Below, piece after piece: positions 1-47,960 of a stretch of 47,960 nucleotides of DNA. This DNA is from Methanosarcinales archaeon (lineage in GTDB: Archaea; Halobacteriota; Methanosarcinia; Methanosarcinales; Methanogasteraceae), in contig DAOVGE010000017.1 in NCBI GenBank assembly GCA_030672605.1, positions 1 to 47,960 on the forward strand. The letters run 5' to 3'. Position 1 is the stretch's first letter; each line of letters opens with the position of its first letter. Both the position numbers and the translations under genes were made by a program. The notes beneath the pieces were generated by a model that was not told where the DNA came from, made no database searches, and saw nothing but the letters and a program-made list of their open reading frames with translations.

Positions 1-75
1 AATGGACGAATGGCACGAATTTATTCAGGTTTAGCATTCGTGAAATTCGTTTATTCGTGCCATTCGTGATCTCCA
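1..75 (-). repeat. Family-2 palindromic repeat (CACGAAT/ATTCGTG heptamer arrays), cut by the window edge
   Basis: CACGAAT x2, loop, then ATTCGT(G) x4 at 9-10 bp spacing. It is a near-identical reverse complement of 2811-2898. Confidence 0.8.
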
Positions 76-190
76 CGTCCCCAACACATCGCGGACATAA
101 TTTATCTACGAGATGTTTCAACGCGAATTACCAAAGAGCCACTTTTTCGTTTCGGAAGTGTTTGGCTCTCTGGCATCCGGAAACGCACAG

Positions 191-1912
191 TCACTGCAGA
201 TACAGGGCACCCGACCGCTTGATCAGTTCATCGCAGACAACGTCCGGTTTTCCATCCATTATGTACTCGCCATCATCAATCAGAATTGCGCGGTGCGAGA
301 CCTCCTTCACAAAATCGAGATGATGACTGATCAGAAGAATCGTCGTCCCGAACTGCTCATTGATCCGCTTCAGCGAGTTTGTGACATCGCGCAGCGTGAT
401 TGGATCCAGATCGCCGAACGGCTCATCAAGGAGCAGGATCTCCGGATGGGGTGCAAGCGTGATTGCGAGCATCGCCCGCACCTTTTCGCCGCCTGACAAC
501 TCCTGTGGGTACTTGTCCAGCACATCCATCGAGAGATCGAGAGTGCCGAAGACCGTTTCAGCGTACTTCACGGTTTCAGTGTGCGGAAAACGCGGGAACA
601 GCTCGCCGAAGATATCCGGAGAGTATCCGAGCGCTTCAAGTTTCTCCTTTGCATCGGTTCCCGGCATATCCACGAGCTGATATATCATATCCAGCACGTT
701 CTCTGTTATGCCAAGCTTTTCCGCCCGTTCCTGTGCATCATGCACCACATGCTGCCCTTTCACCCCGAGTTTGAATGCGAGTTGGTCAAGGATTACCTCG
801 TGAGGGCTCAATGCAAACTCCTGGAACATGATCCCGATTTTACTTCTGATCTCCATCCGCTTCTTGTGGTACGCGTTCATGAGCACCCATTCGCCTTCAT
901 GCCGGTAAAGCACCTCCCCCTTCTTTGGAAACAGGAAACCAGACAACATCTTCCAGAGAACCGTCTTCCCTGCGCCGCTCGGACCCACAATCGATGTGAT
1001 CTCCCCTTCGTTTATCGCGAAGTTGAGCGAGTTAAAACTCAGCGTCTCTCCTCCGACTGATATGAGATAAAACCTGTGTGAAACATCCTTCAATTGTATG
1101 ATCGGCTCCCTTTTGTCGGGGCTTCTTTTTGGTAAAGGTACCTGCTCAGGCATATTTTTCAGAAATTCTCCGAGTACGTACTTGGGATCGCCTTCATCAA
1201 TCACCTTGCCGTCCTCAAGCCATATCAACCGATCTACAAGATATCTGTGAACGTCGGGAAGGTGCGATGCGCAGAGCATGGTCAGCCCGGTTTCCCGGTT
1301 CACGTTCTTCAGCGTGTCGAGAACCTCCTGCTTGGTCTTGGGGCACGCCATCGTCGCTGGTTCGTCGAGCAGGAGTATCTTTGGCTTCATTGCAAGCTGC
1401 CTCGCTATGATTACCCGCTGTTTCTCGCCTCCACTCAGGACGTAATCCACATGCCACGCTTTGTCCTCCATCCCGACCATCCTGACATATCGCATCGCCT
1501 CTTCTTCCAGCGAGTCATAATCAGGCAGGTCTTTCGGAGGAATTCCTTCGTAGCCGATTCTGAGCGAATATATCTTCCTGAGAACATCGTTCACCACATA
1601 ATCCGACCATAACGCAAACGACCGCTGGAGATGTATCGCCGTATTCTTTTTGAGTTCTAAAAAAGTCTCTTTACTGGAGTCTGGTGTGACCTCGAGCCCA
1701 TCCAGTATCAGTTCCCCCTCATTGAACGTCTCAAACCCGCGGATGATATTCAAAAGCGTGCTCTTTCCGCCGCCACTGCGCCCTATCAGACCAACGATCT
1801 CCCCCGCATCAACGTTGAGACTGATTCCATCAAGCGCTCTCTTCGTCTCTGATCCAATACTGTAATCCTTTACGAGATTCTTAATTTCCAACATTCTTGT
1901 CATGTGTGTCAT
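191..1912 (-). CDS. atwA: Methyl-coenzyme M reductase system component A2 (tandem ABC ATPase)
   Basis: 573-aa ORF with two ABC cassettes: Walker A GRSGGGKST and GPSGAGKTV, signatures LSGGEKQR and LSGGEKVR. The N-terminus LEIKNLVKDY is AtwA-like. The start could be any of three Met codons (1912/1903/1894). Confidence 0.85.
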   Translation of the reverse strand: MTHMTRMLEIKNLVKDYSIGSETKRALDGISLNVDAGEIVGLIGRSGGGKSTLLNIIRGFETFNEGELILDGLEVTPDSSKETFLELKKNTAIHLQRSFALWSDYVVNDVLRKIYSLRIGYEGIPPKDLPDYDSLEEEAMRYVRMVGMEDKAWHVDYVLSGGEKQRVIIARQLAMKPKILLLDEPATMACPKTKQEVLDTLKNVNRETGLTMLCASHLPDVHRYLVDRLIWLEDGKVIDEGDPKYVLGEFLKNMPEQVPLPKRSPDKREPIIQLKDVSHRFYLISVGGETLSFNSLNFAINEGEITSIVGPSGAGKTVLWKMLSGFLFPKKGEVLYRHEGEWVLMNAYHKKRMEIRSKIGIMFQEFALSPHEVILDQLAFKLGVKGQHVVHDAQERAEKLGITENVLDMIYQLVDMPGTDAKEKLEALGYSPDIFGELFPRFPHTETVKYAETVFGTLDLSMDVLDKYPQELSGGEKVRAMLAITLAPHPEILLLDEPFGDLDPITLRDVTNSLKRINEQFGTTILLISHHLDFVKEVSHRAILIDDGEYIMDGKPDVVCDELIKRSGALYLQ

Positions 1913-2093
1913 AGCCTCCGGATGTGTGATGTGCGGAATATATGTGGTAAACCATTACGTTGGCAGGACGTGTATTTAACGTTTGGATTGTGTTTGGAGT
2001 GTGTCAGGATTGTGGCTGCCTGATTCGGATGTGGATCTGTGGGATTGCAGTCTTAGGTCAGATTAATAGTCATTCGGACAAACCACCCAACCA

Positions 2094-2750
2094 ATGCTCA
2101 CAATCACAGTTGTCACCAGAGGTAAGTATGGGGAGCGTGCGATTCTGACGATTGAGGAGAAGACTGACTTTGTGGTTACCCGGATCTCTGTTCCGGAAGC
2201 TCTGCCGGAGTTTATCGAAGATACAAAACCATACACAAAGAATACAAGCATCTCCTCCGGCGCCCCGCCCGATCTTGTGATCATATTCGCGCTTCACCCC
2301 GACCTTACGCCCGCATTCGCAGCCTGCGCGGCAGAATCGGGCGCGGGTGCGGTAATCGTATCCGGAAGCGACACAGCCGAACTGCGAAAGATCGCTGAGC
2401 GGTACCGGATGCACATCCACGCAGACGAGATATGCTGCTCGCTTCTGCCATGCGGGGATCGGGTAATCGATGAATTCGCAAGCGTTCTCGGAAGACCTCG
2501 ATTCAGGGTGGTGGTTACGGATGGGGTCATCCGGGATGTGCGCGTCATCAGAGGATCGCCGTGCGGCGCAAGCTGGTGGGCAGCCTCACAACTGATCGGA
2601 ACTCCGGTTGCGGATGCACCGGGAAGAGCCGGGCTCCTCGTGCAGCAATACCCGTGTCGCGCCGTGCGCGGTACGCGTGGCGGGATTCACAGGTCAGCAG
2701 AACTTCACAAAAAGGCAATCGAGGAGGCACTGGCAGATGTGGCTCTTTGA
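2094..2750 (+). CDS. DUF166-like conserved archaeal Cys-containing protein
   Basis: 218-aa ORF divergent from atwA. It carries the conserved-looking blocks HPD...CCSLLPCG...GRPRF...RGSPCG...YPC recalled from DUF166 proteins. The family call is from memory only. Confidence 0.55.
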   Translation: MLTITVVTRGKYGERAILTIEEKTDFVVTRISVPEALPEFIEDTKPYTKNTSISSGAPPDLVIIFALHPDLTPAFAACAAESGAGAVIVSGSDTAELRKIAERYRMHIHADEICCSLLPCGDRVIDEFASVLGRPRFRVVVTDGVIRDVRVIRGSPCGASWWAASQLIGTPVADAPGRAGLLVQQYPCRAVRGTRGGIHRSAELHKKAIEEALADVAL

Positions 2751-2810
2751 CAATTCGCGTATGCCAGGCATCTCGTAGATGAATCTTGCCTGTGTAGTAT
2801 TAAGTGCGTA

Positions 2811-2898
2811 GGGATCACGAATTTCACGAATAAACGAATTTCACGAATGCTAAACCGTAATAAATTCGTGTCATTCGTCCATTCGTTAAATTCGCGAT
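2811..2898 (+). repeat. Family-2 palindromic repeat, complete copy
   Basis: gggatCACGAATttCACGAATaaACGAATttCACGAATg, loop, ATTCGTGtcATTCGTCcATTCGTtaaATTCGCG. Inverted relative to the copy at 1-75. Confidence 0.85.
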
Positions 2899-3108
2899 AA
2901 AAACTGTTGGAAATAGACCAAATTCTTAATAAACTCCTCGAAACCAGAGTAGAGCGAGTTTTGGTAAATAACCGATGTGACTGGTCGTTTGAACACCTTC
3001 ACGCGAGATATCAGAGAGCCGCAGATGTGGGGGCATGATGTGTCTGATATGTCTGATGTGTCGAATAGGTCAGCAGCAGAACAAGTGCTCTCAGAAATCC
3101 AGAAGCGA

Positions 3109-3654
3109 TCACGCACCTGCGATCTCCCGCATAAACCGACTCTTGATCTCCGCGGGCATTAGGTCGATGATCGGCACATTCGCGTTCCCCACAGCCACTC
3201 TAACGACAATCACGCCGGATTCGTGCACGCCGGATCGCAGCGCATCCATTGTTGAGATCGTTCGCACGCTGTGCACACCTGCCCCGGACGCAATCGCTGC
3301 CAGATCAGTCTCCTGCGCTGTTGCGGTCGATTGGCATCCGGTCGATCCATAACACTGATTATCCAATACGATCAGCAGATAGTTTTCGGGCGCATGGTTT
3401 GCGATTGTTGCAAGAGAGCCCAGGTTCATCAGAAGCGAGCCGTCACCATCGAGAACCACGACCTTGCGCGGCTGCGCCAGCGCCAATCCAAGCCCGATCG
3501 ACGATGCGAGCCCCATTGAGCCAAGCATGTAAAAATGCGTCCTTTTGTCGTCTGATGCGTACAGTTCCCTACTTGGATACCCGATATTGCAGATCACAAG
3601 CTCATCAGTCAGTTCTGCAGCGATTGCCTCAATTGCCGATACGCGCGTAATCAC
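3109..3654 (-). CDS. comE: Sulfopyruvate decarboxylase beta subunit (TPP-binding), coenzyme M biosynthesis
   Basis: 181-aa ORF with GTG start. It has the TPP-binding motif LDGDGSLLMNLGSLATI...N, and its size and sequence are typical of ComE. Confidence 0.75.
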   Translation of the reverse strand: MITRVSAIEAIAAELTDELVICNIGYPSRELYASDDKRTHFYMLGSMGLASSIGLGLALAQPRKVVVLDGDGSLLMNLGSLATIANHAPENYLLIVLDNQCYGSTGCQSTATAQETDLAAIASGAGVHSVRTISTMDALRSGVHESGVIVVRVAVGNANVPIIDLMPAEIKSRFMREIAGA

Positions 3655-3676
3655 AGTGATGTAATCGAGCCCATGG

Positions 3677-3690
3677 TATATATTTATACA
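3677..3690. promoter_or_regulatory. TATA-like AT-rich box shared by divergent comE and DUF1464 genes
   Basis: tatatatttataca is centred about 30 bp from both start codons (3654 on the minus strand, 3714 on the plus strand). This fits leaderless archaeal transcripts. Confidence 0.4.
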
Positions 3691-3713
3691 TCCGAAGCCA
3701 CTATCACATCCTT

Positions 3714-4754
3714 ATGTCATGCGTTGTTGGAATTGATCCCGGCACAAAGAGCTTCGATCTCCTCGGGCTGGACTGCGATTGTGACGAGATCGTCCTTGAC
3801 GTAGCGATACCCACGAAACAAATCGCAGCAGACCCTGAATCGGTGACCGATGAGCTGGAGCGGCTTGACCCGGATCTCATAGTCGGACCCTCCGGGTACG
3901 GGATACCTGTCAAGAAAATCTCAGATATAACGCCCATGGACATTTTTCTGATGTCGCTTGTCTCAGAGGGTGATAAAAAATCGATACTCGGAATGCGCGG
4001 GTTAATCGAGACGCTCAAGAAACACAATCTTCCAGTCTATTTCATCCCGGGGGTCATACACCTTCCAACGGTTCCATCCTATCGAAAGATCAACAGAATT
4101 GACATGGGCACCCCTGACAAGCTCTGCTCATGTGCGCTCGCAGTTCGGGATCAGGCAACAAGGCGCAACATCGATTATGACCAGACGTCGCTTGTATTGC
4201 TGGAGATTGGTTTTGCGCACACCGCTGCAATCGCTGTTGATTCGGGGCGGGTTGTGGACGGCATCGGCGGGAGCAGTGGTGGAATCGGCTTCCTCTCGAT
4301 GGGTGCGATGGACTCTGAACTCGCATACATGCTCCGCGGGTTTCCCAAAGAGTTTGTAACAAGCAGGGGTGCACGAACGCTTGCCGGAAGCAAGATTGCG
4401 CCGGAGGAACTTGTGCTGCACGATTATGCGTGGCGTGCATTCGCAGAGGGTGCAGTCAAGAATGTTTGCGCACTCATAGCAACACTCGCACCGGAAGAGG
4501 TGCTGCTCTCTGGCAGATTGTCAAAGATTCCTGAGATTAAGGCGGACTTGACCGAACGACTGGAGCTGATTGCGCCTGTTCGGTTGGTGAATGGGTTAAA
4601 CGGCGTAAGGATCGCAAAGGAATCGGCACAGGGCGCTGCGTTGATCGCAAGTGGGCTTGCACATGGGCGCTACGAGAGCCTCGTAGAGGCGATGAAGATC
4701 ACTGAAGCGCGTGGCACTGTCCTCGATTATGCGAATCTGGATACTCAGCAGTAG
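3714..4754 (+). CDS. DUF1464-like ASKHA-fold (sugar kinase/Hsp70/actin superfamily) protein
   Basis: 346-aa ORF. The N-terminal VVGIDPGTKSFDL phosphate-1-type motif and a later GIGGSSGGIGF glycine-rich motif fit the ASKHA fold. The family name is from memory. Confidence 0.55.
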   Translation: MSCVVGIDPGTKSFDLLGLDCDCDEIVLDVAIPTKQIAADPESVTDELERLDPDLIVGPSGYGIPVKKISDITPMDIFLMSLVSEGDKKSILGMRGLIETLKKHNLPVYFIPGVIHLPTVPSYRKINRIDMGTPDKLCSCALAVRDQATRRNIDYDQTSLVLLEIGFAHTAAIAVDSGRVVDGIGGSSGGIGFLSMGAMDSELAYMLRGFPKEFVTSRGARTLAGSKIAPEELVLHDYAWRAFAEGAVKNVCALIATLAPEEVLLSGRLSKIPEIKADLTERLELIAPVRLVNGLNGVRIAKESAQGAALIASGLAHGRYESLVEAMKITEARGTVLDYANLDTQQ

Positions 4755-4955
4755 CACGATTGTGGCACAATCGTGACATTACAATAGCACACCATTCACA
4801 ATCCTCTATATATCAGTGTCACGCCAATCTATCTTTTACCACGAGTATTTTGGCAGTAGAAATCCGCTCGCGTGGGACTACACAATGGGGTAACAAAGGC
4901 GTGGGCGCAGCCCGGAAATCGGGCTGCGTTGTCATAATTCAAAGGAGTAACGACT

Positions 4956-5090
4956 ATGGCAATTCTGAACAAATGTCCGAAATGCAACTCTGAACTGGAA
5001 CTGGTAGCAGATATGCAGATATGCTACCGATGCGATTACTGGACTCGGAAGGGGACGGCTCGACTTGATTTTGTGCTCTTCGACGCGTAG
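4956..5090 (+). CDS. Small zinc-ribbon protein (44 aa)
   Basis: It translates as MAILNKCPKCNSELELVADMQICYRCDYW..., with two CxxC pairs. An aaaggag Shine-Dalgarno-like box lies upstream of the ATG. It is below the ORF-track size cut-off. Confidence 0.45.
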   Translation: MAILNKCPKCNSELELVADMQICYRCDYWTRKGTARLDFVLFDA

Positions 5091-5185
5091 GCGAAAACTG
5101 TGCAGGGGATACGGGTTATGGGGGCGGTACAGAACGTGAGTTCTGCCCTAACAACTAAATACGGGAAGCATGAAATACGGCATGC

Positions 5186-6100
5186 ATGCTCCGCATAATC
5201 TTTCTGGGAACTGGTGGCTCGCTACCGACGCCGCATAGGAACCCATCTGCCGTTCTGATCAACCGCGAAGGCGAACTCTTACTCTTCGATTGTGGCGAAG
5301 GGACACAACGGCAAATGATGCGTGCGAAGACCGGGATGATGAAGCTATCGTCGATCTTTATCACACATCTGCATGCCGACCACATCCTCGGCATACCTGG
5401 ACTGATCCAGACCATGTCCTTCCACGGACGGGAGGCGCCGCTCTTCATATATGTGCCGGAGAGGTCAGAGGAGCAGATCGCATACCTGACACGAATCGGA
5501 TACACCAGACCCGGGTTCGAGGTGCGGATTACGGAGCTCTCGCCCGGCGATGTGGTCGAGCGGGGCGAGTATGAGGTCATAGCCATCAGAACCGAGCACA
5601 ATATACCGTCGATTGGATATGCGCTCTCTGAAAATCAGCGAATAGGCAGGTTCAACCGCGAGCGAGCAGTCGAACTGGGGGTTCCACCGGGACCGCTATT
5701 CTCCAGATTGCAGCATGGCGAGAGCATTGCCGTGGACGGGGGGATGGTGCATCCTGATGATGTGCTTGGCAGTCCCAGACCCGGGCGGTGCGTCGTCTAT
5801 ACCGGGGACACCAGACCAACCGATGAGGTGCTTGAGGCGAGCCGTGGCGCAGATCTGCTGATCCATGACAGTAGCCTTACGCACGATCTCATTGATTGGG
5901 CGCATGAGACGATGCATTCCACAGCAAGAGAGGCGGCACTCCTTGCAAAGGAGGCAGATGTGCGGGAACTGGTACTGACTCACATCAGTTCCAGATATGC
6001 GGATCCGACACCGATTTTAGAGGATGCCGAGAAGGTCTTTGACCGGGTGCGGGTTGCAAGGGATCTTCTGGAGATTGAGATTCCGTACCGTGACTCGTGA
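5186..6100 (+). CDS. rnz: Ribonuclease Z (tRNA 3' processing endonuclease)
   Basis: 304 aa with the metallo-beta-lactamase motif ITHLHADH and an N-terminus IIFLGTGGSLPTPHRNPSAVLI typical of RNase Z. Confidence 0.9.
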   Translation: MLRIIFLGTGGSLPTPHRNPSAVLINREGELLLFDCGEGTQRQMMRAKTGMMKLSSIFITHLHADHILGIPGLIQTMSFHGREAPLFIYVPERSEEQIAYLTRIGYTRPGFEVRITELSPGDVVERGEYEVIAIRTEHNIPSIGYALSENQRIGRFNRERAVELGVPPGPLFSRLQHGESIAVDGGMVHPDDVLGSPRPGRCVVYTGDTRPTDEVLEASRGADLLIHDSSLTHDLIDWAHETMHSTAREAALLAKEADVRELVLTHISSRYADPTPILEDAEKVFDRVRVARDLLEIEIPYRDS

Positions 6101-6488
6101 ATCTTAATCATCTGTGTGTTATCGGCAGGATCTCCTGTAAAAAGGGATTAAATCACGGAATGATTTTGCTTACCTGGTAATCTGCGTTACAACCATCTCG
6201 CCGATGAATGAAGTAAATAAGAAGTCCCCCTGCCACGACCGAGTGCTTTAAGCTGGTTGTGACTATCTATTCAAAAATGCCGGGACGACGCCGACGCGCG
6301 CAACTCACCATCTGATCACGATCACGTCATGCCATGCCGTGCGCAGCGCCTCTTGAGGAGACTGGCGAAGTGATTAAGAGGATGGAAGCGATAGGGAGCA
6401 TGCGCCGGAAAAGGGCACCCCGGGATTGATCAGCGTGAGGCAGCACCATATACAATAAGAATCACGCACACAATACGATGGTGAAATC

Positions 6489-7304
6489 ATGAAAACCGAA
6501 GAAGATATGGATCAGGAAAAACGCTTGAACGAGCGTATGAGTAAAGTAAAGCATAAAATAATGGTTATGAGCGGGAAAGGTGGCGTTGGAAAGACCACGG
6601 TGTCTGTTAACCTCGCGCTAACCCTTGCAGCAAAGGGGTACGAGGTTGGGATCCTGGACGCAGACATTCACGGACCGAACGTCCCTAAAATGCTCGGAAT
6701 CGAGGATGTGCGCCCCGATGTTTCTGAGGACGGCATCGCGCCGGTCCTGGTGCCTCCGCGGGTGAAGGTTATGTCGCTTGCATTCCTGCTTGCCAGCAAA
6801 GACACGCCAGTGGTGTGGAGGGGTCCACTCAAGATGGGTGCGATCAAGCAGTTCCTCTCGGATGTCTTCTGGGGCGACCTGGATTGTCTCATAATCGACC
6901 TCCCACCCGGAACCGGCGACGAGCCGCTGAGCGTTGCTCAGTTGATCCCAAATCTCGATGGGGCGATTGTTGTCACCACACCACAGGATGTTGCGCTCCT
7001 GGATTCGAGGAAGTCGGTCACCTTCGCAAAAGAGCTTGGCATGCCGGTTATCGGGATCGTGGAGAACATGAGCGGGTTCAAGTGCCCGAAATGCGGCGAG
7101 ACAATCGATTTATTCAAGATCGGCGGTGGAGAGCATGCCGCCTCCGACATGAATGTTCCGTTCTTGGGCAGAATCCCAATCGAAGTCACGATCGTTGAAT
7201 CTGGCGACAGCGGAATTCCCTTCGTTCTGGAGCATGACTCCGAGGCTGCCAGTGCCTTTGAGGCGATCGTTGATGCGATCGAGCAATTCGTGAAAGGTGA
7301 TTGA
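6489..7304 (+). CDS. mrp: Mrp/NBP35/ApbC-family Fe-S cluster carrier ATPase
   Basis: Deviant Walker [11 protein letters not shown] and a CPKCG (CxxC) cluster-ligand motif near the C-terminus. Confidence 0.85.
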
Positions 7305-7645
7305 TCGTGAAGATATGTGTAACCGCGGCAGGACCTGATATAGATGCAGCAATCGATCCAAAATTCGGGAGATGCCCGTATTTCGTGATCGTGGACTCGG
7401 AGACGATGGAATACGAGGCGGTGCAGAATTCGAGCATGGATGCATCGAGCGGCGCAGGGATTCAGGCGGCACAGACCGTCTCCGGCAAGGGCGCAGGCGT
7501 TGTCATAACCGGGCATCTGGGACCGAACGCTGTTCAGACGCTCACCGCCGCAGGGATTAAGATGATGACCGGTGCAAGCGGCACGGTCCGCGATGCTGCC
7601 CAACAGTACATGAACGGCGAGCTTTCGGAAGCAGGTATGGCGTAA
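7301..7645 (+). CDS. NifB/NifX-like (FeMo-cofactor-binding domain family) small protein
   Basis: KICVTAAG...[11 protein letters not shown]...[14 protein letters not shown] is typical of this family. The TTG start at 7301 overlaps the mrp stop. GTG at 7307 is an alternative start. Confidence 0.75.
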
Positions 7646-7738
7646 ACGTTCGGATGCCAGTGAACGGATCATGAAATACCAGATCGCAATCGATAGGTGT
7701 GCCGGCTGCGGAGCGTATGTTGGTATGTGCAAGTGCAG

Positions 7739-7915
7739 ATGAATCAAGCAGATGAAAGAGTACAGGGCATTGGAAGAGGCGGCGGACGGCAAGGTTTTGG
7801 TTTGGTTCGGACGTGCAGATGCCCAAACTGCGGATACACGAAGCCGCAACAGCCAGGCAAACCGTGCTTCAGTCAGGCGTGCCCGAGGTGCGGAACAGTG
7901 ATGGTCGGGGAATGA
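7739..7915 (+). CDS. Small GRG-rich zinc-ribbon protein (58 aa)
   Basis: GIGRGGGRQGFG followed by CRCPNCG...CPRCG. The ATG at 7739 overlaps (ATGA) the stop of a 23-codon Cys-rich mini-ORF. The supplied ORF 7697-7915 is the same frame with an upstream alternative start. Confidence 0.4.
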   Translation: MNQADERVQGIGRGGGRQGFGLVRTCRCPNCGYTKPQQPGKPCFSQACPRCGTVMVGE

Positions 7916-7990
7916 ATACTGCGCAGTAACTACTCAAGTATGTTGATTGGTCTACCGATTGCGATTCTATGCTTTCTGGCAAGAAAAATA

Positions 7991-8053
7991 ACCGCGGAGG
8001 GTAACAGAGGAACGCGGGAGAGCTGTAGCATCCTCCGCGCACTTTGCGGTTAA
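7991..8053. repeat. Family-5 palindromic repeat (CGCGGAGG / CAGAGG motif arms)
   Basis: accgcggagggtaacagaggaacgcgggag ... tcctccgcgcactttgcggttaa. Related copies lie at 11043-11152, 36690-36753 and 36799-36873. Confidence 0.6.
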
Positions 8054-8365
8054 ATTCCCGTATGGCTCATGTTGTGTTCCGGGTCAAGCAGTGTCGGTAT
8101 AGCGAGGTCGCGTGATACTGTTTTAGGTACCCATGTAGTTACACTGTGCAATACCAGAAATCGGTCTCAATTTTTTACGGGCGGGGCATGGGAACTCGTT
8201 GAAGAGACGCAGCCCCGGCGCAATGTCGAACAGGAAGTCGCAAAGGTAAAATACTGTCACATACATAATTGATGATGCGGGGGATATGACTTGGATAGTA
8301 TAAACAGACAAATTGCAACGCCTGTAGAACTATGGCACTCACAGGGATGCGGATCACCAACAGTG

Positions 8366-9067
8366 ATGCTACTATCGATATTGGTCATTTGCGTTCTGGC
8401 GGTTCCGGCATCCGCAATCAATTTCAACACACCGGAATCAACAGTGGCAGAGGTTATGGCAGATCCGGAGTATTACGACGGCACGATCACGATCGGAACA
8501 ATTGCGATCGTTGGAACGCTCACAAACATCTCTTGCGATGTGCGTATCAGCGAAGGAGAACAGAGTATCGCAGTTGACACAAGGGACAGGTCGATGTTCG
8601 AGGGGTTCGAGGAGGGCGATACCGCGAAGATGATCGGGATTTTCTATTATAAACGGGTCGGGGAAAGTGTCTTCGACCCGGAATGCGCCATTCACTGGCC
8701 CATTGCAGACTCCAAAACGGTCTCGATTCCGGAACTGATGGAAAACCCGCAAGCATACAACGGCAGGAAGATAACCGTAATCGGTAACCTCACCGACGTC
8801 AGGGAGTCCGGTATGGGCTACCGGATGGATGTCGAGGACGGTGGACGGTATCTCGATATCAAGTTTTATGGCAGAACCCTGCTTGAGGCAGGAACCGTGG
8901 TTAAGGCTACCGGAATATTCGTTGGGGGCACAATGCATGCGGATACCGTTGCAAAGCGCGAAACGCTGCCGTTCGGCATCGCAATTCCGGGATTCTCAGG
9001 GCTGCTTGCAGCAGGCATGCTCGCATTCGCACTCGTTGTTGCCAGCCGCACAATCTCAAAGAGATGA
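8366..9067 (+). CDS. Secreted protein with duplicated OB-like domain and PGF-CTERM membrane anchor
   Basis: Signal peptide MLLSILVICVLAVPASA. Two homologous about 95-aa halves begin EVMADPEYYDGTITIG.. and ELMENPQAYNGRKITVIG... The C-terminus is PGFSGLLAAGMLAFALVVASRTISKR (PGF, then a TM helix, then a basic tail). Confidence 0.7.
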   Translation: MLLSILVICVLAVPASAINFNTPESTVAEVMADPEYYDGTITIGTIAIVGTLTNISCDVRISEGEQSIAVDTRDRSMFEGFEEGDTAKMIGIFYYKRVGESVFDPECAIHWPIADSKTVSIPELMENPQAYNGRKITVIGNLTDVRESGMGYRMDVEDGGRYLDIKFYGRTLLEAGTVVKATGIFVGGTMHADTVAKRETLPFGIAIPGFSGLLAAGMLAFALVVASRTISKR

Positions 9068-9233
9068 TTCCGGGAAGTGAAGCACGATGGATCAGTCACA
9101 TCAGTTGATTATGTGATCGCGCTCGCAGACATTTCCCGCGGCGAATACAGCGGTGATGCAGATATTAACGATGACGGTATGGTCAGCCTCCCTTGATGCG
9201 CTCACAATCCTCAATGCTACGATATTCTTTTGA
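9068..9233 (+). pseudogene. Dockerin-repeat gene fragment with a frameshift
   Basis: It reads DGSVTSVDYVIALADISRGEYSGDADINDDGMVSL, then a stop. A +1 shift at the cctccc run (9188-9193) continues LDALTILNA. Together these form two dockerin/EF-hand-like repeats with no start codon. Confidence 0.45.
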
Positions 9234-9307
9234 TCGTAGAATTTACGAATTATTGTTCTTTCGGAGGAATGGTATCATCGGAACGCGTGGAATCGTATGC
9301 GTGAAAC

Positions 9308-9521
9308 GGCACAATCGAAAATCCCAGTGAAATGCACCCGGAGACTTTTGTTCTTTGTGCCATCGCGTCTTTGCGTCTTTGCGTTATTGTTTTCTAATTT
9401 AACGCAATGGCGCAAGGGCGCAGAGACGCAAAGAGTGTTGCCAATCTCAATCTTCGCGTCTTTTGCGTTGTTGCACATCCAACTGACCATTACGGAAATC
9501 ACTGGATTTCCAGACAGTGCC
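9308..9521 (+). mobile_element. MITE family 1b (family-1 core, different termini)
   Basis: Perfect 9-bp direct duplication GCGTGAAAC at 9299-9307 and 9522-9530. The roughly 25-bp imperfect terminal inverted repeats (TIRs) are ggcacaatcgaaaatcccagtgaaat / ggaaatcactggatttccagacagtgcc. The internal core is gcgtctttgcg...ttaacgca...cgcaaag. Confidence 0.75.
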
Positions 9522-9663
9522 GCGTGAAACGATGAATCGCAATACACAAGCCCGATACTTGAGTGTGGGGTATGATGACTTTGAGGGACTGGCAGGGGTG
9601 TGCGTGGGGGTTGGGGTGGTCGCGTGGCGGAAGGGTTTTGTGAGGTGAATCAAATAATGAAAA

Positions 9664-10530
9664 TTGCGTCAGGTGGCTGAACTTATGGAAAAAGAAATTG
9701 TTGCTAAACTAAATATGGGATTTGAAGAAGCGGCTTATCAAGAAGACGATGTTGAATACTGGCTTGCAAGAGATTTGCAAGTTTTACTTAACTATGCTGA
9801 ATGGAGAAACTTTCTTCAAGTAGTAAAAAAAGCAAAAACCGCATGCGAGAACTCCGACCAACGTATATCTGATCATTTTGTTGACGTCAACAAAACGATA
9901 AACATGCCGAAAGGAGCGACGAAACAAATTGACGACCTAATGCTCACCAGGTATGCATGTTACTTGATTGCTCAAAACGGGGATCCAAGAAAAGAACAAA
10001 TCGCCTTCGCTCAAAGTTATTTTGCCATACAAACACGCAAGCAGGAACTTATAGAAGAACGGATAGAAGTGATAGAACGGTTACAAGCAAGAGAGAAATT
10101 AACAACCACGGAAAAAGAGTTTTCCAAACTCATTTATGAAAGAGGCGTAGATAACCCGGGATTTGGACGAATAAGAAGCAAAGGTGATAAGGCGTTATTT
10201 GGGGGGCATACCACCCTAAATATGAAAAAGAAATTGGGCGTTCCAAAGGGACGGACGTTGGCTGATTTCTTACCTACCATCACTATCAAAGCAAAAGATT
10301 TCGCAACCGAAATCACGAATTTCAATGTTAAAAAAGACGATTTAGTAGGCGAGATGCAAATTACTGGCGAACATGTCAAGAACAACGCTGAAGTGCGGTC
10401 GTTGTTGGTAAAAAGCGATATCATACCTGAAGAATTGTCTCCGGCTGAAGATGCTAAAAAATTGGAACGCAAGGTAAAAGCGGATAGTAAAAAACTATTG
10501 AAAGGCTCAAAACCGCTCCATTTGGAGTGA
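9664..10530 (+). CDS. dinD: DNA damage-inducible protein D family
   Basis: FEEAAYQEDDVEYWLARDLQVLLNYAEWRNF...TRYACYLIAQNGDP matches DinD as I recall it. The gene is visibly AT-rich relative to its neighbours. The likely real start is ATG 9685 (MEKEIV). Confidence 0.75.
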   Translation: MRQVAELMEKEIVAKLNMGFEEAAYQEDDVEYWLARDLQVLLNYAEWRNFLQVVKKAKTACENSDQRISDHFVDVNKTINMPKGATKQIDDLMLTRYACYLIAQNGDPRKEQIAFAQSYFAIQTRKQELIEERIEVIERLQAREKLTTTEKEFSKLIYERGVDNPGFGRIRSKGDKALFGGHTTLNMKKKLGVPKGRTLADFLPTITIKAKDFATEITNFNVKKDDLVGEMQITGEHVKNNAEVRSLLVKSDIIPEELSPAEDAKKLERKVKADSKKLLKGSKPLHLE

Positions 10531-11042
10531 TTATAATATCCATCCCCCGTCCCCTCCACCCCACAGAGACCCCGGACTTCCAGTCCACGCGTGGAATGGG
10601 GGGGGTCGTTCGCGTCATAAAAGAATAAAATTTATATAATATACTTAGTTTCATTGAATTGTAAAAATTGTCTAAACGTATCTTTAGCACTATATAAACC
10701 CTGCATCAAACCTCAACATCCGGAAATTTATCACCATCAGCCATGCTAAAAACCACGACCAGCGTCCGTATTTCGCTATTATAAAGTATTGCTTTCTCTC
10801 CAACTTTGTCGGCGCTACACGCGAGATTGATAAAACGAAACCGCGATGTAGAGGCGGTTACATGTTTTCTTCGTGGCGAAGAGGATCAAGAATGAGTATT
10901 TGTAGTGTCAAAGATACGTCTAAAATTAAGTTGATGAGACAACAATCGGCTCTTCGCTATTCCGTGTGGGTAGTCTGAAACCAAGGTGACCCAACCGGGA
11001 GGAATCATGGTGATGAAATCATGTATTATTCTTTATAGATAA

Positions 11043-11152
11043 TTAACCACAGAGGGCACAGAGGAACGCAGAGTTTTTTTTATTGACTATTACTCGCAAA
11101 TCCCATTTTAAAATAGGTTACATCTCTCTGTGACTCTCTGTGTCCTCTGTAG
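11043..11152. repeat. Family-5 palindromic repeat
   Basis: ttaacCACAGAGggCACAGAGgaACGCAGAG, AT-rich loop, then ctctctgtgactctctgtgtcctctgtag. The motif period is 9 bp. Confidence 0.65.
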
Positions 11153-11402
11153 TTTTATTCTCCATGTTTTATTCCGGGATAGCTCTTCTGCACCGATGCC
11201 CCATTTAGCAGAATGGGTGCTCGTGTTACCCATACAAAACAGCGAAGAACCCAACAATCCCACTTGTAGCATTCGCCCATCCACGAAATTCGTATTATAT
11301 ACTTTGTTTAAAATCAGAGAGCAGTCGAGCACGAATGTCTCTCCTGCTAATGGATAACACAATTATCATCCAATGACCCCAATCTTCGATTTCACCGTCC
11401 AA

Positions 11403-11840
11403 TCATCCGCAAGTATCCTTCAGCTTCTCCATGATGACAGCCGGACACACCTTATGCACGCCCTCCAGCCGCCCGATCTTCTCAGCGATGAAGCTCCCGA
11501 GCGCTCTTCCGTCCTTGAGCCAGATTTCGGTCATGATCATGTGATCGCCTGTTGAGGTTGCGACGAATTTCACCTCAGGAAACTCCGTCATCTTGATTGC
11601 GACATCGAGAAAATGCGTGGGTTCAACATCGAGACCGACAAATGAGACCGAGTTGTATCCGAGTTTTGCAGGATCGACGACGACTGTATATCGTTTTATG
11701 ACGCCTTCATTCTCAAGCGATTTTACGCGCTTTCGTATCATGGATTCGCTGACACCGAGTTTCTCCGCAATATCAGTGAGCGGTGTGCGAGCATTTTCGC
11801 GAAGTATCTCCAGTATCTTCAGGTCTTTTTCGTCAATCAT
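11403..11840 (-). CDS. Lrp/AsnC-family transcriptional regulator
   Basis: [48 protein letters not shown] (HTH) followed by a RAM domain. Start chosen at Met26 of the supplied ORF. Confidence 0.85.
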
Positions 11841-11980
11841 TCGTACGTCACCATACCAATTTTCGTAATTCTTCGGAAACATTGCGGACGATTTTCGCAC
11901 CACAACGTTATGCATTCGTGATGTAGTGTCAATAGATTGTGAACCATAAAAAGGTGGCTATCCGGTATCTTGCGTGACAG

Positions 11981-12523
11981 TCATTTCCTCTGCTCGATCA
12001 TATCCCTCAGCACACGCAACTCGCGAACCACCTTATCTCTCGTAGCATCTGCCGGATTATCTTCCCGCTCATACTGTGCGATCAGTTTATACACGTAATC
12101 AAGTTCCGGTCTCGTTGACTGGAAATTCGGTTTATAATCTGGTAATCTTTCGAGCGGGATCACCACGACATCGCCTTTTCTGGTCTCCTCGGGAATTCCA
12201 TTTACCACCAAGATATATGAATATCCGTCGAACCCGAACCTCCTCGCAATATTTCCAGAGGAATCAGCCACTTGTTGTGCTCGTTTTGCGCTCATCCGCC
12301 TGTACGCGGTGACCGAGTCCTTGTACTCGATAAAGAGCATCGATTCATGATTCCAGAGTATGCCGTCGTATTCGATGGGCTGTGCAAACTTCCTGTGCAC
12401 CAGCACATTGAACATGATCCCGCTGCACCATTCTGCGGTGAGGAGGGCTCGGAATCGCTTCTCAGTCTCCTGGATATCCGGACGTGAGACAAGGGTGTAT
12501 GGCTCGCTTCTCAGTTCGATCAT
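11981..12523 (-). CDS. Hypothetical protein, possible PD-(D/E)XK nuclease fold
   Basis: YDGILWNHESMLFIEYKD fits a D...ExK arrangement. No family is recognised. The start is assumed at MIELRS. Confidence 0.45.
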   Translation of the reverse strand: MIELRSEPYTLVSRPDIQETEKRFRALLTAEWCSGIMFNVLVHRKFAQPIEYDGILWNHESMLFIEYKDSVTAYRRMSAKRAQQVADSSGNIARRFGFDGYSYILVVNGIPEETRKGDVVVIPLERLPDYKPNFQSTRPELDYVYKLIAQYEREDNPADATRDKVVRELRVLRDMIEQRK

Positions 12524-12643
12524 GTAATCATCATCGTGCCATCCTTGGTCGCACACTCCTTTATAGATATGCAGCAGAAGCCCCTCGCTACGTGTAGCGG
12601 TGATGGAGTCACAGGCTTCTCTGAACGGATGTTCTCACCAATC

Positions 12644-13879
12644 TCACCGAAGACAGATTGGAGCCAGCTTCAAAAGAGCGCCAACGCTCTTCGTGTTCAT
12701 CAGAAGCTTCCGCAGAACAACGGACGGATAATCCATATCCCCGTACCTCGTGATCAGGTCCAGCAGCTCGTCGTCGTCCAGCACCCTGATCAGCCGGTTG
12801 ATCCCGGAATCACCAAGGCGTGCCATCCACTCGTTGATCCTCTTTCCGATCGCAAGTTCTCGCCCGATCTCAGCTCGCCAGAGTCGATCATACTCATAAA
12901 GCCGCCTTGCGGAGGTATCCCTGTCTCTAATTGCATCTGCGGCAACTCGCCCCGCAATCTTCGCACAGACCGCCCCGGGATATACGCCGCCTCCCGATGT
13001 CGGCTTGACATGCCCTGCAGCGTCACCCGTAATCAGCACGGAATCTGCCGCCGTTCTCTGCAAAACGCCGATCGGAATCCCACCCATCACAAGACCGGTC
13101 ATGCCTGATAGGCACTTCCGGGAGACGACCCGGTGATCAGAGAGTAGCCGCTTCAGGTGCCAGCACGCAGACCCTGATTGTGATTGTGATTGTGATATCG
13201 ATTCCGGTCCCGGATCTGATCCCGGCGTCACGGTCGGTCTGACTGCAAGCCCGATGCGAGCACTCTCATGATATGGAATCGCCCACGCAAAGAACCCGGG
13301 CGCACACGATCCCGGAAATAGCTCCACACAGTCGTAACAATCGAAGTCGTAGACCGTGTTCACCTGTGCGCCGCAGAGGACCTTTTCGAATGTTCCAAGA
13401 CCAGCCCAGCGCGCAATGCTGCTCTGAATCCCGTCTGCGCCGATTACAACGTCCGCCTCAATCACATCAGGCTCGCCCTCGATTGTGACGTGAAGAATTC
13501 TCCTGTTGCCACGAGTCGCAATGCCGCACGCCCGCGTCCGCATGAGAATCTCTGCACCTGACCTGAGCGCGTTCTCTGCGAGCGTGCGGTCAAATAGCCT
13601 GCGATCGACCACATACGCCTTGATCTCACCTCCCGATATGCAGATCCGCCGCCCGTCAGGTGCGTAGACGAACGCACCTGTTATTGGATGACACCCCTTG
13701 TCGGGACGGACCTCGCATGCATCGATCGCTTTTGTGCTCAGCAGTCCTGCACACTGCACAGGCGACCCAATGGATGCATGCTCTTCAATTATGAGCGTCT
13801 TCGCCCCGTTTTTTGCGGCGTATTTCGCTGCCAGACAGCCAGCAGGACCGGCTCCGACCACGACGACATCGTAATCCAT
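12644..13879 (-). CDS. Geranylgeranyl reductase-family flavoprotein (archaeal lipid saturation type)
   Basis: N-terminal FAD fold YDVVVVGAGPAGC...EEH and GDAAG-type motif ITGDAAGHV. 411 aa. Confidence 0.85.
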   Translation of the reverse strand: MDYDVVVVGAGPAGCLAAKYAAKNGAKTLIIEEHASIGSPVQCAGLLSTKAIDACEVRPDKGCHPITGAFVYAPDGRRICISGGEIKAYVVDRRLFDRTLAENALRSGAEILMRTRACGIATRGNRRILHVTIEGEPDVIEADVVIGADGIQSSIARWAGLGTFEKVLCGAQVNTVYDFDCYDCVELFPGSCAPGFFAWAIPYHESARIGLAVRPTVTPGSDPGPESISQSQSQSGSACWHLKRLLSDHRVVSRKCLSGMTGLVMGGIPIGVLQRTAADSVLITGDAAGHVKPTSGGGVYPGAVCAKIAGRVAADAIRDRDTSARRLYEYDRLWRAEIGRELAIGKRINEWMARLGDSGINRLIRVLDDDELLDLITRYGDMDYPSVVLRKLLMNTKSVGALLKLAPICLR

Positions 13880-13997
13880 GATTAGAGTGATGTTGAGCGA
13901 TTTTTAGTCAGATGTGAGAGATATTATTCTTCATTGATGGCAGAGCCGGCATAAGTCTTTCTGAATGCAACAGTACTTTATTATTTTCCGGAACATG

Positions 13998-14084
13998 GGA
14001 GACTTTTCATTATTTTCTGGCTACACCGGATTGTCTTATGTAAGAATAACTGCCAGAATGTGACATTATCGATCTGAAAAGTCA
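13998..14084. repeat. Family-6 short inverted-repeat element, next to a solo family-3 terminus at 14094-14114
   Basis: gagacttttcattattttctgg ... ccagaatg...ctgaaaagtcat. The same left end occurs at 28963. catgcactcaataacttgtgg resembles the family-3 end. Confidence 0.45.
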
Positions 14085-14190
14085 TTTACACGCATGCACT
14101 CAATAACTTGTGGTCAGCTAAACACGTTCATGTATAGAAATAGCCGATCAAAACGATGATTTGATTACGCACTGAACCAATATCAGAAGC

Positions 14191-14688
14191 ATGATCGATT
14201 TTATCGTTGGACTCTTCGGATCGGTACCACCACCTGTTGCAACCGTCCTGATCGCTGCGATGCCGATCGCGGAACTGCGCGGGGCAATCCCAGTGGCTAT
14301 CGGGGTGTATGGAATGGATCCGTTGACTGCGTACACTCTCGCAGTGATCGGGAACATGCTTCCGGTCGTTCCGCTCCTGCTCTTTCTTGAATCAGTCTCC
14401 GGTTATCTGCGGCGATGGGTTTTCTGGGATGTATTCTTCAGATGGTTATTTACGCGCACATACCACCGGCACAACGCGAAATTCGAAAAATACGGAACAA
14501 TCGCGCTCCTTTTATTTGTTGCGATCCCTCTGCCGGTCACGGGCGCATGGACCGGATGCGCAGCAGCCTTTGTATTCGGGATACAGTTCAGACACGCGTT
14601 TGTTGCGATCCTTTCGGGGGTTATGCTCGCCGGAGTCATCGTAACAAGCATCACACTCGGTGGTGTTGGCGTTTTGAACCTCTTTTAG
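14191..14688 (+). CDS. Small multidrug-export-like membrane protein (COG2426-type)
   Basis: 165 aa, about 4-5 TM helices. The N-terminal PIAELRGAIPVAI motif is characteristic of this family as I recall it. Confidence 0.6.
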   Translation: MIDFIVGLFGSVPPPVATVLIAAMPIAELRGAIPVAIGVYGMDPLTAYTLAVIGNMLPVVPLLLFLESVSGYLRRWVFWDVFFRWLFTRTYHRHNAKFEKYGTIALLLFVAIPLPVTGAWTGCAAAFVFGIQFRHAFVAILSGVMLAGVIVTSITLGGVGVLNLF

Positions 14689-14705
14689 CTTGTGGATTCG
14701 GTCTT

Positions 14706-15449
14706 TTAGAACTCGAGATACGGCGATTGCGAGAGTACCTTTATACCATCGTTTGATAGCTCCAGAACACGCACCTGATTGACGATAGTCGAGCCACGGT
14801 GCTTCGCCACATGGACTGAGCGCTGGAGGTTATTTCCCACACGCACCATGCCTATGTTTGTAATCGAGTCGGCGCTGTATGCAATGATCTCATCCACGCC
14901 ATAGATTACGCCGGTTGCGATGATGCATGTGGCAGGAGCCTTCCGCAGGACGTTGAAGACGTCGTCCACCAGACTCTTCAGCCGATACTTCGAATCTATA
15001 GCCAGAAACAGCGCTTCAAGCGAGTCAATGAAGATTAAATCCGGATTTACAGTCTCTATCTTGTTTTCGAGCAGTTTCTTGAAGCTCTTGATCAGTTCGT
15101 CCGGCGCAATCTCCACGGTCTTCTGCAACCGCAGATCCGGATCCGCTATATCGACAAAGGTTACGTCTCCTTCCTCTTCGAGTTTCCAGAAATCCCAGCC
15201 GAATGATGTGTACCACTCTCTCCGTATATACTCGGTCTCCTCTGATGTGAGGACGACCATCCCTTTCTTACCACGTTTAGCACCTTCATGTATGAATTCT
15301 CCACCGAAAACCGTTTTGCCGGTGCCTGTTCCGCCGATGACCACATTCACGGACCCCTTAAAGAAACCGCCTCCAAGTAGCTCATCGTATCCGGGTATGC
15401 CAGTCTCCACACGTTCCATTACTCGTTCATCATGCATCATGATCACCAC
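14706..15449 (-). CDS. KaiC/RecA-superfamily ATPase (single domain, intact P-loop)
   Basis: GIPGYDELLGGGF...VIGGTGTGKT (Walker A) and LIFIDSLEAL (Walker B-like). Confidence 0.8.
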   Translation of the reverse strand: MVIMMHDERVMERVETGIPGYDELLGGGFFKGSVNVVIGGTGTGKTVFGGEFIHEGAKRGKKGMVVLTSEETEYIRREWYTSFGWDFWKLEEEGDVTFVDIADPDLRLQKTVEIAPDELIKSFKKLLENKIETVNPDLIFIDSLEALFLAIDSKYRLKSLVDDVFNVLRKAPATCIIATGVIYGVDEIIAYSADSITNIGMVRVGNNLQRSVHVAKHRGSTIVNQVRVLELSNDGIKVLSQSPYLEF

Positions 15450-15483
15450 GTTTTCATTTTATACTGCTCACTGAAATACTTTT

Positions 15484-17643
15484 TCATGAGCACATTTTCG
15501 CCCGGTATATCCGATTCAGTCCCAGATACACGCACTCGAAGTAATCCTCGTCCTCGAACTTGTCCACACCCCTGCCATAGCGCGCACGTTCGGTCGATCC
15601 GATGTAGATGTAACTAACATTATATTGATTCATTAAATCAATTGCGAGTTGCGTACTCTGTGTGTCATAGATTGTGTTCACGTCCTCTGTTCTGGTGCTT
15701 ATCTCACACCAGCCATCCGGCCCGCGCCACATCAATTCATGCCCGCGCCAGCCGATTATAGTCGGAAGACCTGTGAATGCCGAGATTCTTGAATCCGTGG
15801 AGTAGCAGTTCCCTGGCGCCTCCACGATTGCCGGCGTTCCCGCAATTTCCCTGCGAATCCACATAATCGCCGTATAATCTCCCCGATCCGCGCCATCCGC
15901 GCCATCCGATCCATTCAGATACACAATTCCGTTCAGTGTCGGTGGGTTGTGATGAAATCCGATCCGCTCGGATGTGGCAGTGAACGGAAATATGCAGCAG
16001 GACAGTAGGAGTATGCAGAATAGAACCTTCCAGCCAGTTCCAATGGCGCGGCTGATGCGTTTCAGCACGGACTTGATAGGGTATACGCAGTATCCGGATG
16101 CAATCCCCCACATTACCCATATCTGGAGATACAACTTGAAGACGGTATTCATGCGCTCGTTTGGCGCGCCAAGGTTGTCATCGAGGTAGAAGACCTCGCA
16201 GAAGAGGGCGAGCAGCGCGCCGGTTAGTATAAGAATCAGAACGAATAGGCTATTCTCGGTGTTCTCTGCCTCTTCTGTCCTTTCTGTCCTTTCGGTCTCT
16301 TCTGCACTATATCGGAATAAATGGACGCACAGCAAAATCAGCGGAACGATTATGAGCAATGTCTGAAAGATCAGCAGCGAAAGGAGAGTTATCGGGATTA
16401 ACGCAATCACATACTTTCTATCAAAGTTTGGGTGCAGAAACAGGAATGAAAACATCAGGAATAAGAATAGTGCAAATATCTCGACGAAATTGAGGAGTGA
16501 CGTCTGTTGTTGCACGATTCCGATCCCGATTCCGGATGCGCCGGTTCCCTGAAAATCCATGTAGAACGGGGCGTATAGGAGGATGCTCAGAATCGAAACG
16601 ACCATGATCGGCATCAGTGCGTCTCTGATGCGAGCAGCGCGGCATTGCCGGATCAGAACCGCAATTGCGAAGAGAAACAGGTATGCTGGATAATCCCACG
16701 CATTGATCAGAAATAATGCGCCGATTGCCAGCGCGAGGAGGATCATTTCGGCGGCAGTCTCCCGATTTCCGGGTCTGTGTTTGCATTTGCAGGTATTCAA
16801 GATCAGCGTCAACGCAAGTAACTGGAACGGAATTGAGATGACATGCGGGTGCAGGTCTCCGAAGATGAAACTGAAGTACGGAAATTCGTTGATCGTATTG
16901 GGTATGATCCTTGTTGACGCCCAGCACCCGAACAGATGCGTGTGGCTGGCTGTGGGTAGGTGCAGGAGACCACCTGCCAGATTAAAGACGATGTATGGGT
17001 TTGCGATGAATACGACGAAGATCGTTGTCCACATCCCATATCCAACCTTCTTTGTTAGATTGTATCCGATTCCAAAGGCTGCGCTTGCTGCGAGCGCCGA
17101 GAATGTGACCAGCCCGAGATTGTACGCGATGGTTGAGGGCACACCTGAGAGTTTGCTCAACGTGGCAACGATCAGATATCCAAAATAATAATAAAAATTC
17201 AGCAATCCTCCGGCAAACCATGGATCATGCGGTGGAAAGTGGCTGCTGCGCATAACCGCATTCAGAAATGCAAAATCCATGTATTTCTCTCCAAAATCGG
17301 TGATCTCCGGGTTGTGCGCTCGTATCACAAGAAAAATCATGAAGACTGTCAAGAACAGAACTTCGTTTCTGATGATGATCTCTTTTTTGACGCGCGGCAT
17401 GTTTTTGATGCAGAGCAACGACGCAACCATGATTGCTGCCACGGCTATCAGAATTGCACTCCTGTTAAAGGATAGGGGGTATGAAAGGATCCATGTAAGG
17501 TATGTCAGTAGCAGTAGCCCGACGACCTTTGAGATGCAATAACCGTGATCAGCGAGGTTTTTGCAGACCATCGAGACGATGGGGAACGTTATTATGCCGA
17601 TTACAAGCACAAGCACGTACCAGACCACTGTCTCGATTACCAT
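15484..17643 (-). CDS. DUF2298 / YYY-motif polytopic membrane protein
   Basis: 719 aa with many TM helices and the signature LLNFYYYFGY. It contains an acidic loop insert AEETERTERTEEAENTE encoded by a short tandem repeat. Confidence 0.75.
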   Translation of the reverse strand: MVIETVVWYVLVLVIGIITFPIVSMVCKNLADHGYCISKVVGLLLLTYLTWILSYPLSFNRSAILIAVAAIMVASLLCIKNMPRVKKEIIIRNEVLFLTVFMIFLVIRAHNPEITDFGEKYMDFAFLNAVMRSSHFPPHDPWFAGGLLNFYYYFGYLIVATLSKLSGVPSTIAYNLGLVTFSALAASAAFGIGYNLTKKVGYGMWTTIFVVFIANPYIVFNLAGGLLHLPTASHTHLFGCWASTRIIPNTINEFPYFSFIFGDLHPHVISIPFQLLALTLILNTCKCKHRPGNRETAAEMILLALAIGALFLINAWDYPAYLFLFAIAVLIRQCRAARIRDALMPIMVVSILSILLYAPFYMDFQGTGASGIGIGIVQQQTSLLNFVEIFALFLFLMFSFLFLHPNFDRKYVIALIPITLLSLLIFQTLLIIVPLILLCVHLFRYSAEETERTERTEEAENTENSLFVLILILTGALLALFCEVFYLDDNLGAPNERMNTVFKLYLQIWVMWGIASGYCVYPIKSVLKRISRAIGTGWKVLFCILLLSCCIFPFTATSERIGFHHNPPTLNGIVYLNGSDGADGADRGDYTAIMWIRREIAGTPAIVEAPGNCYSTDSRISAFTGLPTIIGWRGHELMWRGPDGWCEISTRTEDVNTIYDTQSTQLAIDLMNQYNVSYIYIGSTERARYGRGVDKFEDEDYFECVYLGLNRIYRAKMCS

Positions 17644-17678
17644 GTGATATTATATGGCATAGAGGTTAATAGCATTTC

Positions 17679-17969
17679 ATGGCTGGTACTGCGGCTATCA
17701 ATTCGATGGATATGGAGTTGGCAATACGGCTCATAATCGAATTGTTCTGGATATATGCATGCATCTACGCAGTCCGATCAACGAAACTGATCTACTGGAA
17801 GCAGTGCTGGTACATAATCTTAGCCGGCTGTTTGATCCACGCCATGTATATAATGGTCGCGCTTGCCGTAGACACCCCTTACGCAGGCGCAATCAGAAAC
17901 GTCGGGATGGCGGTCGTTGCCATCGGGATTATGATGCTTGCGCGAAGGATGAAAGCGATCATGGGGTAG
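17679..17969 (+). CDS. Hypothetical small membrane protein
   Basis: 96-aa ORF with about 3 hydrophobic helices. No family is recognised. The start is probably downstream at MDMEL or MEL. Confidence 0.35.
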   Translation: MAGTAAINSMDMELAIRLIIELFWIYACIYAVRSTKLIYWKQCWYIILAGCLIHAMYIMVALAVDTPYAGAIRNVGMAVVAIGIMMLARRMKAIMG

Positions 17970-17977
17970 ACGTACAC

Positions 17978-18373
17978 TCAATCATCAGGGAGTAACTTTG
18001 ACAGTTCATCGTATGTATCAAGCAAAAATATGGTCAGTGGCTTCTCCTCGTCCAGTGTGAAGGTACGAATCTGTTTTCCCACCTTCTTTTCGGTGATGAT
18101 CTCGATTGCGAGCAGTGGTTCGATCACTCTTGAGACACTCGAATGCGAAAGCCCGGTCTCCTCTGCGATTCCTGAGAGGTACGTGAATGTGCCTCTGTTC
18201 TTTATAAGATTCTCCAGAACGATCATCTGCGCCGTTCTCCCGAATACTTTTTCAAGCGCGCTCATATATTCATGTATGAGCACATTATTTATAAAATTAT
18301 CCGCTTTTGGGTTTGATGAGGCTGTGTTACGGCGTGTCTTTTGATCAATCGGCGTGCGGGATGACTGTCCCAC
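17978..18373 (-). CDS. Winged-helix DNA-binding transcriptional regulator
   Basis: TYLSGIAEETGLSHSSVSRVIEPL helix-turn-helix segment. Divergent from the acyl-CoA synthetase gene. Confidence 0.6.
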   Translation of the reverse strand: MGQSSRTPIDQKTRRNTASSNPKADNFINNVLIHEYMSALEKVFGRTAQMIVLENLIKNRGTFTYLSGIAEETGLSHSSVSRVIEPLLAIEIITEKKVGKQIRTFTLDEEKPLTIFLLDTYDELSKLLPDD

Positions 18374-18430
18374 GGGAAACCAATAAGCCGGATGGCAGAT
18401 ATTGCTGGTATGCCCCTATAAAAGCGGTGA

Positions 18431-20164
18431 GTGAATAAAATGGAACAGATTATCAAAAAACCGGCGAATATCGTCCCGCGCCCGAACCTGCGAGACTACG
18501 ACGAGACGTCAGAGACATTTGAATGGGAGGGCGCGTATGACCGAGTCGAATGGTTCAACGGCAAGCTGAATGCGGCGTACAACGCAGTGGATCGGCATGC
18601 CCGATCACAGCGGAGGGACAAGGTCGCTTTATACTGGGAGGGCGCAGGCAGGGGTGAGAAATACACTTTTCTCGAAATGTCCCGCCTTTCGAACAGGTTT
18701 GCGAACGTATTAACAGACCTTGGAATCGAGAAGCATGATCGCGTATTCATCTTCCTGCCGCGGATTCCGGAGACCTATATCAGCTTTCTCGGAATCCTGA
18801 AGACCGGCGCGATCGCTGGCACCATGTTCTCGGCATTCGGACCAGAGGGACTGTACGACCGCCTGCGCGACAGCGGCGCGCGATACCTGATCACCAATTC
18901 GAGCCTCAAGGAACGGGTGTACCAGATAAAAGACGATCTCGTCGACCTTGAACGACTGATCATCGTCGATTGCGACGATTGCGCCGGTGTTGCAGACGAT
19001 GAGGTTAGTTACACGGAAGCGATGAAAAACGCGTCCGAGACGTTTGATACTGTGCAGATGCTACCGGACGATCCCGCGTTCATGCTATACACGTCCGGAA
19101 CCACTGGAAAGCCGAAGGGCGTGGTTCACAGACACCTTGCGATCGTGCAGCAGCACGTAACAACCGAATGGGTGCTGGACCTGCACGAGGAGGACATCTA
19201 CTGGTGCACGGCAGACCCTGGCTGGGTTACAGGCATCTCCTACGGGCTGCTCGGTCCGTTTTCATGCGGCGCGTCGGTTGTGGTTCACGACGGCAGATTT
19301 GATCCGGAGGTCTGGTACTCAGTGATTGAGAAGTATCGGGTGAACGTCTGGTACAGCGCGCCCACCGCATTCAGGCTGCTTGCGCAAGCCCCTGACGCGC
19401 ACAAGAGCCATGACTTAAGCAGCCTCCGGCACATCTGCAGCGTCGGCGAGCCTTTGAATTCCGAGATTGTGCACTGGGGCGTAAGAACATTCGGGCTACC
19501 GATTCATGACAACTTCTGGCAGACAGAGACAGGCGGCATCCTGATCGCCAATTATCCGTCGCTTCCGATAAAGCCCGGCTGGATGGGAAAGCCGATACCC
19601 GGAATAAAAGCAGCAATCGTTGATGACTCCGGATGTGAGGTTGCTCGCGGTGTCGAGGGAAATCTTGCGCTCGTTGCGGATTTTCCATCGCTGATGCTCA
19701 CAATCTGGAAGAACCCTGCAAAGTACCGGGAGTATTTCTCAGGCGGCTGGTATCTCACAGGCGATCGGGCTGTGCAGCACGAGGATGGCTACTTCCTCTT
19801 CATCGGAAGAGCGGATGATGTGATCAACACATCAGGCGAGCGGGTGGGACCGTTTGAGGTTGAATCCGCGCTGATCGAGCATCCGGCAATCGTTGAGGCT
19901 GGCGTCATCGGAAAGCCTGACCCCCTGCGCGGCGAGATCATCAAGGCGTTTGTCGTACTTGCGCCAGGTTACGAGCCGTCTGACGAGCTAGCGTCTGATG
20001 TGAAACGGTTTGTGAAGACGAGGCTTGCGGGGCACGCATATCCGCGCGAGTTCGAGATCGTGGATACGCTACCAAAGACCCGGAGCGGAAAGATCGTGCG
20101 GAGGATGCTTCGGGCAAAGGAACTCGGGCTTCCGATCGGGGACGTCTCGACGCTGGAGGAGTGA
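18431..20164 (+). CDS. AMP-forming acyl-CoA synthetase (ACS/MACS family)
   Basis: AMP-binding motif YTSGTTGKPKGV, then WYLTGDRA...GRADDVINTSGERVGPFEVE, then PKTRSGKIVRR. 577 aa is shorter than canonical acetyl-CoA synthetases, so substrate is left open. Confidence 0.85.
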   Translation: MNKMEQIIKKPANIVPRPNLRDYDETSETFEWEGAYDRVEWFNGKLNAAYNAVDRHARSQRRDKVALYWEGAGRGEKYTFLEMSRLSNRFANVLTDLGIEKHDRVFIFLPRIPETYISFLGILKTGAIAGTMFSAFGPEGLYDRLRDSGARYLITNSSLKERVYQIKDDLVDLERLIIVDCDDCAGVADDEVSYTEAMKNASETFDTVQMLPDDPAFMLYTSGTTGKPKGVVHRHLAIVQQHVTTEWVLDLHEEDIYWCTADPGWVTGISYGLLGPFSCGASVVVHDGRFDPEVWYSVIEKYRVNVWYSAPTAFRLLAQAPDAHKSHDLSSLRHICSVGEPLNSEIVHWGVRTFGLPIHDNFWQTETGGILIANYPSLPIKPGWMGKPIPGIKAAIVDDSGCEVARGVEGNLALVADFPSLMLTIWKNPAKYREYFSGGWYLTGDRAVQHEDGYFLFIGRADDVINTSGERVGPFEVESALIEHPAIVEAGVIGKPDPLRGEIIKAFVVLAPGYEPSDELASDVKRFVKTRLAGHAYPREFEIVDTLPKTRSGKIVRRMLRAKELGLPIGDVSTLEE

Positions 20165-20202
20165 GGGAGAGGGTGCTGCAGCAGAGGATACTTGAGAATT
20201 GC

Positions 20203-20368
20203 TGATTCTGATGGATTCTGTGGTTTCCAACCTTTGCGCCCTTGCGCCCTCGCGTCTTTGCGTTTCTCTGATTTAACGCAGAGACGCAAAGACGCAGGAG
20301 TGGCGCCCGCGATTGCTGCAACACGAGGGTGGGCTACTGCTATCGACCACAGAAAACGGCAGAACCAG
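20203..20368 (+). mobile_element. MITE family 1, copy A
   Basis: Perfect 9-bp TSD GAGAATTGC (20194-20202 and 20369-20377). TIRs are tgattctgatggattctgtggtttcc / gaccacagaaaacggcagaaccag. Hairpin core is gcgtctttgcgt...acgcaaagacgc. Confidence 0.85.
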
Positions 20369-20564
20369 GAGAATTGCATCGGTTGGTTGAAACCGATGGT
20401 TGCGCGCTTCTGCCGATCGGTGGCTTATGTGGCACGCGTGTTCTTGCGCGGGATTTTGAGCCGCGACAGTCGTTGCCAATCCCTGCCATCCCACGCAATT
20501 AATATGCGATGACGTCAGATGTGCGGTTGTGCGCAATGTACGAGAATGAAAGGAGTTATTCAGA

Positions 20565-20795
20565 ATGGTGATTGGAGTTACTATGATCAACGTGGTGCCA
20601 GGGCAGGAGAAGGCAACATATAGCGAATTGTGCGATATTGACGGAGTCAAGGAAGTATATCACGTATTCGGTGAGTACGACTTTGTGGCAGTGATCGATG
20701 TGCAGGGGTTGAGCGCGCTCAACAAACTGGTCGATCACATCCGGGAAAACAAGAGCGTGACAGCAACCAAGACCGTGGTCGGAGCTGAGCTGTAG
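20565..20795 (+). CDS. Stand-alone Lrp/AsnC ligand-binding (RAM) domain protein
   Basis: 76 aa with VKEVYHVFGEYDFVAVIDV, typical of the RAM domain. An aaaggag box precedes the ATG. Confidence 0.75.
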   Translation: MVIGVTMINVVPGQEKATYSELCDIDGVKEVYHVFGEYDFVAVIDVQGLSALNKLVDHIRENKSVTATKTVVGAEL

Positions 20796-20836
20796 GTTAT
20801 ATCCTGTCTGGTATGTGTTTAGCTGAGGCGAAAAAC

Positions 20837-21012
20837 CTGGTTCTGACGTTTTCTGTGGTCGCTAACGGTAGCTCCCTCGCGTATGCAAAAAAACGCGGGC
20901 GCATCGCCCCCAACTTTGCGCCTTTGTGACCTTGCGTTAGATCAGATGAACGCAAAGACGCGATGACGCAAGGGCGCAAAGATTGGAAACCACAGAATCC
21001 ATCAGAATCAGG
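20837..21012 (-). mobile_element. MITE family 1, copy B (inverted)
   Basis: ctggttctgacgttttctgtggtc ... ggaaaccacagaatccatcagaatca. Very similar to copy E. The flanking GAAAAAC-containing duplication is imperfect. Confidence 0.8.
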
Positions 21013-21110
21013 AAAAACCCGCGAGATTAACACAGAAATCTTGTGGGGATGGCTGCGCCGCTGCTTCGCAGACTGTGTAACCTTGTGGTTAGCTAAACAT
21101 GTACCCTACC
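21013..21110 (-). repeat. Truncated family-3 repeat abutting MITE-1 copy B
   Basis: gagattaacacagaaatcttgtgg...ggctgcgccgctgcttcgcagactgtg matches the reverse complement of 30250-30320. Confidence 0.55.
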
Positions 21111-21156
21111 CGTATCTCACTTTTTGGTTCACTGAAAAGAAGCAAGGATGCGGAAA

Positions 21157-21245
21157 CGCCCGGACCGGGATTCGAACCCGGGGCGGAGCCTTTCTGCCTG
21201 TGTTAGTCGACAGGGCTCCATGCTAGGCCTCTACACTATCCGGAC
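21157..21245 (-). tRNA. tRNA-Asp (anticodon GUC) with 16-nt intron at the canonical 37/38 position
   Basis: Manual fold: acceptor GTCCGGA/TCCGGGC; D arm GTGT..GCAT; anticodon stem GAGCC/GGCTC; loop CTGTCG|intron|A; T arm CCGGG TTCGAAT CCCGG; discriminator G; no encoded CCA. The intron is ACTAACACAGGCAGAA (21192-21207) and forms a bulge-helix-bulge. Confidence 0.8.
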
Positions 21246-21282
21246 AATCGTTGGTAGGACAAGAGATGGATTAGCTGTCGAT

Positions 21283-21295
21283 ATCATTTAAACCT
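21283..21295 (-). promoter_or_regulatory. Possible TATA box for the tRNA gene
   Basis: The minus strand reads ggtttaaatgat about 40-50 nt upstream of the tRNA 5' end. Confidence 0.3.
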
Positions 21296-21322
21296 TTTGC
21301 ATCTGGCTTTCCGGAACTTCTG

Positions 21323-22888
21323 TCACTGCCACCCGTAGACCTCAACGACATCGTTATTGTTCGCCGCCACATAGCAGGTCAGGTTGCCTGTTATGTACTC
21401 TCTTATGCTGGGTCTCAGCTTGTACCACCCCGTCGCATCCACGATGACCCAGCCCCGGTCATGCTCACCCACCACTTTCTTGAACGTCTCAACATCGGTT
21501 ATCGCGGTGGCGTTGGTGTATCTCTCCCTCATGGTGCCTCTGACAAGCGAGTTCTCCATCCCTTTTCCCACCATATTGAACGCCAGCCAGTAATCGCTCT
21601 TTCCGAGATAAAACTGGGTAGGCGGAGTCCACGCTGATACGATTGCATCATCGGGGTTCATATTATCCGCAACATATCTGTATGAAGTCCTGAAATCTGG
21701 CTGGGGTGCATTGGAACCAAGGTCGTATCGTTCCTTCGGCATGACGGTGAATGCTGGCGAGATAAACATCGCAGAGAGCAGCATGAGTGCAACAATCACG
21801 TTTACGATCGTCCCATCTGAATCACGGGAATCCTTTCGGGTCTGGCTGTCCGCGCTTCTGAGGGCGCTTCTTGAGTATTCGATTACAAAATCAAGGAAAT
21901 ATCCTATGAGAATGAAGAGTATCGGGATCACAAAGTAGAGATATCTGGTTCCAAGGAGAAGGACGTGATAGAATATGAAATAGAGCGGGATTATGAGTGC
22001 GGCTATCAGAAGCAAACCCTTCCTCCAGTCCCGGTTCATAAGCACGGTTCCGCCCGGAACTGCAACAAACAGGAAGAACCCCAGATCTTTCTTCAGAAAA
22101 TAGATATATGTGTCATAATAATCAATCTCCGTCTGGAGCGCCATAGATATGATCCCCTTATGGTACGCAAATCCGGAGATAACCGAAAACACGAGCACAA
22201 AGAGGGCAGCGGCTTTAATATTCACCCCCCTCAGCGATCCAAGACTCCACTCCCACTCCTGGAGTGTAGAGATTACAAGGTACAGCACAAAGACCGGTAT
22301 CAACGCATAAGCGAATACATGACTCAGTATTGCGCCTTCAACCGATAAAGTCAGCAATGCAAGAGATTTTATGCTTTTATTTCTGGTAAACTCGTAAAAC
22401 AGGTATAATGACAGGATATAGAAGAACTGTAGTTGCTGATACATTCTCGCCTGCCTCGACCACGCAATCTCCCAGACCGAGAATGCGACCAGGACTGCTG
22501 CAATGATTCCGATCCGGCTGTTTCCCCACCGGGATCCGATGAGATATACCAGCGGTATCGTCAGCGTTCCGAAGATCACGCTTGGGATGCGTGCTGCTGA
22601 CTCGGTTACGCCAAATATCGTAAAAGATAGCGCTATCAGTGCGGTGTTGAGTATCCCGCGTGTGTACGCCACGCCTGAGCGGAAGACTGCGGTTCCCGTA
22701 TCCAGAATCGCGGTTGCCGCAATCGAACTGATCGCCTCGTCGATCCAGAATGACTGGGAACCGAGATCATACATCCTCAGAATGAAGCCGGATGCCGTCA
22801 AAAGAACCACGATTAGCCATGGATACTTCTCTTTTGCAATCGGAGTCATCGAACCTCGCTCACAGCATAAATATGTCCCTTGTGGCAC
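21323..22888 (-). CDS. GT39/ArnT-like (PMT_2) membrane glycosyltransferase
   Basis: Polytopic membrane protein with the early-loop motif QSFWIDEAISS typical of dolichyl/undecaprenyl-phosphate-sugar transferases, plus a C-terminal soluble domain. The start may be Met14 (22849). Confidence 0.7.
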   Translation of the reverse strand: MPQGTYLCCERGSMTPIAKEKYPWLIVVLLTASGFILRMYDLGSQSFWIDEAISSIAATAILDTGTAVFRSGVAYTRGILNTALIALSFTIFGVTESAARIPSVIFGTLTIPLVYLIGSRWGNSRIGIIAAVLVAFSVWEIAWSRQARMYQQLQFFYILSLYLFYEFTRNKSIKSLALLTLSVEGAILSHVFAYALIPVFVLYLVISTLQEWEWSLGSLRGVNIKAAALFVLVFSVISGFAYHKGIISMALQTEIDYYDTYIYFLKKDLGFFLFVAVPGGTVLMNRDWRKGLLLIAALIIPLYFIFYHVLLLGTRYLYFVIPILFILIGYFLDFVIEYSRSALRSADSQTRKDSRDSDGTIVNVIVALMLLSAMFISPAFTVMPKERYDLGSNAPQPDFRTSYRYVADNMNPDDAIVSAWTPPTQFYLGKSDYWLAFNMVGKGMENSLVRGTMRERYTNATAITDVETFKKVVGEHDRGWVIVDATGWYKLRPSIREYITGNLTCYVAANNNDVVEVYGWQ

Positions 22889-22962
22889 ATAACTGTTAGC
22901 TCATCCCACATCCTGTTCCGCACCCCCACAAGGTTTATGTCCATACCATTCAATTTCAGTTC

Positions 22963-24444
22963 ATGAAAAAGAATGTGCAGCAGCCACAACTTCCTCCGAA
23001 GGCTGAGTTCAGTGCGTGGTATCACGAACTGCTTGCTGCTGCAGGGATCATGGATGTCAGGTATCCGGTAAAAGGTCTCTATGTGTGGCCCCCCTTCGGT
23101 TTTGGGCTGCGCAACAAGATCTATTCGATCATCCGGGAACTTCTTAACAGAGATGGTCATGAAGAGGTTTTGTTTCCGCTTTTAATTCCTGAAAATGAGT
23201 TTATGAAGGAAGCGGAGCACATAAAGGGGTTTGAGGACGAGGTTTATTGGGTCACGCACGGCGGCACCACTCCGCTGGAGATGAAACTCGCGCTCAGACC
23301 AACAAGCGAGACTGCAATCTACCCGATGTACAAACTCTGGGTTCGCTCGCATGCAGACCTGCCTATGAAGCTGTATCAGGTTGTGAACACCTTCAGATAC
23401 GAGACCAAACATACCCGCCCGCTCATCCGCCTGCGTGAGATCACGTCGTTTAAGGAGGCGCATACCGTGCACACCGACTGGGATGATGCTGCAAAGCATG
23501 TGGACCGGGCAATTGAGATTTATCAGGAGTTTTACAGGCGACTCGCAGTCCCGACCATCGTTTCGAAGCGTCCTGACTGGGATAAGTTCCCTGGCGCGGA
23601 TTATACGCTCGCGGTCGATACTCTGATGCCTGATGGCAGGGTTCTGCAGATCGGAACAGCACACCACCTCGCAGACAAATTCGCAAAGACGTTCGAGATC
23701 ACCTATGAGGATATAAACGGCGAGCAGGTCTACGCGCACCAGACCTGCTACGGGATCTCGGAGCGATCAGTTGCAGCCACAATCAGCATACACGGCGATG
23801 ATCGCGGGCTTGTGCTGCCGCCGGAGATCGCACCGGTCCAGGTGGTGATAATTCCGGTTCTCTTTGGCGAGCCCGATGTGAATGAAAAGGTGCTCGATTC
23901 TTGCAGGTCTCTTCGTGACGCGCTTGTGGACGCGCACGGAATACGTTCGAGAATTGATGATGGTGACGAGCGACCCGGCGCCAAATACTACAGATGGGAA
24001 CTACGAGGCGTTCCGATAAGAATCGAGATTGGTCCGAGAGACCTTGCACAGAACTCTGCCATGCTGGTTCGCAGAGACACATCCGAGAAGCGATCAATTC
24101 TGATCGAAGAGGTCGCACGCGAGGTTGCGGATTGCATGGATGCGATGCGTACTGATATGTATCGTGCTGCATCGCAGGAACTCAATTCAAGAATATTTGA
24201 TTGCGAGACACTGGATGAGGTGAAAGAGAAGAGTGCGCACGGGATTGCGCGCATCTCATGGTGTCTCGATCGCAACTGTGGACTCGAGATGGAAGATATA
24301 ACCGGTATTCACCTACTCGGAATTCCTACCGGCTCACAGCAATCGACATCCGCAGGACCTGGACCGGGGCAAGTATCCGAACAAGGACGGTGTCCGATCT
24401 GCGGAAGAGAGGGCACAGCGGTGCTGATGGCTCGGACATATTAA
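22963..24444 (+). CDS. proS: Prolyl-tRNA synthetase (archaeal/eukaryal type)
   Basis: FSAWYHELL...[18 protein letters not shown]...LRPTSET...FRYE class II motifs, and a C-terminal Zn-binding CPICG. Confidence 0.9.
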
Positions 24445-24489
24445 CAGTAATATTAACAGTAACGAATAAAGTGAGGGATTCATATCAGA

Positions 24490-25215
24490 TTGAAGAAACG
24501 AACCGTTTTGCGGAAGACACACGGAAATAGCGAGAGTGATGCAAGCAATGTGAGCAATAGTGATGCGAGTAACGAGGGTAACGGGAACGATGTATCTAAT
24601 GAGAGTAGTGGACACGTATCCGAACAAAGCAGCAGCAGCAACGTCGCATCAGAACGTTCTGGTGCATTCGTGATCCCGGGCGATTTCATAGGGACGACAG
24701 AGGAGTTTCGTGCTGGTGAATCGACCTACGAAAAGATGGGCGGCATCTACGCAGCCACCACCGGAACGACCAGAGTCGACCAGGCACACAGGTCAGTCTC
24801 TGTGTTTCCAAGAACAGACGTCCCTCCGTTTCTCAGAAGAGGGGATGTGATCGTCGGACAGGTGACCGGACTGCGCGAATCACTCGCGATGGTTGCAATC
24901 GCTGGCGCAAAAGGTGTCGCCGACCGGGAGATCGCGAATGCGGCGCCCGCGGTCGTCCATGTCTCCAACATCAAGAGGGCGTACGTCAAGGATATCACGA
25001 ACGAGTTCGGATTGTTCGACATCATCAAGGCGAAGGTGATCGACATCAAGAACATGCGCCTCGACACGTCCGAATCGGACATGGGTGTGATGAAGGCATT
25101 CTGTTCAAGCTGCAGAGCCCCGATGAAACTGAATGATTCGAAGCTCAAGTGTTCTGAGTGCGGAAAGATCGAGACACGGAAGTTGGCTTCCACTTATGGA
25201 ACCGGCATTATATAA
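24490..25215 (+). CDS. csl4: Exosome complex RNA-binding subunit Csl4
   Basis: VIPGDFIGTTEEF N-domain, an S1-like middle domain, and a C-terminal Zn ribbon CSSCRAP...CSECG. The first about 60 codons are Ser/Asn/Asp low complexity after a TTG start. GTG 24670 is a plausible true start. Confidence 0.8.
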   Translation: MKKRTVLRKTHGNSESDASNVSNSDASNEGNGNDVSNESSGHVSEQSSSSNVASERSGAFVIPGDFIGTTEEFRAGESTYEKMGGIYAATTGTTRVDQAHRSVSVFPRTDVPPFLRRGDVIVGQVTGLRESLAMVAIAGAKGVADREIANAAPAVVHVSNIKRAYVKDITNEFGLFDIIKAKVIDIKNMRLDTSESDMGVMKAFCSSCRAPMKLNDSKLKCSECGKIETRKLASTYGTGII

Positions 25216-25232
25216 CCGACGATAGAGAGATC

Positions 25233-25832
25233 ATGGACGCGGACTTACTCGACGAAAAATTGAGTAAAGCAGTCGAAAGGATCGATTCATTGGACGAATC
25301 CGAGAAAGTCAAATTTGTAATCCAGTATGGTTCGTCGGTGGATAGTACGATGAGGGATGGCTCAGATATCGATCTGGCAATCTATTACGATTGCAAAGAC
25401 GATAGTGAACCGTCCCGATACAGATTTGAAGTGATCTACAATCTTTCTGATGATGTTTACGACATTCAGATCTTTCAACAGCGCCCCCTGTACGTGAGAA
25501 TAGAAGTTCTAAAAGGGAATGTGGTCTGCTGCAGAGATCGAAACTTTCTGATTCTGATGGATTCTGTGGTTTCCAATCTTTGCGCCATTGCGTCATCGCG
25601 TCTTTGCGTTCTCGTTCGCCAGTTTAACGCAAAGGTGCAAAGGCGCAGAGACGCAAAGGTAGGGGCGGGATGCCCGCGATTTTCCGCATACGCGAGGGGG
25701 TTCCCACATCGACCACAGAAAACGTCAGAACCAGGAAACTTTCTGTACGATGTAGCGTGGCAGACGATAAAAGAATTTAATGGGTTCAAACACCGATACT
25801 ACGATTATATCGGAGAGAGGCGCATCGTATGA
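25233..25832 (+). CDS. Minimal nucleotidyltransferase (MNT/antitoxin-type) carrying an in-frame MITE insertion
   Basis: QYGSSVDSTMRDGSDIDLAIYY is a GS-x(n)-DxD nucleotidyltransferase motif. Codons 25549-25743 derive from MITE-1 copy C plus its TSD. The frame stays open to 25832. Confidence 0.65.
   Translation: MDADLLDEKLSKAVERIDSLDESEKVKFVIQYGSSVDSTMRDGSDIDLAIYYDCKDDSEPSRYRFEVIYNLSDDVYDIQIFQQRPLYVRIEVLKGNVVCCRDRNFLILMDSVVSNLCAIASSRLCVLVRQFNAKVQRRRDAKVGAGCPRFSAYARGFPHRPQKTSEPGNFLYDVAWQTIKEFNGFKHRYYDYIGERRIV
25549..25734 (+). mobile_element. MITE family 1, copy C (inside a CDS)
   Basis: Perfect 9-bp TSD GAAACTTTC at 25540-25548 and 25735-25743. The termini tgattctgatgg.../...cagaaccag are the same as in copy A. 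Confidence 0.85.
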
Positions 25833-25874
25833 GGACGAGTCTCATAAGAACAGAAATTTTTGGAGCGTGTTTCT

Positions 25875-26795
25875 ATGAAGATCATGGTCGCCGAGTACGC
25901 GGTTGCAACCGGTGACCCCGAGATCTTCGGCGAAGGATGCGCCATGCTCTCGTCTCTTGCAAACAGCTTCAGCGCATGCGGGCATCAGGTGCAGTATCCC
26001 GCAAGAAGCTTAATCGCGGGAATCAAAGGGGATGCAGTCGAGTGCAGTGGCAGCGATTTCAGGGAATCAGTCGAGAGAATTGCGCGCATGAGCGACGCCG
26101 GAATCGTGATCGCTCCTGATGAGATTCTCGCTGATCTGACCAAAGTTATTGAGGCTAACACTGTCAATCTCGGCTGCCCTGAGAGGTCGGTTAGGGACTG
26201 CGCTGACAAGCTCGCGTGCTCACAGATTCTGTCAGCCAGCGGAATTGCAGTTCCTGAGATTGCCGATAATTTCGATAATTCCGGTGACGTCGAAGCGTAC
26301 GTGATCAAACCGAGATGGGGCTGTGCTTCTGACGGAATATCGATCGTGCATGAGAAAGTGCAGACCGACGATGATTTCATCATAACCGAGTTCGTTGCAG
26401 GAGAGCATCTGAGCGCAAGTCTGGTAATCGGAGAGAGCACGCTTCCGCTCACTGTGAACAGGCAGTATATTGAGATTGGTTCGGAAATCGCTTACAATGG
26501 TGGAATTGTGGCATACCCCACGCCACTCCGAGATGAGGTCATGAATGTCGCCGCGAGAGCCGCGCACGCACTCGGATGCAGGGGGTATGTCGGGCTCGAT
26601 ATCGTTGCAGGAGATGAACTGTACGTGGTGGATGTCAATCCGAGACCAACAACGTCGTTACTCGGAATCGCAAAAGTCATCGATTGCGAGATCGGGGATC
26701 TGATCCTCCGGGCAAGGTTCGGGGGACTCCCTGAATCAATCGGGGTATCCGGATCGTTCCGATTCACAAAAGCAGATCTTGTAGATTATGAATGA
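25875..26795 (+). CDS. mfnD: ATP-grasp ligase, probable tyramine-L-glutamate ligase of methanofuran biosynthesis
   Basis: ATP-grasp-like layout (YVIKPRWGCASDGI..., GYVGLDIV...VVDVNPRPT). It is convergent with and overlaps mfnB by 10 nt. The specific assignment is inferred from that neighbourhood. Confidence 0.55.
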   Translation: MKIMVAEYAVATGDPEIFGEGCAMLSSLANSFSACGHQVQYPARSLIAGIKGDAVECSGSDFRESVERIARMSDAGIVIAPDEILADLTKVIEANTVNLGCPERSVRDCADKLACSQILSASGIAVPEIADNFDNSGDVEAYVIKPRWGCASDGISIVHEKVQTDDDFIITEFVAGEHLSASLVIGESTLPLTVNRQYIEIGSEIAYNGGIVAYPTPLRDEVMNVAARAAHALGCRGYVGLDIVAGDELYVVDVNPRPTTSLLGIAKVIDCEIGDLILRARFGGLPESIGVSGSFRFTKADLVDYE

Positions 26796-27493
26796 TTCAT
26801 CTGCGCCATAAACTCCTCGACCAGTTCCTTCTTGATCTCGGAGCTCCGGTCGCCGCCGCAGACAACCCCGCGGATTCCGATTATGTCCGGATTGATGCGG
26901 TTCAACGCGTCTATGTCCTCAAACTTGATTGTTCCGGCGAGTGCAGTGGTGAGACCAAGCTTGCGAGAATCCTCCACGAACTTTGTCAACTCCTCTTCGC
27001 TCATATACTCGAATGTTGATCGTCCGTCTTTGATTCCGGTATCGATCATTACTACGTCAAAACCGACCTTTGCACCAATTTCAGGGAGTAACATCGGAGA
27101 AATGGAATTTATGCGCGTATAATCCGCATACGCGGCTGCCACTGCCATTTTGTTGGGATCGTAGTCTTTTATCGACTTTACAACCTTTGACAGCAGTTCT
27201 TCTGCCTGATCAACAGTCTGAATGTCGTACAACCCTATCTTGATGTAATCAGCGCCGGACGCTGCAGCGCCAAGCGCGGCAAGTGATGCCGTACCTGGTT
27301 TGAAATTAAAATCGCCAATCGTTGCGCTGACAGGTTTCTTTGATTCGATCTCCTCGATTACCGCGCGGATCATCCACGGGAAATTCGCGCCGAGAGACCC
27401 TTCCTTCGGGTTCTTCACATCGATTATATCGGCACCGCCGTCAAGCGCAGCTTTTGCCTCGACCGTGTTGATCGGGCTGACCAGTAGTTTCAT
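26786..27493 (-). CDS. mfnB: (5-formylfuran-3-yl)methyl phosphate synthase (DUF556 family)
   Basis: MKLLVSPINTVEAKAALDGGADIIDVKNPKEGSLGANFPW is typical of MfnB. 235 aa. Confidence 0.8.
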   Translation of the reverse strand: MKLLVSPINTVEAKAALDGGADIIDVKNPKEGSLGANFPWMIRAVIEEIESKKPVSATIGDFNFKPGTASLAALGAAASGADYIKIGLYDIQTVDQAEELLSKVVKSIKDYDPNKMAVAAAYADYTRINSISPMLLPEIGAKVGFDVVMIDTGIKDGRSTFEYMSEEELTKFVEDSRKLGLTTALAGTIKFEDIDALNRINPDIIGIRGVVCGGDRSSEIKKELVEEFMAQMNHS

Positions 27494-27669
27494 AATATGC
27501 CTCCAATTGTTGCACTGTTCACGCAGTGCGATATTCTGATGTAATCATCGTACCGGTTATATTTAACGGTGTCGGACGTGCCGTGGCTCGGACAAGCTTG
27601 CAAGCAAGGGCATACACAGTAAAGCATATAGCGGAATCGGGATTAGGCTAACATGGATGTGATTGCGGA

Positions 27670-28863
27670 ATGAAAGCGGTGATCCTTGCAGCAGGTGAAG
27701 GGACGCGAATGCGTCCGCTGACGAAAGCGTGCCCGAAGGTGATGCTCCCGGTTGCGAATAGACCAGTTCTAGAGGATATCCTGGTCTCTGCAAGAGATTC
27801 CGGGGTAGGCGAGTTCGTCTGCGTGGTCGGGTATATGGGCGATCTGATCAGGGATTACTTCGGAGACGGAAGTCGGTTGGGCATTCATATCGAGTATGTT
27901 GAGCAGAAAGAGCAGCTTGGAACCGCTCATGCGATAGAAACGGTTCGTGAGCTTGTGGAGGATCGTTTCATCGTCCTGAACGGGGATGCGATCGTTGGAT
28001 CGTCTGATCTCAAGACGCTCGCCAGTCGGAAGGAGGAGATCGCAATCGCGGTTACTGAGATTGCAAATCCTCTGGGCTACGGCGTTGTGAGGACCTTAGG
28101 TGATCGGGTGATCGAGATAATCGAGAAACCCAAGCAGGCAGTCTCGAATCTCGTGAATGCAGGAATCTATCTCTTCTCGGATGCAATCTTCGACGCAATC
28201 GAGAAGACCGAGCGATCGGTTCGCGGGGAGTATGAGATAACGGACGCAATTCAGGCGATTGTCAACGATTCCGATATTGATATCGGCTACTCTGTTCTGG
28301 ATACGTGGATTGACATCGGAAGACCATGGAATCTGCTGGACGCAAACGAATTCCTGCTATCGGAGCTCGATTCTGAGATTTCTGGCGAAATTGAACCCTA
28401 CGCCACATTGAATGGTTCTGTTGTGGTCGGGAAGGGTACGATAATCAGAAACGGCTCGTACATAACAGGACCGGTTACGATCGGGGAGAACTGCGACATC
28501 GGTCCGAACTGCTTTATCCGACCGAGTACGTCCATAGGAAACGATGTTCGCATCGGAAACGCTGTTGAGGTCAAGAACAGTATCGTCATGGACAACGCAA
28601 AGATCGGGCATCTCAGCTATGTCGGAGATAGCATCATCGGACGCAACTGCAACCTTGGCGCGGGAACAAAGATTGCGAACCTGCGGCACGATGGTAGAAA
28701 CATTCGCGTCGCTCTTGCGGGCGAGTCTGTTGATACCGGCAGAAGGAAACTCGGCGTTGTGATGGGCGATTACGTGCATACCGGGATTAACACGAGCATC
28801 AATGTCGGCGTGATAATGGATGCGGAGCAGAGCACGCATCCGGGCGAGATTGTGATGCGGTGA
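27670..28863 (+). CDS. glmU: Bifunctional sugar-1-phosphate nucleotidylyltransferase / acetyltransferase (archaeal GlmU type)
   Basis: MKAVILAAGEGTRMRPLT nucleotidyltransferase motif plus C-terminal left-handed beta-helix hexapeptide repeats (IGPNCFI..IGNDVRIGNAVEV..). Confidence 0.75.
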   Translation: MKAVILAAGEGTRMRPLTKACPKVMLPVANRPVLEDILVSARDSGVGEFVCVVGYMGDLIRDYFGDGSRLGIHIEYVEQKEQLGTAHAIETVRELVEDRFIVLNGDAIVGSSDLKTLASRKEEIAIAVTEIANPLGYGVVRTLGDRVIEIIEKPKQAVSNLVNAGIYLFSDAIFDAIEKTERSVRGEYEITDAIQAIVNDSDIDIGYSVLDTWIDIGRPWNLLDANEFLLSELDSEISGEIEPYATLNGSVVVGKGTIIRNGSYITGPVTIGENCDIGPNCFIRPSTSIGNDVRIGNAVEVKNSIVMDNAKIGHLSYVGDSIIGRNCNLGAGTKIANLRHDGRNIRVALAGESVDTGRRKLGVVMGDYVHTGINTSINVGVIMDAEQSTHPGEIVMR

Positions 28864-28906
28864 TTAAGGGCGGGGCGGGGCGCCTGAAAGACTTCATAAC
28901 CTCGAA

Positions 28907-28962
28907 CATGCTCAATACCCAGGGTATGAACCACAAGAGTACACAGATTTCCACAAGATTTC
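28907..28962 (+). repeat. Family-3 repeat, left half (interrupted)
   Basis: catgctcaata...ccacaagagtacacagatttccacaagatttc matches the left half of the intact copies at 30229 and 33781. Confidence 0.6.
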
Positions 28963-29325
28963 GAGACTTTTCATTATTTTCTGGAGACTGGTTGAATTAT
29001 GGCATCTATTTACAATTTCGGCATTCGTGCGATTCGTAAATTCGTGTCATTCGTGTTAAAATCACAACTAAGGGCTTGCCAAAAAATAACCTGTTAAAAT
29101 TCGTGTCATTCGTCCATTCGTGAAATTCGTGATAAAATCGGCAGAAGGGATCACGAATGGCACGAATAAACGAATCGCACGAATGTCAGGGATGTGGAGT
29201 GCCATCAGATAACTTTGCTACTTTATTTTTCGGCGAGCACTAAACGAATGACACAAATCCAATCGTTCTGAAAACGCACTCACAATTCTTTCAATTCCTC
29301 CTGACCTGAAAAATTAACAAGTCAT
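28963..29325. repeat. Composite insert: family-6 ends enclosing family-2 ATTCGTG/CACGAAT arrays
   Basis: It starts gagacttttcattattttctgg and ends ctgaaaaattaacaagtcat. Internally it has three arrays of 4 heptamers (29032-29065, 29106-29140, 29154-29187). AAGATTTC is duplicated at both junctions. Confidence 0.55.
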
Positions 29326-29397
29326 AAGATTTCTGTGTTAATCTTGTGTAATCTCGTGGTTTTGTATGCGGATATCAACACAATATTGAGTAAGTAC
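29326..29397 (+). repeat. Family-3 repeat, right half
   Basis: aagatttctgtgttaatcttgtgtaatctcgtggttttgtatgcggatatcaacacaatattgagtaagtac matches the right half of 30229-30372 and 33781-33911. Confidence 0.7.
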
Positions 29398-29451
29398 ATA
29401 GCCTCTGTTTCCAGCAATCCTTTATCCCCCAAAAGAGCCCCATTTCTCACC

Positions 29452-30207
29452 ATGCACAGAGTAATCGACGAGATACTGGAGTTGACACGGCGCAGAGTCG
29501 CTGACATCCGCACTACAGATGTGCCTGAGAAAATCGAGCGCAGGGACGTGATTCAACTGATACGATCTCGCAAGCAAGAAAACAAGATCCCTGTCATTTC
29601 CGAGGTGAAACCCGGCTCACCAACGATTGCGAAGCGCGACATAACCCCCGACGATGCAGCAAGAATTGCGCGGGAGATGGAGGCAGCCGGTGCAGTGGCG
29701 ATCTCTGTCTTGACAGAGCCGGATTTCTTCTACGGGAGCCTGGAAAATCTCTCTGCAGTTCGAAGGTCGGTTACAATACCGGTATTGAGAAAAGACTTCA
29801 TAATCGATTACAAACAGATATATGAAACCGAAAGTGATCTTATATTGCTGATCGCCGGCATACTCGGGGAGGATCTTTGCAGGTTTGTCGATCTGTCTCT
29901 TGCGCGTGGGCTGGAGCCACTCGTGGAAGTGCATAACGAAACCGAGCTTGTGGATGCGCTCGATACGAAGACAAGGATCATCGGCATCAACAATCGGGAT
30001 CTTTCGACGCTCACAATCGACCTATCGACAACAGAACGTATGATTCCGATGATTCCGGACGACAGGATCGTAATCGGCGAGAGCGGGGTCAGAAACTCGG
30101 CAGATGCGGCTCGTGTGATCAACGCAGGAGCGGATGCGATTCTTGTCGGGACTGCGATCATGGACGCCCCGTTCGAGCGGACCAAAGAGCTGGTTGGCGC
30201 GCTTTAG
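29452..30207 (+). CDS. trpC: Indole-3-glycerol-phosphate synthase
   Basis: IPVISEVKPGSPT, ISVLTEPDFFYGS, VLRKDFI, EVHNETEL and IGINNRDL are the TrpC signature blocks. The start is taken at ATG 29452 because the upstream part of ORF 29335 is repeat-derived. Confidence 0.85.
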   Translation: MHRVIDEILELTRRRVADIRTTDVPEKIERRDVIQLIRSRKQENKIPVISEVKPGSPTIAKRDITPDDAARIAREMEAAGAVAISVLTEPDFFYGSLENLSAVRRSVTIPVLRKDFIIDYKQIYETESDLILLIAGILGEDLCRFVDLSLARGLEPLVEVHNETELVDALDTKTRIIGINNRDLSTLTIDLSTTERMIPMIPDDRIVIGESGVRNSADAARVINAGADAILVGTAIMDAPFERTKELVGAL

Positions 30208-30228
30208 TCTGGCGGGCGTCGTATTTGT

Positions 30229-30372
30229 GCATGCGCAATAACTTGTGATAGGAGCCACAAGATTGCACAGTCTGCGAAGCAGCGGCGTAGCCATCTTCAC
30301 AAGATTTCTGTGTTAATCTTGCGTAATCCCGTGGTTTTATACGCGGATATCCGCACAATATTGAGTAAGTAC
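30229..30372 (+). repeat. Family-3 repeat, full copy
   Basis: catgcgcaataacttgtg ... cacaagatttctgtgttaatcttgcg ... cacaatattgagtaagtac, with an internal extra segment tctgcgaagcagcggcgtagccatctt. Confidence 0.75.
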
Positions 30373-30469
30373 TCGTATTCCGTGTGTTCGGGCGATTATT
30401 CACGAGTTGACCGTCCAATCTCCCATGTAACTGAAATATAATATGTGATTAAAAATAGATTACAAACGG

Positions 30470-30883
30470 ATGCCGATTGACAAGCGACGCGCTGAACAGT
30501 ACAGATCCAAAATCAGGTACATCCTTGAACATGTGCATGCCATTCCCAAAGACGTCGGGACCATGGATGAACGGTCCATCGAGGAGGTGCTGTACCGGGT
30601 GCAGACCAGTATCGATGCTGCAGCGGACATGGCTGCGATGCTGGTACAAGACAGAGGAGTTTGTGCCGGCGACCGTTACGAGAACATCGATCTCCTTGTG
30701 GCGAAGCATGAAATCAACCGGAGGTTTGCACAGAAGCTCAGGGTACTGAATGTCATGAGAAACGCAACCGTTCAGGAATATGGGGTGCTTGACGGTGTTC
30801 TGGTGCTTGGGAACATCGAAGAGATCAAAAGAATACTTTTCGCATTCATAAAACAGATCGAGGCTAAACTGGATGCGCCCTGA
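30470..30883 (+). CDS. DUF86 / HepT-like HEPN protein with altered catalytic motif
   Basis: 137 aa and helical. The expected RNxxxHxY motif reads MRNATVQEY, with His replaced by Gln. Confidence 0.6.
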   Translation: MPIDKRRAEQYRSKIRYILEHVHAIPKDVGTMDERSIEEVLYRVQTSIDAAADMAAMLVQDRGVCAGDRYENIDLLVAKHEINRRFAQKLRVLNVMRNATVQEYGVLDGVLVLGNIEEIKRILFAFIKQIEAKLDAP

Positions 30884-30986
30884 CATCGATATCGAATTCG
30901 ACCGCCCCTTCCTGCGGGACTATGAGGTTGTCGTCTTCGGTTCTTATGCGAGCAGGACAATAAATACTAGACTTGTTGCGATATAA
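30873..30986 (+). pseudogene. Truncated MNT-type nucleotidyltransferase remnant
   Basis: MRPDIDIEFDRPFLRDYEVVVFGSYASRT... runs into a MITE after 30 codons. Its ATG overlaps the DUF86 stop. The DxD catalytic part is absent. Confidence 0.5.
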
Positions 30987-31092
30987 AATTCTATAAAATA
31001 CAGCCTTCTAAGGCGTCCATTGCTCCGTGCATATTGCTCCTTTTTACGAATATCCCTTCTCAGGGCTTTTCCAAATTATTTCGCAACAAGTC
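30970..31092. mobile_element. MITE family 4 (TA-flanked)
   Basis: Perfect 12-bp TIR gacttgttgcga / tcgcaacaagtc, flanked by TA on both sides (30968-30969 and 31093-31094). The interior is AT-rich. Confidence 0.6.
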
Positions 31093-31135
31093 TACTGATC
31101 GAGCGGTATAATCAGCACAAACAGCAACAGCACGA

Positions 31136-32332
31136 TCAGATCTCGTAGATCACATCGATTCCTCTGCGCACCTTCGAGATCTCGTTGCCCATGCGGAACA
31201 ACTTGTTTTTATCAATTTTATACCCGCATAGTTGTTCTACGAACCAGAGCGTCTTCAGATGATCTTCTGCGCTCAATTTCCAGTCCGCTTTGTCCTCCGG
31301 ATAATCCATGCCACCAGCGTAGGCGAGCAGTTCGAGGCGTGCAGTCTCGCTGATCCAGCCGATCTCGACGTAATAATCGAGAATGCTCGGCAGATTGTTC
31401 GGTCCGACCAGTTCGAGCAGAAAATCGAGCAGTTCCATCGCAACCATGACCTGGTCTGCCTCGTTTCCCACGGAGTTCAGTTTCACGCATGTGGGTGGGG
31501 GCACGATCTCGACCTCGACCTCGGCAGCCCCGAATGCTGCCGCTTTCGCCTCTTCAGCCTCTGCTGCCGCGGTAATGAGATTCTCAACATCACCCTCTAT
31601 TGATGAGATGGTTGTGCGCGTAAAATCGAGACTTGCTGCCAAATCCGATATTTCTGATCTATTACAACCGACTGACTCCTGCAGTCCGTCCAGTCTTCCG
31701 GAAAAATCGGCTTGCTGCGAAAATATCCCTGATACTACATCCCCGACATCAGAGATGACCGAAATCACTTCGTCTGACCGCGCCTCCATCGTTATCATGG
31801 ATACGCCATTCTTTGAGAGCCTCTCCTCGATTTCTTGCAGATTCTTCCTTAGATCGTCGATGTCTGAGCGGTCGATTGCTGGTTCGTTTGCAATTTCCGG
31901 CTCTTCTGATGATGCGGGCATATAGTAAACAGCCTCGGTGAGCTCTGAAAACGCTGCCACAACCTTGTCGACCTGCGTCGCAATCGAGGAAATATCCTCC
32001 CTGATCGCCGCAATCTCGCCGCTAAAATCCTGTCGGGCACTGATGGGCTCGGGTACTGATTCAGTGACCGGTTCCGAAAAATCCGGAGGGGGGAGGGGGG
32101 AATCAAAGAGTTCTTGAGGCATTGTTTCAGCGTCGCCGCTGAGATCTAATTCAGGAGGAACCTCTGCGACCTCGTGCTGAGCGGATGGTGAATCAACGAC
32201 TGTGGGTGGTTGCGAATATTTTGATATTCTACCTCGAAGCTCACCGGTTCTCGTGATTCGCCTCAGAGCCGCACGCAGCACAGATGATATACTATCTTTA
32301 ATCCTGGTGGCTGCAGGAGTTGTCTCATCCAT
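31136..32332 (-). CDS. FlaD/FlaE-domain (archaellum accessory-like) protein with acidic coiled N-terminal region
   Basis: The C-terminal about 110 aa, LLDFLLELVGPNNLPSILDYYVEIGWISETARLELLAYAGG...HLKTLWFVEQL, resembles the archaeal FlaD/E domain. Confidence 0.55.
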   Translation of the reverse strand: MDETTPAATRIKDSISSVLRAALRRITRTGELRGRISKYSQPPTVVDSPSAQHEVAEVPPELDLSGDAETMPQELFDSPLPPPDFSEPVTESVPEPISARQDFSGEIAAIREDISSIATQVDKVVAAFSELTEAVYYMPASSEEPEIANEPAIDRSDIDDLRKNLQEIEERLSKNGVSMITMEARSDEVISVISDVGDVVSGIFSQQADFSGRLDGLQESVGCNRSEISDLAASLDFTRTTISSIEGDVENLITAAAEAEEAKAAAFGAAEVEVEIVPPPTCVKLNSVGNEADQVMVAMELLDFLLELVGPNNLPSILDYYVEIGWISETARLELLAYAGGMDYPEDKADWKLSAEDHLKTLWFVEQLCGYKIDKNKLFRMGNEISKVRRGIDVIYEI

Positions 32333-32368
32333 TCGATTCCCCGATATGTTATATATCGTTGAATGGAT

Positions 32369-33346
32369 TTAAACGCTTTGGTCTGTTAAGTGCAAAACAC
32401 CAGCCAATTCCGCTCGCAGCTCTCCGAGCGTGGCACACCGCTCGGCACACGCGTTATGCTGGTGGATACTCTCCTCGTTGATCTGTTTGAGCGAGATCAG
32501 GGAATCGTCAGGCAGGCGCGGGAACTCCTTCACGATCGAATGCGCCATCGCGCGGACACAGTCCTCCACAAATCTCGGAGTCCGGTGCGCGACATCAACC
32601 ACCGCCGCCTCATCGGATCGTTTGAGCAGTTCGAATATCGTAGAACTCATTGAGGACTCGATGACGTCGATCAACTTCGCGAGCGGCACATCGTACCGAT
32701 CGTGAACCTCTATAGAGATTGTTCCCCGCCCGCGCTGGTTGTGGGTTGCCATAGGGACTCGGATCAGGAACTGGGCGATCGTGGCGTCGGGAACGCCGAG
32801 CTCGACCAGTTCATTCCTTGCACGGTCCCGCATAATCTCCTGCGCACAAGGGCATGCAGTCATCCCGAGTACCTCCGCGCCAACGAGTTTTCGGACCCTG
32901 ATGTCGCCACCATCCGACCTGATTGCGACCGCCTCTGCGAAGATGTCGACCACGCTCTGGCAGTTCATGTGTGTCACCGGGGTCTCCCGCTTGACCACGT
33001 ATTCGCTCTTCATCTGCACCTCGGCGCGAGATGCATACTCGTGCTTGGTTAAGAGGCGGCGTGCGACAATACCGCACAATTCCTCTATTTCATATACCGG
33101 AGCCTTGACCGCCTCCTCCAAGACCTCATCAATGGTCTCAAAGTTTCTCGAAAGGTTTGCGCCCTTGCGATCTGGCGGCAGGTCCACAAATATGTTAAAT
33201 CTTGCGATGAGTACGATCGGGCGCTTGCCCTTGCGTGCAATCTCAATCAGCTTCTTGACGTCGGTTACGCCAACACGTGTCAGGTTGATCGGGATTGCAG
33301 GTCTGGTTGCCTGAATATCCGGAAGTTCGACCACTGGTAGTTTCAT
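32369..33346 (-). CDS. mptA: GTP cyclohydrolase MptA (FolE2 family; methanopterin pathway)
   Basis: [35 protein letters not shown] and MATHNQRG blocks. The start is taken at Met24 ([10 protein letters not shown]). Confidence 0.8.
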
Positions 33347-33571
33347 GTCAGTCTTCTCCAGTACTGGTGATTCGGTTCTGTGCTGTATGGCGTCAATATA
33401 TAAATCTTGCGGCACCCTGGGTGAAATTTTTTGATTTCTTCTGGCCGGTTGAAAATATAATGAACCGTAGATTAACGCGAATGAACGCGGATTTGTTCAT
33501 AGGTATCTGCGTAAATCTGCGGAGGATGAGATTGAAGGAAATCATTGCAGCCAGAAAATATTAAAAAATCG

Positions 33572-33761
33572 CTGGTTCTGTTGTTTTCTGTGGTCGATGG
33601 CAGTAGCCATTACGTGTGTAGAAATCGCGGGCGTCACTCCTTCGTCTCTGCGTCTCTGCGACTTTGCGTTAAATCAGAGAAACGCAAAGACGCGAGGGCG
33701 CGAAGAATGAAAAATCACTTATTCCGGCATCTTTTGAAAACCACAGAATCCGTTAGAATCA
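33572..33761 (-). mobile_element. MITE family 1, copy D (inverted, with internal extra segment)
   Basis: ctggttctgttgttttctgtggtc ... aaaaccacagaatccgttagaatca. Flanks are AAAAAATCG / GAAAAATCG (8 of 9 identical). Confidence 0.8.
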
Positions 33762-33780
33762 GAAAAATCGCCCCGGGGTA

Positions 33781-33911
33781 CATGCTCAATAACTTGTTAT
33801 AGGAACCACGAGATTACACAGATTTGCACAAGATTTCTGTGTTAATCTTGTGTAATCTCGTGAAATCTCGTGGTTTTATATGTGAATATCCACACAATAT
33901 TGGGTAAGTAC
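33781..33911 (+). repeat. Family-3 repeat, full copy
   Basis: catgctcaataacttgttatagg, then CACGAGATTaCACAGATTTgCACAAGATTT, then ctgtgttaatcttgtgtaatctcgtg ... cacaatattgggtaagtac. Confidence 0.75.
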
Positions 33912-34039
33912 ACCTATAGATAGTGTCAACCCAACACTGGCGTTATATCGATCACACATCAGCACAAGCCCATGCGAATGCCAATTTTACAGGCAGGGAC
34001 TGCTCCCGTGTTCGGATTCGCTGACATGCGCAGATGGAC

Positions 34040-34047
34040 TTTTATAT
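34040..34047 (+). promoter_or_regulatory. Possible TATA box of the KaiC-like/GTPase operon
   Basis: ttttatat lies about 50 bp upstream of ATG 34096. A GGTG Shine-Dalgarno-like box lies about 9 nt before the ATG. Confidence 0.35.
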
Positions 34048-34095
34048 GAAGACGTACAATCAACTAAATGAGCGAATGAAGCAGGTGCGGTTTCT

Positions 34096-34788
34096 ATGGC
34101 ATACAATCTCGGCATACCGAAACTAGATGATTTGATCGGGGATATCAGGGGTGGTACGAACATCATGATGATTGGTCCCCCTATGAGTGGGAAAGAGGAT
34201 CTCATAAACATCATCGCATACCGGGGGTTGGTCGATCGCGATGCTGCCGTAATCGTCTCGACGCGGGAGCCAGGAAACAACGTGCTCGAATGGTTCGAAC
34301 GGCGTAACCTGAACATCTCGATGGATAGAATTGGGATTGTGGACTGTGTTACGCGCACCCTCGGGTTTGCCGCACCCGATACCGAGAACATCAAGATGGC
34401 GTCAAGCCCGGTTGATCTCACAGGCATTGGTGTCAAGATCAGCCAGTTCTTTGAACATTTCTGGATGGAGATGCAGCTCAGGGAGACGAGACTGTGCATC
34501 AACTCGCTATCAACGATTCTGATGTACTCGAACCTGCAGACCGTGTTTCGGTTTTTGCACGTCTTCACAGGTCGTATCAAGGCAGCAAATGCGCTCGGCG
34601 TCTACGTGATTGAGGAGGGGATGCACGATGCGCAGACGATTGTGACATTGAAGCAGTTGTTTGATGGCATGATTGAGATAAGGGAAGGGGATGATGGTTA
34701 TCAAATACGGGTTGTCGGGCTCACGCCGAAGCCAACGCCGTGGTTTGATTATGAAGTCAATGGTGTAGATGTTGTACTACGGGGTTAG
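34096..34788 (+). CDS. KaiC/RecA-like protein with degenerate Walker A
   Basis: GIPKLDDLIGDIRGGTNIMMIGPPMSGKE shows the KaiC-type N-terminal layout, but the P-loop ends GKE instead of GK[ST]. Confidence 0.75.
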   Translation: MAYNLGIPKLDDLIGDIRGGTNIMMIGPPMSGKEDLINIIAYRGLVDRDAAVIVSTREPGNNVLEWFERRNLNISMDRIGIVDCVTRTLGFAAPDTENIKMASSPVDLTGIGVKISQFFEHFWMEMQLRETRLCINSLSTILMYSNLQTVFRFLHVFTGRIKAANALGVYVIEEGMHDAQTIVTLKQLFDGMIEIREGDDGYQIRVVGLTPKPTPWFDYEVNGVDVVLRG

Positions 34789-35966
34789 TGAATATGATAG
34801 AGACAGGGATACCGAAGCTAGATGGTTATTTACACGGAGGTGTTCCGGAAGGAAGATCTCTTGTGTACTATACGTACCCCGGCGTAGCTGGTGATGTTTT
34901 CGGGATGCAGACGATATGCCACGCCACATCGAACGGTATACTGGGAGTCTATGTCGCATCCAGTACCGATCCGCAGATGATCCGGGATCAGTTCAGCGAG
35001 TTCGGGTGGGCTACTGAGGACTATAATGGCAGGTTCATTGTGGTGGACGCGTTCTCAGGGCTGATCGGCGCGGATTCGCAGGAACGGTATGTCGTGTCCG
35101 ATCCGGAGGATGTCAACAGCCTGACCCAGTGTATCAAGAAGGTGATGGAAGAGATGAGCGAACCCGGAATCATCGTCTTCGAATCACTCTCGACGATCAT
35201 GGACCTGTGCGGGGAGTCTGAGACCCTTGATGCGCTTGAGGAGTGGAGCCAGTACGCAATGCTCTACGATCATGCGCTGGTTTACAATTTCACGGCATGG
35301 CCCTATTCCGAAGAGACGCTGCTGCACGTGAAGGAGAATGTTTGCAATTCCGTCATCTCTGTTGGTGGAATTACTGGAGACGTTATTTTCGGGCAGTATT
35401 TTGGGGTGCTGAAGGTGGATTGGACGGACATTGCACGGAAAAGCACGTTGTTCAAGGTTTTGAAGCCCGGCGGCATACGCGCGTACATCCCGAAGATACT
35501 GGTCACGGGACCGTTTGATGCTGGCAAATCAACGTTCGTACACGCACTCTCCAACAGGGCGATCTCAGTGGATCGGCTTGGCACAACGATCGCGCTTGAT
35601 CATGGGCATGTGGATCGCAAAGGGTTTGCCGCAGATATATTCGGAACCCCTGGGCAGGAACGGTTCGATCCGATCGTGAAACTGCTCAGCGGAGAGGCAA
35701 TGGGTATATTCCTCCTCCTCGACTCGACAAACACCACTGATTTTAAGAGGGGCAAGCGCATGCTTGAAATCACGGAGTCGTTCGGTCTGCCGGTTGTGAT
35801 CGTCGCAAACAAGCAGGACATGTCAGAAGCGCTCACGCCGGAGGAGATCAGAAGAGAACTGGATATGCCAGCGAATGTACAGATCATGCCCGCGGTTGCA
35901 GCCACCGGAGAGGGCGTCTTCGAGGCATTCGAGACACTGGTCGATATGGTAATGGAGGTGGACTGA
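34788..35966 (+). CDS. Fusion protein: degenerate KaiC-like domain plus small GTPase (CvnD/MglA-like, COG2229-type)
   Basis: The N-domain GIPKLDGYLHGGVPEGRSLVYYTYPGVAGDV has lost the P-loop Lys and Thr. The C-domain has G1 GPFDAGKST, G3 FGTPGQ and G4 NKQD. The GTG start overlaps the upstream stop, with ATG 34794 as an alternative. Confidence 0.8.
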   Translation: MNMIETGIPKLDGYLHGGVPEGRSLVYYTYPGVAGDVFGMQTICHATSNGILGVYVASSTDPQMIRDQFSEFGWATEDYNGRFIVVDAFSGLIGADSQERYVVSDPEDVNSLTQCIKKVMEEMSEPGIIVFESLSTIMDLCGESETLDALEEWSQYAMLYDHALVYNFTAWPYSEETLLHVKENVCNSVISVGGITGDVIFGQYFGVLKVDWTDIARKSTLFKVLKPGGIRAYIPKILVTGPFDAGKSTFVHALSNRAISVDRLGTTIALDHGHVDRKGFAADIFGTPGQERFDPIVKLLSGEAMGIFLLLDSTNTTDFKRGKRMLEITESFGLPVVIVANKQDMSEALTPEEIRRELDMPANVQIMPAVAATGEGVFEAFETLVDMVMEVD

Positions 35967-35967
35967 G

Positions 35968-36330
35968 ATGTCGACATCAGAAATGCTCGGAAAAGTGCTC
36001 GCCGGTCTCGGAAAGGTTGGAGAGATTGAGGCGAGTGCGATATCAACACGGGACGGGCTCCTCATGAATGCGGATATGCACGCCGCTGGCGATCCGGAGA
36101 CTTTTGTTGCAATGTCGGCAACGATGCTCGGCGCAGCAGAGACCGCAACATCCGAACTGGGCAAGAGTGTGCCGAACCGGGTAATCGTGGAGACCGACGA
36201 CGGGAAATTGATATGCATGGGCGCAGGACCAAAAGCGCTAGTGGTTGTGATGACCGCACCGGATGCCGGGCTCGGTCTGGTGCTTGTAGAGATGGCGAAA
36301 GCCGCAGAAAAGATCGAGAGACTGATATGA
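35968..36330 (+). CDS. Roadblock/LC7 (MglB/CvnB-like) protein
   Basis: 120 aa. LAGLGKVGEIEASAISTRDGLLM...VIVETDDGKLICMGAGPKALVVVM is the typical Roadblock pattern. Confidence 0.8.
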   Translation: MSTSEMLGKVLAGLGKVGEIEASAISTRDGLLMNADMHAAGDPETFVAMSATMLGAAETATSELGKSVPNRVIVETDDGKLICMGAGPKALVVVMTAPDAGLGLVLVEMAKAAEKIERLI

Positions 36331-36536
36331 AACCTTTAATCAACATCGGGAAGAACGGAGTTACTGACCAGGTCATTGATGAGATCAGAGAGCAGATGAA
36401 TGGAAAAAGCGAAATCAAGATACGGATCCTCAAAAATGCGCCCGATAGCGCGTCTGTTGTCGCAGAAGAGGTTGCATCGAGGACCGGGTTCAAACTTGGG
36501 GATGTGCGCGGGCACACTGCGGTTCTTGCACGGTGA
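36327..36536 (+). CDS. YhbY/CRS1-type (CRM domain) RNA-binding protein
   Basis: 69 aa, MKPLINIGKNGVTDQVIDEIREQM...IKIRILKN. An ATGA overlap joins it to the Roadblock gene. Confidence 0.7.
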   Translation: MKPLINIGKNGVTDQVIDEIREQMNGKSEIKIRILKNAPDSASVVAEEVASRTGFKLGDVRGHTAVLAR

Positions 36537-36689
36537 TTGACATTCACTAACACGAAACGCAATCTATAGAAATCAGGTATGCGTCGGAGGGGGTGTCCGG
36601 GAGTCCGGCTTGTTGACGCCGGACGCATGGTGATTTTGGGAGTCGGGGGGATTTTGTGGAGACTTTTATTATCTTCGGGAATGGGTTCG

Positions 36690-36753
36690 GAAAACCACAT
36701 AGGACGCGGGGAACGCAGCAACTCTCTGTGCCCTCCGCGTCCTCTGTGGTTAA
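36690..36753. repeat. Family-5 palindromic repeat
   Basis: aaccacataggacgcggggaacgcag / ctctctgtgccctccgcgtcctctgtggtt inverted arms. Confidence 0.65.
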
Positions 36754-36798
36754 TCTTCTTTACCATAACCAGACACTGTCTGAAAATCAAGTGATTTG

Positions 36799-36873
36799 TC
36801 ACCGCGGAGGTTCGCGGAGGTTCGAGATCGTTTTCAACCCTCTGCGTGGCTATGCGCACTCTGCGGTGGAATC
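36799..36873. repeat. Family-5-like palindromic repeat
   Basis: caccgcggaggttcgcggaggttcgag ... ctctgcgtggctatgcgcactctgcggtg. Confidence 0.55.
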
Positions 36874-36948
36874 TACTGGTATGGCGATTTCACTGGAACA
36901 ATCGACCGTGCCCCATAACCCAAGTCACCCGGAAGAGATTAAAAATCC

Positions 36949-37131
36949 TGATTCTGATGGATTCTGTGGTTTCCAATCTTTGCGCCCTTGCGTCATCGCG
37001 TCTTTGCGTTCATCTGATCTAACGCAAGGTCGCAAAGGTATGAGAGACGCAAAGTTGAGAGAGATGCGCCCGCGTTTTTTTGCATACGCGAGGGAGCTAC
37101 CGTTAGCGACCACAGAAAACGTCAGAACCAG
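36949..37131 (+). mobile_element. MITE family 1, copy E
   Basis: tgattctgatggattctgtggtttcc ... gaccacagaaaacgtcagaaccag. Flanks are TAAAAATCC / TAAAAAGCC (8 of 9 identical). Confidence 0.85.
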
Positions 37132-37170
37132 TAAAAAGCCACATGTTGTGATGGTCGCTATCATGCCAGA

Positions 37171-37273
37171 CATTCGTGCAATTCGTACCATTCGTACCAT
37201 TCGTGTTCTAATGCTGCTGATTTTAAACAAAATATATAACGCAAATTTCACGAATGCCACGAATACCACGAAT
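37171..37273. repeat. Family-2 palindromic repeat directly upstream of kinase 1
   Basis: cATTCGTGcaATTCGTAccATTCGTAccATTCGTG, a loop containing aaaatatataac, then ttCACGAATgcCACGAATacCACGAAT. Confidence 0.8.
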
Positions 37274-37302
37274 TTGACTCTCACAGAGTTGTGGGGGGAT
37301 TT

Positions 37303-40140
37303 ATGAACAGTTTCGGATCGGCTGATAATAATAACAGCACGATCGTCCGCAAAGCCGCAGTCTCGATTCTCTTCGGGTTACTCGGCTTTGCAGTGAACTT
37401 CTACCCGATTGATTTCGTCTTTTATGGCTCTTATAAGATGAGCTTCCTGCTCGGTCTCGTATTTCCCATGCTGATAACGCTTGCGTGGGGCTGGCGATAC
37501 GGACTCCTCTCAGCGCTTGCCGGCGGCTGCCAGACGATGTGGATACTCTGGATGCCGGGAAGCGGCTACGGACCGTTCGTATCAGTGCCGCCGTTCACGC
37601 TCTGGATCGTCTGGCTCGGATGGTTCTCACGCACCAGCTACAACCGCAGATACGGAATCTATATCGGAGAGCTGATATTTCGCATCTTCAATACAGCCCT
37701 GCTCTACACCGCCTTCAGGTGGGTCTTCACACTGAACGTGCCCCCCGCAAACACAGTAATGCCGCTTGCGGTAACACACTCGATCGTCTTCAAGGAGGTG
37801 GTGAACGGGCTTTTCATCCTCTTTCTCGCACAAATGATCCTCCAGTCAAACACGGTCAGGCGACTCTTCAGACTGGCGGATGGCGAGGCAGACCCGCGTC
37901 ACACATACATCTACACAAACGCAATCATCCTCGGCAGCATGATGCTGATCTTCCTTGTATGCGAGGTGCATCTCTGGAACGACTGGGCGCCTGATTTCCG
38001 GAATGCCGCCCGCATACTCGGCATGCTATTTCTGATCCTAATAGGGATCCTCTGCACATACCTGGCAGCAGACGCCTTCGCACGGGCGAGGACCATTGAG
38101 ATTCGCCTGGCAAGTGAGCGCATCGAGCATTTGAACGGCGTACTGAAAGCCATCAGAAACGTGAACCAGTTGATAGTGGTTGAGAAGGAGAGGGACCGCC
38201 TTCTTGAGGGTGCGTGCGAGGTCTTAATCGAAGCGAGGGACTACGAAGCGGCATGGCTTGGATTCCTGAAGAGTGACGGGACGTTTGCAACAGTCGAGGG
38301 ATCCGGTTTTCCGGAAGAGGTCTCCTGCTTCTGCAAGCACGTGATGCACGACGACTGCCCGACTTGTATCAGAGATGCGCTCGCCCAAAAGGAGCCTCTG
38401 GTCATGGACCGGTCAAAAGACTGCGGAGATTGCTTCTTAAGAGAGCGATGCGCCGGCAAAGAATCCATAATCCTCCGTGTCGAGCACGATTGTAGACTCT
38501 TCGGGCTGCTTGCCATATTGCTCACATCTGATGCCACCGCAGACGATGAGGAGAAGGAACTCCTGAAAGAGGTTGCAGGAGATATGGCGTTCGCACTCCA
38601 CAACATGGAACTCGAAGAGGCACGAAAAATTGCGGAGAAGACGCTTGCAGAGAGTGAGCGGAAGTATCACCTGCTTGCAGACAACTCGATTGATTGTATC
38701 TGGCAGCTGAATCGCAACCTCGAATTCACGTATGTCAACCCTGCCATTCTCCGGATGTTCGGGTTCACACCGGATGAATGGATCGGAAGTTCGTTATCAG
38801 AATACTGTTCTCCTGAAGCACTGGAGTTTATGTCAGGTCTGGCAAAAGCGGAGCTTGCTAAGGGTCAGGAATTAACTATTGTGATATTTGAAACTCAGTT
38901 GTTTCATAAAAACGGTGGAACGGTTCCTGTCGAGATAACTAGCAGGGTGTTGTTCGACGAGGATGGAAATCCGGCAGGGTTTCAGGGGTCTGCCAGAGAC
39001 ATCACCGAGCGCAAAGAGGCTGAGGATGCACTCCGGGAGAGTGAGGCGCAATTCCGCAACCTGCTTGAGTGCGTCCCGAACGTGGCTGTGTATGGGTACG
39101 GACCCAATGGCACAATCCACTACTGGAATAAGGCGAGTGAGGCAGTGTACGGCTACACAGGAGGGGATGCGATCGGCAAAAACATTTTTGACCTGATAAT
39201 TCCGCCAGAGCTACGAGATGTGATGCGTGAGGCGATCGAGCATGGCGCTCAAACAGGGGAGATGCCAGCGCCATCCGAACTGTCACTCATGCGCAAGGAT
39301 GGTGTGCTTGCTCCCGTGTTCTCGAGCCACGTCGTTTTGAAGCGGCACGGACGCGAGCCCGAACTCTTCAGCGTCGATGTTGATCTGGTCGAGCGCAGGT
39401 ATGTTGAAGCGCGGTTGAGGCGGGCGGTTGATGACCTCAAGCGTTCAAATGAAGAACTGGAGCAGTTCGCGTATGTCGCATCTCATGACCTGCAGGAGCC
39501 GCTGCGCATGGTCTCGAGTTACATGCAGCTTCTGAAGCGGCGCTACGAGGGTAAGCTTGATTCTGATGCCGACGATTTTATAGAGTTTGCCGTGGACGGC
39601 GCAAGCCGCATGCAGACGCTGATTCAGGATTTGCTGATTTATTCGCGTGTGGGCACGCGTGGCAAGCCGTTTGAGCCAACCAACTGCGAGGACGTGCTTG
39701 GGCAGGTGCTCATGAATCTGGCGATCGCTATTGATGAGAGCGGTGCTGTTGTGACTCATAATCCGCTGCCAACGGTTGCGGCTGATTCCTCGCAACTTGC
39801 ACAGCTCTTCCAGAACCTGATCGGGAATGCAATCAAGTTCCATGGCGATGAGCCTCCGCGTGTTCATGTCGCAGCAGAGCAAAAAGGCGACGAGTGGGAG
39901 TTCTCGGTCGCGGACAATGGAATCGGGATCTCGCCTGAGTTCTTTGAGCGCATATTTGTGATATTCCAGCGCCTGCACGGCAGGGACGAGTATTCGGGAA
40001 CCGGGATCGGTCTTGCGGTCTGCAAGAAGATTGTGGAGAGGCACGGCGGCAGGATGTGGGTGGAATCAGAGCAGGGCAAGGGGACGACGTTCTACTTCAC
40101 GATTCCTGCAGTCGCAACAGATGGTGGTGTTTGGGAATGA
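37303..40140 (+). CDS. Membrane sensor histidine kinase 1 (multi-TM N-domain, Cys-rich GAF-like, 2 PAS, HisKA, HATPase_c)
   Basis: About 8 TM helices; a GAF-like block NGVLKAIRNVNQLIVVEKERDRLL; PAS blocks; H-box FAYVASHDLQEPLR; N/G boxes NLIGNAIKFH and GTGIGLAVCKKIVERHGG. GTG 37291 is an alternative start. Confidence 0.9.
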   Translation: MNSFGSADNNNSTIVRKAAVSILFGLLGFAVNFYPIDFVFYGSYKMSFLLGLVFPMLITLAWGWRYGLLSALAGGCQTMWILWMPGSGYGPFVSVPPFTLWIVWLGWFSRTSYNRRYGIYIGELIFRIFNTALLYTAFRWVFTLNVPPANTVMPLAVTHSIVFKEVVNGLFILFLAQMILQSNTVRRLFRLADGEADPRHTYIYTNAIILGSMMLIFLVCEVHLWNDWAPDFRNAARILGMLFLILIGILCTYLAADAFARARTIEIRLASERIEHLNGVLKAIRNVNQLIVVEKERDRLLEGACEVLIEARDYEAAWLGFLKSDGTFATVEGSGFPEEVSCFCKHVMHDDCPTCIRDALAQKEPLVMDRSKDCGDCFLRERCAGKESIILRVEHDCRLFGLLAILLTSDATADDEEKELLKEVAGDMAFALHNMELEEARKIAEKTLAESERKYHLLADNSIDCIWQLNRNLEFTYVNPAILRMFGFTPDEWIGSSLSEYCSPEALEFMSGLAKAELAKGQELTIVIFETQLFHKNGGTVPVEITSRVLFDEDGNPAGFQGSARDITERKEAEDALRESEAQFRNLLECVPNVAVYGYGPNGTIHYWNKASEAVYGYTGGDAIGKNIFDLIIPPELRDVMREAIEHGAQTGEMPAPSELSLMRKDGVLAPVFSSHVVLKRHGREPELFSVDVDLVERRYVEARLRRAVDDLKRSNEELEQFAYVASHDLQEPLRMVSSYMQLLKRRYEGKLDSDADDFIEFAVDGASRMQTLIQDLLIYSRVGTRGKPFEPTNCEDVLGQVLMNLAIAIDESGAVVTHNPLPTVAADSSQLAQLFQNLIGNAIKFHGDEPPRVHVAAEQKGDEWEFSVADNGIGISPEFFERIFVIFQRLHGRDEYSGTGIGLAVCKKIVERHGGRMWVESEQGKGTTFYFTIPAVATDGGVWE

Positions 40141-41519
40141 AAAGGATAGTGATCTTCTGTGTTTTGCTATTTATCATCTCAAGCGGATGTGTAACCGAAG
40201 AAAAACCAACCATGGAGAAGAGAACCGGCGTTAATGCGACATCATCCCATAGCCCGGATAGCAAAGTGAACTGGATGGGGCACTGGCTCATGGATCATGA
40301 CCGCGAAACCCTTGTCCGAGAGGTTGCTCAGGACTTCGAGCTAATGAATCCGGATATAGACGTCAATCTCGAATACCCCCAGCAGATAATGGGCGTGCGC
40401 AGCAGGGAGGAGGTAGGCAAATATATTGCCCGGATGATAACGACTGGCGATATGGAATGGGACGTCGTCTGGATAGATGATGTCATCTACCAGTATACCG
40501 CAGAAGAACTGGGTGATCCGGATTGGGGCGAGAAATACCTTGTGAATTTCGAGAATGTAGAAGGTTTCAAGGAAACACAGAAATCGTTCATCATAGATGA
40601 CCCAGTTTATAGAAAACAGACCGGAGGTATTATAGTAGGTCCGTATATCGAGGGTTATTACTATGTGATTTATTATAATAAAGATGTTGCAGAAAAGATG
40701 GGTATCGAAGTGAAGCAATACGGCATGACATTCGGAGATCTGTTGGGGTATGTCAGGGAAGTTGAAGAGTACAACCAGGAGCACAATACGAGTATCGCTA
40801 CAATATATGAAAGCAAAAATTATATAACTACTGAACTATTATTTCAGAACCTCCTTAAATCCGAACTCGGCGATTTTAACGAAGCCAAAGAAGAAACTGG
40901 TTCGGCAGAGAAGAACGCAGCGCTCTTAAAGACTCTTCAGGCTTTTGAAGAGCTGGGGATGTATGATCCATTGATAGATTCCCACAAGAATAATACATGG
41001 TACCAGACCAGGCATCTCGTATTGGACGATGAGTGCCTCTTCTATGTAAATGGAGTCTGGATGTACAGCCACTGGATGAGTATGGACGAGGAACAGACGA
41101 GAAAGATGGTTCCTGCCGAACTCCCTGTATTTCAGGAGACCGATTACTATCTCGGAGGTTACATCCCGACATGGGCTGTTATGAAGTACGCTCCGAACAG
41201 GGACGAAGGAATCAGGCTTCTTATGTTCTGGAGCACGCCAATTGTCGCTGAGAAATGGGTGCGCTACGCAAAAGCCCCGACCGGACTGGTTGGTCATCTC
41301 AGCACCTCTGATCAGGCAGATGATGTGTTTACACAGTTTCAGTCGGCAATCACAGACCGGTACGGCGGAAATATCCATTACAGCGCGAATGCAGGCTACA
41401 TCTTCGGAGAAGAGAACCGGCTTTTACAGGATGATCTGAATGAGAAGATCATACAGCTGCTGGATGGTGAGATGACCGCAGAGCAGGCTTATGAAGAGAT
41501 TATGGGGCTGGTTGAATGA
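40137..41519 (+). CDS. Lipoprotein, solute-binding-protein-like (SBP paralogue 1)
   Basis: Signal/lipobox MKRIVIFCVLLFIISSGC, and about 460 aa, the size of a type-1 extracellular solute-binding protein. ATGA overlaps join it to the genes on both sides. The family call is tentative. Confidence 0.6.
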   Translation: MKRIVIFCVLLFIISSGCVTEEKPTMEKRTGVNATSSHSPDSKVNWMGHWLMDHDRETLVREVAQDFELMNPDIDVNLEYPQQIMGVRSREEVGKYIARMITTGDMEWDVVWIDDVIYQYTAEELGDPDWGEKYLVNFENVEGFKETQKSFIIDDPVYRKQTGGIIVGPYIEGYYYVIYYNKDVAEKMGIEVKQYGMTFGDLLGYVREVEEYNQEHNTSIATIYESKNYITTELLFQNLLKSELGDFNEAKEETGSAEKNAALLKTLQAFEELGMYDPLIDSHKNNTWYQTRHLVLDDECLFYVNGVWMYSHWMSMDEEQTRKMVPAELPVFQETDYYLGGYIPTWAVMKYAPNRDEGIRLLMFWSTPIVAEKWVRYAKAPTGLVGHLSTSDQADDVFTQFQSAITDRYGGNIHYSANAGYIFGEENRLLQDDLNEKIIQLLDGEMTAEQAYEEIMGLVE

Positions 41520-43057
41520 AGCGCGAACACAAGGGTAGGGAAAACAGGCGTCATCTCAGTCTGAGCTGGAAGATAATTCTGCTTACCATGGTTCCTTTCC
41601 TTATGGTCCTGATAGTCTTAAGCGCACTAACCATCCATGATAAGACCCAGAACGAGCGGGATCTCGTACTGAATAGAATCGATTCGTACGTCAATTTGCT
41701 TGAAAGCGGCGATCTGAGTTTTGAGAGTGTTCGGCAAAAGGAAAAATTGGAAAAGATGTTCGATGAGCGGGTTATATCGTCTGAGCTCATCGGGCGGGGC
41801 GGAAGCGTCGTCTATGCCGCAGGCACCCCGGAACATGAGGTTGATCCGAAACTGATCGAGACTGCGTTCGGGGGTTTCACGGTGACCTACACTATATATC
41901 ACGAAACTCCGGTTCTCATCTCGTTGTATCCGATTATCGTCGAAGAGACTGTAGTTGGAGTCCTTCACCTCGAACTCTCGTTTGAGCGGTCAAATGAGAG
42001 AATCAAGAAATACACGTTCTTTATTCTCCTGCTGAACGCTTACGGTCTGGTTGCTTCGTTCCTGCTGGTCCGGTTCCTCTCGCAGCGAATCGTGATAAGC
42101 CGGATTGAGGCGTTGACTGACATGTCCTCTGAGATCGGCAAAGGAAACCTGCAACACCGGTTGGATATCCGCTCAAACGATGAGCTTGGAATCCTTGCAT
42201 CGGCGTTCAACGATATGGCAGGGGAACTCGGGGAACGAAAGCGGCAACTGGACGAGGAGAGGAGCAAGGTTCTTGATAAGGTGGAGGAACTGGAAGAGCA
42301 GATCACCCGGCGTGAAACTGCGGAGGAAGAGCTGAAACGAACTGTAACTGACCTCAGGCGCTCCAACGCCGAACTCGAGCAGTTCGCGTATGTCGCATCT
42401 CATGATCTACAGGAGCCGCTGCGCATGGTATCAAGCTACATGCAGCTTCTGAAGCGGCGATACGTTGGCAAACTCGATTCTGATGCAGACGATTTCATCG
42501 GGTTTGCCGTAGACGGGGCAAAACGGATGCAGGTGCTGATCAATGACCTGCTGGTCTATTCGCGTGTTGGAACACGCGGGAAGCCGTTTGAACTGACAAA
42601 CTGCGAGGACGTGCTTAGTCAGGTGCTCGTGAATCTGGAAGTTGCTATCGATGAGAGCGGTGCAGTGGTTACTCACGATTTGCTGCCAACGGTTGCGGCT
42701 GATTCCTCGCAACTTGCACAGCTCTTCCAGAACCTGATCGGAAACGCAATCAAGTTCCATGGCGAGGGTGCGCCGCGTGTTCATGTCGCAGCAGAGCAGA
42801 AAGATGGTGAATGGCTATTCTTTGTTGCTGATAATGGCATCGGAATTGGGGATGAGTTCTTTGAGCGCATCTTTGTGATATTCCAGCGTCTGCACGGCAG
42901 GGACGAGTATTCGGGAACCGGGATCGGTCTTGCGGTCTGCAAGAAGATCGTGGAGCGGCATGGTGGCAGGATGTGGGTTAAATCAGAGCAGGGCGAGGGG
43001 GCGACGTTCTACTTCACGATTCCTGCGGTCGCAACAGAAGGCGGTGTTCAGGAATGA
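41516..43057 (+). CDS. Sensor histidine kinase 2 (TM, periplasmic domain, TM, HAMP, HisKA, HATPase_c)
   Basis: TM1 WKIILLTMVPFLMVLIVLSALTI, TM2 FFILLLNAYGLVASFLLVRFL, HAMP ...SNDELGILASAFNDMAGEL, and H-box FAYVASHDLQEPLR. The transmitter is nearly identical to that of kinase 1. Confidence 0.9.
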   Translation: MKREHKGRENRRHLSLSWKIILLTMVPFLMVLIVLSALTIHDKTQNERDLVLNRIDSYVNLLESGDLSFESVRQKEKLEKMFDERVISSELIGRGGSVVYAAGTPEHEVDPKLIETAFGGFTVTYTIYHETPVLISLYPIIVEETVVGVLHLELSFERSNERIKKYTFFILLLNAYGLVASFLLVRFLSQRIVISRIEALTDMSSEIGKGNLQHRLDIRSNDELGILASAFNDMAGELGERKRQLDEERSKVLDKVEELEEQITRRETAEEELKRTVTDLRRSNAELEQFAYVASHDLQEPLRMVSSYMQLLKRRYVGKLDSDADDFIGFAVDGAKRMQVLINDLLVYSRVGTRGKPFELTNCEDVLSQVLVNLEVAIDESGAVVTHDLLPTVAADSSQLAQLFQNLIGNAIKFHGEGAPRVHVAAEQKDGEWLFFVADNGIGIGDEFFERIFVIFQRLHGRDEYSGTGIGLAVCKKIVERHGGRMWVKSEQGEGATFYFTIPAVATEGGVQE

Positions 43058-44478
43058 GAAGGGTGGTGTTCTTCTGTGTTTTATTATTCCTCATCTCAAG
43101 CGGATGCGTAACAGAAGAAAAACCAACCATAGAGAAGAGAACCGACGTTAATCTGACATCAGCTCATGGTTCGGATAAAGAAGTGAACTGGATGGGGCAC
43201 TGGCTTTCCGAATATGGTCGAGAGACCCTTGTGCAGGAGGTTTTTCAGGACTTCGAGCTGATGAATCCAGATATCGATCTCAATCTCAAATATCCACAGC
43301 AAATCATGGGACTGCGTAGTAAACAGGAGACGGCTAAATATATTGCCCGTATGATAACGACCGGAAATATCGAGTGGGATGTCGTCTGGATGGATGATGG
43401 CATATACCAGTTTACCGCAGAAGAACTGGGCGATCCGGGATGGGGGGAAAAATACCTTGTGAATTTTGAGGATGTGGAAGGTTTCAAGAAAACACAGAAA
43501 TCGTTCATCATAGATGACCCTGTTTACAGAAAGCAGACCAGTGGCATTATAGTGGGTCCGTATATCGAGGGTTATTACTATGTGATCTATTATAATAAAG
43601 ATGTTGCAGAAAAGATGGGCATCGAAGTGAAGCAATATAACATGACCTTCGACGATCTTCTGGGGTATGTCAGGGAAGTCGAAGAGTATAACCATGGGCA
43701 CAATACGGATATCGCCGCATTCTATGAAAGCGAAAATTGGATAACTACTGAAATATTATTCCAGAACCTCTTTAAATCTGAACTCGGAGATTTTAGCGAA
43801 GTCAAAGAAGAGACAGGCTCGGAAGAGAAGAACGCAGCTCTATTAAAGACTCTTCAGGCTTTTGAAGAGCTTGGAAAATACGATCCATTGATAGACGCCC
43901 ACAAGAATAATACATGGTACCAGACCCGGCGTCTCGTATTGGACGATGAGTGCCTTTTCTATGTAAACGGCATCTGGATGTACAGCCACTGGATGGGGAT
44001 AGACCAGGAAAAGACGGCAAAGATGGTTCCTGCCAGATTGCCCGTATTTCAGGAGACTGACTACTATCTGGGAGGGTACATCCCGACATGGGCTGTTATG
44101 AAGGACGCTCCGAACAGGGAAGAAGGAATCAGGCTTCTAATGTTCTGGAGCACGCCACTTGTCGCTGAGAAATGGGTGCGCTACGCAAAAGCCCCGACCG
44201 GCATGGTGGGTCATGTGAGTACATCTGATTCGGCAGATGACCCGTTTGAGCAATTCCAGGCAGCAATCACTGAAAAATACGGCGGAAATGTCCATTACAG
44301 CGCGAATGCGGGCTACATCTTCGGAGAAGAGAACCGACTTTTACAGGATGATCTGAATAAGAAGATCATACGGCTGCTGGATGGCGAGATGACCGCAGAG
44401 CAGGCTTATGAAGAGATTATGGGGCTGGTTGAATGGAGAGTGAACATGTGGGGGGACAACGATGAGTACGTGGAGTAA
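43054..44478 (+). CDS. Lipoprotein, solute-binding-protein-like (SBP paralogue 2)
   Basis: MRRVVFFCVLLFLISSGCVTEEKPTIEKRT... is collinear with paralogue 1 throughout. It has 13 extra C-terminal codons because the ancestral TGA is TGG here. Confidence 0.6.
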   Translation: MRRVVFFCVLLFLISSGCVTEEKPTIEKRTDVNLTSAHGSDKEVNWMGHWLSEYGRETLVQEVFQDFELMNPDIDLNLKYPQQIMGLRSKQETAKYIARMITTGNIEWDVVWMDDGIYQFTAEELGDPGWGEKYLVNFEDVEGFKKTQKSFIIDDPVYRKQTSGIIVGPYIEGYYYVIYYNKDVAEKMGIEVKQYNMTFDDLLGYVREVEEYNHGHNTDIAAFYESENWITTEILFQNLFKSELGDFSEVKEETGSEEKNAALLKTLQAFEELGKYDPLIDAHKNNTWYQTRRLVLDDECLFYVNGIWMYSHWMGIDQEKTAKMVPARLPVFQETDYYLGGYIPTWAVMKDAPNREEGIRLLMFWSTPLVAEKWVRYAKAPTGMVGHVSTSDSADDPFEQFQAAITEKYGGNVHYSANAGYIFGEENRLLQDDLNKKIIRLLDGEMTAEQAYEEIMGLVEWRVNMWGDNDEYVE

Positions 44479-47400
44479 GTCCATAGCAATTTTCACGATC
44501 TCCCTGCTTCTTGCCATCTCTCTGTGCGGTCAGCTTTCGTGCGGACAGGAAGAGCCGGCAAAGCGTGTGCTTGTGCTGAATTCGTATCACAAAGGGTTTC
44601 TCTGGACTGACAACACCGTGAAAGGAATTGAGTCGGTCGTGGGATCCGAAGAAAATGATATTGAACTCACGATAGAATATATGGATACCAAATCCATAAC
44701 ATACGATGCCCGGTACAAAGAGAAATTATATGACTTGTATCAATATAAGTACGGTAACCAGACATTTGACATGATCCTATCTACCGATGATAACGCATTT
44801 GATTTTCTTCGCGAGTATTATGAAGACCTATTCCCGGGCACGCCGGTAGTCTTCTCCGGGGTGAATAATCTTGAGGCTCCCAATCTTGTAGACCTGGATG
44901 TATTCACAGGGGTTATTGAGCTTATATCTGTAAAAGAGACGATAGACATTGCTTTAAGCCTGCATCCCGAGACCAGAGAGATCGTCTTTGTTGTTGACAG
45001 CACACCTACGGGAACACAACTCTGGAGCCAGATACAGGGGCTATCCGGACATTACGAAAATATCCGGATGACCCGTATTGATGACAGTTTGTCCATGGAA
45101 CAGATCGAGGAGGATCTAAGCGAGTTATCTGATGACACCATAGTGCTTTTCGTAACCTTGAATCGTGATAAGTCCGGAACGTACCACTCTTCAAAAGAAG
45201 CGGTCCCGCGTGTATGCAGAGCAAGTACGCGACCAGTATACGGGTGCTCTGTCCAGGTTCTGCCACATGGTATCGTCGGGGGCGAACTGATTGGCGGCGT
45301 TTATCACGGTCAGGTCGCAGCAACGATGGCCAAGCGCATTCTGGCGGGGGAAGCGGTGCGGGATATTCCAGTGATAACAGAGCCGCAGACCCAACCCATG
45401 TTTGATTATAATCAGATGCATCGGTGGGGTATCAAGGAGTCTGACCTGCCCGAAGGCAGCATTATTGTCAATAAACCTTATTCATTCTATGAAGAGAACA
45501 AAGGGCTGATCTGGGGTATAATTGCTTTTATGATCGTTCAAACGCTGATCATCGTTGCTCTTGTTGTGAATCGGTCAAGGCGCAAGGCTGCTGAGGATGA
45601 ACTCAGGGAGAGCGAGGATCGATTCCGGACGATTTTTGATTCGATCAATGATTGCGTCTTCATCCATGACATAGAGACCGGAGCGATCCTTAACGCCAAC
45701 AACACGACGTGTAACATGTACGGATATGCCCGCGAGGAACTCCGCAGAATCGATGTGCAAACCATAAGCATGGGCGAAGCGCCGTACGCTCAGGAAGACG
45801 CTATAAAGTGGATACAGAAGGCAGCAGCAGGGGAACCACAGGTCTTTGAATGGAGGGCTAAGCACAAATCCGGACGTCTGTTCTGGGTGGAAGTGAGTAT
45901 GAGAAGTGCGGTCGTTGGGGGGCATGACCGTCTGCTGGTGGTTGCGCGTGACATCACAGAGCGAAAAAGCGCGGAGGAGAGGATGGCACACCTCAACCGT
46001 GTATTGCGTGCCATCAGAAACGTTAGCCAGCTCGTCACAAAGGAACATGACCGGGACCGGCTGCTTCAGGGCGCTTGCAACAACCTTATCGAGACTCGCG
46101 GGTATCACAATGCATGGATCGCCCTGATAGACGGATCAGGGACTCTTGTAACGACTGCCGAAGCAGGACTGGGTGAGGCGTTTGCGCCCATGGTCAACCG
46201 GCTGGAGCATGGGGAGTTGATCGAATGCGGACAGAAGGCGCTTTTGCAATCCGGGGTTGTAATGATAGATGATCCGATTTCTGCCTGCGTGGATTGTCCT
46301 CTGGCGGAGAGGTATGAAGGCAGAAGGGCAATGACCGCCCGGCTGGAACACGAAGGAACGGTTTATGGTCTCTTTTCTGTCGCAGTACCTGCAAAACTTG
46401 CTGCGGACAGGGAAGAGCAGGAATTGTTTAAGGAGGTCGCCGGAGACATTGCTTTTGCCCTGTACAATCTCAAACAGGAGGAGAAGCGCAAACGCGCGGA
46501 AGATGCGCTGGCAGAAAGCGAGAAAAAGCTCTCGCAGATAATTAATGGAAGTTCAACGCCGCTCTTTGTGATTGACAGGGCGCACACAGTCACACACTGG
46601 AACAAGGCGTGTGAGAATCTGACCGGCGTCTCTGCAAAGGAGATGGTGGGAACCAGAAGACCGTGGTCGCCCTTTTATTCTACAGAAAGACCTGTTCTGG
46701 CAGATATTATAGTGGACGGATCAACAGAGGAAGAGATAGCCGGATACTACGGCGGCAAGTTCCGGAAATCAGCTCTTATTGATGGGGCTTACGAGGTTGA
46801 AGATTTCTTCCCGGGGTTTGGCGATAAATGGCTTTTCTTAACTGCCGCGCCATTGAGAGACGACCATGGGGCTGTGACCGGGGCGATAGAGTCCCTGCGG
46901 GATATCACAGAACGCAAAAGCGCGGAGGAAGCGCTGCGTGAGAGCGAGGAAAAGTACAGGGTACTGTTTGAAACCGCTAAGGATGCTATATTCCTGAGTG
47001 ATGAGGCTGGAAAGTTTATTGATGTCAATTCTGCGGCTTCCCTATCGCTTGGATATAGTAGGGAAGAACTGTTAAAAATGAGCAACAAGGAGGTTGATGC
47101 AGACCCGATAGGATACGAAACATTTACGAAAATTCGGGAGGGGGTGGTGAAAGAAGCAGTCTTTGAGGTGAACCATAAGAGGAAAGATGGGACGCTCGTA
47201 CCTGTGGAGATCTCCGAGAAAGCCATCGAAACTGATGGCAGTAAAATCTTCCTGGCGATTGCCCGTGACATCACCGAGCGCAAACGGGCGGATGAGAAAT
47301 TGAAGCGAACCCTGGCAGACCTGAAACGTTCGAATACCGACCTGGAGCAGTTTGCGTACGTTGTATCACACGACCTGCAGGAGCCGCTGCGCATGGTCAC

Positions 47401-47960
47401 TTCTTATGTGCAGCTTTTGTCGCGGCGATACGCTGGCAAGCTCGACTCCGATGCCAATGATTTCATCGATTTTGCCGTGGATGGCGCAAGCCGCATGCAA
47501 ACGCTGATCCAGGACCTGCTGACCTATTCTCGTGTGGGTACACGTGGCAAGCCGCTTACACCGACCGACTGTGAAGAGGTCCTTGAGCGGGTACTCGCCA
47601 ATCTGAAATTAGCTATTGAGGATACCGGTGCGGTGATTACATATAATGCCCTGCCGACCATAAATGTAGATGCCTCGCAACTTAGTCAATTGTTACAAAA
47701 CTTAATCGAAAACGCAATCAAGTTCCATGGCGAGGATGCGCCGCGTGTTCATGTCGCAGCAGAGCAAAGAGATGATGAATGGCTCTTCTCATTGGCTGAT
47801 AACGGCATCGGGATTGCGCCTGAATACTTCGAGCGCATCTTTGTGATATTCCAGCGGCTGCACGGCAGGGACGAGTATTCAGGAACCGGGATCGGTCTTG
47901 CGGTCTGCAAGAAGATTGTGGAGAGGCACGGCGGCAGGATGTGGGTGGAATCAGAGCAGG
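44462..47960 (+). CDS. Sensor histidine kinase 3, 3'-partial (periplasmic ABC-substrate-binding-like domain, TM, PAS, Cys-containing GAF-like, 2 PAS, HisKA, HATPase_c)
   Basis: I translated this frame by eye from ATG 44462 and found no stop up to the window end, which explains its absence from the ORF track. N-domain: RVLVLNSYHKGFLWTDNTVKGIES...IEYMDTK...FDMILSTDDNAFDFL. TM: LIWGIIAFMIVQTLIIVALVV. H-box: FAYVVSHDLQEPLR. Confidence 0.85.
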   Translation, partial: MSTWSKSIAIFTISLLLAISLCGQLSCGQEEPAKRVLVLNSYHKGFLWTDNTVKGIESVVGSEENDIELTIEYMDTKSITYDARYKEKLYDLYQYKYGNQTFDMILSTDDNAFDFLREYYEDLFPGTPVVFSGVNNLEAPNLVDLDVFTGVIELISVKETIDIALSLHPETREIVFVVDSTPTGTQLWSQIQGLSGHYENIRMTRIDDSLSMEQIEEDLSELSDDTIVLFVTLNRDKSGTYHSSKEAVPRVCRASTRPVYGCSVQVLPHGIVGGELIGGVYHGQVAATMAKRILAGEAVRDIPVITEPQTQPMFDYNQMHRWGIKESDLPEGSIIVNKPYSFYEENKGLIWGIIAFMIVQTLIIVALVVNRSRRKAAEDELRESEDRFRTIFDSINDCVFIHDIETGAILNANNTTCNMYGYAREELRRIDVQTISMGEAPYAQEDAIKWIQKAAAGEPQVFEWRAKHKSGRLFWVEVSMRSAVVGGHDRLLVVARDITERKSAEERMAHLNRVLRAIRNVSQLVTKEHDRDRLLQGACNNLIETRGYHNAWIALIDGSGTLVTTAEAGLGEAFAPMVNRLEHGELIECGQKALLQSGVVMIDDPISACVDCPLAERYEGRRAMTARLEHEGTVYGLFSVAVPAKLAADREEQELFKEVAGDIAFALYNLKQEEKRKRAEDALAESEKKLSQIINGSSTPLFVIDRAHTVTHWNKACENLTGVSAKEMVGTRRPWSPFYSTERPVLADIIVDGSTEEEIAGYYGGKFRKSALIDGAYEVEDFFPGFGDKWLFLTAAPLRDDHGAVTGAIESLRDITERKSAEEALRESEEKYRVLFETAKDAIFLSDEAGKFIDVNSAASLSLGYSREELLKMSNKEVDADPIGYETFTKIREGVVKEAVFEVNHKRKDGTLVPVEISEKAIETDGSKIFLAIARDITERKRADEKLKRTLADLKRSNTDLEQFAYVVSHDLQEPLRMVTSYVQLLSRRYAGKLDSDANDFIDFAVDGASRMQTLIQDLLTYSRVGTRGKPLTPTDCEEVLERVLANLKLAIEDTGAVITYNALPTINVDASQLSQLLQNLIENAIKFHGEDAPRVHVAAEQRDDEWLFSLADNGIGIAPEYFERIFVIFQRLHGRDEYSGTGIGLAVCKKIVERHGGRMWVESEQ

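Follow-up and report, generated by a model that had tools for sequence, protein, structure and literature searches.

An in-frame MITE insertion in an orphan, probably decaying mntA-like antitoxin gene of an uncultured methane-oxidising archaeon

A gene for an mntA-like minimal nucleotidyltransferase in the window (the whole stretch of 47,960 nt analysed here) has been entered by a MITE that, together with its target site duplication (TSD), adds 65 codons and leaves the reading frame open. The element belongs to a dispersed family, its target is empty in close relatives, and the toxin gene that accompanies mntA at orthologous loci has been deleted. The most likely reading, to which we give a probability of about 75%, is a chance in-frame insertion in a dispensable, decaying orphan antitoxin gene, which would now be a very young pseudogene. 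As the empty site, the TSD and sibling elements are all in hand, this is a clean and reconstructable case of a MITE landing in coding sequence of an uncultured methane-oxidising archaeon.

Geometry of the insertion

The interrupted ORF begins with the ATG at 25233 and ends with the TGA at 25830–25832 (Table 1). Its translation, ...VVCCRDRNFL / ILMDSVV...KTSEPG / NFLYDVAWQTIKEFNGFKHRYYDYIGERRIV and stop, runs from the host sequence ...KGNVVCCRDRNFL through 62 repeat-encoded residues to G-NFL-YDVAWQTIKEFNGFKHRYYDYIGERRIV, so that the 199-residue chimera has the junction peptides ...RDRNFLILMDSVV... and ...TSEPGNFLYDV.... A direct repeat, GAAACTTTCTG, is present at 25540–25550 and again at 25735–25745, a spacing of 195 nt. 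The extra CTG shared at the repeat belongs to the element, whose first three bases happen to equal the next host bases. The borders of element and TSD were set from alignments of the five window copies and of 33 full copies from other genomes. An earlier reading of this DNA, made from the sequence only, had described an insertion with a TSD, and this stands; it had placed the start of the element at 25549 with a 9 bp TSD, and here the alignments correct it to a start at 25548 and a TSD of 8 bp. Its count of 195 nt, or 65 codons without a stop, was repeated and is right, the length being a multiple of three. The sequence-only reading had also held that the allele before insertion can be recovered exactly, and it can: deletion of either 25549–25743 or 25548–25742 gives the same allele of 134 codons, whose junction (GATCGAAACTTTCTGTACGATG) is identical at every base to the empty site of the relative L005.

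Table 1. Coordinates of the interrupted gene, the inserted element and related features of the window
Feature	Position	Strand	Description	Evidence
mntA-like minimal nucleotidyltransferase ORF with MITE insert	25233..25832	+	199 codons plus stop	Pfam, Foldseek
Catalytic motif GSX10DXD	25329..25373	+	G33 S34 ... D45 I46 D47, intact	Translation
TSD, left copy	25540..25547	+	8 bp, GAAACTTT	Copy alignments; single copy in L005 empty site
MITE copy C	25548..25734	+	187 nt, CTG...CAG	Alignments of five window copies and 33 full copies elsewhere
Left terminal inverted repeat, copy C	25548..25570	+		19/23 positions match right end
GGGG run	25662..25665	+	Siblings imply GGG and a 186 nt element	P0076/P0077 peptides against copy C frames +0/+1
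Right terminal inverted repeat, copy C	25712..25734	+		Copy alignment
TSD, right copy	25735..25742	+	8 bp, GAAACTTT	Copy alignments
MntA C-terminal helix and stop codon	25743..25832	+	Cut off from the core by the insert	AlphaFold models
hepT remnant	25829..25855	+	MRTSLIRTE, 9 codons, ATGA overlap with mntA stop	Comparison with L005 1498–1914
MITE copy A	20202..20368	+	167 nt, TSD GAGAATTG, intergenic	Alignment
MITE copy B	20837..21011	-	175 nt, intergenic	Probe match, alignment
MITE copy D	33572..33762	-	191 nt, TSD CGATTTTT, intergenic; site empty in L001-L004	Alignment
MITE copy E	36948..37131	+	184 nt, intergenic	Probe match, alignment

The MITE family

The inserted element is a MITE: it is short (below about 500 bp), has no transposase gene, is bounded by terminal inverted repeats and a TSD of fixed length (8 bp), occurs as dispersed copies, and has an empty site in a relative. 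Its left terminal repeat, CTGATTCTGATGGATTCTGTGGT, agrees at 19 of 23 positions with the right end when the latter is reverse-complemented (CTGGTTCTGACGTTTTCTGTGGT). Five copies are present in the window, four of them intergenic (A, B, D and E) and one, copy C, intragenic. The termini are invariant in all five, and the ends of the family are CTGATTCTGATGGATTCTGTGG. A 62 nt probe from the element had three matches in the window, where shuffled sequences gave an expectation of 0. The range of the family was explored by scanning species-representative genomes with a degenerate 21 nt left-end pattern, which recovered at least 88 loci; among the matches listed nearly all are from ANME-2c, 'Ca. Methanogaster' or Methanosarcinales MAGs, and many lie at contig ends. 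The 33 full copies found elsewhere are 160–191 nt long (most commonly 187 nt), with an 8 bp TSD that is perfect in 22 and has one mismatch in another 4, and their targets are A/T-rich, often GAAnnTTn.

As RNA, copy C folds into a long hairpin (-87.2 kcal/mol, z = -7.3 relative to shuffles). Comparison of the element with Rfam gave nothing above the gathering thresholds, only sub-threshold hairpin look-alikes. An autonomous IS, that is, family ends 0.7–4 kb apart together with a transposase, was found neither in the window nor at about 100 loci; one pair of ends, at L082, was considered and rejected, since it encloses two ordinary ORFs and no transposase. The literature searched held no description of ANME-2c MITEs, and the family appears to be a previously undescribed and recently active one of ANME-2c genomes, where it fragments assemblies and inflates intergenic regions. 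Elsewhere in the window, at 9344–9433, lies a copy of the element's internal palindromic core, which is 84% identical to 25577–25658 and without recognisable terminal repeats; its 12 nt loop has the same length as that of copy C.

The host gene

The interrupted gene had been assigned from its ORF to the MNT-type nucleotidyltransferases, and profile and structure comparisons agree. The protein matches PF18765 (Polbeta, 6e-12) and PF01909 (4e-6), both passing the Pfam cut-offs, and its best NCBIfam model is the MntA equivalog NF047752, with a score of 45.5 bits that lies below the 60 bit cut-off. A direct phmmer search of PDB with the host protein returned no match. A profile of the family matches the MntA/MNT chains 5yep (2e-4), 7ae2 and 8xeh, and the top Foldseek matches of the AlphaFold model, at E = 8e-6, are the MntA chains in the MntA-HepT complexes 7bxo and 6m6v, together with the MNT antitoxins 7ae9 and 8xeh. 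The motif GSX10DXD, which defines the MntA adenylyltransferases (PMC7641770), is retained. Judged by these matches, the host gene encodes a Pol-beta/MntA-type minimal nucleotidyltransferase, which is the predicted antitoxin in a HepT/MntA module of type VII.

The AlphaFold model of the uninterrupted orthologue P0002 (mean pLDDT 88) has its last strand at residues 96–100, followed after two residues by a C-terminal helix (103–128). It is in this two-residue gap that the insert sits. When the fold was modelled with and without the insert, the core and the C-terminal helix were kept: in the window protein the core (residues 1–104) has a pLDDT of 88–96, the insert (106–170) is of low confidence (38–68), and the helix, now at 170–192, is still placed (83–93), a placement that reflects the alignment behind the model and not a measured stability. 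The 65 inserted residues include four cysteines, and are hydrophobic in the first third and basic thereafter.

Loss of the toxin gene

At the orthologous loci L005, L094-L096 and L100 a HepT-like gene (PF01934) lies directly downstream, its start overlapping the nucleotidyltransferase stop as ATGA. In the window about 411 nt are missing relative to L005, and only nine hepT codons are left before the start region of mfnD, so there is no adjacent PF01934 gene with the RX4HXY motif. The relatives differ widely in the state of hepT. Loci L094-L096 carry the gene with RX4HXY, intact in L095 as RNIMVHRY. The L005 gene (1498–1914) matches PF01934 (8e-23) and has the motif altered to RNIVVRRY, the catalytic His being replaced by Arg. 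In L097-L099 (3375–3821) the gene is split into pieces of 79 and 61 residues, and in L001-L004 its place is taken by about 150 nt of unrelated sequence with a hairpin, CCACAGAG...CTCTGTGG; the orphan mntA of L001-L004 is uninterrupted despite the loss of hepT. In a further protein, P0075 (85 residues), a deletion has joined an MntA N-terminus to a HepT C-terminus. From such comparisons, the HepT/MntA module apparently decays repeatedly in ANME-2 relatives at this conserved locus, which presents the decay in steps among relatives: intact motif, His-to-Arg change, split, replaced and deleted.

The remaining antitoxin gene shows unusual substitutions. Three of them, S69Y, F72S and L84R, introduce residues that none of the 62 homologues has, at positions whose conservation is 84%, 79% and 98%, respectively. 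With L004 as outgroup, 8 nonsynonymous and 6 synonymous changes fall on the window branch and 2 and 4 on the L005 branch, counts that are small and not significant alone. Omega between the window and L004 is 0.40 for mntA and 0.08–0.27 for seven neighbouring genes; mntA has the highest value of the eight, yet it is below 1. These sequence comparisons suggest that selection on the window mntA has been relaxed.

Why the frame is open

Openness is not a property of the family in general. Of the 198 translations of the 33 full copies (three frames in each orientation), 31 (16%) were free of stops, with no frame consistently open, and only 6.6% of the copy/orientation/frame combinations paired an absence of stops with a length, TSD counted, divisible by three. 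The frame used in copy C has 1–4 stops in copies A, B and E. Copy C avoids them by a loop longer by 5 nt and by other differences. The possibility that these differences evolved in place under selection was considered and rejected, as they are common to other members of a subfamily: the 12 nt loop variant and the downstream features recur in the truncated copy of L023, an unrelated locus, and near-identical sibling elements on other contigs encode two predicted proteins, P0076 and P0077 (LILMDSVVSNLCAL...LCVLVRQFNAKVQRRRDAKVG...). Because L023, P0076 and P0077 have the same features, the stop-free frame was inherited from the element subfamily, and the frame is open because the subfamily is stop-free there and 187 + 8 = 195.

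Coding use of the element is otherwise scarce. Its peptides in six frames, compared with 5.8 billion proteins, matched P0076, P0077 and P0078 only; the peptide of copy C itself recurs in the first two, both domain-free, and P0078 is an ORF with an AlbA_2 domain that continues at its end into a family copy. Other intragenic copies were sought by looking for an ORF across the empty site, a crude test with an excess of chance matches at about 50% G+C, of which Pfam confirmed only L007. Here (742–920) a copy lies out of frame inside an IS66 transposase gene (zf-IS66 by Pfam). At L090 (reverse strand, 5428–5614) a copy with a length in frame and two stops lies in a 222-codon ORF that has no Pfam match. 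Copy C is the sole clean in-frame case found for the family.

One further detail concerns the GGGG run. The P0076 and P0077 peptides switch at this point from frame +0 to frame +1 of copy C, and the shorter length of these siblings is inferred from the peptides. An insertion of 186 nt would have brought the ORF to a stop seven codons past the element, and the extra G of copy C restores the frame. The extra G may represent variation already present in the source copy, a neutral homopolymer indel, or a selected compensatory change. A single homopolymer indel restores a frame by chance about half the time.

Interpretation of the interrupted allele

The proposed course of events starts from a hairpin-forming, non-autonomous MITE that would be moved in trans by a transposase making 8 bp TSDs. 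The HepT/MntA module, which in this lineage lies between csl4 and mfnD, would already have been decaying or dispensable before the insertion, as suggested by the HepT of the closest relative, L005, without its catalytic His and by the deletion of hepT in the window, and the insertion would for this reason not have been selected against. The open frame would be a chance outcome without adaptation. The predicted product of 199 residues, if made, would have an intact catalytic core with a 65-residue wedge separating the C-terminal helix from the last beta-strand. With no toxin left to neutralise, the gene probably has no function and is most aptly described as a very young pseudogene or as a dispensable orphan. 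The sequence-only reading had mentioned a very young pseudogene as an alternative, and it is now the better supported one, given the deleted hepT, the radical substitutions at conserved positions and a frame that stems from the subfamily.

Several observations speak against decay. The ORF is fully intact and keeps all catalytic residues, omega is below 1 and the branch counts are small. L001-L004 keep an uninterrupted orphan mntA, so some residual use may exist, and the extra G relative to the 186 nt siblings could be a selected compensatory change. Such points can be assembled into a different account, in which the predicted chimera is made and kept by selection, in an exaptation like that of the RPEs of Rickettsia, with the insert as a tolerated surface excursion and the frame restored by +1 G after a 186 nt insertion. 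It would fit the 65 open codons with an intact catalytic motif, the location of the insert at a strand-to-helix junction, the C-terminal helix that AlphaFold still packs (pLDDT 83–93), the GGG of 186 nt siblings P0076/P0077 against GGGG in copy C, and the intact orphan of the hepT-less L001-L004. We nevertheless consider it unlikely. The toxin partner is deleted, three substitutions unseen in the family (including L84R) affect conserved core positions, and the omega of mntA is the highest in the neighbourhood. The insert is modelled with low confidence, with four cysteines and a hydrophobic start, and the packing of the helix is driven by the alignment and is no measure of stability. Nor does the element peptide behave as a recurrent coding module, with two domain-free occurrences among 5.8 billion proteins and no frame consistently open across copies, and a homopolymer indel repairs the frame by chance in about half of cases. 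The specific sequence in which a 186 nt element shifted the mntA frame, +1 G at 25662–25665 restored it under selection, and the orphan MntA with its 65-residue module is functional, is distinctly improbable. If true, selected frame restoration would amount to an archaeal parallel to the RPEs of Rickettsia at the moment of its origin, while relatives still preserve the unoccupied target. In practice, annotations of the 199-residue 'nucleotidyltransferase' should carry a flag that the gene is disrupted by a MITE.

The empty site in relatives

With the reconstructed protein as query, 75 homologues were collected, of 107–179 residues (mostly 125–135), and 62 were aligned. The insert is absent from all 62, down to 39% identity. 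The nearest, P0002 (92% identical) and P0003 (83%), come from the same locus as in the window, ProRS - Csl4 - NTase - ... - MfnD (ATP-grasp) - MfnB. At the DNA level the empty site consists of a single GAAACTTT in L005 and of AACACATT in L003 and L004, in relatives that are 93–94% identical to the window. The L001-L004 relative, which includes the Methanosarcinales MAG GCA_002506015.1, is 93% identical and collinear with the window over 21124–36436, and the alignment is interrupted by MITE copies C and D as well as by further small repeats. Copy C is absent from both L005 and L001-L004, and copy D is also absent from L001-L004. Since the elements are missing from a collinear relative with 93% identity, they were gained by the window lineage since a divergence of about 7%, in line with the recent mobility that had been claimed for copy C.

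It was also considered that a repeat-induced misjoin had put the MITE into the gene, so that the allele would be absent from cells. In favour of this, copies of the family are numerous and frequently lie at contig ends in MAGs, the 199-residue protein is found on one contig only, and metagenome scans for the same allele or further siblings with patterns specific to copy C gave 0 matches. A misjoin is nevertheless very improbable, as it would not create the perfect 8 bp duplication of host sequence, which is also seen in 22 of the 33 other copies, and relatives are collinear with the window on both sides of the element, over about 15 kb. That the 65 residues are ancestral protein sequence lost by all other homologues has next to nothing in its favour beyond the open frame, and is dismissed, as the segment is missing from 62 of 62 homologues (to 39% identity) and from the L005 empty site, and is an intergenic repeat of many genomes, bounded by inverted repeats and flanked by TSDs.

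Other repeats and features of the window

Two other small repeat families are present. One, with CATTCGTG / CACGAATG motifs, occurs at 1–115, 2769–2902, 11260–11317, 29021–29185 and 37217–37256; it forms a 34 nt inverted pair, 96 nt apart, at 29022–29185, and inverted arms of 115 nt (1–115 and 2769–2883) around an ABC-ATPase gene and a DUF166 gene. The other (TCATAAGATTTCTGTGTTAATCTTG...) is found at 21020–21088, 29322–29397, 30297–30372 and 33836–33911. The L001-L004 alignment breaks in the intergenic stretches with most of the copies of this third family, which suggests that these copies are also lineage-specific insertions. From 37291 to 47616 there is a run of large paralogous ORFs with 300 nt repeats at 39432, 42349 and 47317 (74–83% identical), the first of which (37291–40140) encodes a GAF/PAS histidine kinase. 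A BRO-N domain protein (9664–10530) lies at the edge of the stretch of lowest G+C (43% at 10001–12000, about 51% elsewhere), and the region 9664–12000 may be a viral or mobile remnant.

Comparison with known systems

The type VII HepT/MntA pairs of Shewanella oneidensis (SO_3165/SO_3166, PDB 5yep, 7bxo) and Thermococcus cleftensis (CL1_0070/0071, PMC7641770) have the Pol-beta minimal nucleotidyltransferase fold and GSX10DXD in common with the window gene, and loci orthologous to it likewise have a PF01934 gene with RX4HXY immediately downstream, with the ATGA overlap. Unlike these pairs, the window has lost its toxin gene so that no pair is left, its antitoxin scores below the MntA equivalog cut-off (45.5 against 60 bits), and it carries the 65-residue MITE insert.

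The sequence-only reading had presented the insertion as a rare prokaryotic case of coding sequence contributed by a MITE. This is not supported, as in-frame fusions by intragenic MITEs have been described as 'not unusual', with the RPEs of Rickettsia as the extreme case and ERIC and BOX elements as others (PMC10969869), and the chimeric product is predicted only. Like RPEs, intragenic ERIC and BOX elements and the MITEs of Anabaena (PMC10969869), copy C is a short, hairpin-forming, non-autonomous repeat lying in frame and stop-free in a coding gene, and like other MITEs that are read through it lies at a junction between secondary-structure elements. The differences from RPEs are considerable: RPEs share a conserved ORF and have entered many genes in frame, whereas 16% of frames are open in the present family and none consistently; its other intragenic copies (L007, L090) break their genes; it makes 8 bp TSDs, while RPEs are without clear target duplications; and its host is archaeal, of ANME-2c type. 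The archaeal MITEs of Sulfolobus (SM1-4), Halobacterium and Haloquadratum (PMC10969869) are likewise small, bounded by terminal inverted repeats, multi-copy, mainly intergenic and flanked by TSDs of fixed length, and differ in sequence family and host clade. Archaeal MITEs, intragenic read-through and decay of toxin-antitoxin modules are all known kinds of event, and the case in the window reveals no new mechanism.

Follow-up and report, generated by a model that had tools for sequence, protein, structure and literature searches.

What are the inverted arms of short, regularly spaced motifs at positions 29023–29200 of this DNA, and why do different repeat families in the same stretch follow one building plan? 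The window analysed is the entire contig C30 (47,960 nucleotides) of a MAG of 1.64 Mb in 216 contigs that is 69% complete and represents an ANME-2-type member of the Methanosarcinales. ANME-2 archaea are uncultured and drive the anaerobic oxidation of methane, and no published description of ANME-2 mobile DNA was found. Pfam matches to an archaellum protein, DUF2298 and PMT_2 support this placement, and the cyanobacterial repeats STRR and HIP1 were rejected once the genes proved to be archaeal.

Phased arrays with a fixed number of units

Arrays with a period of 7–11 bp and at least 2.8 copies were collected genome-wide. The 449 TRF rows reduce to 436 non-overlapping arrays, and three second-order Markov simulations of equal size were used as the control, yielding 10–16 arrays each compared with ~440 in the MAG. 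The motif families are NCGCAAAG with a period of 8, CACGAATNN with a period of 9 in the pattern 9-8-9, CACAGAGNN with spacings of 9–10 and CACRAGATTT with spacings of 10–11. The genome-wide next-neighbour spacing of the exact motifs is sharp at 9 bp for CACGAAT (array pattern 9-8-9), 8 bp for CGCAAAG, 9 or 10 bp for CACAGAG and 10 or 11 bp for CACRAGAT. The periodicity remarked on in the first-pass annotation holds across the genome. The positions given there for families 1 (CGCAAAG), 5 (CACAGAG) and 3 (CACRAGAT) are all exact, arrays of period 8, 9 and 10 were returned by TRF at every cited site, and the arms were recovered by an inverted-repeat search. One building plan is common to the different repeat families, as that annotation had proposed. 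Its unit consensus, (C/A)AC..A(G/T), is loose and leaves CGCAAAG outside; a better description of the units is CRCR with a purine-rich tail after it.

Each family keeps to a set number of units per arm. There are four units in 105 of 117 CACGAAT arrays, three in 60 of 61 CACAGAG arrays and three in all 30 CACRAGAT arrays, which identifies the arrays as copies of defined elements rather than slippage-prone microsatellites. Slippage-type tandem repeats, for example those like cyanobacterial STRR, were excluded as a class on the same invariance.

The arrays are the centres of MITEs

When the window was compared by BLAST with the genome it belongs to, each array fell inside a longer conserved repeat of roughly 90–300 bp, with nested composites of up to ~500 bp. 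The layout is a terminal inverted repeat, a linker, the array, a loop, the inverted array, a second linker and the other terminal inverted repeat; each class has imperfect terminal inverted repeats of 14–26 bp. BLAST copy-number steps and target duplications resolve the focal block, 28896–29405, into three MITEs, one inside another:

28896–28903 and 29398–29405: target duplication of the outer MITE, ATAACCTC / ATAGCCTC.
28904–29397, unstranded: outer MITE of the CACRAGAT family (family 3), with imperfect terminal repeats GAACATGCTCAATA / GTACTTACTCAATA and a hairpin centre split by insertion.
28955–28962 and 29326–29333: perfect 8-bp target duplication of the second-level MITE, AAGATTTC.
28963–29325, unstranded: second-level MITE of 363 bp with termini GAGACTTTTCATTATT / ATGACTTGTTAATTTT, located exactly in the hairpin centre of the outer element.
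29023–29055, plus strand: array of four ATTCGTG units starting at 29023, 29032, 29040 and 29049 (spacing 9, 8, 9), the left arm of the second-level element's own core.
~29071–29240, unstranded: third-level "type D" MITE with termini GGGCTTGCCAAAAAATAA / GCTCGCCGAAAAATAA, inserted in the right arm of the second-level element; its ends are approximate and come from BLAST copy-number steps and copies with the same flanks.
29099–29131, plus strand: array of ATTCGTG, ATTCGTC, ATTCGTG and ATTCGTG (9-8-9), the left arm of the type D core.
29152–29184, plus strand: array of CACGAAT, CACGAAT, AACGAAT and CACGAAT (9-8-9), the right arm of the type D core.

The first-pass annotation had placed ATTCGT at 29032, 29041, 29049 and 29058. 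The first and third of these positions are right, the second is off by one and the fourth is wrong, and the unit at 29023 had been missed. The right arm of the second-level core is disrupted and persists as the remnants CACAAC at 29063 and AACGAATGACACAAAT at ~29243–29258; the type D right arm is also 91% complementary to 29022–29055. An intact family-3 centre for comparison with the split outer element lies at 33827–33850.

Two relatives differ at this site. L013, with 93% identical flanks, has an empty site in which 12 bp replace window positions 28896–29408, and L001 (94% identical) carries a different element with a CGCAAAG core at the same spot. An older family-3 copy downstream of trpC is common to all three genomes, and each lineage added a different nested element. 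The nesting and the differences from L013 and L001 show that the elements are mobile, recently active and prone to insert into each other. The listed trpC open reading frame has a GTG start at 29335, within the MITE; relatives align only from residue 27–40 on, and there is an ATG at 29453. Translation of trpC probably starts downstream of the MITE, which would place the nested block directly in the trpC promoter region.

The other elements of the window are as follows:

1–148, minus strand: type A copy truncated by the contig start.
2741–3020, plus strand: type A CACGAAT MITE of 280 bp; perfect duplication GCAGATGT; ISL3-type termini GGCTCTTTGACAATTC / GGCTCTCTGATATCTC; arrays at 2816–2848 and 2864–2896.
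7926–8142, unstranded: 217-bp MITE with a CGCGGAG/ACAGAGG core; duplication ACTGCGCA / ACTGTGCA.
9307–9521, plus strand: MITE with a CGCAAAG core and different termini (GGCAC.. / ..GTGCC); 9-bp duplication GCGTGAAAC.
10948–11251, plus strand: CACAGAG-family MITE of 304 bp; perfect duplication CAACAATC; ISL3-type termini GGCTCTTCGCTATT; arrays at 11048–11073 and 11124–11150.
20202–20368, plus strand: CGCAAAG-family (family 1) MITE; duplication GAGAATTG; termini CTGATTCTGATGG / CTGGTTCTGCCG; arrays at 20234–20262 and 20276–20296.
20838–21011, 25548–25734, ~33573–33762 and 36948–37131: further family-1 copies.
30227–30372: second family-3 copy, common to relatives L013 and L001.
33776–33914, plus strand: intact family-3 MITE; arrays at 33807–33836 and 33838–33875.
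36659–37273, unstranded: nest of four elements upstream of a kinase gene.
36659–36770: first element of this nest, with a CGCGGGG-type core.
36771–36912: second element of this nest, with a CGCGGAGGTT core and duplication CCATAACC.
36948–37131 and 37171–37273: third element of this nest (family 1) and fourth (a low-copy CACGAAT hairpin).

Target duplications were scored for 59 complete copies of family 1. In 43 of them the two 8-bp flanks differ at one position at most, compared with no copy having fewer than four mismatches when the flanks were shifted by 30 bp as the control. Perfect 8-bp duplications surround 2741–3020, 10948–11251, 20202–20368, 25548–25734, 28963–29325 and 36771–36912, and six further classes in the window have perfect or near-perfect 8-bp duplications. 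A single terminal class (GGCAC..GTGCC), also present in L001 at 3769–3998 with the duplication GCCTCTGGC, duplicates 9 bp, and all others duplicate 8 bp; the same cores must therefore travel in elements that depend on two or more kinds of transposase. Genome-wide, the insertion targets of family 1 are A/T-rich and often palindromic (e.g., 20194–20201); GAAATTTC recurs among them, and the duplicated sequence of the second-level MITE is a target inside a family-3 hairpin. The preference for such targets makes MITE hairpin centres insertion hot spots. The family-1 terminal repeats (20202–20224 and 20346–20368) are themselves two phased CAGAA units with a period of 10 (CACAGAAAAC, GTCAGAACCA) and resemble the CACAGAG core.

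The copy number in the 69%-complete MAG is ~64 for complete family-1 elements and 18 for flank-ascertained type A elements. Repeats of at least five copies make up 7.3% of the assembly, and an array is present in 264 of 505 repeat segments. Long open reading frames contain only 17% of repeat bases (coverage ≥10), compared with 82% of the genome, and many contigs, the window included, begin or end within such a repeat. The repeats break contigs and sit beside or inside genes, and so affect assembly, annotation and probably gene regulation. The elements thus combine terminal inverted repeats, a target duplication of fixed length, short non-coding dispersed copies and presence/absence polymorphism at orthologous sites, and for type A and the CACAGAG family ISL3 copies in sister genomes provide an autonomous relative with the same termini. 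These results identify the arrays as the centres of several families of MITEs, small non-autonomous elements that crowd the genome.

Parent insertion sequences and exchangeable cores

The ISL3 family has an 8-bp target duplication and GGCTCTT termini. The type A termini (GGCTCTTTGGTAATTCG) are the termini of 1.48–1.50-kb ISL3 insertion sequences in sister genomes (L090 823–2318, L083 and L071) that encode a full transposase with Zn ribbon, HTH and DDE_Tnp_ISL3 domains; in L090 the transposase lies at 1039–2277. The CACAGAG MITE has ~65 bp on the left and ~25 bp on the right in common with a 1304-bp ISL3 insertion sequence (L067, L073 and L087). Both families are descended from ISL3 parents. 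No arrays were found in these parents by inspection of the ends and a motif scan, with TRF on L067. For the remaining terminal classes, namely family 1, family 3 and two others, no autonomous partners were found among the IS4/IS5, IS1595 and ISL3 loci of the archaeon's family; IS4/IS5 (PF01609) and IS1595 (PF12762) elements were rejected as parents, with no termini in common and no arrays. A search for the family-1 partner through terminal-repeat pairs in five relatives returned only MITE-sized elements. The only ISL3 transposase gene of the MAG itself is a fragment at a contig end (G000:C82:46–381), and complete insertion sequences have probably been lost from this assembly.

The arrays were also considered as transposon ends and rejected as such: inverted pairs 0.3–6 kb apart in the archaeon's own genome have nothing but host genes between them, for example PurM, a V-ATPase subunit and UbiA. 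A related proposal is that each hairpin is a minimal element, or the abutted end-to-end junction of an unseen insertion sequence with the arrays as terminal repeats, which would make the cores nested tiny MITEs. The CAGAA units 10 bp apart in the family-1 termini, the AACCAC with which several cores begin, like the inner end of those termini, and the occurrence of the core module in many backbones are in its favour. However, the cores are not visibly flanked by target duplications, and no inverted array pair 0.5–4 kb apart surrounds a transposase in the own genome, seven relatives or 80 metagenome loci. This proposal ranks low and is very unlikely. A 1.5-kb inverted array pair in genome G018 encloses an AlbA_2/Schlafen gene and not a transposase. 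At this locus (L030, G018:C10, 640–2222) two inverted type D MITEs flank a 394-aa AlbA_2/Schlafen plus HATPase_c_4 gene in a composite-transposon-like arrangement. The ~40 identical type D arrays at contig ends of the same genome indicate that a burst took place very recently.

Cores and termini vary independently of each other. Elements with the GAGACTTTTCATT termini have CACAGAG, CGCAAAG, CACGAAT or CAGATTAA cores or lack a core, the CACGAAT module occurs in at least four backbones, and the class with the 9-bp duplication has CGCAAAG, CACGAAT and CGCGGAG cores. The cores are thus exchangeable modules and not inherited transposase sites left by internal deletion. Some small elements bear a single arm. 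The units grade by single substitutions through CGCAAAG, CGCAGAG, CGCGAAG, CGCGGAG and CACAGAG, and because the families grade into one another the common plan reflects common descent at least in part.

The four-unit 9-8-9 CACGAAT array was found in 25 of 26 sampled genomes of the archaeon's family at 1 to ~100 copies each. Outside the family it is sporadic in two other families and occurs in at least 120 metagenome stretches, and the reversed control pattern was never found in the genome and metagenome search. As with CACGAAT, the CGCAAAG array has its main occurrence in the family, and no CACGAAT array was found in viral contigs. Among the 80 metagenome loci, 96 of 103 CACGAAT arrays have four units, and ~60 of the 103 have no detected partner within 200 bp. 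A genome of a different family in the same order, G086, carries the CACGAAT array at 41 copies, and the contig names place one or more of the metagenome hits (among L093–L172) outside marine seeps, for example L099 from groundwater. These two occurrences suggest horizontal spread of the elements.

The gradation and exchange of cores bear on the possibility that the arrays are neutral relics, in which an ancestral core arose by unit duplication (slippage) and palindromisation, then diversified and spread by nested insertion and recombination, so that the plan reflects common descent and hitch-hiking and not function. The single-substitution steps between motif families fit this account, as do the conservation of type A cores, which is no better than that of their flanks, the tolerance of broken and single arms and the frequency of nesting into other MITEs. 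Against it, arrays from different genera and families have the same number of units in the same 9-8-9 pattern, in contrast to repeats prone to slippage; the 7-mers are retained from one subfamily to the next even where the spacers have reached saturation; and every high-copy family has a core. Neutral relics are a possible but doubtful explanation.

Folding of the cores and comparison with known systems

The 7-mers of opposite arms are 93% complementary and the spacers match at 9 of 140 positions, in copies that come from few masters. Single-stranded cores fold as chains of 7-bp helices with small internal loops (z of -3.5 to -10 versus shuffles). The first-pass annotation had held that the plan exceeds what a simple hairpin needs, and this is upheld by the recurrence of the same 7-mer in every helical block of an arm between non-complementary spacers. 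The identical blocks could be a relic of unit duplication kept by selection against stem mismatches. The same annotation had placed the motifs on one face of the helix, which is correct for the 10–11-bp family only. At 10.5 bp/turn the CACGAAT units at 0, 9, 17 and 26 bp lie at 0, 309, 223 and 171 degrees and the CGCAAAG units at 0, 8, 16 and 24 bp lie at 0, 274, 189 and 103 degrees, and the two largest families, with their periods of 9 and 8 bp, wind around B-DNA.

We favour the reading that the cores are DNA-level fold-back modules, with a probability of about 0.55. The elements are moved in trans by transposases encoded elsewhere, of the ISL3 type for two families, and the cores are modules of probably common descent, exchanged between MITE backbones through nesting and recombination and not derived from the ends of the parent insertion sequences. 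The core would act on DNA, with both strands equivalent. The 7-bp blocks of opposite arms may pair to form a segmented hairpin or cruciform, or alternatively the block array may hold a structure-specific or bending host protein; either route would fold the 150–300-bp element so that both ends meet in the transposase complex. This folding role is proposed with moderate confidence from sequence comparison. The mismatched spacers weaken a cruciform and do not match selection for a stable hairpin. Further points against fold-back are the numerous metagenomic arrays without a partner, the single-arm elements, the burst-forming master of G086, which has uncompensated G-to-A changes in two blocks, and the stem changes: no compensated double changes were found against 18 single-arm changes, a count from young copies with biased ascertainment.

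The strength of the folds and the position of the intergenic elements next to gene ends would also suit hairpins that act as RNA, whether they end transcription, stabilise transcripts or are processed into small RNAs. Yet as RNA one strand folds as well as the other (Wilcoxon p 0.06–0.11), and family-1 orientation to neighbouring genes is random (49 sense, 41 antisense), with elements on the 5' and 3' sides alike. An excess of G.T over A.C in stems, considered as an RNA signature, proved to be an artefact of the folding method and disappeared once both strands were treated alike. The hairpins are not followed by a T-run, and no match to known RNA families (Rfam) or tRNA-derived elements was found. 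The lack of strand or gene-orientation bias disfavours an RNA role, which ranks low and is highly improbable.

The first-pass annotation had interpreted the arrays as sites for a single oligomerising DNA-binding protein. In this reading a sequence-specific protein, either a host factor or the domain of a transposase acting in trans, would bind tandem sites with a 7–8-bp core per site. In subfamilies, genera and metagenomes alike the units of an arm keep one 7-mer although the spacers diverge freely, and a hairpin alone needs no identical blocks. Ribbon-helix-helix operators have periods of 7–9 bp without a match to the helical face, as in the 8-bp MetJ boxes and the 7-bp omega heptads, and provide a precedent for such spacing. 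The genome encodes MC1 at G000:C113:8243–8515. This bending chromatin protein selects CACAC after an A-tract in SELEX and prefers four-way junctions (PMC6776556). However, the MC1 site is 15 bp compared with 8–10 bp here, the arrays have no linked gene for a candidate protein, the motifs of the cores have drifted (CGCAAAG, CGCAGAG, CGCGAAG, CGCGGAG), and elements with the same termini have different core motifs, which cannot all be read by one transposase. The transposase version in particular is weakened by the array-free ISL3 parents of two families, the several cores of one terminal class and the lack, in the 80 metagenome loci, of inverted array pairs 0.5–4 kb apart, the spacing expected around a transposase gene. 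Sequence-specific binding sites would be a somewhat unlikely answer.

A further, quite unlikely idea is that the cores are a portable cis-acting transposition enhancer in which a host architectural protein would read the inverted array through its shape and a short motif. MC1 would be the candidate, since it bends DNA sharply and has the junction preference noted above; it is put forward as a lead and not as evidence. Binding would fold elements shorter than the persistence length of DNA, so that any co-resident transposase could synapse their ends. If true, such an enhancer would explain why unrelated MITE backbones of the lineage all acquired a core.

The elements and their cores have partial counterparts among known systems. 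The MITEs described here resemble prokaryotic MITEs derived from insertion sequences, namely Correia of Neisseria, RUP of Streptococcus and SM of Sulfolobus, in being short and non-coding with the termini of autonomous insertion sequences, and in their target duplications, high copy number, intergenic location and insertion polymorphism between close relatives. They differ in that families with different termini carry an interchangeable central hairpin whose arms are 3–4 phased copies of a 7–8-bp motif. To our knowledge, no such core has been described for any prokaryotic MITE. A literature search returned nothing relevant on MITEs in ANME or Methanosarcinales, nor on such a MITE core. The elements are like ISL3 insertion sequences in their termini starting with GGCTCTT (compared with the sister-genome ISL3 copies) and 8-bp duplications, but retain only ~25–65 bp of the insertion sequence ends and carry arrays absent from the insertion sequences. 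REP/BIME elements are likewise abundant intergenic palindromes in mosaics, and bind host proteins (IHF, gyrase). In contrast to the target duplications found here, REPs have none and depend on a Y1 transposase (REP/BIME-RAYT); no Y1_Tnp (PF01797) was found in the own 69%-complete MAG.

Foldback (FB) transposons of Drosophila and related elements have inverted arms of tandem short repeats, and the whole element can fold back. The inverted arms of short tandem repeats are common to both systems, but FB arms are hundreds of bp and terminal whereas the arrays here are ~33 bp and internal, in another domain of life and with another transposase. Subterminal motifs bound by transposases in Ac/Ds, En/Spm, Emigrant/Lemi1 and IS607 ends are also short, direct and inverted, and located in a non-autonomous element. 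In the Emigrant MITE with Lemi1 the subterminal repeated motifs are bound by the transposase (PMC1636448), and the repeated motifs of IS607 ends are bound likewise (PMC6188088). In those systems the autonomous element has the same motifs, whereas the ISL3 parents here lack them and the motifs vary among elements with the same termini. Motif arrays in MITEs have their nearest precedents in eukaryotes, namely Emigrant with Lemi1 (PMC1636448) and Foldback. The MITE load of this lineage is heavy, at least 7% of the assembly, and an internal module swapped between MITEs of different termini and absent from the parent insertion sequence is unusual. The exchanged cores suggest that something beyond transposase recognition sites contributes to MITE success and, if this is true, they would be a concrete handle on the mobilisation of very short elements in archaea.

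Follow-up and report, generated by a model that had tools for sequence, protein, structure and literature searches.

The closest described systems to the locus reported here are the MglA/MglB switches of Myxococcus xanthus and Thermus thermophilus, with the archaeal 'group 4 MglA' (PMC4316618), in which a Ras-superfamily GTPase is found beside a Roadblock protein. MglA of groups 2-5 has GTPGQ instead of DxxGQ in G3 and a Thr replacing the Arg finger beside the G2 Thr, and a D-G pair has been reported for the MglB coupled to it (PMC4316618). For archaeal group 4 MglA, no conserved neighbours were reported by Wuichet & Søgaard-Andersen 2015 (PMC4316618). In the conservons of Streptomyces, one operon encodes the Roadblock protein CvnB, the GTPGQ-type GTPase CvnD (typically with NxFD in G4; PMC4316618), the membrane histidine kinase CvnA and CvnC (DUF742), and a genome can contain several paralogous copies. 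The joining of inactivated KaiC forms ('iKaiC') to signalling domains is a recognised pattern, according to the passage of PMC5847659 that cites Makarova, Galperin & Koonin 2017.

Archaeal Ras-like GTPases and KaiC-like proteins, many of the latter inactivated, are abundant and have been proposed as signalling hubs, and both are nearly uncharacterised. Two further systems deserve comparison. Rag GTPases and Ragulator form a system in which the GTPase is joined to Roadblock-fold domains and which controls growth and translation, and Elp4/5/6 and Rad55-Rad57 are RecA-fold rings or pairs with degenerate sites that act as nucleic-acid-binding or mediator platforms.

The module described here covalently joins the GTPase and KaiC-like families and pairs them with a Roadblock regulator in at least five archaeal orders, its hosts including ANME-2c and ANME-2d. 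It modifies a known scheme, the MglA/MglB GTPase switch, and does not amount to a wholly new kind of system: it shares the GTPase beside Roadblock, GTPGQ without the usual Asp, the two G2 Thr and the D-G pair. Whereas MglA of groups 2-5 is a single-domain protein of ~160-200 aa, the G domain is here fused to a 230-residue inactivated KaiC and accompanied by a second KaiC-fold protein, and it lacks the intrinsic Arg finger that group 1 MglA has. With the archaeal KaiC-like ATPases and iKaiC proteins it has in common a single-domain KaiC/RecA fold of PH0284-like structure. The likeness to Rag/Ragulator (a Ras-like G domain tethered to a non-catalytic platform, Roadblock-fold regulators and a possible link to translation) is an analogy only; the Rag platform is the Roadblock domain itself, whereas here it is a KaiC fold, and the comparison implies no homology outside the G and Roadblock domains. 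Elp4/5/6 and Rad55-Rad57 resemble our proteins in that their subunits are paralogues of RecA/KaiC fold whose ATPase motifs are partial or lost.

The operon and its junctions

The locus lies at 34096-36536 of the window, which is the whole stretch of 47,960 nucleotides that was analysed. Its host is ANME-2c, a methane-oxidising archaeon, and it is a genuine, tightly packed four-gene operon with the following features, of which the first two are read from the sequence.

34041..34048, + strand: candidate single promoter, TATA-box-like TTTATATG, ~50 nt before g1 begins
34082-34086, + strand: Shine-Dalgarno-like AGGTG upstream of g1
34096..34788, + strand: g1, free-standing degenerate KaiC/RecA-fold protein of the DUF7504/DUF7090 subfamily, 230 aa (Pfam, AF2)
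34174..34197, + strand: Walker A remnant of g1, GPPMSGKE, with Lys kept and Ser/Thr replaced by an acidic residue
34788..35966, + strand: g2, inactivated-KaiC–GTPase fusion, 392 aa from GTG 34788 (Pfam KaiC and Arf/Ras)
34878..34898, + strand: dead Walker A, PGVAGDV, of the KaiC-like domain of g2 (aligned to PH0284)
35493..35966, + strand: MglA-type small GTPase domain of g2, residues 236-392 (Pfam, TIGR00231, motifs)
35508-35534, + strand: G1 of g2, GPFDAGKST
35640-35657, + strand: G3 of g2, FGTPGQ (FGTPGQERF to 35666)
35808-35819, + strand: G4 of g2, NKQD
35968..36330, + strand: g3, Roadblock/LC7 (MglB-like), 120 aa (Pfam Robl_LC7)
36327..36536, + strand: g4, N-terminally shortened YhbY/CRM RNA-binding protein, 69 aa (Pfam CRS1_YhbY)

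Profile-HMM searches identified g1 as DUF7504/DUF7090, g2 as KaiC (PF06745) plus Arf/Ras, g3 as Robl_LC7 (PF03259) and g4 as CRS1_YhbY (PF01985), and direct counting placed every motif quoted in a preliminary description of this DNA at the coordinates quoted there. That description had also reported four co-directional genes with almost no space between them, which is the case on the + strand. Two of its three junctions stand as given: TGA at 35964-35966 is followed by ATG at 35968 between g2 and g3, and the start of g4 overlaps the stop of g3 in ATGA at 36327-36330. The first junction, tag/gtg at 34786-34790, had been taken as a TAGTG overlap. However, in every relative g2 begins at the ATG that corresponds to 34794 (MIETGIP...), so the true start is more likely ATG 34794, giving 390 aa, and a 5-nt gap more likely than the overlap. 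As the same gene order recurs in ~60 independent loci, the four-gene arrangement is not a product of chance.

A scan of 33400-37300 for sigma-70 promoters and intrinsic terminators, which is unsuited to archaea, returned sites no commoner than in shuffles; a candidate terminator hairpin at 36570-36650 folded no better than shuffles (z = -0.5), and all that an Rfam scan of 33300-37400 returned were miRNA-like matches on the hairpins, below threshold. Identity as a defence system was considered and rejected: PADLOC matches were weak and at the level of the P-loop only, to mad8 (E 4.5e-5 and 1.2e-3), and no component model was identified.

Both KaiC-fold units are degenerate

The N-terminal domain of g2 matches Pfam KaiC at 5.6e-18 over residues 4-230, above the cut-off. 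In alignment with the solved KaiC-like ATPase PH0284, YPGVAGDV of g2 sits exactly opposite GPGTGKT, and the segment that had been proposed as a lost P-loop therefore does occupy the Walker A position. Among diverse aligned members of the family, sharing 24-95% identity, the site reads [DE]PG[VI][ED]xx[PV]F, and none of the 74 has the Lys or Thr; the catalytic Glu pair is also absent, with SS(T) replacing EE, and Walker B reads E. The KaiC fold itself is present in the AF2 model (pLDDT 92.5, pTM 0.88), whose N-domain superposes on PH0284, a RecA-superfamily ATPase with six chains in its crystal entry, at a TM of 0.86 and an rmsd of 2.3 Å, and in which a strand at residues 227-238 leaves the KaiC domain and enters the G domain. 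We take the KaiC-fold domain of g2, to which the GTPase is rigidly fused, to have lost its nucleotide site long ago.

The free-standing protein g1 belongs to two Pfam families of unknown function, DUF7504 (2e-27, 97.2 bits) and DUF7090 (2.6e-16, 60.4 bits), the cut-off being 27, and reaches Pfam KaiC only below the cut-off (7.6e-5). Its family profile nevertheless finds KaiC at 8.7e-11 and SSO2452 at 1.4e-7 in the PDB, and its AF2 model (pLDDT 81) matches PH0284 and KaiC CI with TM 0.7-0.79. When compared by hhalign with the family of the g2 N-domain, g1 aligns over 229 columns with a probability of 99.6% and E 2.5e-24, and on this profile similarity we take the two to be paralogues. A match of g1 to PAXNEB/Elp4 was weak and below threshold (E 1.3e-3).

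In g1 the decay is of a different kind. Across Methanosarcinales its Walker A aligns as G-P-P-M-S-[GRSK]-K-[DE], the second Gly being variable and K[DE] present in all, Walker B has Asn for Asp (CINSLS), and the position of the catalytic Glu pair reads RE. The Methanocalculus orthologue has APPLSGAE, from which the Lys is gone as well. Both KaiC-like units are thus degenerate at their catalytic motifs, g2 in 74 of 74 members and g1 with K[DE] or GAE; nucleotide binding by g1 may persist, judging by the Walker A Lys that Methanosarcinales keep. The earlier proposal that degeneration is specific to this operon holds in so far as the unrelated KaiC gene at 14706-15449 on the - strand (KaiC 9.4e-40) has an intact GGTGTGKT. 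It does not hold for modules of this kind at large: the decay of g1 is a trait of its subfamily, and a canonical GPPKTGKS is retained by the free KaiC-like partners in Methanobacteriaceae loci and in a paralogous module of ANME-2c.

The same data bear on two other readings of the KaiC-fold units. That they are RadA paralogues (aRadC/Rad55-like) serving as mediators of recombination or repair is extremely unlikely, since the ATPase motifs needed for such activity are degenerate and a Ras-like GTPase fusion paired with Roadblock is without precedent in recombination; the match to SSO2452 and an HhH-GPD glycosylase gene that follows YhbY in many ANME-2c loci would fit this reading, as would the source annotations 'recombinase RecA / RAD55 family ATPase', but these names are automatic COG0467 family labels. 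Alternatively, the module might regulate polarity or motility through the archaellum or type IV pili in the manner of MglA/MglB, with the KaiC-fold units as ArlH relatives. FlaH is indeed among the structural neighbours of the g1 model, a gene with a FlaD/E domain lies two genes upstream (31136-32332, - strand), and archaeal T4P loci are reported to include Roadblock genes (PMC4858521). The likeness to FlaH is, however, generic to the KaiC fold, the FlaD/E neighbour recurs only in L002 among the nearest relatives of the window (no match in L001 or L003-L022), and no further archaellum or pilus gene was seen in any module inspected, which makes this reading very improbable.

The GTPase domain and its Roadblock partner

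The C-terminal domain of g2 matches Pfam Arf at 7.6e-13 and Ras at 1.1e-11 (residues 236-388) and TIGR00231 at 2.5e-14. Its motifs are invariant among 13 orthologues, with TT conserved in G2 (LGTTIALD), and together with GTPGQ in G3 this bears out the earlier view of an intact GTPase related to MglA and CvnD. The neighbouring g3 is a Roadblock protein (Robl_LC7 2e-10, 40.7 bits, the cut-off being 23) containing the Asp-Gly pair (STRDGLL). In almost every locus inspected a Roadblock gene adjoins the fusion, and this applies to ANME-2c with its paralogous module, ANME-2d, Methanosarcinaceae, Methanobacteriaceae, Thermoplasmatales, Altiarchaeota and tar-biofilm MAGs, so that the pairing of Roadblock with this GTPase is near-constant.

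The preliminary description had called the operon conservon-like, with the KaiC-like domains as the input that replaces CvnA, the GTPase as the switch and YhbY as its possible RNA-directed output. CvnB and CvnD likewise pair Roadblock with a GTPGQ-type GTPase, one genome can carry several paralogous modules as with conservons, and V4R and PAS/HK sensor-domain genes are variably attached to the modules; the V4R paper (PMC2253512) mentions neither GTPases nor Roadblock. The resemblance is nonetheless one of analogy only: the operon is archaeal, it contains KaiC-fold proteins and no homologue of CvnA or CvnC, and G4 reads NKQD instead of the NxFD of group 2. Nothing points to a sensor role for the KaiC-like domains, which are without a recognisable ligand or nucleotide site for sensing and resemble a scaffold or a unit for oligomerisation. 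The GAF-PAS histidine kinase at 37291-40140, 754 nt downstream, is conserved in the nearest relatives only, and YhbY is missing from the module beyond Methanosarcinales and remains with g1 when g2-g3 is lost. We therefore consider a conservon-like sensory switch unlikely.

Distribution of the fusion

More than 1,165 homologues of g2 have 389-392 aa, and the fusion family comprises 111 clusters at 50% identity with E < 1e-30, from Methanosarcinales, Methanomicrobiales, Methanobacteriaceae, Thermoplasmata and Altiarchaeota. The gene is split into pieces in two Methanobacteriaceae MAG loci (L018, L019), probably by sequencing errors, but full-length proteins of 370-415 aa are found in more than 1,000 sequences from NCBI, JGI, ENA and Logan assemblies, including that of the named Methanocalculus sp. 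MC3. The chance that a frameshift or an error of assembly created the fusion is accordingly negligible, and the fusion is genuine and conserved. A free KaiC-like gene adjoins it in most Roadblock-bearing lineages and in Methanocalculus, in at least five orders and in varied gene orders, which argues for a partnership between g1-type proteins and g2.

The literature search, which did not extend to Makarova, Galperin & Koonin 2017, found no paper describing a KaiC–GTPase fusion with Roadblock, and it is this fusion and pairing that may set g2 apart from the described iKaiC proteins. The earlier statement that no system of such architecture has been characterised thus agrees with what we found, a prior mention in Makarova et al. 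2017 being possible, and as far as could be found the fusion is widespread in archaea and apparently unstudied.

YhbY and the loss of the GTPase/Roadblock cassette

The last gene, g4, matches Pfam CRS1_YhbY (2.6e-15, 56.9 bits against a cut-off of 27) at profile positions 16-84 only, of 84, and falls under the TIGR00253 equivalog cut-off. The GxxG loop is present (IGKNGVT), and the alignment places the missing part at the N-terminal helix alpha-1, the protein having 69 aa compared to 84-86 aa in YhbY of other Methanosarcinales and E. coli; a homologue search returned only 22 such short forms, all from ANME-2c.

YhbY is tied to the module in Methanosarcinales only. Among 59 informative metagenome loci, 43 have g1-g2-g3-YhbY, 13 have g1-YhbY, and one (L051) retains a deletion scar, which shows that the cassette of GTPase and Roadblock is dispensable and that the four-gene state preceded the two-gene state. 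The four named Methanosarcinaceae genomes examined, from genera including Methanolobus and Methanosalsum, all have g1-YhbY without g2-g3, and there the two genes are separated by 69-250 nt and YhbY may have its own promoter. One locus (L043) has g1-g2-YhbY without Roadblock. The linkage of g1 and YhbY outlasts changes in the flanking genes, and it is the deeper linkage in Methanosarcinales. YhbY does belong to the operon at this locus, as first described, but it stands outside the widespread module, and because it stays with g1 after the loss of g2-g3, any RNA-directed output would be that of g1/YhbY and not of the GTPase as such. YhbY is probably a single-copy housekeeping gene, and its adjacency to g1 may be synteny inherited within one order instead of a functional link.

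These observations raise the question of whether the operon holds two unrelated units on one transcript, a housekeeping RNA/ribosome pair of g1 and YhbY with an independent, uncoupled g2-g3 switch that either inserted between them or just happens to lie there. The persistence of g1-YhbY without g2-g3 would be expected in this case, as would the equal conservation of g1 with or without g2 and the occurrence of g2-g3 without YhbY and at times without a g1-type gene. On the other hand, g1 is paralogous to the g2 N-domain, a free KaiC-like gene accompanies the fusion across the orders and gene orders given above, the four genes overlap or almost abut in both ANME-2c and ANME-2d, and the scar in L051 makes the four-gene state the older one. 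On this evidence we find the two-unit reading rather doubtful.

A probable GTPase switch on a pseudo-ATPase platform

We favour, as on balance probable, an archaeal MglA/MglB-type GTPase switch on a pseudo-ATPase scaffold, in which g2-g3 is an optional layer on a g1-centred function. This reading starts from what is directly observed: the order of the genes, the identity of their domains, the loss of motifs, the conservation and the loss of the cassette. KaiC-like proteins generally oligomerise, and the KaiC-fold units of g1 and g2 would assemble together, as a platform and not as ATPases. A Roadblock dimer would bind the G domain and, as a GAP and/or GEF in the manner of MglB, determine its GTP/GDP state, and the nucleotide state would in turn alter the binding or assembly of the platform. 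That g2-g3 can be deleted from between g1 and YhbY in Methanosarcinales leads us to read it as an optional, GTP-dependent regulatory layer. The g1-centred function is probably connected with YhbY, i.e. with RNA or the large ribosomal subunit, and we infer the ribosome link.

A more specific and quite improbable version is that a hetero-oligomeric ring of pseudo-KaiC units, built from g1 and the g2 N-domain, bears MglA-type G domains, and that in methane-metabolising Methanosarcinales the Roadblock-set GTP state gates YhbY-dependent maturation of the large subunit or another RNA transaction. If true, the ring would be a prokaryotic counterpart, in logic, of Rag/Ragulator control of translation capacity and would give archaeal Ras-like GTPases and inactivated KaiC proteins a first function. 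Should only the g1-g2 assembly and the YhbY link be true, they would provide a first handle on the roles of small GTPases in non-Asgard archaea; should they be false, the module would still be a well-defined variant of the MglA/MglB switch. Lineages with and without the GTPase/Roadblock cassette between g1 and yhbY constitute a natural experiment.

What speaks against the favoured GTPase-switch reading is that the set of partners is not uniform: Methanocalculus, including the named strain, has g1-g2 without an adjacent Roadblock, Altiarchaeota have g2-Roadblock without an adjacent free KaiC-like gene, and L043, as described above, is without Roadblock.

Operon layout and gene content

All four ORFs claimed by the preliminary description are present where it placed them, and every motif coordinate that it quoted is exact. 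Long non-coding flanks enclose the block (680 nt before it and 754 nt after it), and its closest homologues, at 95-98% identity, belong to Candidatus Methanogasteraceae (ANME-2c). The ORF of g2 is open from 34788 as had been noted, but its relatives begin at an ATG equivalent to 34794.

Features of the operon (genes on the forward strand)
34041-34048: TATA-like TTTATATG, upstream of g1
34096-34788 (+): g1, 230 aa; Pfam DUF7504 and DUF7090, KaiC sub-threshold
34788-35966 (+): g2, 392 aa; Pfam KaiC (residues 4-230) and Arf/Ras (residues 236-388)
35968-36330 (+): g3, 120 aa; Pfam Robl_LC7
36327-36536 (+): g4, 69 aa; Pfam CRS1_YhbY

The KaiC–GTPase fusion

The fusion of a KaiC-like domain to a GTPase in g2 is real: a word-indexed search returned more than 1,165 homologues of 389-392 aa, and HMMER, run exhaustively against 50%-identity representatives, found 111 clusters at E <1e-30, mostly full-length (370-415 aa) and with identity as low as 24-27%. 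Named sources include ANME-2c, Methanoperedens, Methanosarcinaceae, Thermoplasmata, Ca. Altiarchaeota and Methanocalculus sp. MC3, and a genome scan detected fusions in Methanobacteriaceae. Two Methanobacteriaceae MAGs with long contigs have it split into two or three ORFs (L018 5923-7178 and L019 5658-6817); sequencing frameshifts are the probable cause, with pseudogenisation a possible one.

The segment of g2 that had been quoted as its Walker A position is indeed that position, as YPGVAGDV aligns with GPGTGKT of the solved KaiC-like ATPase PH0284. Among 74 diverse members these columns read [DE]-P-G-[VI]-[ED]-x-x-[PV]-F, with Lys and Thr absent, and the catalytic Glu pair is unconserved; because of this we consider the N-domain, on sequence grounds, to be an ancient, long-inactivated KaiC domain. 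The window's other KaiC gene, at 14706-15449 (-), is canonical, as had been claimed. An AlphaFold2 model of g2 computed from the family alignment (pLDDT 92.5, pTM 0.88) superposes its N-domain on PH0284 with a TM of 0.86 and an rmsd of 2.3 Å. In this model one strand leaves the KaiC domain and carries on as the first strand of the G domain, a continuity indicating that g2 would be a rigid two-domain body.

A decayed KaiC-fold paralogue

The product of g1 is a KaiC-fold protein; its family profile matches KaiC in the PDB at 8.7e-11, and Foldseek matches its AF2 model (pLDDT 81) to PH0284, KaiC CI and FlaH. An hhalign comparison of g1 with the N-domain of g2 gave a probability of 99.6% and an E of 2.5e-24 over 229 columns, and we regard the two as paralogues. 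Across Methanosarcinales the P-loop of g1 reads G-P-P-M-S-[GRSK]-K-[DE], and the Walker B Asp is replaced by Asn in ANME-2c, ANME-2d and Methanosarcinaceae; in the Methanocalculus orthologue (APPLSGAE) the Lys is gone too. The strongest conservation lies away from the P-loop, in ASSPVDLTGIGVKISQFFE, INSLSTILMYSNLQTVFRFLHVFTGR, GMHD...LKQLFDGMIEI and PKPTPWF, and suggests that these blocks make up a conserved surface for interaction, not a catalytic site. In contrast, GPPKTGKS and the Walker B Asp are intact in the free KaiC-like partners encoded in Methanobacteriaceae loci and in a paralogous module of ANME-2c.

Relation to known GTPase–Roadblock systems

The G1 (GPxxAGK[ST]), G3 (FGTPGQERF) and G4 (NKQD) motifs of g2 are invariant in 13 orthologues. 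MglA groups 2-5 are defined by GTPGQ in G3 and a Thr replacing the Arg finger in G2, and a D-G pair was noted in the MglB coupled to them (Wuichet & Søgaard-Andersen, PMC4316618); g2 and g3 carry all three features. Unlike the MglA/MglB switch, the operon has its G domain fused to a dead KaiC domain and also encodes a paralogous KaiC-fold protein. The same authors found archaeal group 4 MglA almost confined to methanogens and found no conserved neighbours there. At G4, g2 has NKQD, whereas NxFD is found in the conservon GTPase (group 2; PMC4316618). The label "conservon-like" is acceptable as an analogy for the Roadblock–GTPase pair, but tests for conservon membership came out negative. Readings of the module as an artefact or as a defence, recombination or motility system were weak or refuted.

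Gene order across archaea

Surveying the neighbourhoods of the fusion showed that the module recurs across archaeal orders. From the gene orders compared, its recurring core consists of the fusion and Roadblock, usually joined by a free KaiC-fold paralogue.

Gene order of the module by lineage
ANME-2c, ANME-2d, one Methanosarcinaceae MAG: g1-g2-g3-YhbY
"Halobacteriota" tar-biofilm MAGs: g1-g2-g3, V4R genes, second g3-g3-g2(-g3); no YhbY
Methanocalculus: g1-g2, overlapping
Thermoplasmatales: g3-g2-KaiC-like
Methanobacteriaceae: g3-g2-KaiC-like-KaiC-like; PAS or HK genes on flanks
ANME-2c second module: V4R, MJ0207-family, unknown gene, then g3-g2-KaiC-like
Altiarchaeota: g2-g3-prefoldin-FtsY

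The second ANME-2c module, at L023 3767-7883 (Ca. Methanogaster GCA_003194445.1), is ordered differently from the operon: V4R, MJ0207-family, an unknown 165-aa protein, Roadblock, a fusion that shares 36% identity with g2, and a KaiC-like protein whose GPPKTGKS is intact; YhbY is absent from it. In archaeal MAGs from tar biofilm, runs of V4R genes also separate duplicated copies of the fusion/Roadblock module (L010 7611-9248; L011 3995-4561 and 7539-8201). V4R is a small-molecule-binding fold related to TRAPPC3, and these runs suggest that some versions of the module receive ligand-sensing inputs.

YhbY linkage and loss of the cassette

YhbY, proposed as the fourth member, is present in Methanosarcinales loci, but gene-order comparison limits the association to that order and elsewhere the module occurs without it. 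In Methanosalsum zhilinae, Methanolobus, Methanomethylovorans and Methanohalophilus a g1 orthologue (62-68% identity, all motifs retained) is directly followed by YhbY, and g2 and g3 are absent. A metagenome profile scan yielded 59 loci with sufficient downstream sequence: 43 have g1-g2-g3-YhbY, 13 have g1-YhbY, and the other three comprise one without YhbY, one with a truncated g2 and one deletion scar. At this scar (L051 4695-4936) g2 breaks off after its first ~45 codons and runs straight into the final ~38 codons of g3, while g1 on one side and YhbY on the other are intact. The scar is direct evidence that deletion of g2-g3 produced the g1-YhbY loci, and it makes the four-gene order the ancestral one for this clade. 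The GTPase/Roadblock cassette is thus dispensable and embedded in a g1-YhbY linkage in Methanosarcinales, a linkage that persists although flanking genes vary by lineage.

The g4 product lacks the N-terminal helix of YhbY (helix alpha-1). In ANME-2c, YhbY is a short 69-aa form with 70-94% identity within the clade (window 36327-36536, L003-L007), and its shortening coincides with a shift of its start onto the g3 stop codon, overlapping g3. One locus (L043 2036-3463) has g1-g2-YhbY without a Roadblock gene, with 34 nt between g2 and YhbY. Many ANME-2c loci and one Methanosarcinaceae MAG (L003-L007, L026, L034-L041) have an HhH-GPD DNA glycosylase gene after YhbY; the window lacks it.

Proposed function

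The module brings together an MglA/MglB-type pair, whose G domain is joined to an inactivated KaiC domain, and a decayed KaiC-fold paralogue of that domain; it is conserved across orders. The KaiC-fold units may assemble into a non-catalytic platform, with the GTP state of g2 set by the Roadblock protein g3. In Methanosarcinales this switch would modulate a g1-centred function with a plausible connection to YhbY, a protein that associates with precursors of the 50S subunit in E. coli. Databases label these proteins "GTP-binding protein", "ATPase domain-containing protein", "KaiC" or "recombinase RecA". No description of the KaiC–GTPase fusion, DUF7504 or DUF7090 turned up in the searchable literature; the fusion may already appear in a survey of KaiC-like proteins, inactivated ones included, from 2017. 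We view the module as a variant on the known MglA/MglB switch, the fusion being the part for which we found no published description.

Surroundings of the operon

A lone FlaD/E-domain (Arch_fla_DE) gene at 31136-32332 (-), encoding 398 aa with a long, acidic, low-complexity N-terminal half, adjoins a GCHY-1/MptA-type GTP cyclohydrolase gene (32369-33415). There are no further archaellum genes near it, and such a FlaD/E neighbour was seen only in L002, one of the window's nearest relatives. Downstream of the operon, a signalling cluster (37291-44478, +) encodes a GAF-PAS histidine kinase (949 aa, N-terminal membrane region), a solute-binding protein, a HAMP histidine kinase and a second solute-binding protein; beside the operon, its conservation stops at the nearest relatives.

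Two very stable hairpins bracket the operon (33804-33875 and 36693-36751; folding energies -41 and -38 kcal/mol, z-scores -8.6 and -7.1). Both open with AACCAC and close with GTGGTT, a pattern with a chance expectation of 0.04 in the window. Only the nearest relatives (L001, L002, L031-L033) have copies at corresponding positions, and the hairpins could be palindromic elements of the REP/MITE type or else regulatory sites.

Follow-up and report, generated by a model that had tools for sequence, protein, structure and literature searches.

A candidate extracytoplasmic sensing module of a solute-binding protein and a histidine kinase in a repeat-rich gene array of a Methanosarcinales archaeon

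The window, by which we mean the whole 47,960-nt stretch of contig DAOVGE010000017.1 that was analysed, from an uncultured methane-cycling archaeon, ends in an array of five plus-strand genes, K1-SBP1-K2-SBP2-K3, each overlapping the next (Table 1). The first three junctions share an ATGA (40137-40140, 41516-41519, 43054-43057), SBP1 overlapping both of its neighbours, K1 and K2, in this way, and the fourth overlap extends over 17 nt, from the K3 ATG at 44462 to the SBP2 TAA at 44476-44478. The ORF list, its translations and the junction sequence, read directly, thus agree with an earlier note on this DNA, which had described five co-directional genes with these four overlaps. Overlaps of 4 nt were seen again in many bacterial and archaeal loci of the SBP family, which speaks for translational coupling. 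The window lacks a receiver domain, a profile made from 58 such domains having matched none of its ORFs of at least 70 aa, and it encodes no ABC permease. Its sole ABC ATPase is a soluble two-domain protein on the minus strand (191-1912), 35 kb away. The window stops inside K3, a point overlooked in the earlier reading, and whether a response regulator lies nearby cannot be judged from it alone. In relatives, REC, REC-GAF and REC-HisKA_2 genes lie directly 3' of the array, and the missing response regulator here is therefore most likely a window-edge effect.

Table 1. Genes, sensor domain and repeats of the array, by window position
Feature	Position	Strand	Description
K1	37303..40140	+	sensor histidine kinase, 945 aa counted from ATG; the ORF opens with GTG at 37291
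SBP1	40137..41519	+	460 aa; lipobox-bearing solute-binding-fold protein (predicted), A-type
K2	41516..43057	+	513 aa; TM1, PDC/Cache-like extracytoplasmic domain (predicted), TM2, HAMP, HisKA, HATPase_c
K2 extracytoplasmic sensor domain	41633..42010	+	residues ~40-165; family motif LLESGDLSF
SBP2	43054..44478	+	474 aa; paralogous SBP
K3	44462..47960 (window end)	+	at least 1166 aa; HATPase_c interrupted by window end
Direct repeat copy 1	39420..41545	+	K1 transmitter core, SBP1, first K2 codons
Direct repeat copy 2	42337..44462	+	K2 transmitter core, SBP2, relic of K2-type start
Third transmitter-core repeat copy (K3 core)	47270..47960	+	~690 bp; 74-78% nt identity to the other two

K2 matches the Pfam families HAMP, HisKA and HATPase_c, and its TM segments (residues 20-38 and 167-185) enclose a loop of ~128 aa, as expected from the TM, periplasmic loop, TM, HAMP input read earlier from the letters. 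Pfam gave no match to the sensor domain at E values up to 5. The AF2 model of this domain has a pLDDT of 83.6, Foldseek matched it to the sensor domains of WalK, KinD and DctB, and it is predicted to be a single PDC/Cache-like alpha/beta domain between the two TM helices. K1 carries GAF, two PAS, HisKA and HATPase_c matches behind a multi-pass membrane domain (residues 1 to ~260) without a Pfam match, and it has no extracytoplasmic domain; the membrane domain is 43% identical to a Desulfobacula protein encoded directly upstream of an SBP (L005:8551-9981). In K3, a signal/TM segment is followed by a 324-aa extracytoplasmic binding-protein domain matching ABC_sub_bind, a TM segment, PAS, GAF, two further PAS, HisKA and HATPase_c; an orthologue with 54% identity lies 3' of a K2-like gene in an Eth-SRB1 contig (L021). 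K2 alone among the three kinases has the architecture of an SBP-docking receptor. The array cannot be read as a trio of equivalent binding-protein-dependent kinases, K1 having no extracytoplasmic domain and K3 a fused binding-protein domain of its own. Both the binding-protein-like domain of K3 and the purely multi-pass membrane N-terminus of K1 had been overlooked in the earlier reading.

SBP1 and SBP2 both match Pfam SBP_bac_8 (46 and 56 bits; cut-off 27) as well as SBP_bac_1, which answers the earlier call for HMM classification and speaks against a non-SBP family. They are 84% identical across 460 aa without a gap, and each starts with a hydrophobic leader that ends in ISSGC, as the earlier description of collinear paralogues with a shared lipobox had it. 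The 'GC' is kept in the family consensus; the lipobox is imperfect, with Ser at position -3. With the SBP model (AF2, pLDDT 88), the top 50 Foldseek matches in the PDB were ABC-transporter-type SBPs, nearly all of them sugar or oligosaccharide binders, at 12-18% identity. The modelled structure indicates that SBP1 and SBP2 are true SBP-fold proteins with an oligosaccharide-SBP-like fold; that the ligand class is carbohydrate-like is a fold-level guess from matches of 12-18% identity. Many Trp, Tyr, Asp and Glu residues are invariant in the family, a pattern that would fit a conserved ligand site. Sequence searches of the PDB and of NCBIfam gave no match to the SBP, and only 228 proteins among 1.84 billion representatives were recovered at E <= 1e-3, with conservation of ~50% identity across phyla. 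Judged by sequence, the SBPs form a small, sharply bounded, uncharacterised subfamily distinct from transporter SBPs. Their source annotation reads 'ABC transporter substrate-binding protein'. With dN/dS at 0.20 between SBP1 and SBP2 and at 0.17 for the kinase cores, both SBP copies and both cores are under purifying selection.

A 2.1-kb repetition of kinase core and SBP, overlooked in the earlier reading, runs through the array as a direct repeat of two ungapped copies at an offset of 2917, with 83-87% nt identity. Near-identical transmitter cores of ~690 bp are common to K1, K2 and K3, and these shared cores appear to drive recombination in the array. Repeat copy 2 retains a relic of a K2-type start (ATGGAGAGTGAACATGTG vs ATGAAGCGCGAACACAAG), and the 14-aa C-terminal extension of SBP2 arose from a TGA-to-TGG change at the former stop/start junction. 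SBP2 is a mosaic, A-type in its centre and B-type at its 3' end, where it is 96-97% identical to L001_B and L011; SBP1 falls, in the SBP tree, into a clade of copies immediately upstream of K2-type receptors. From this we take SBP2 for an older paralogue that gene conversion has in part overwritten and a rearrangement has left behind; its presence is no evidence for a second SBP-kinase pair.

The linkage of SBP and receptor was followed through 78 species-representative genome loci encoding the SBP family. A receptor with the K2 sensor domain adjoins the SBP in 66 of these species-level loci, an almost obligate adjacency that bears out the association between lipoprotein family and kinases that the earlier note had put up for checking. 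An automatic rule placed a co-directional receptor with two TM segments and a loop of roughly 125-150 aa directly 3' of the SBP in 58 of the 78, and five further loci qualified for a directly following receptor after Pfam or kinase-core checks. The iterated K2-sensor profile converged at 72 matches in 72 loci, 70 of them immediately 3' of the SBP and two adjacent in the other orientation, with no match elsewhere in the ~1.4 Mb of DNA examined. Among 68 such receptors, the outputs comprised HisKA (57), HAMP (54), REC (35), MCPsignal (3) and Hpt (3); the SBP-linked receptors thus combine a constant input with a variable output, be it kinase, hybrid kinase or chemoreceptor. A permease and an ATPase stand beside the SBP in only 1/78 loci (L058, a distant family member, with BPD_transp_1 and ABC_tran), in keeping with the earlier suggestion that the lipoproteins are unlikely to serve a transporter. 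SBP distances followed those of the receptor periplasmic domain at r = 0.78, and still at a partial r of 0.63 once the kinase core was controlled for; with the sensor controlled for, they followed the kinase core far less closely (partial r = 0.16). This mirror-tree signal could reflect co-inheritance of the unit together with domain shuffling of the kinase core, not co-evolution of contacts. Three bacterial members of the SBP family use MCP output, and output-less HAMP proteins are also found among the family's partners.

In the SBP tree the archaeal copies of the module are nested within bacterial diversity; the SBP-kinase module is not an archaeal invention. Outside the archaea, the closest copies are those of Seep-SRB1a/Eth-SRB1 bacteria, and some members of this clade are syntrophic partners of ANME-2. 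The SBP, the K2 sensor, the K3 sensor and the K1 membrane domain are all common to the array and Desulfobacterota; these sensor parts are probably of bacterial origin, and the archaeon probably acquired its module from sulfate-reducing bacteria.

The SBP-kinase pair recurs without a transporter in dozens of lineages, both bacterial and archaeal, and its most likely role is therefore that of a module dedicated to sensing the outside; we consider it probable that SBP1 and K2 form such a two-gene extracytoplasmic sensing module and are the functional core of the array. SBP1 would be exported and anchored to the outside of the membrane by the lipobox cysteine, with ~22 disordered residues as a linker, and would take up a small, probably carbohydrate-like ligand in its inter-lobe cleft. 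Liganded or unliganded, it would dock on the single PDC/Cache-like domain of K2, and the signal would pass through TM2 and HAMP to the HisKA/HATPase_c transmitter, which may phosphorylate receiver-domain proteins encoded past the window end. SBP2, the second, intact paralogue, most likely serves receptors of the K2 type as well. K1, with its membrane-embedded input and GAF/PAS, and K3, with its fused binding-protein-like domain and PAS/GAF, would act as independent sensors; as the three transmitter cores are almost identical, K1, K2 and K3 probably signal to a common set of receivers. Recombination and gene conversion among the repeats of the transmitter core probably built the cluster and are probably still rearranging it. 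Literature precedent for the SBP1-K2 module was counted for 10 of 11 SBP-kinase couples (PMC8050422; PMC11113362). The P. aeruginosa kinases AgtS and AruS are not activated by adjacent SBPs (PMC11113362), so that an sbp gene next to a kinase gene is no guarantee of activation. For archaea, reviews on SBP signalling and archaeal two-component systems list only the chemoreceptors BasT/BasB and CosT/CosB of H. salinarum, and no histidine kinase that depends on an SBP, in line with the earlier note's remark that binding-protein-dependent two-component sensing is not known to have been dissected in archaea. If our reading is true, K2 would be the first binding-protein-dependent histidine kinase in archaea.

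Other readings of the locus have to be weighed against this one. The SBPs may be ordinary or dual-use proteins of an ABC importer whose other genes lie elsewhere in the genome, the adjacent kinase reflecting expression regulation or dual use as with ChvE, MBP and the chitin-binding protein CBP. Dual use of SBPs is established (PMC8050422), SBP_bac_1/8 are transporter-associated families, the annotation speaks of ABC transporters and L058 does adjoin importer genes. We nevertheless hold this to be unlikely, since neither the window nor its close relatives, nor 77 of the 78 loci, have a permease or importer ATPase beside the SBP, the family stands sharply apart from transporter SBPs, and its linkage to one sensor domain whatever the output, chemoreceptors and output-less HAMP proteins included, would not be expected of a kinase that does no more than regulate a transporter gene.

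It is quite unlikely, in our view, that the SBP-fold protein has ceased to bind small molecules and now serves the K2-type receptor as a constitutive accessory subunit, for example as a scaffold or negative regulator in the manner of YycH/YycI on WalK. Foldseek matched the K2 sensor best to extracellular domains of WalK and to an integrative model of WalK-YycH, which would suit this idea, and the very high conservation of the family could mark a protein-protein interface; however, invariant aromatic and acidic residues in NWMGHW, WDVVW, GPYIEGYYY, NGxWMYSHW and AEKWVRY follow predicted beta strands of both lobes and would fit a preserved sugar-type cleft (a mapping from sequence), and every characterised receptor-coupled SBP in a review binds ligand (PMC8050422). 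A pairing of SBP2 with K3 instead of K2, with a B-type SBP binding to the ABC_sub_bind domain or working together with it and the array holding two different SBP-kinase pairs, seems very unlikely. It would account for the B-type 3' end of SBP2, for the 17-nt overlap and for the B-type SBP directly before an ABC_sub_bind gene in the window, L011 and L013, but these three contigs are closely related and hence not independent observations. A K3-type gene directly follows K2, with no SBP between, in L006, L009, L010 and the bacterial L021; in L004 a B-type SBP precedes REC-kinases; and the relic downstream of the old SBP2 stop is that of a K2-type start codon region. An SBP that docks on a fused binding-protein domain is without known precedent.

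The SBP1-K2 module as we read it resembles LuxP/LuxQ, TorT/TorS, XylFII/LytS and HptA/HptS, in which the sbp gene adjoins a transmembrane kinase gene without transporter genes (PMC8050422) and the receptor ectodomain lies between two TM helices; by analogy, liganded SBP would be expected to modulate the kinase (PMC8050422). None of these systems is archaeal, and the SBP families are unrelated: LuxP, TorT, XylFII and HptA belong to Peripla_BP_1/4 and SBP_bac_11, whereas those here are divergent SBP_bac_1/8 proteins, and sequence or profile searches of the PDB with the SBP recovered none of the four. Their receptors are dCache-like, HBM-like or four-helix, unlike the single PDC/Cache-like domain of ~125 aa predicted for K2. 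The Pfam families SBP_bac_1 and SBP_bac_8 are also represented in GltB/GtrS of P. aeruginosa and NspS/MbaA of V. cholerae, where the SBP stimulates a sensor kinase or a c-di-GMP enzyme (PMC8050422); unlike the situation here, GltB is at the same time the SBP of a glucose ABC transporter encoded next to it, and NspS is a small polyamine-type SBP with a GGDEF-EAL protein as partner. MsmE, RafE, MalE3, GacH, SmoF and TMBP resemble our SBP in size, in the aromatic-rich sequence and in the two-lobe fold (TM-score 0.61-0.75, normalised to target), at 12-18% identity and with no significant match by sequence alone; they are ABC-transporter SBPs, unlike the present family, which has no adjacent permease or ATPase (1/78 loci excepted). 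For the K2 sensor, the closest structural match is the extracellular domain of WalK (YycG), at only 10-13% sequence identity. WalK has the same architecture (TM, single PAS/PDC-like ectodomain, TM, HAMP, kinase), but it is a Firmicute cell-wall regulator, and its ectodomain is regulated by YycH/YycI, partner proteins that are not SBP-fold. Within the archaea, BasB/BasT and CosB/CosT of Halobacterium salinarum likewise have lipoprotein SBPs that adjoin, and act through, a membrane receptor and not a transporter (Kokoeva 2002, via PMC8050422); BasT and CosT are chemotaxis transducers with SBPs of the Peripla_BP_6 and OpuAC types, whereas the candidate described here joins a histidine kinase to an SBP of the SBP_bac_1/8 type.

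The five co-directional genes at 37303-47960 that an earlier note on this sequence had described were recovered from the ORFs and their translations. Three sensor histidine kinase genes (K1, K2 and K3) alternate with two lipoprotein genes of the solute-binding-protein fold (SBP1 and SBP2), and direct reading of the junctions bore out three ATGA stop/start overlaps, including that between SBP1 and K2, and one 17-nt overlap. By Pfam, a HisKA phospho-acceptor (H-box), with the sequence FAYV(A/V)SHDLQEPLR, and HATPase_c are found in all three kinases alike. The N-terminus of K1 is a multi-pass membrane region with at least five strongly hydrophobic segments within its first 256 residues, and this region had no Pfam match. 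K3 begins with a leader/TM segment, followed by a 324-residue extracytoplasmic segment, a second TM segment and then the cytoplasmic domains; its extracytoplasmic segment (window 44462-45520) matches ABC_sub_bind (PF04392) marginally, at 26.9 bits for a cut-off of 25.9. In L013, one of the fetched loci, a separate 361-aa ORF adjoining the SBP gene (L013:1933-3018) scores 187.6 bits on PF04392. A 216-aa ORF at 36656-37306 and an 83-aa gene call at the same place in the related contig L001 resemble low-complexity non-coding sequence and were dropped.

Genes of the kinase-SBP array, with Pfam domains
Gene	Position	Strand	Length	Domains
K1	37303-40140	+	945 aa	GAF, two PAS, HisKA, HATPase_c
SBP1	40137-41519	+	460 aa	SBP_bac_8, SBP_bac_1
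K2	41516-43057	+	513 aa	HAMP, HisKA, HATPase_c
SBP2	43054-44478	+	474 aa	SBP_bac_8, SBP_bac_1
K3	44462 to window end	+	at least 1166 aa	ABC_sub_bind, PAS, GAF, two PAS, HisKA, HATPase_c

As had been proposed, the two lipoproteins are paralogues with a common lipobox: they are 84% identical without gaps, and both have a hydrophobic leader (residues 1-19) ending in ISSGC, of which the 'GC' is kept in the family consensus. They score above the Pfam cut-offs for both SBP_bac_8 (46.3 and 56.0 bits; cut-off 27) and SBP_bac_1 (35.0 and 38.9 bits; cut-off 26). An AlphaFold2 model built from a 35-sequence alignment (pLDDT 88, pTM 0.85) has two alpha/beta lobes and a hinge, and the disorder that it predicts for residues 17-38 suggests a tether following the lipobox cysteine. 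Foldseek matched this model with probability 1.00 to MsmE, GacH, MalE3, RafE, SmoF and others (TMt 0.61-0.75), which are oligosaccharide-binding ABC SBPs at 12-18% identity. Because model and Foldseek place the lipoproteins in this company, and the Pfam scores agree, we found them to be SBPs and not members of some other family. A sequence search of the PDB with the SBP found no match, nor did any NCBIfam model match it, and the family profile gave weak matches alone in the PDB, to MsmE-type sugar binders. Searched against 1.84 billion representative proteins, the profile found 228 matches at E <= 1e-3 and 113 at E <= 1e-30. The family is thus a distinct island within the SBP fold. It is also unusually conserved, with ~50% identity between archaea, cyanobacteria, Planctomycetota and Proteobacteria, and its invariant Trp, Tyr, Asp and Glu residues are grouped in the motifs NWMGHW, WDVVW, GPYIEGYYY and NGxWMYSHW. 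Two distant family members from Bacteroidota, at 35-40% identity, have no receptor: one (L054:6525-9839) adjoins alpha-amylase and cyclomaltodextrinase genes, and the other (L058:8361-9910) adjoins a BPD_transp_1 permease and an ABC ATPase. These neighbourhoods hint at an alpha-glucan-type ligand and a transport-linked ancestry of the family. A search of the bacterial SBP neighbourhoods for a common regulated pathway, as a clue to the ligand, gave nothing consistent; hydrogenase, restriction-modification, sugar metabolism and amylase genes occur once each.

The input region of K2 had been read as a TM segment, a loop, a second TM segment and HAMP, and this architecture held, with TM segments at residues 20-38 and 167-185 enclosing ~128 residues. 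Word-indexed homologue searches with the K2 sensor (the extracytoplasmic domain, residues ~40-165) returned few and mainly short proteins, so the alignment used for structure prediction had 13 rows. In the resulting AlphaFold2 model of residues 1-235 (pLDDT 83.6), the TM1 helix runs into a long helix (16-64), followed by a five-stranded alpha/beta domain, a helix (157-208) leading into TM2, and HAMP. The best Foldseek matches of the sensor were the extracellular domains of WalK/YycG, then KinD, DctB and Cache chemoreceptor domains (E 2e-5 to 1e-3). The K2 sensor had no match in Pfam up to E = 5, Cache models included, and among 68 receptors with this sensor we found one weak sCache_3_2 and one weak dCache_1 match to the Pfam Cache models. 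By its predicted structure, the K2 sensor is a single PDC/Cache-like domain of an unannotated family.

We then asked how SBP and receptor are arranged across genomes, using one genome per species and 78 loci with this SBP. These came from archaea (ANME-2c, other Methanosarcinales, Woesearchaeota), from Desulfobacterales, Desulfobulbales (including Electrothrix), Thiodiazotropha and Rhodocyclaceae, and from cyanobacteria, Chloroflexi, Phycisphaerae and Planctomycetota, Verrucomicrobiota, Kiritimatiellales and Pontiella, and Bacteroidota. An automatic rule found a two-TM receptor with a loop on the same strand and directly 3' of the SBP gene at 58 of the 78 loci, and Pfam or kinase-core checks added five more; the loop has a median length of 138 aa (66 downstream ORFs with at least two predicted TM segments). 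K2 shares homology with the receptors downstream of SBPs over its first 190 residues, and the alignment contains the motif LLESGDLSF. An iterated K2-sensor profile converged on 72 matches at 72 loci in ~1.4 Mb of fetched DNA, 70 of them directly 3' of an SBP gene and two adjacent in another orientation, and it had no match away from an SBP in that DNA. Counted by genome locus, a receptor with the K2-type sensor adjoins the SBP in 66/78, across more than 10 phyla. The outputs of 68 such receptors vary: 57 have HisKA, 54 HAMP, 35 an added receiver and ~20 PAS, with GAF (4), the MCP signalling domain (3) and Hpt (3) being rarer, and a few have no output domain at all. The latter, located after SBP genes and away from contig ends, consist of sensor, TM and HAMP alone in 292-353 aa (L046:11364-12254; L033:11347-12363; L075:11425-12486, equal to L085:9446-10507; also the homologues P0129-P0134). 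A permease and an ATPase lie beside the SBP at one of the 78 loci, that of a Bacteroidota member at 35% identity (BPD_transp_1 and ABC ATPase). SBP distances co-vary with those of the receptor periplasmic domain (r = 0.78; partial r = 0.63 given the kinase core), while the partial correlation with the kinase core of the same receptor is 0.16 given the sensor. This co-divergence lends indirect support to a physical contact between SBP and receptor. Because the SBP/sensor input is constant, the outputs are interchangeable and a transporter is absent, the pairing of SBP and sensor domain is the signature of a sensory module. The survey thereby defines a compact, previously unannotated two-gene module, comprising one SBP subfamily and one Cache-like sensor domain, that is found in many uncultured sediment lineages, among them ANME-2, Seep-SRB1a/Eth-SRB1, cable bacteria, Kiritimatiellota, Planctomycetota and Thiodiazotropha symbionts.

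One homologue, P0154 (L088:5001-8039), is a 1012-aa fusion of an SBP-family domain with two TM segments, HAMP, Hpt and HATPase_c. An in-frame signal peptide is missing, such that its SBP domain would be cytoplasmic, and the protein may be genuine or may stem from a misassembly or a frameshift. As it comes from one run assembly alone and lacks that signal peptide, we set it aside as a Rosetta-stone link.

The array itself carries the marks of repeated rearrangement. A gap-free 2.1 kb direct repeat (39420-41545 and 42337-44462, offset 2917, 83-87% identity) comprises a transmitter core, an SBP gene and ~25 nt of the following gene, and K3 holds a third, ~690-bp copy of the transmitter core. The SBP1/K2 junction, GAATGAAGCGCGAACACAAG, recurs 3' of SBP2 as GAATGGAGAGTGAACATGTG, which shows that SBP2 once preceded a K2-type gene, and comparison of the two copies attributes the 14-residue C-terminal extension of SBP2 to a TGA-to-TGG change. 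In the SBP tree there are two archaeal paralogue clades: the A-type sits directly upstream of K2, and the B-type comprises the SBP of L011 and L013 and, in L001 and L004, the second SBP. SBP2 is a mosaic of both: over 43258-44007 it matches a close relative's A-type gene at 93-97% identity, and over 44158-44448 it matches B-type genes at 96-97%. A very recent tandem duplication was rejected, given that the copies are 13-17% apart in DNA, that several lineages have the B-type paralogue and that SBP2 is mosaic. Both repeated parts are under purifying selection (dN/dS 0.20 for the two SBP copies and 0.17 for the two kinase cores). We took the array's context from relatives 93-96% identical to the window; in L001 and L002 the flanking genes are this similar and the array content differs. 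L001 has an additional 661-aa PAS kinase gene (L001:12910-14895) between K2 and its second SBP, and in L006, L009 and L010 a K3-type gene directly follows K2. The cluster, we infer, continues to be rearranged by unequal recombination and by gene conversion between the repeated cores; the ~690-bp transmitter-core repeats seem to act as recombination substrates. The proposal of a binding-protein-dependent array is supported in part, for one conserved SBP-receptor pair within a recombining kinase cluster. The DHp/CA cores of K1, K2 and K3 are near-identical (84% between K1 and K2), and this likeness suggests that the three kinases may phosphorylate the same receivers.

The statement that no response regulator lies nearby is correct within the window, where a profile of 58 receiver domains found none in any ORF, but does not extend to relatives of the array. 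The window ends inside K3, and genes with receiver (REC) domains follow the array in L004, L009, L010, L012 and L084. In L012, which shares the window's upstream synteny, these are REC-GAF proteins, REC-HisKA_2 kinases and stand-alone REC genes; L009 and L010 have REC-PAS proteins, and L004 has six REC-containing genes. Since relatives that extend further have REC genes after the array, the absence of receivers is probably a window-edge effect. That no transporter accompanies the SBPs was upheld for the window, whose single ABC ATPase is a soluble two-domain protein 35 kb away. This 573-aa protein, encoded at 191-1912 (-), has a pair of ABC_tran domains, lacks a membrane domain and is unlikely to form part of an importer. 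No ABC transporter genes were found after the array in the flanks of the same five relatives, so relatives give no support to an ABC operon lying just past the edge of the window.

Together, these observations make it probable that SBP1 and K2 form an SBP-dependent sensor. SBP1 would be exported and then tethered through its lipobox cysteine, where it would bind a small, probably carbohydrate-like ligand, as the modelled fold suggests, and dock on the PDC/Cache-like domain of a K2 dimer. HAMP would relay the change to the K2 transmitter, which would phosphorylate the REC proteins of the genes that follow. For SBP2, the target is most likely a receptor of this type too, and K1 and K3 may supply independent inputs into one output. 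As a caveat, the kinases AgtS and AruS of P. aeruginosa are not activated by their adjacent SBPs (PMC11113362), though there a transporter operon adjoined. The SBPs could instead serve transport, purely or in a dual role, with an importer encoded elsewhere; with permease and ATPase genes at a single surveyed locus we consider this explanation unlikely. A role for the SBP as a ligand-less accessory subunit, as YycH/YycI with WalK, recalls the WalK/YycG domains that head the structural matches of the K2 sensor; the conserved aromatic and acidic motifs of the SBP would fit a ligand cleft, and we regard such a role as rather improbable. A pairing of SBP2 with K3, the gene that it overlaps, seems very unlikely to us; the relic of a K2-type start behind SBP2 points to the other kinase. 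In our preferred reading of SBP1-K2 as a sensor, the locus is a specific candidate, open to testing, for an archaeal kinase that senses extracellular signals through a binding protein. Since the SBP is soluble and strongly conserved, one ligand screen could assign the signal of the whole family.

The relationships of the module cross the archaeal-bacterial divide. A neighbour-joining tree without support values nests the Methanosarcinales SBPs in a Desulfobacterota-rich clade, itself within wide bacterial diversity. In the nearest bacterial copies the SBP is 63-68% and the K2 sensor 48-54% identical, on contigs of ~40% GC, whereas the archaeal contigs have 47-51%. Among these copies are those of Desulfobacula (L005, where the neighbouring genes are clearly bacterial), Eth-SRB1 (L021) and Seep-SRB1a sp. 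5 str. SM7059A (L017), a strain that a published study assigns to a consortium with ANME-2a (PMC10553843). The ectodomain and first PAS of K3 are 54% identical to the product of L021:10008-12401, the next gene after the K2-like one in Eth-SRB1, and because of this orthologue the K3 input domain is likewise common to both domains of life. The K1 membrane domain (window 37303-38100) is 43% identical to the N-terminus encoded at L005:8551-9981 in Desulfobacula, a PAS protein without a kinase domain directly upstream of the SBP, and the cassette may thus have K1-type membrane domains as its third conserved part. Because the likeness covers the K3 ectodomain and K1 membrane domain, whereas the kinase cores are only ~28% identical, sensor parts seem to have passed between Desulfobacterota and ANME-2-type archaea and to have been combined with transmitter cores specific to each lineage. 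On the tree, archaea more likely received these parts from bacteria than the reverse, a direction that it does not firmly establish. The Seep-SRB1a/Eth-SRB1 clade includes syntrophic partners of ANME-2, and the closeness of the copies in the two groups is relevant to questions of gene exchange, and of communication, in methane-oxidising consortia. It is conceivable, if doubtful, that the SBP, K2 sensor and K3 sensor are a cassette common to ANME-2 and this clade by which both perceive the same cue and coordinate syntrophy. If so, both partners would carry the same extracellular receptor, for a cue such as a consortium-matrix oligosaccharide or a partner-derived signal.

The rest of the window encodes archaeal housekeeping functions, among them 4-HFC-P synthase (methanofuran synthesis), ProRS, IGPS, FlaD/E and the GTP cyclohydrolase FolE2. 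Three genes arranged like an operon occupy 34096-36330 (+), directly upstream of the kinase array, and are kept in L001, L002 and L012. They encode a KaiC-like DUF7504 protein of 230 aa, a 392-aa protein in which a KaiC ATPase domain is fused to a Ras/Arf-like small GTPase, and a 120-aa Roadblock/LC7 protein, a set that recalls a GTPase switch of MglA/MglB type coupled to a KaiC module. Another stand-alone KaiC-like ATPase (14706-15449 (-), 247 aa) adjoins a DUF2298 membrane protein, bringing the KaiC-family genes in the window to three. A Bro-N domain protein is encoded at 9664-10530 (+) beside ORFs without a family match, and GC around it (~8000-12000) is 0.43-0.48 as compared with ~0.52 elsewhere; this stretch may be the remnant of a virus or integrated element.

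Established SBP-stimulated receptors include LuxPQ, TorTS, XylFII-LytS, HptAS, ChvE-VirA, GltB-GtrS and NspS-MbaA, and the archaeal SBP-coupled receptors are the chemoreceptor pairs BasB/BasT and CosB/CosT alone (PMC8050422). Archaeal histidine kinases are mostly cytoplasmic, 62% having no TM regions (PMC6944256), and M. acetivorans has only 8 membrane-bound ones among its 53 (PMC11784639). In the open-access literature, neither reviews nor recent primary papers on two-component systems of archaea mentioned SBP-dependent kinases, and nothing relevant was found there on ANME kinases or SBPs. SBP1-K2 is a candidate for the first SBP-dependent histidine kinase in archaea. The LuxPQ, TorTS, XylFII-LytS and HptAS proteins were absent from phmmer and profile searches of the PDB with the SBP, and their SBPs belong to other Pfam families (PMC8050422). 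The present module resembles the established systems in its proposed working logic but belongs to none of their families: its SBP is a separate SBP_bac_1/8 subfamily and its receptor domain an unannotated, single Cache-like one.
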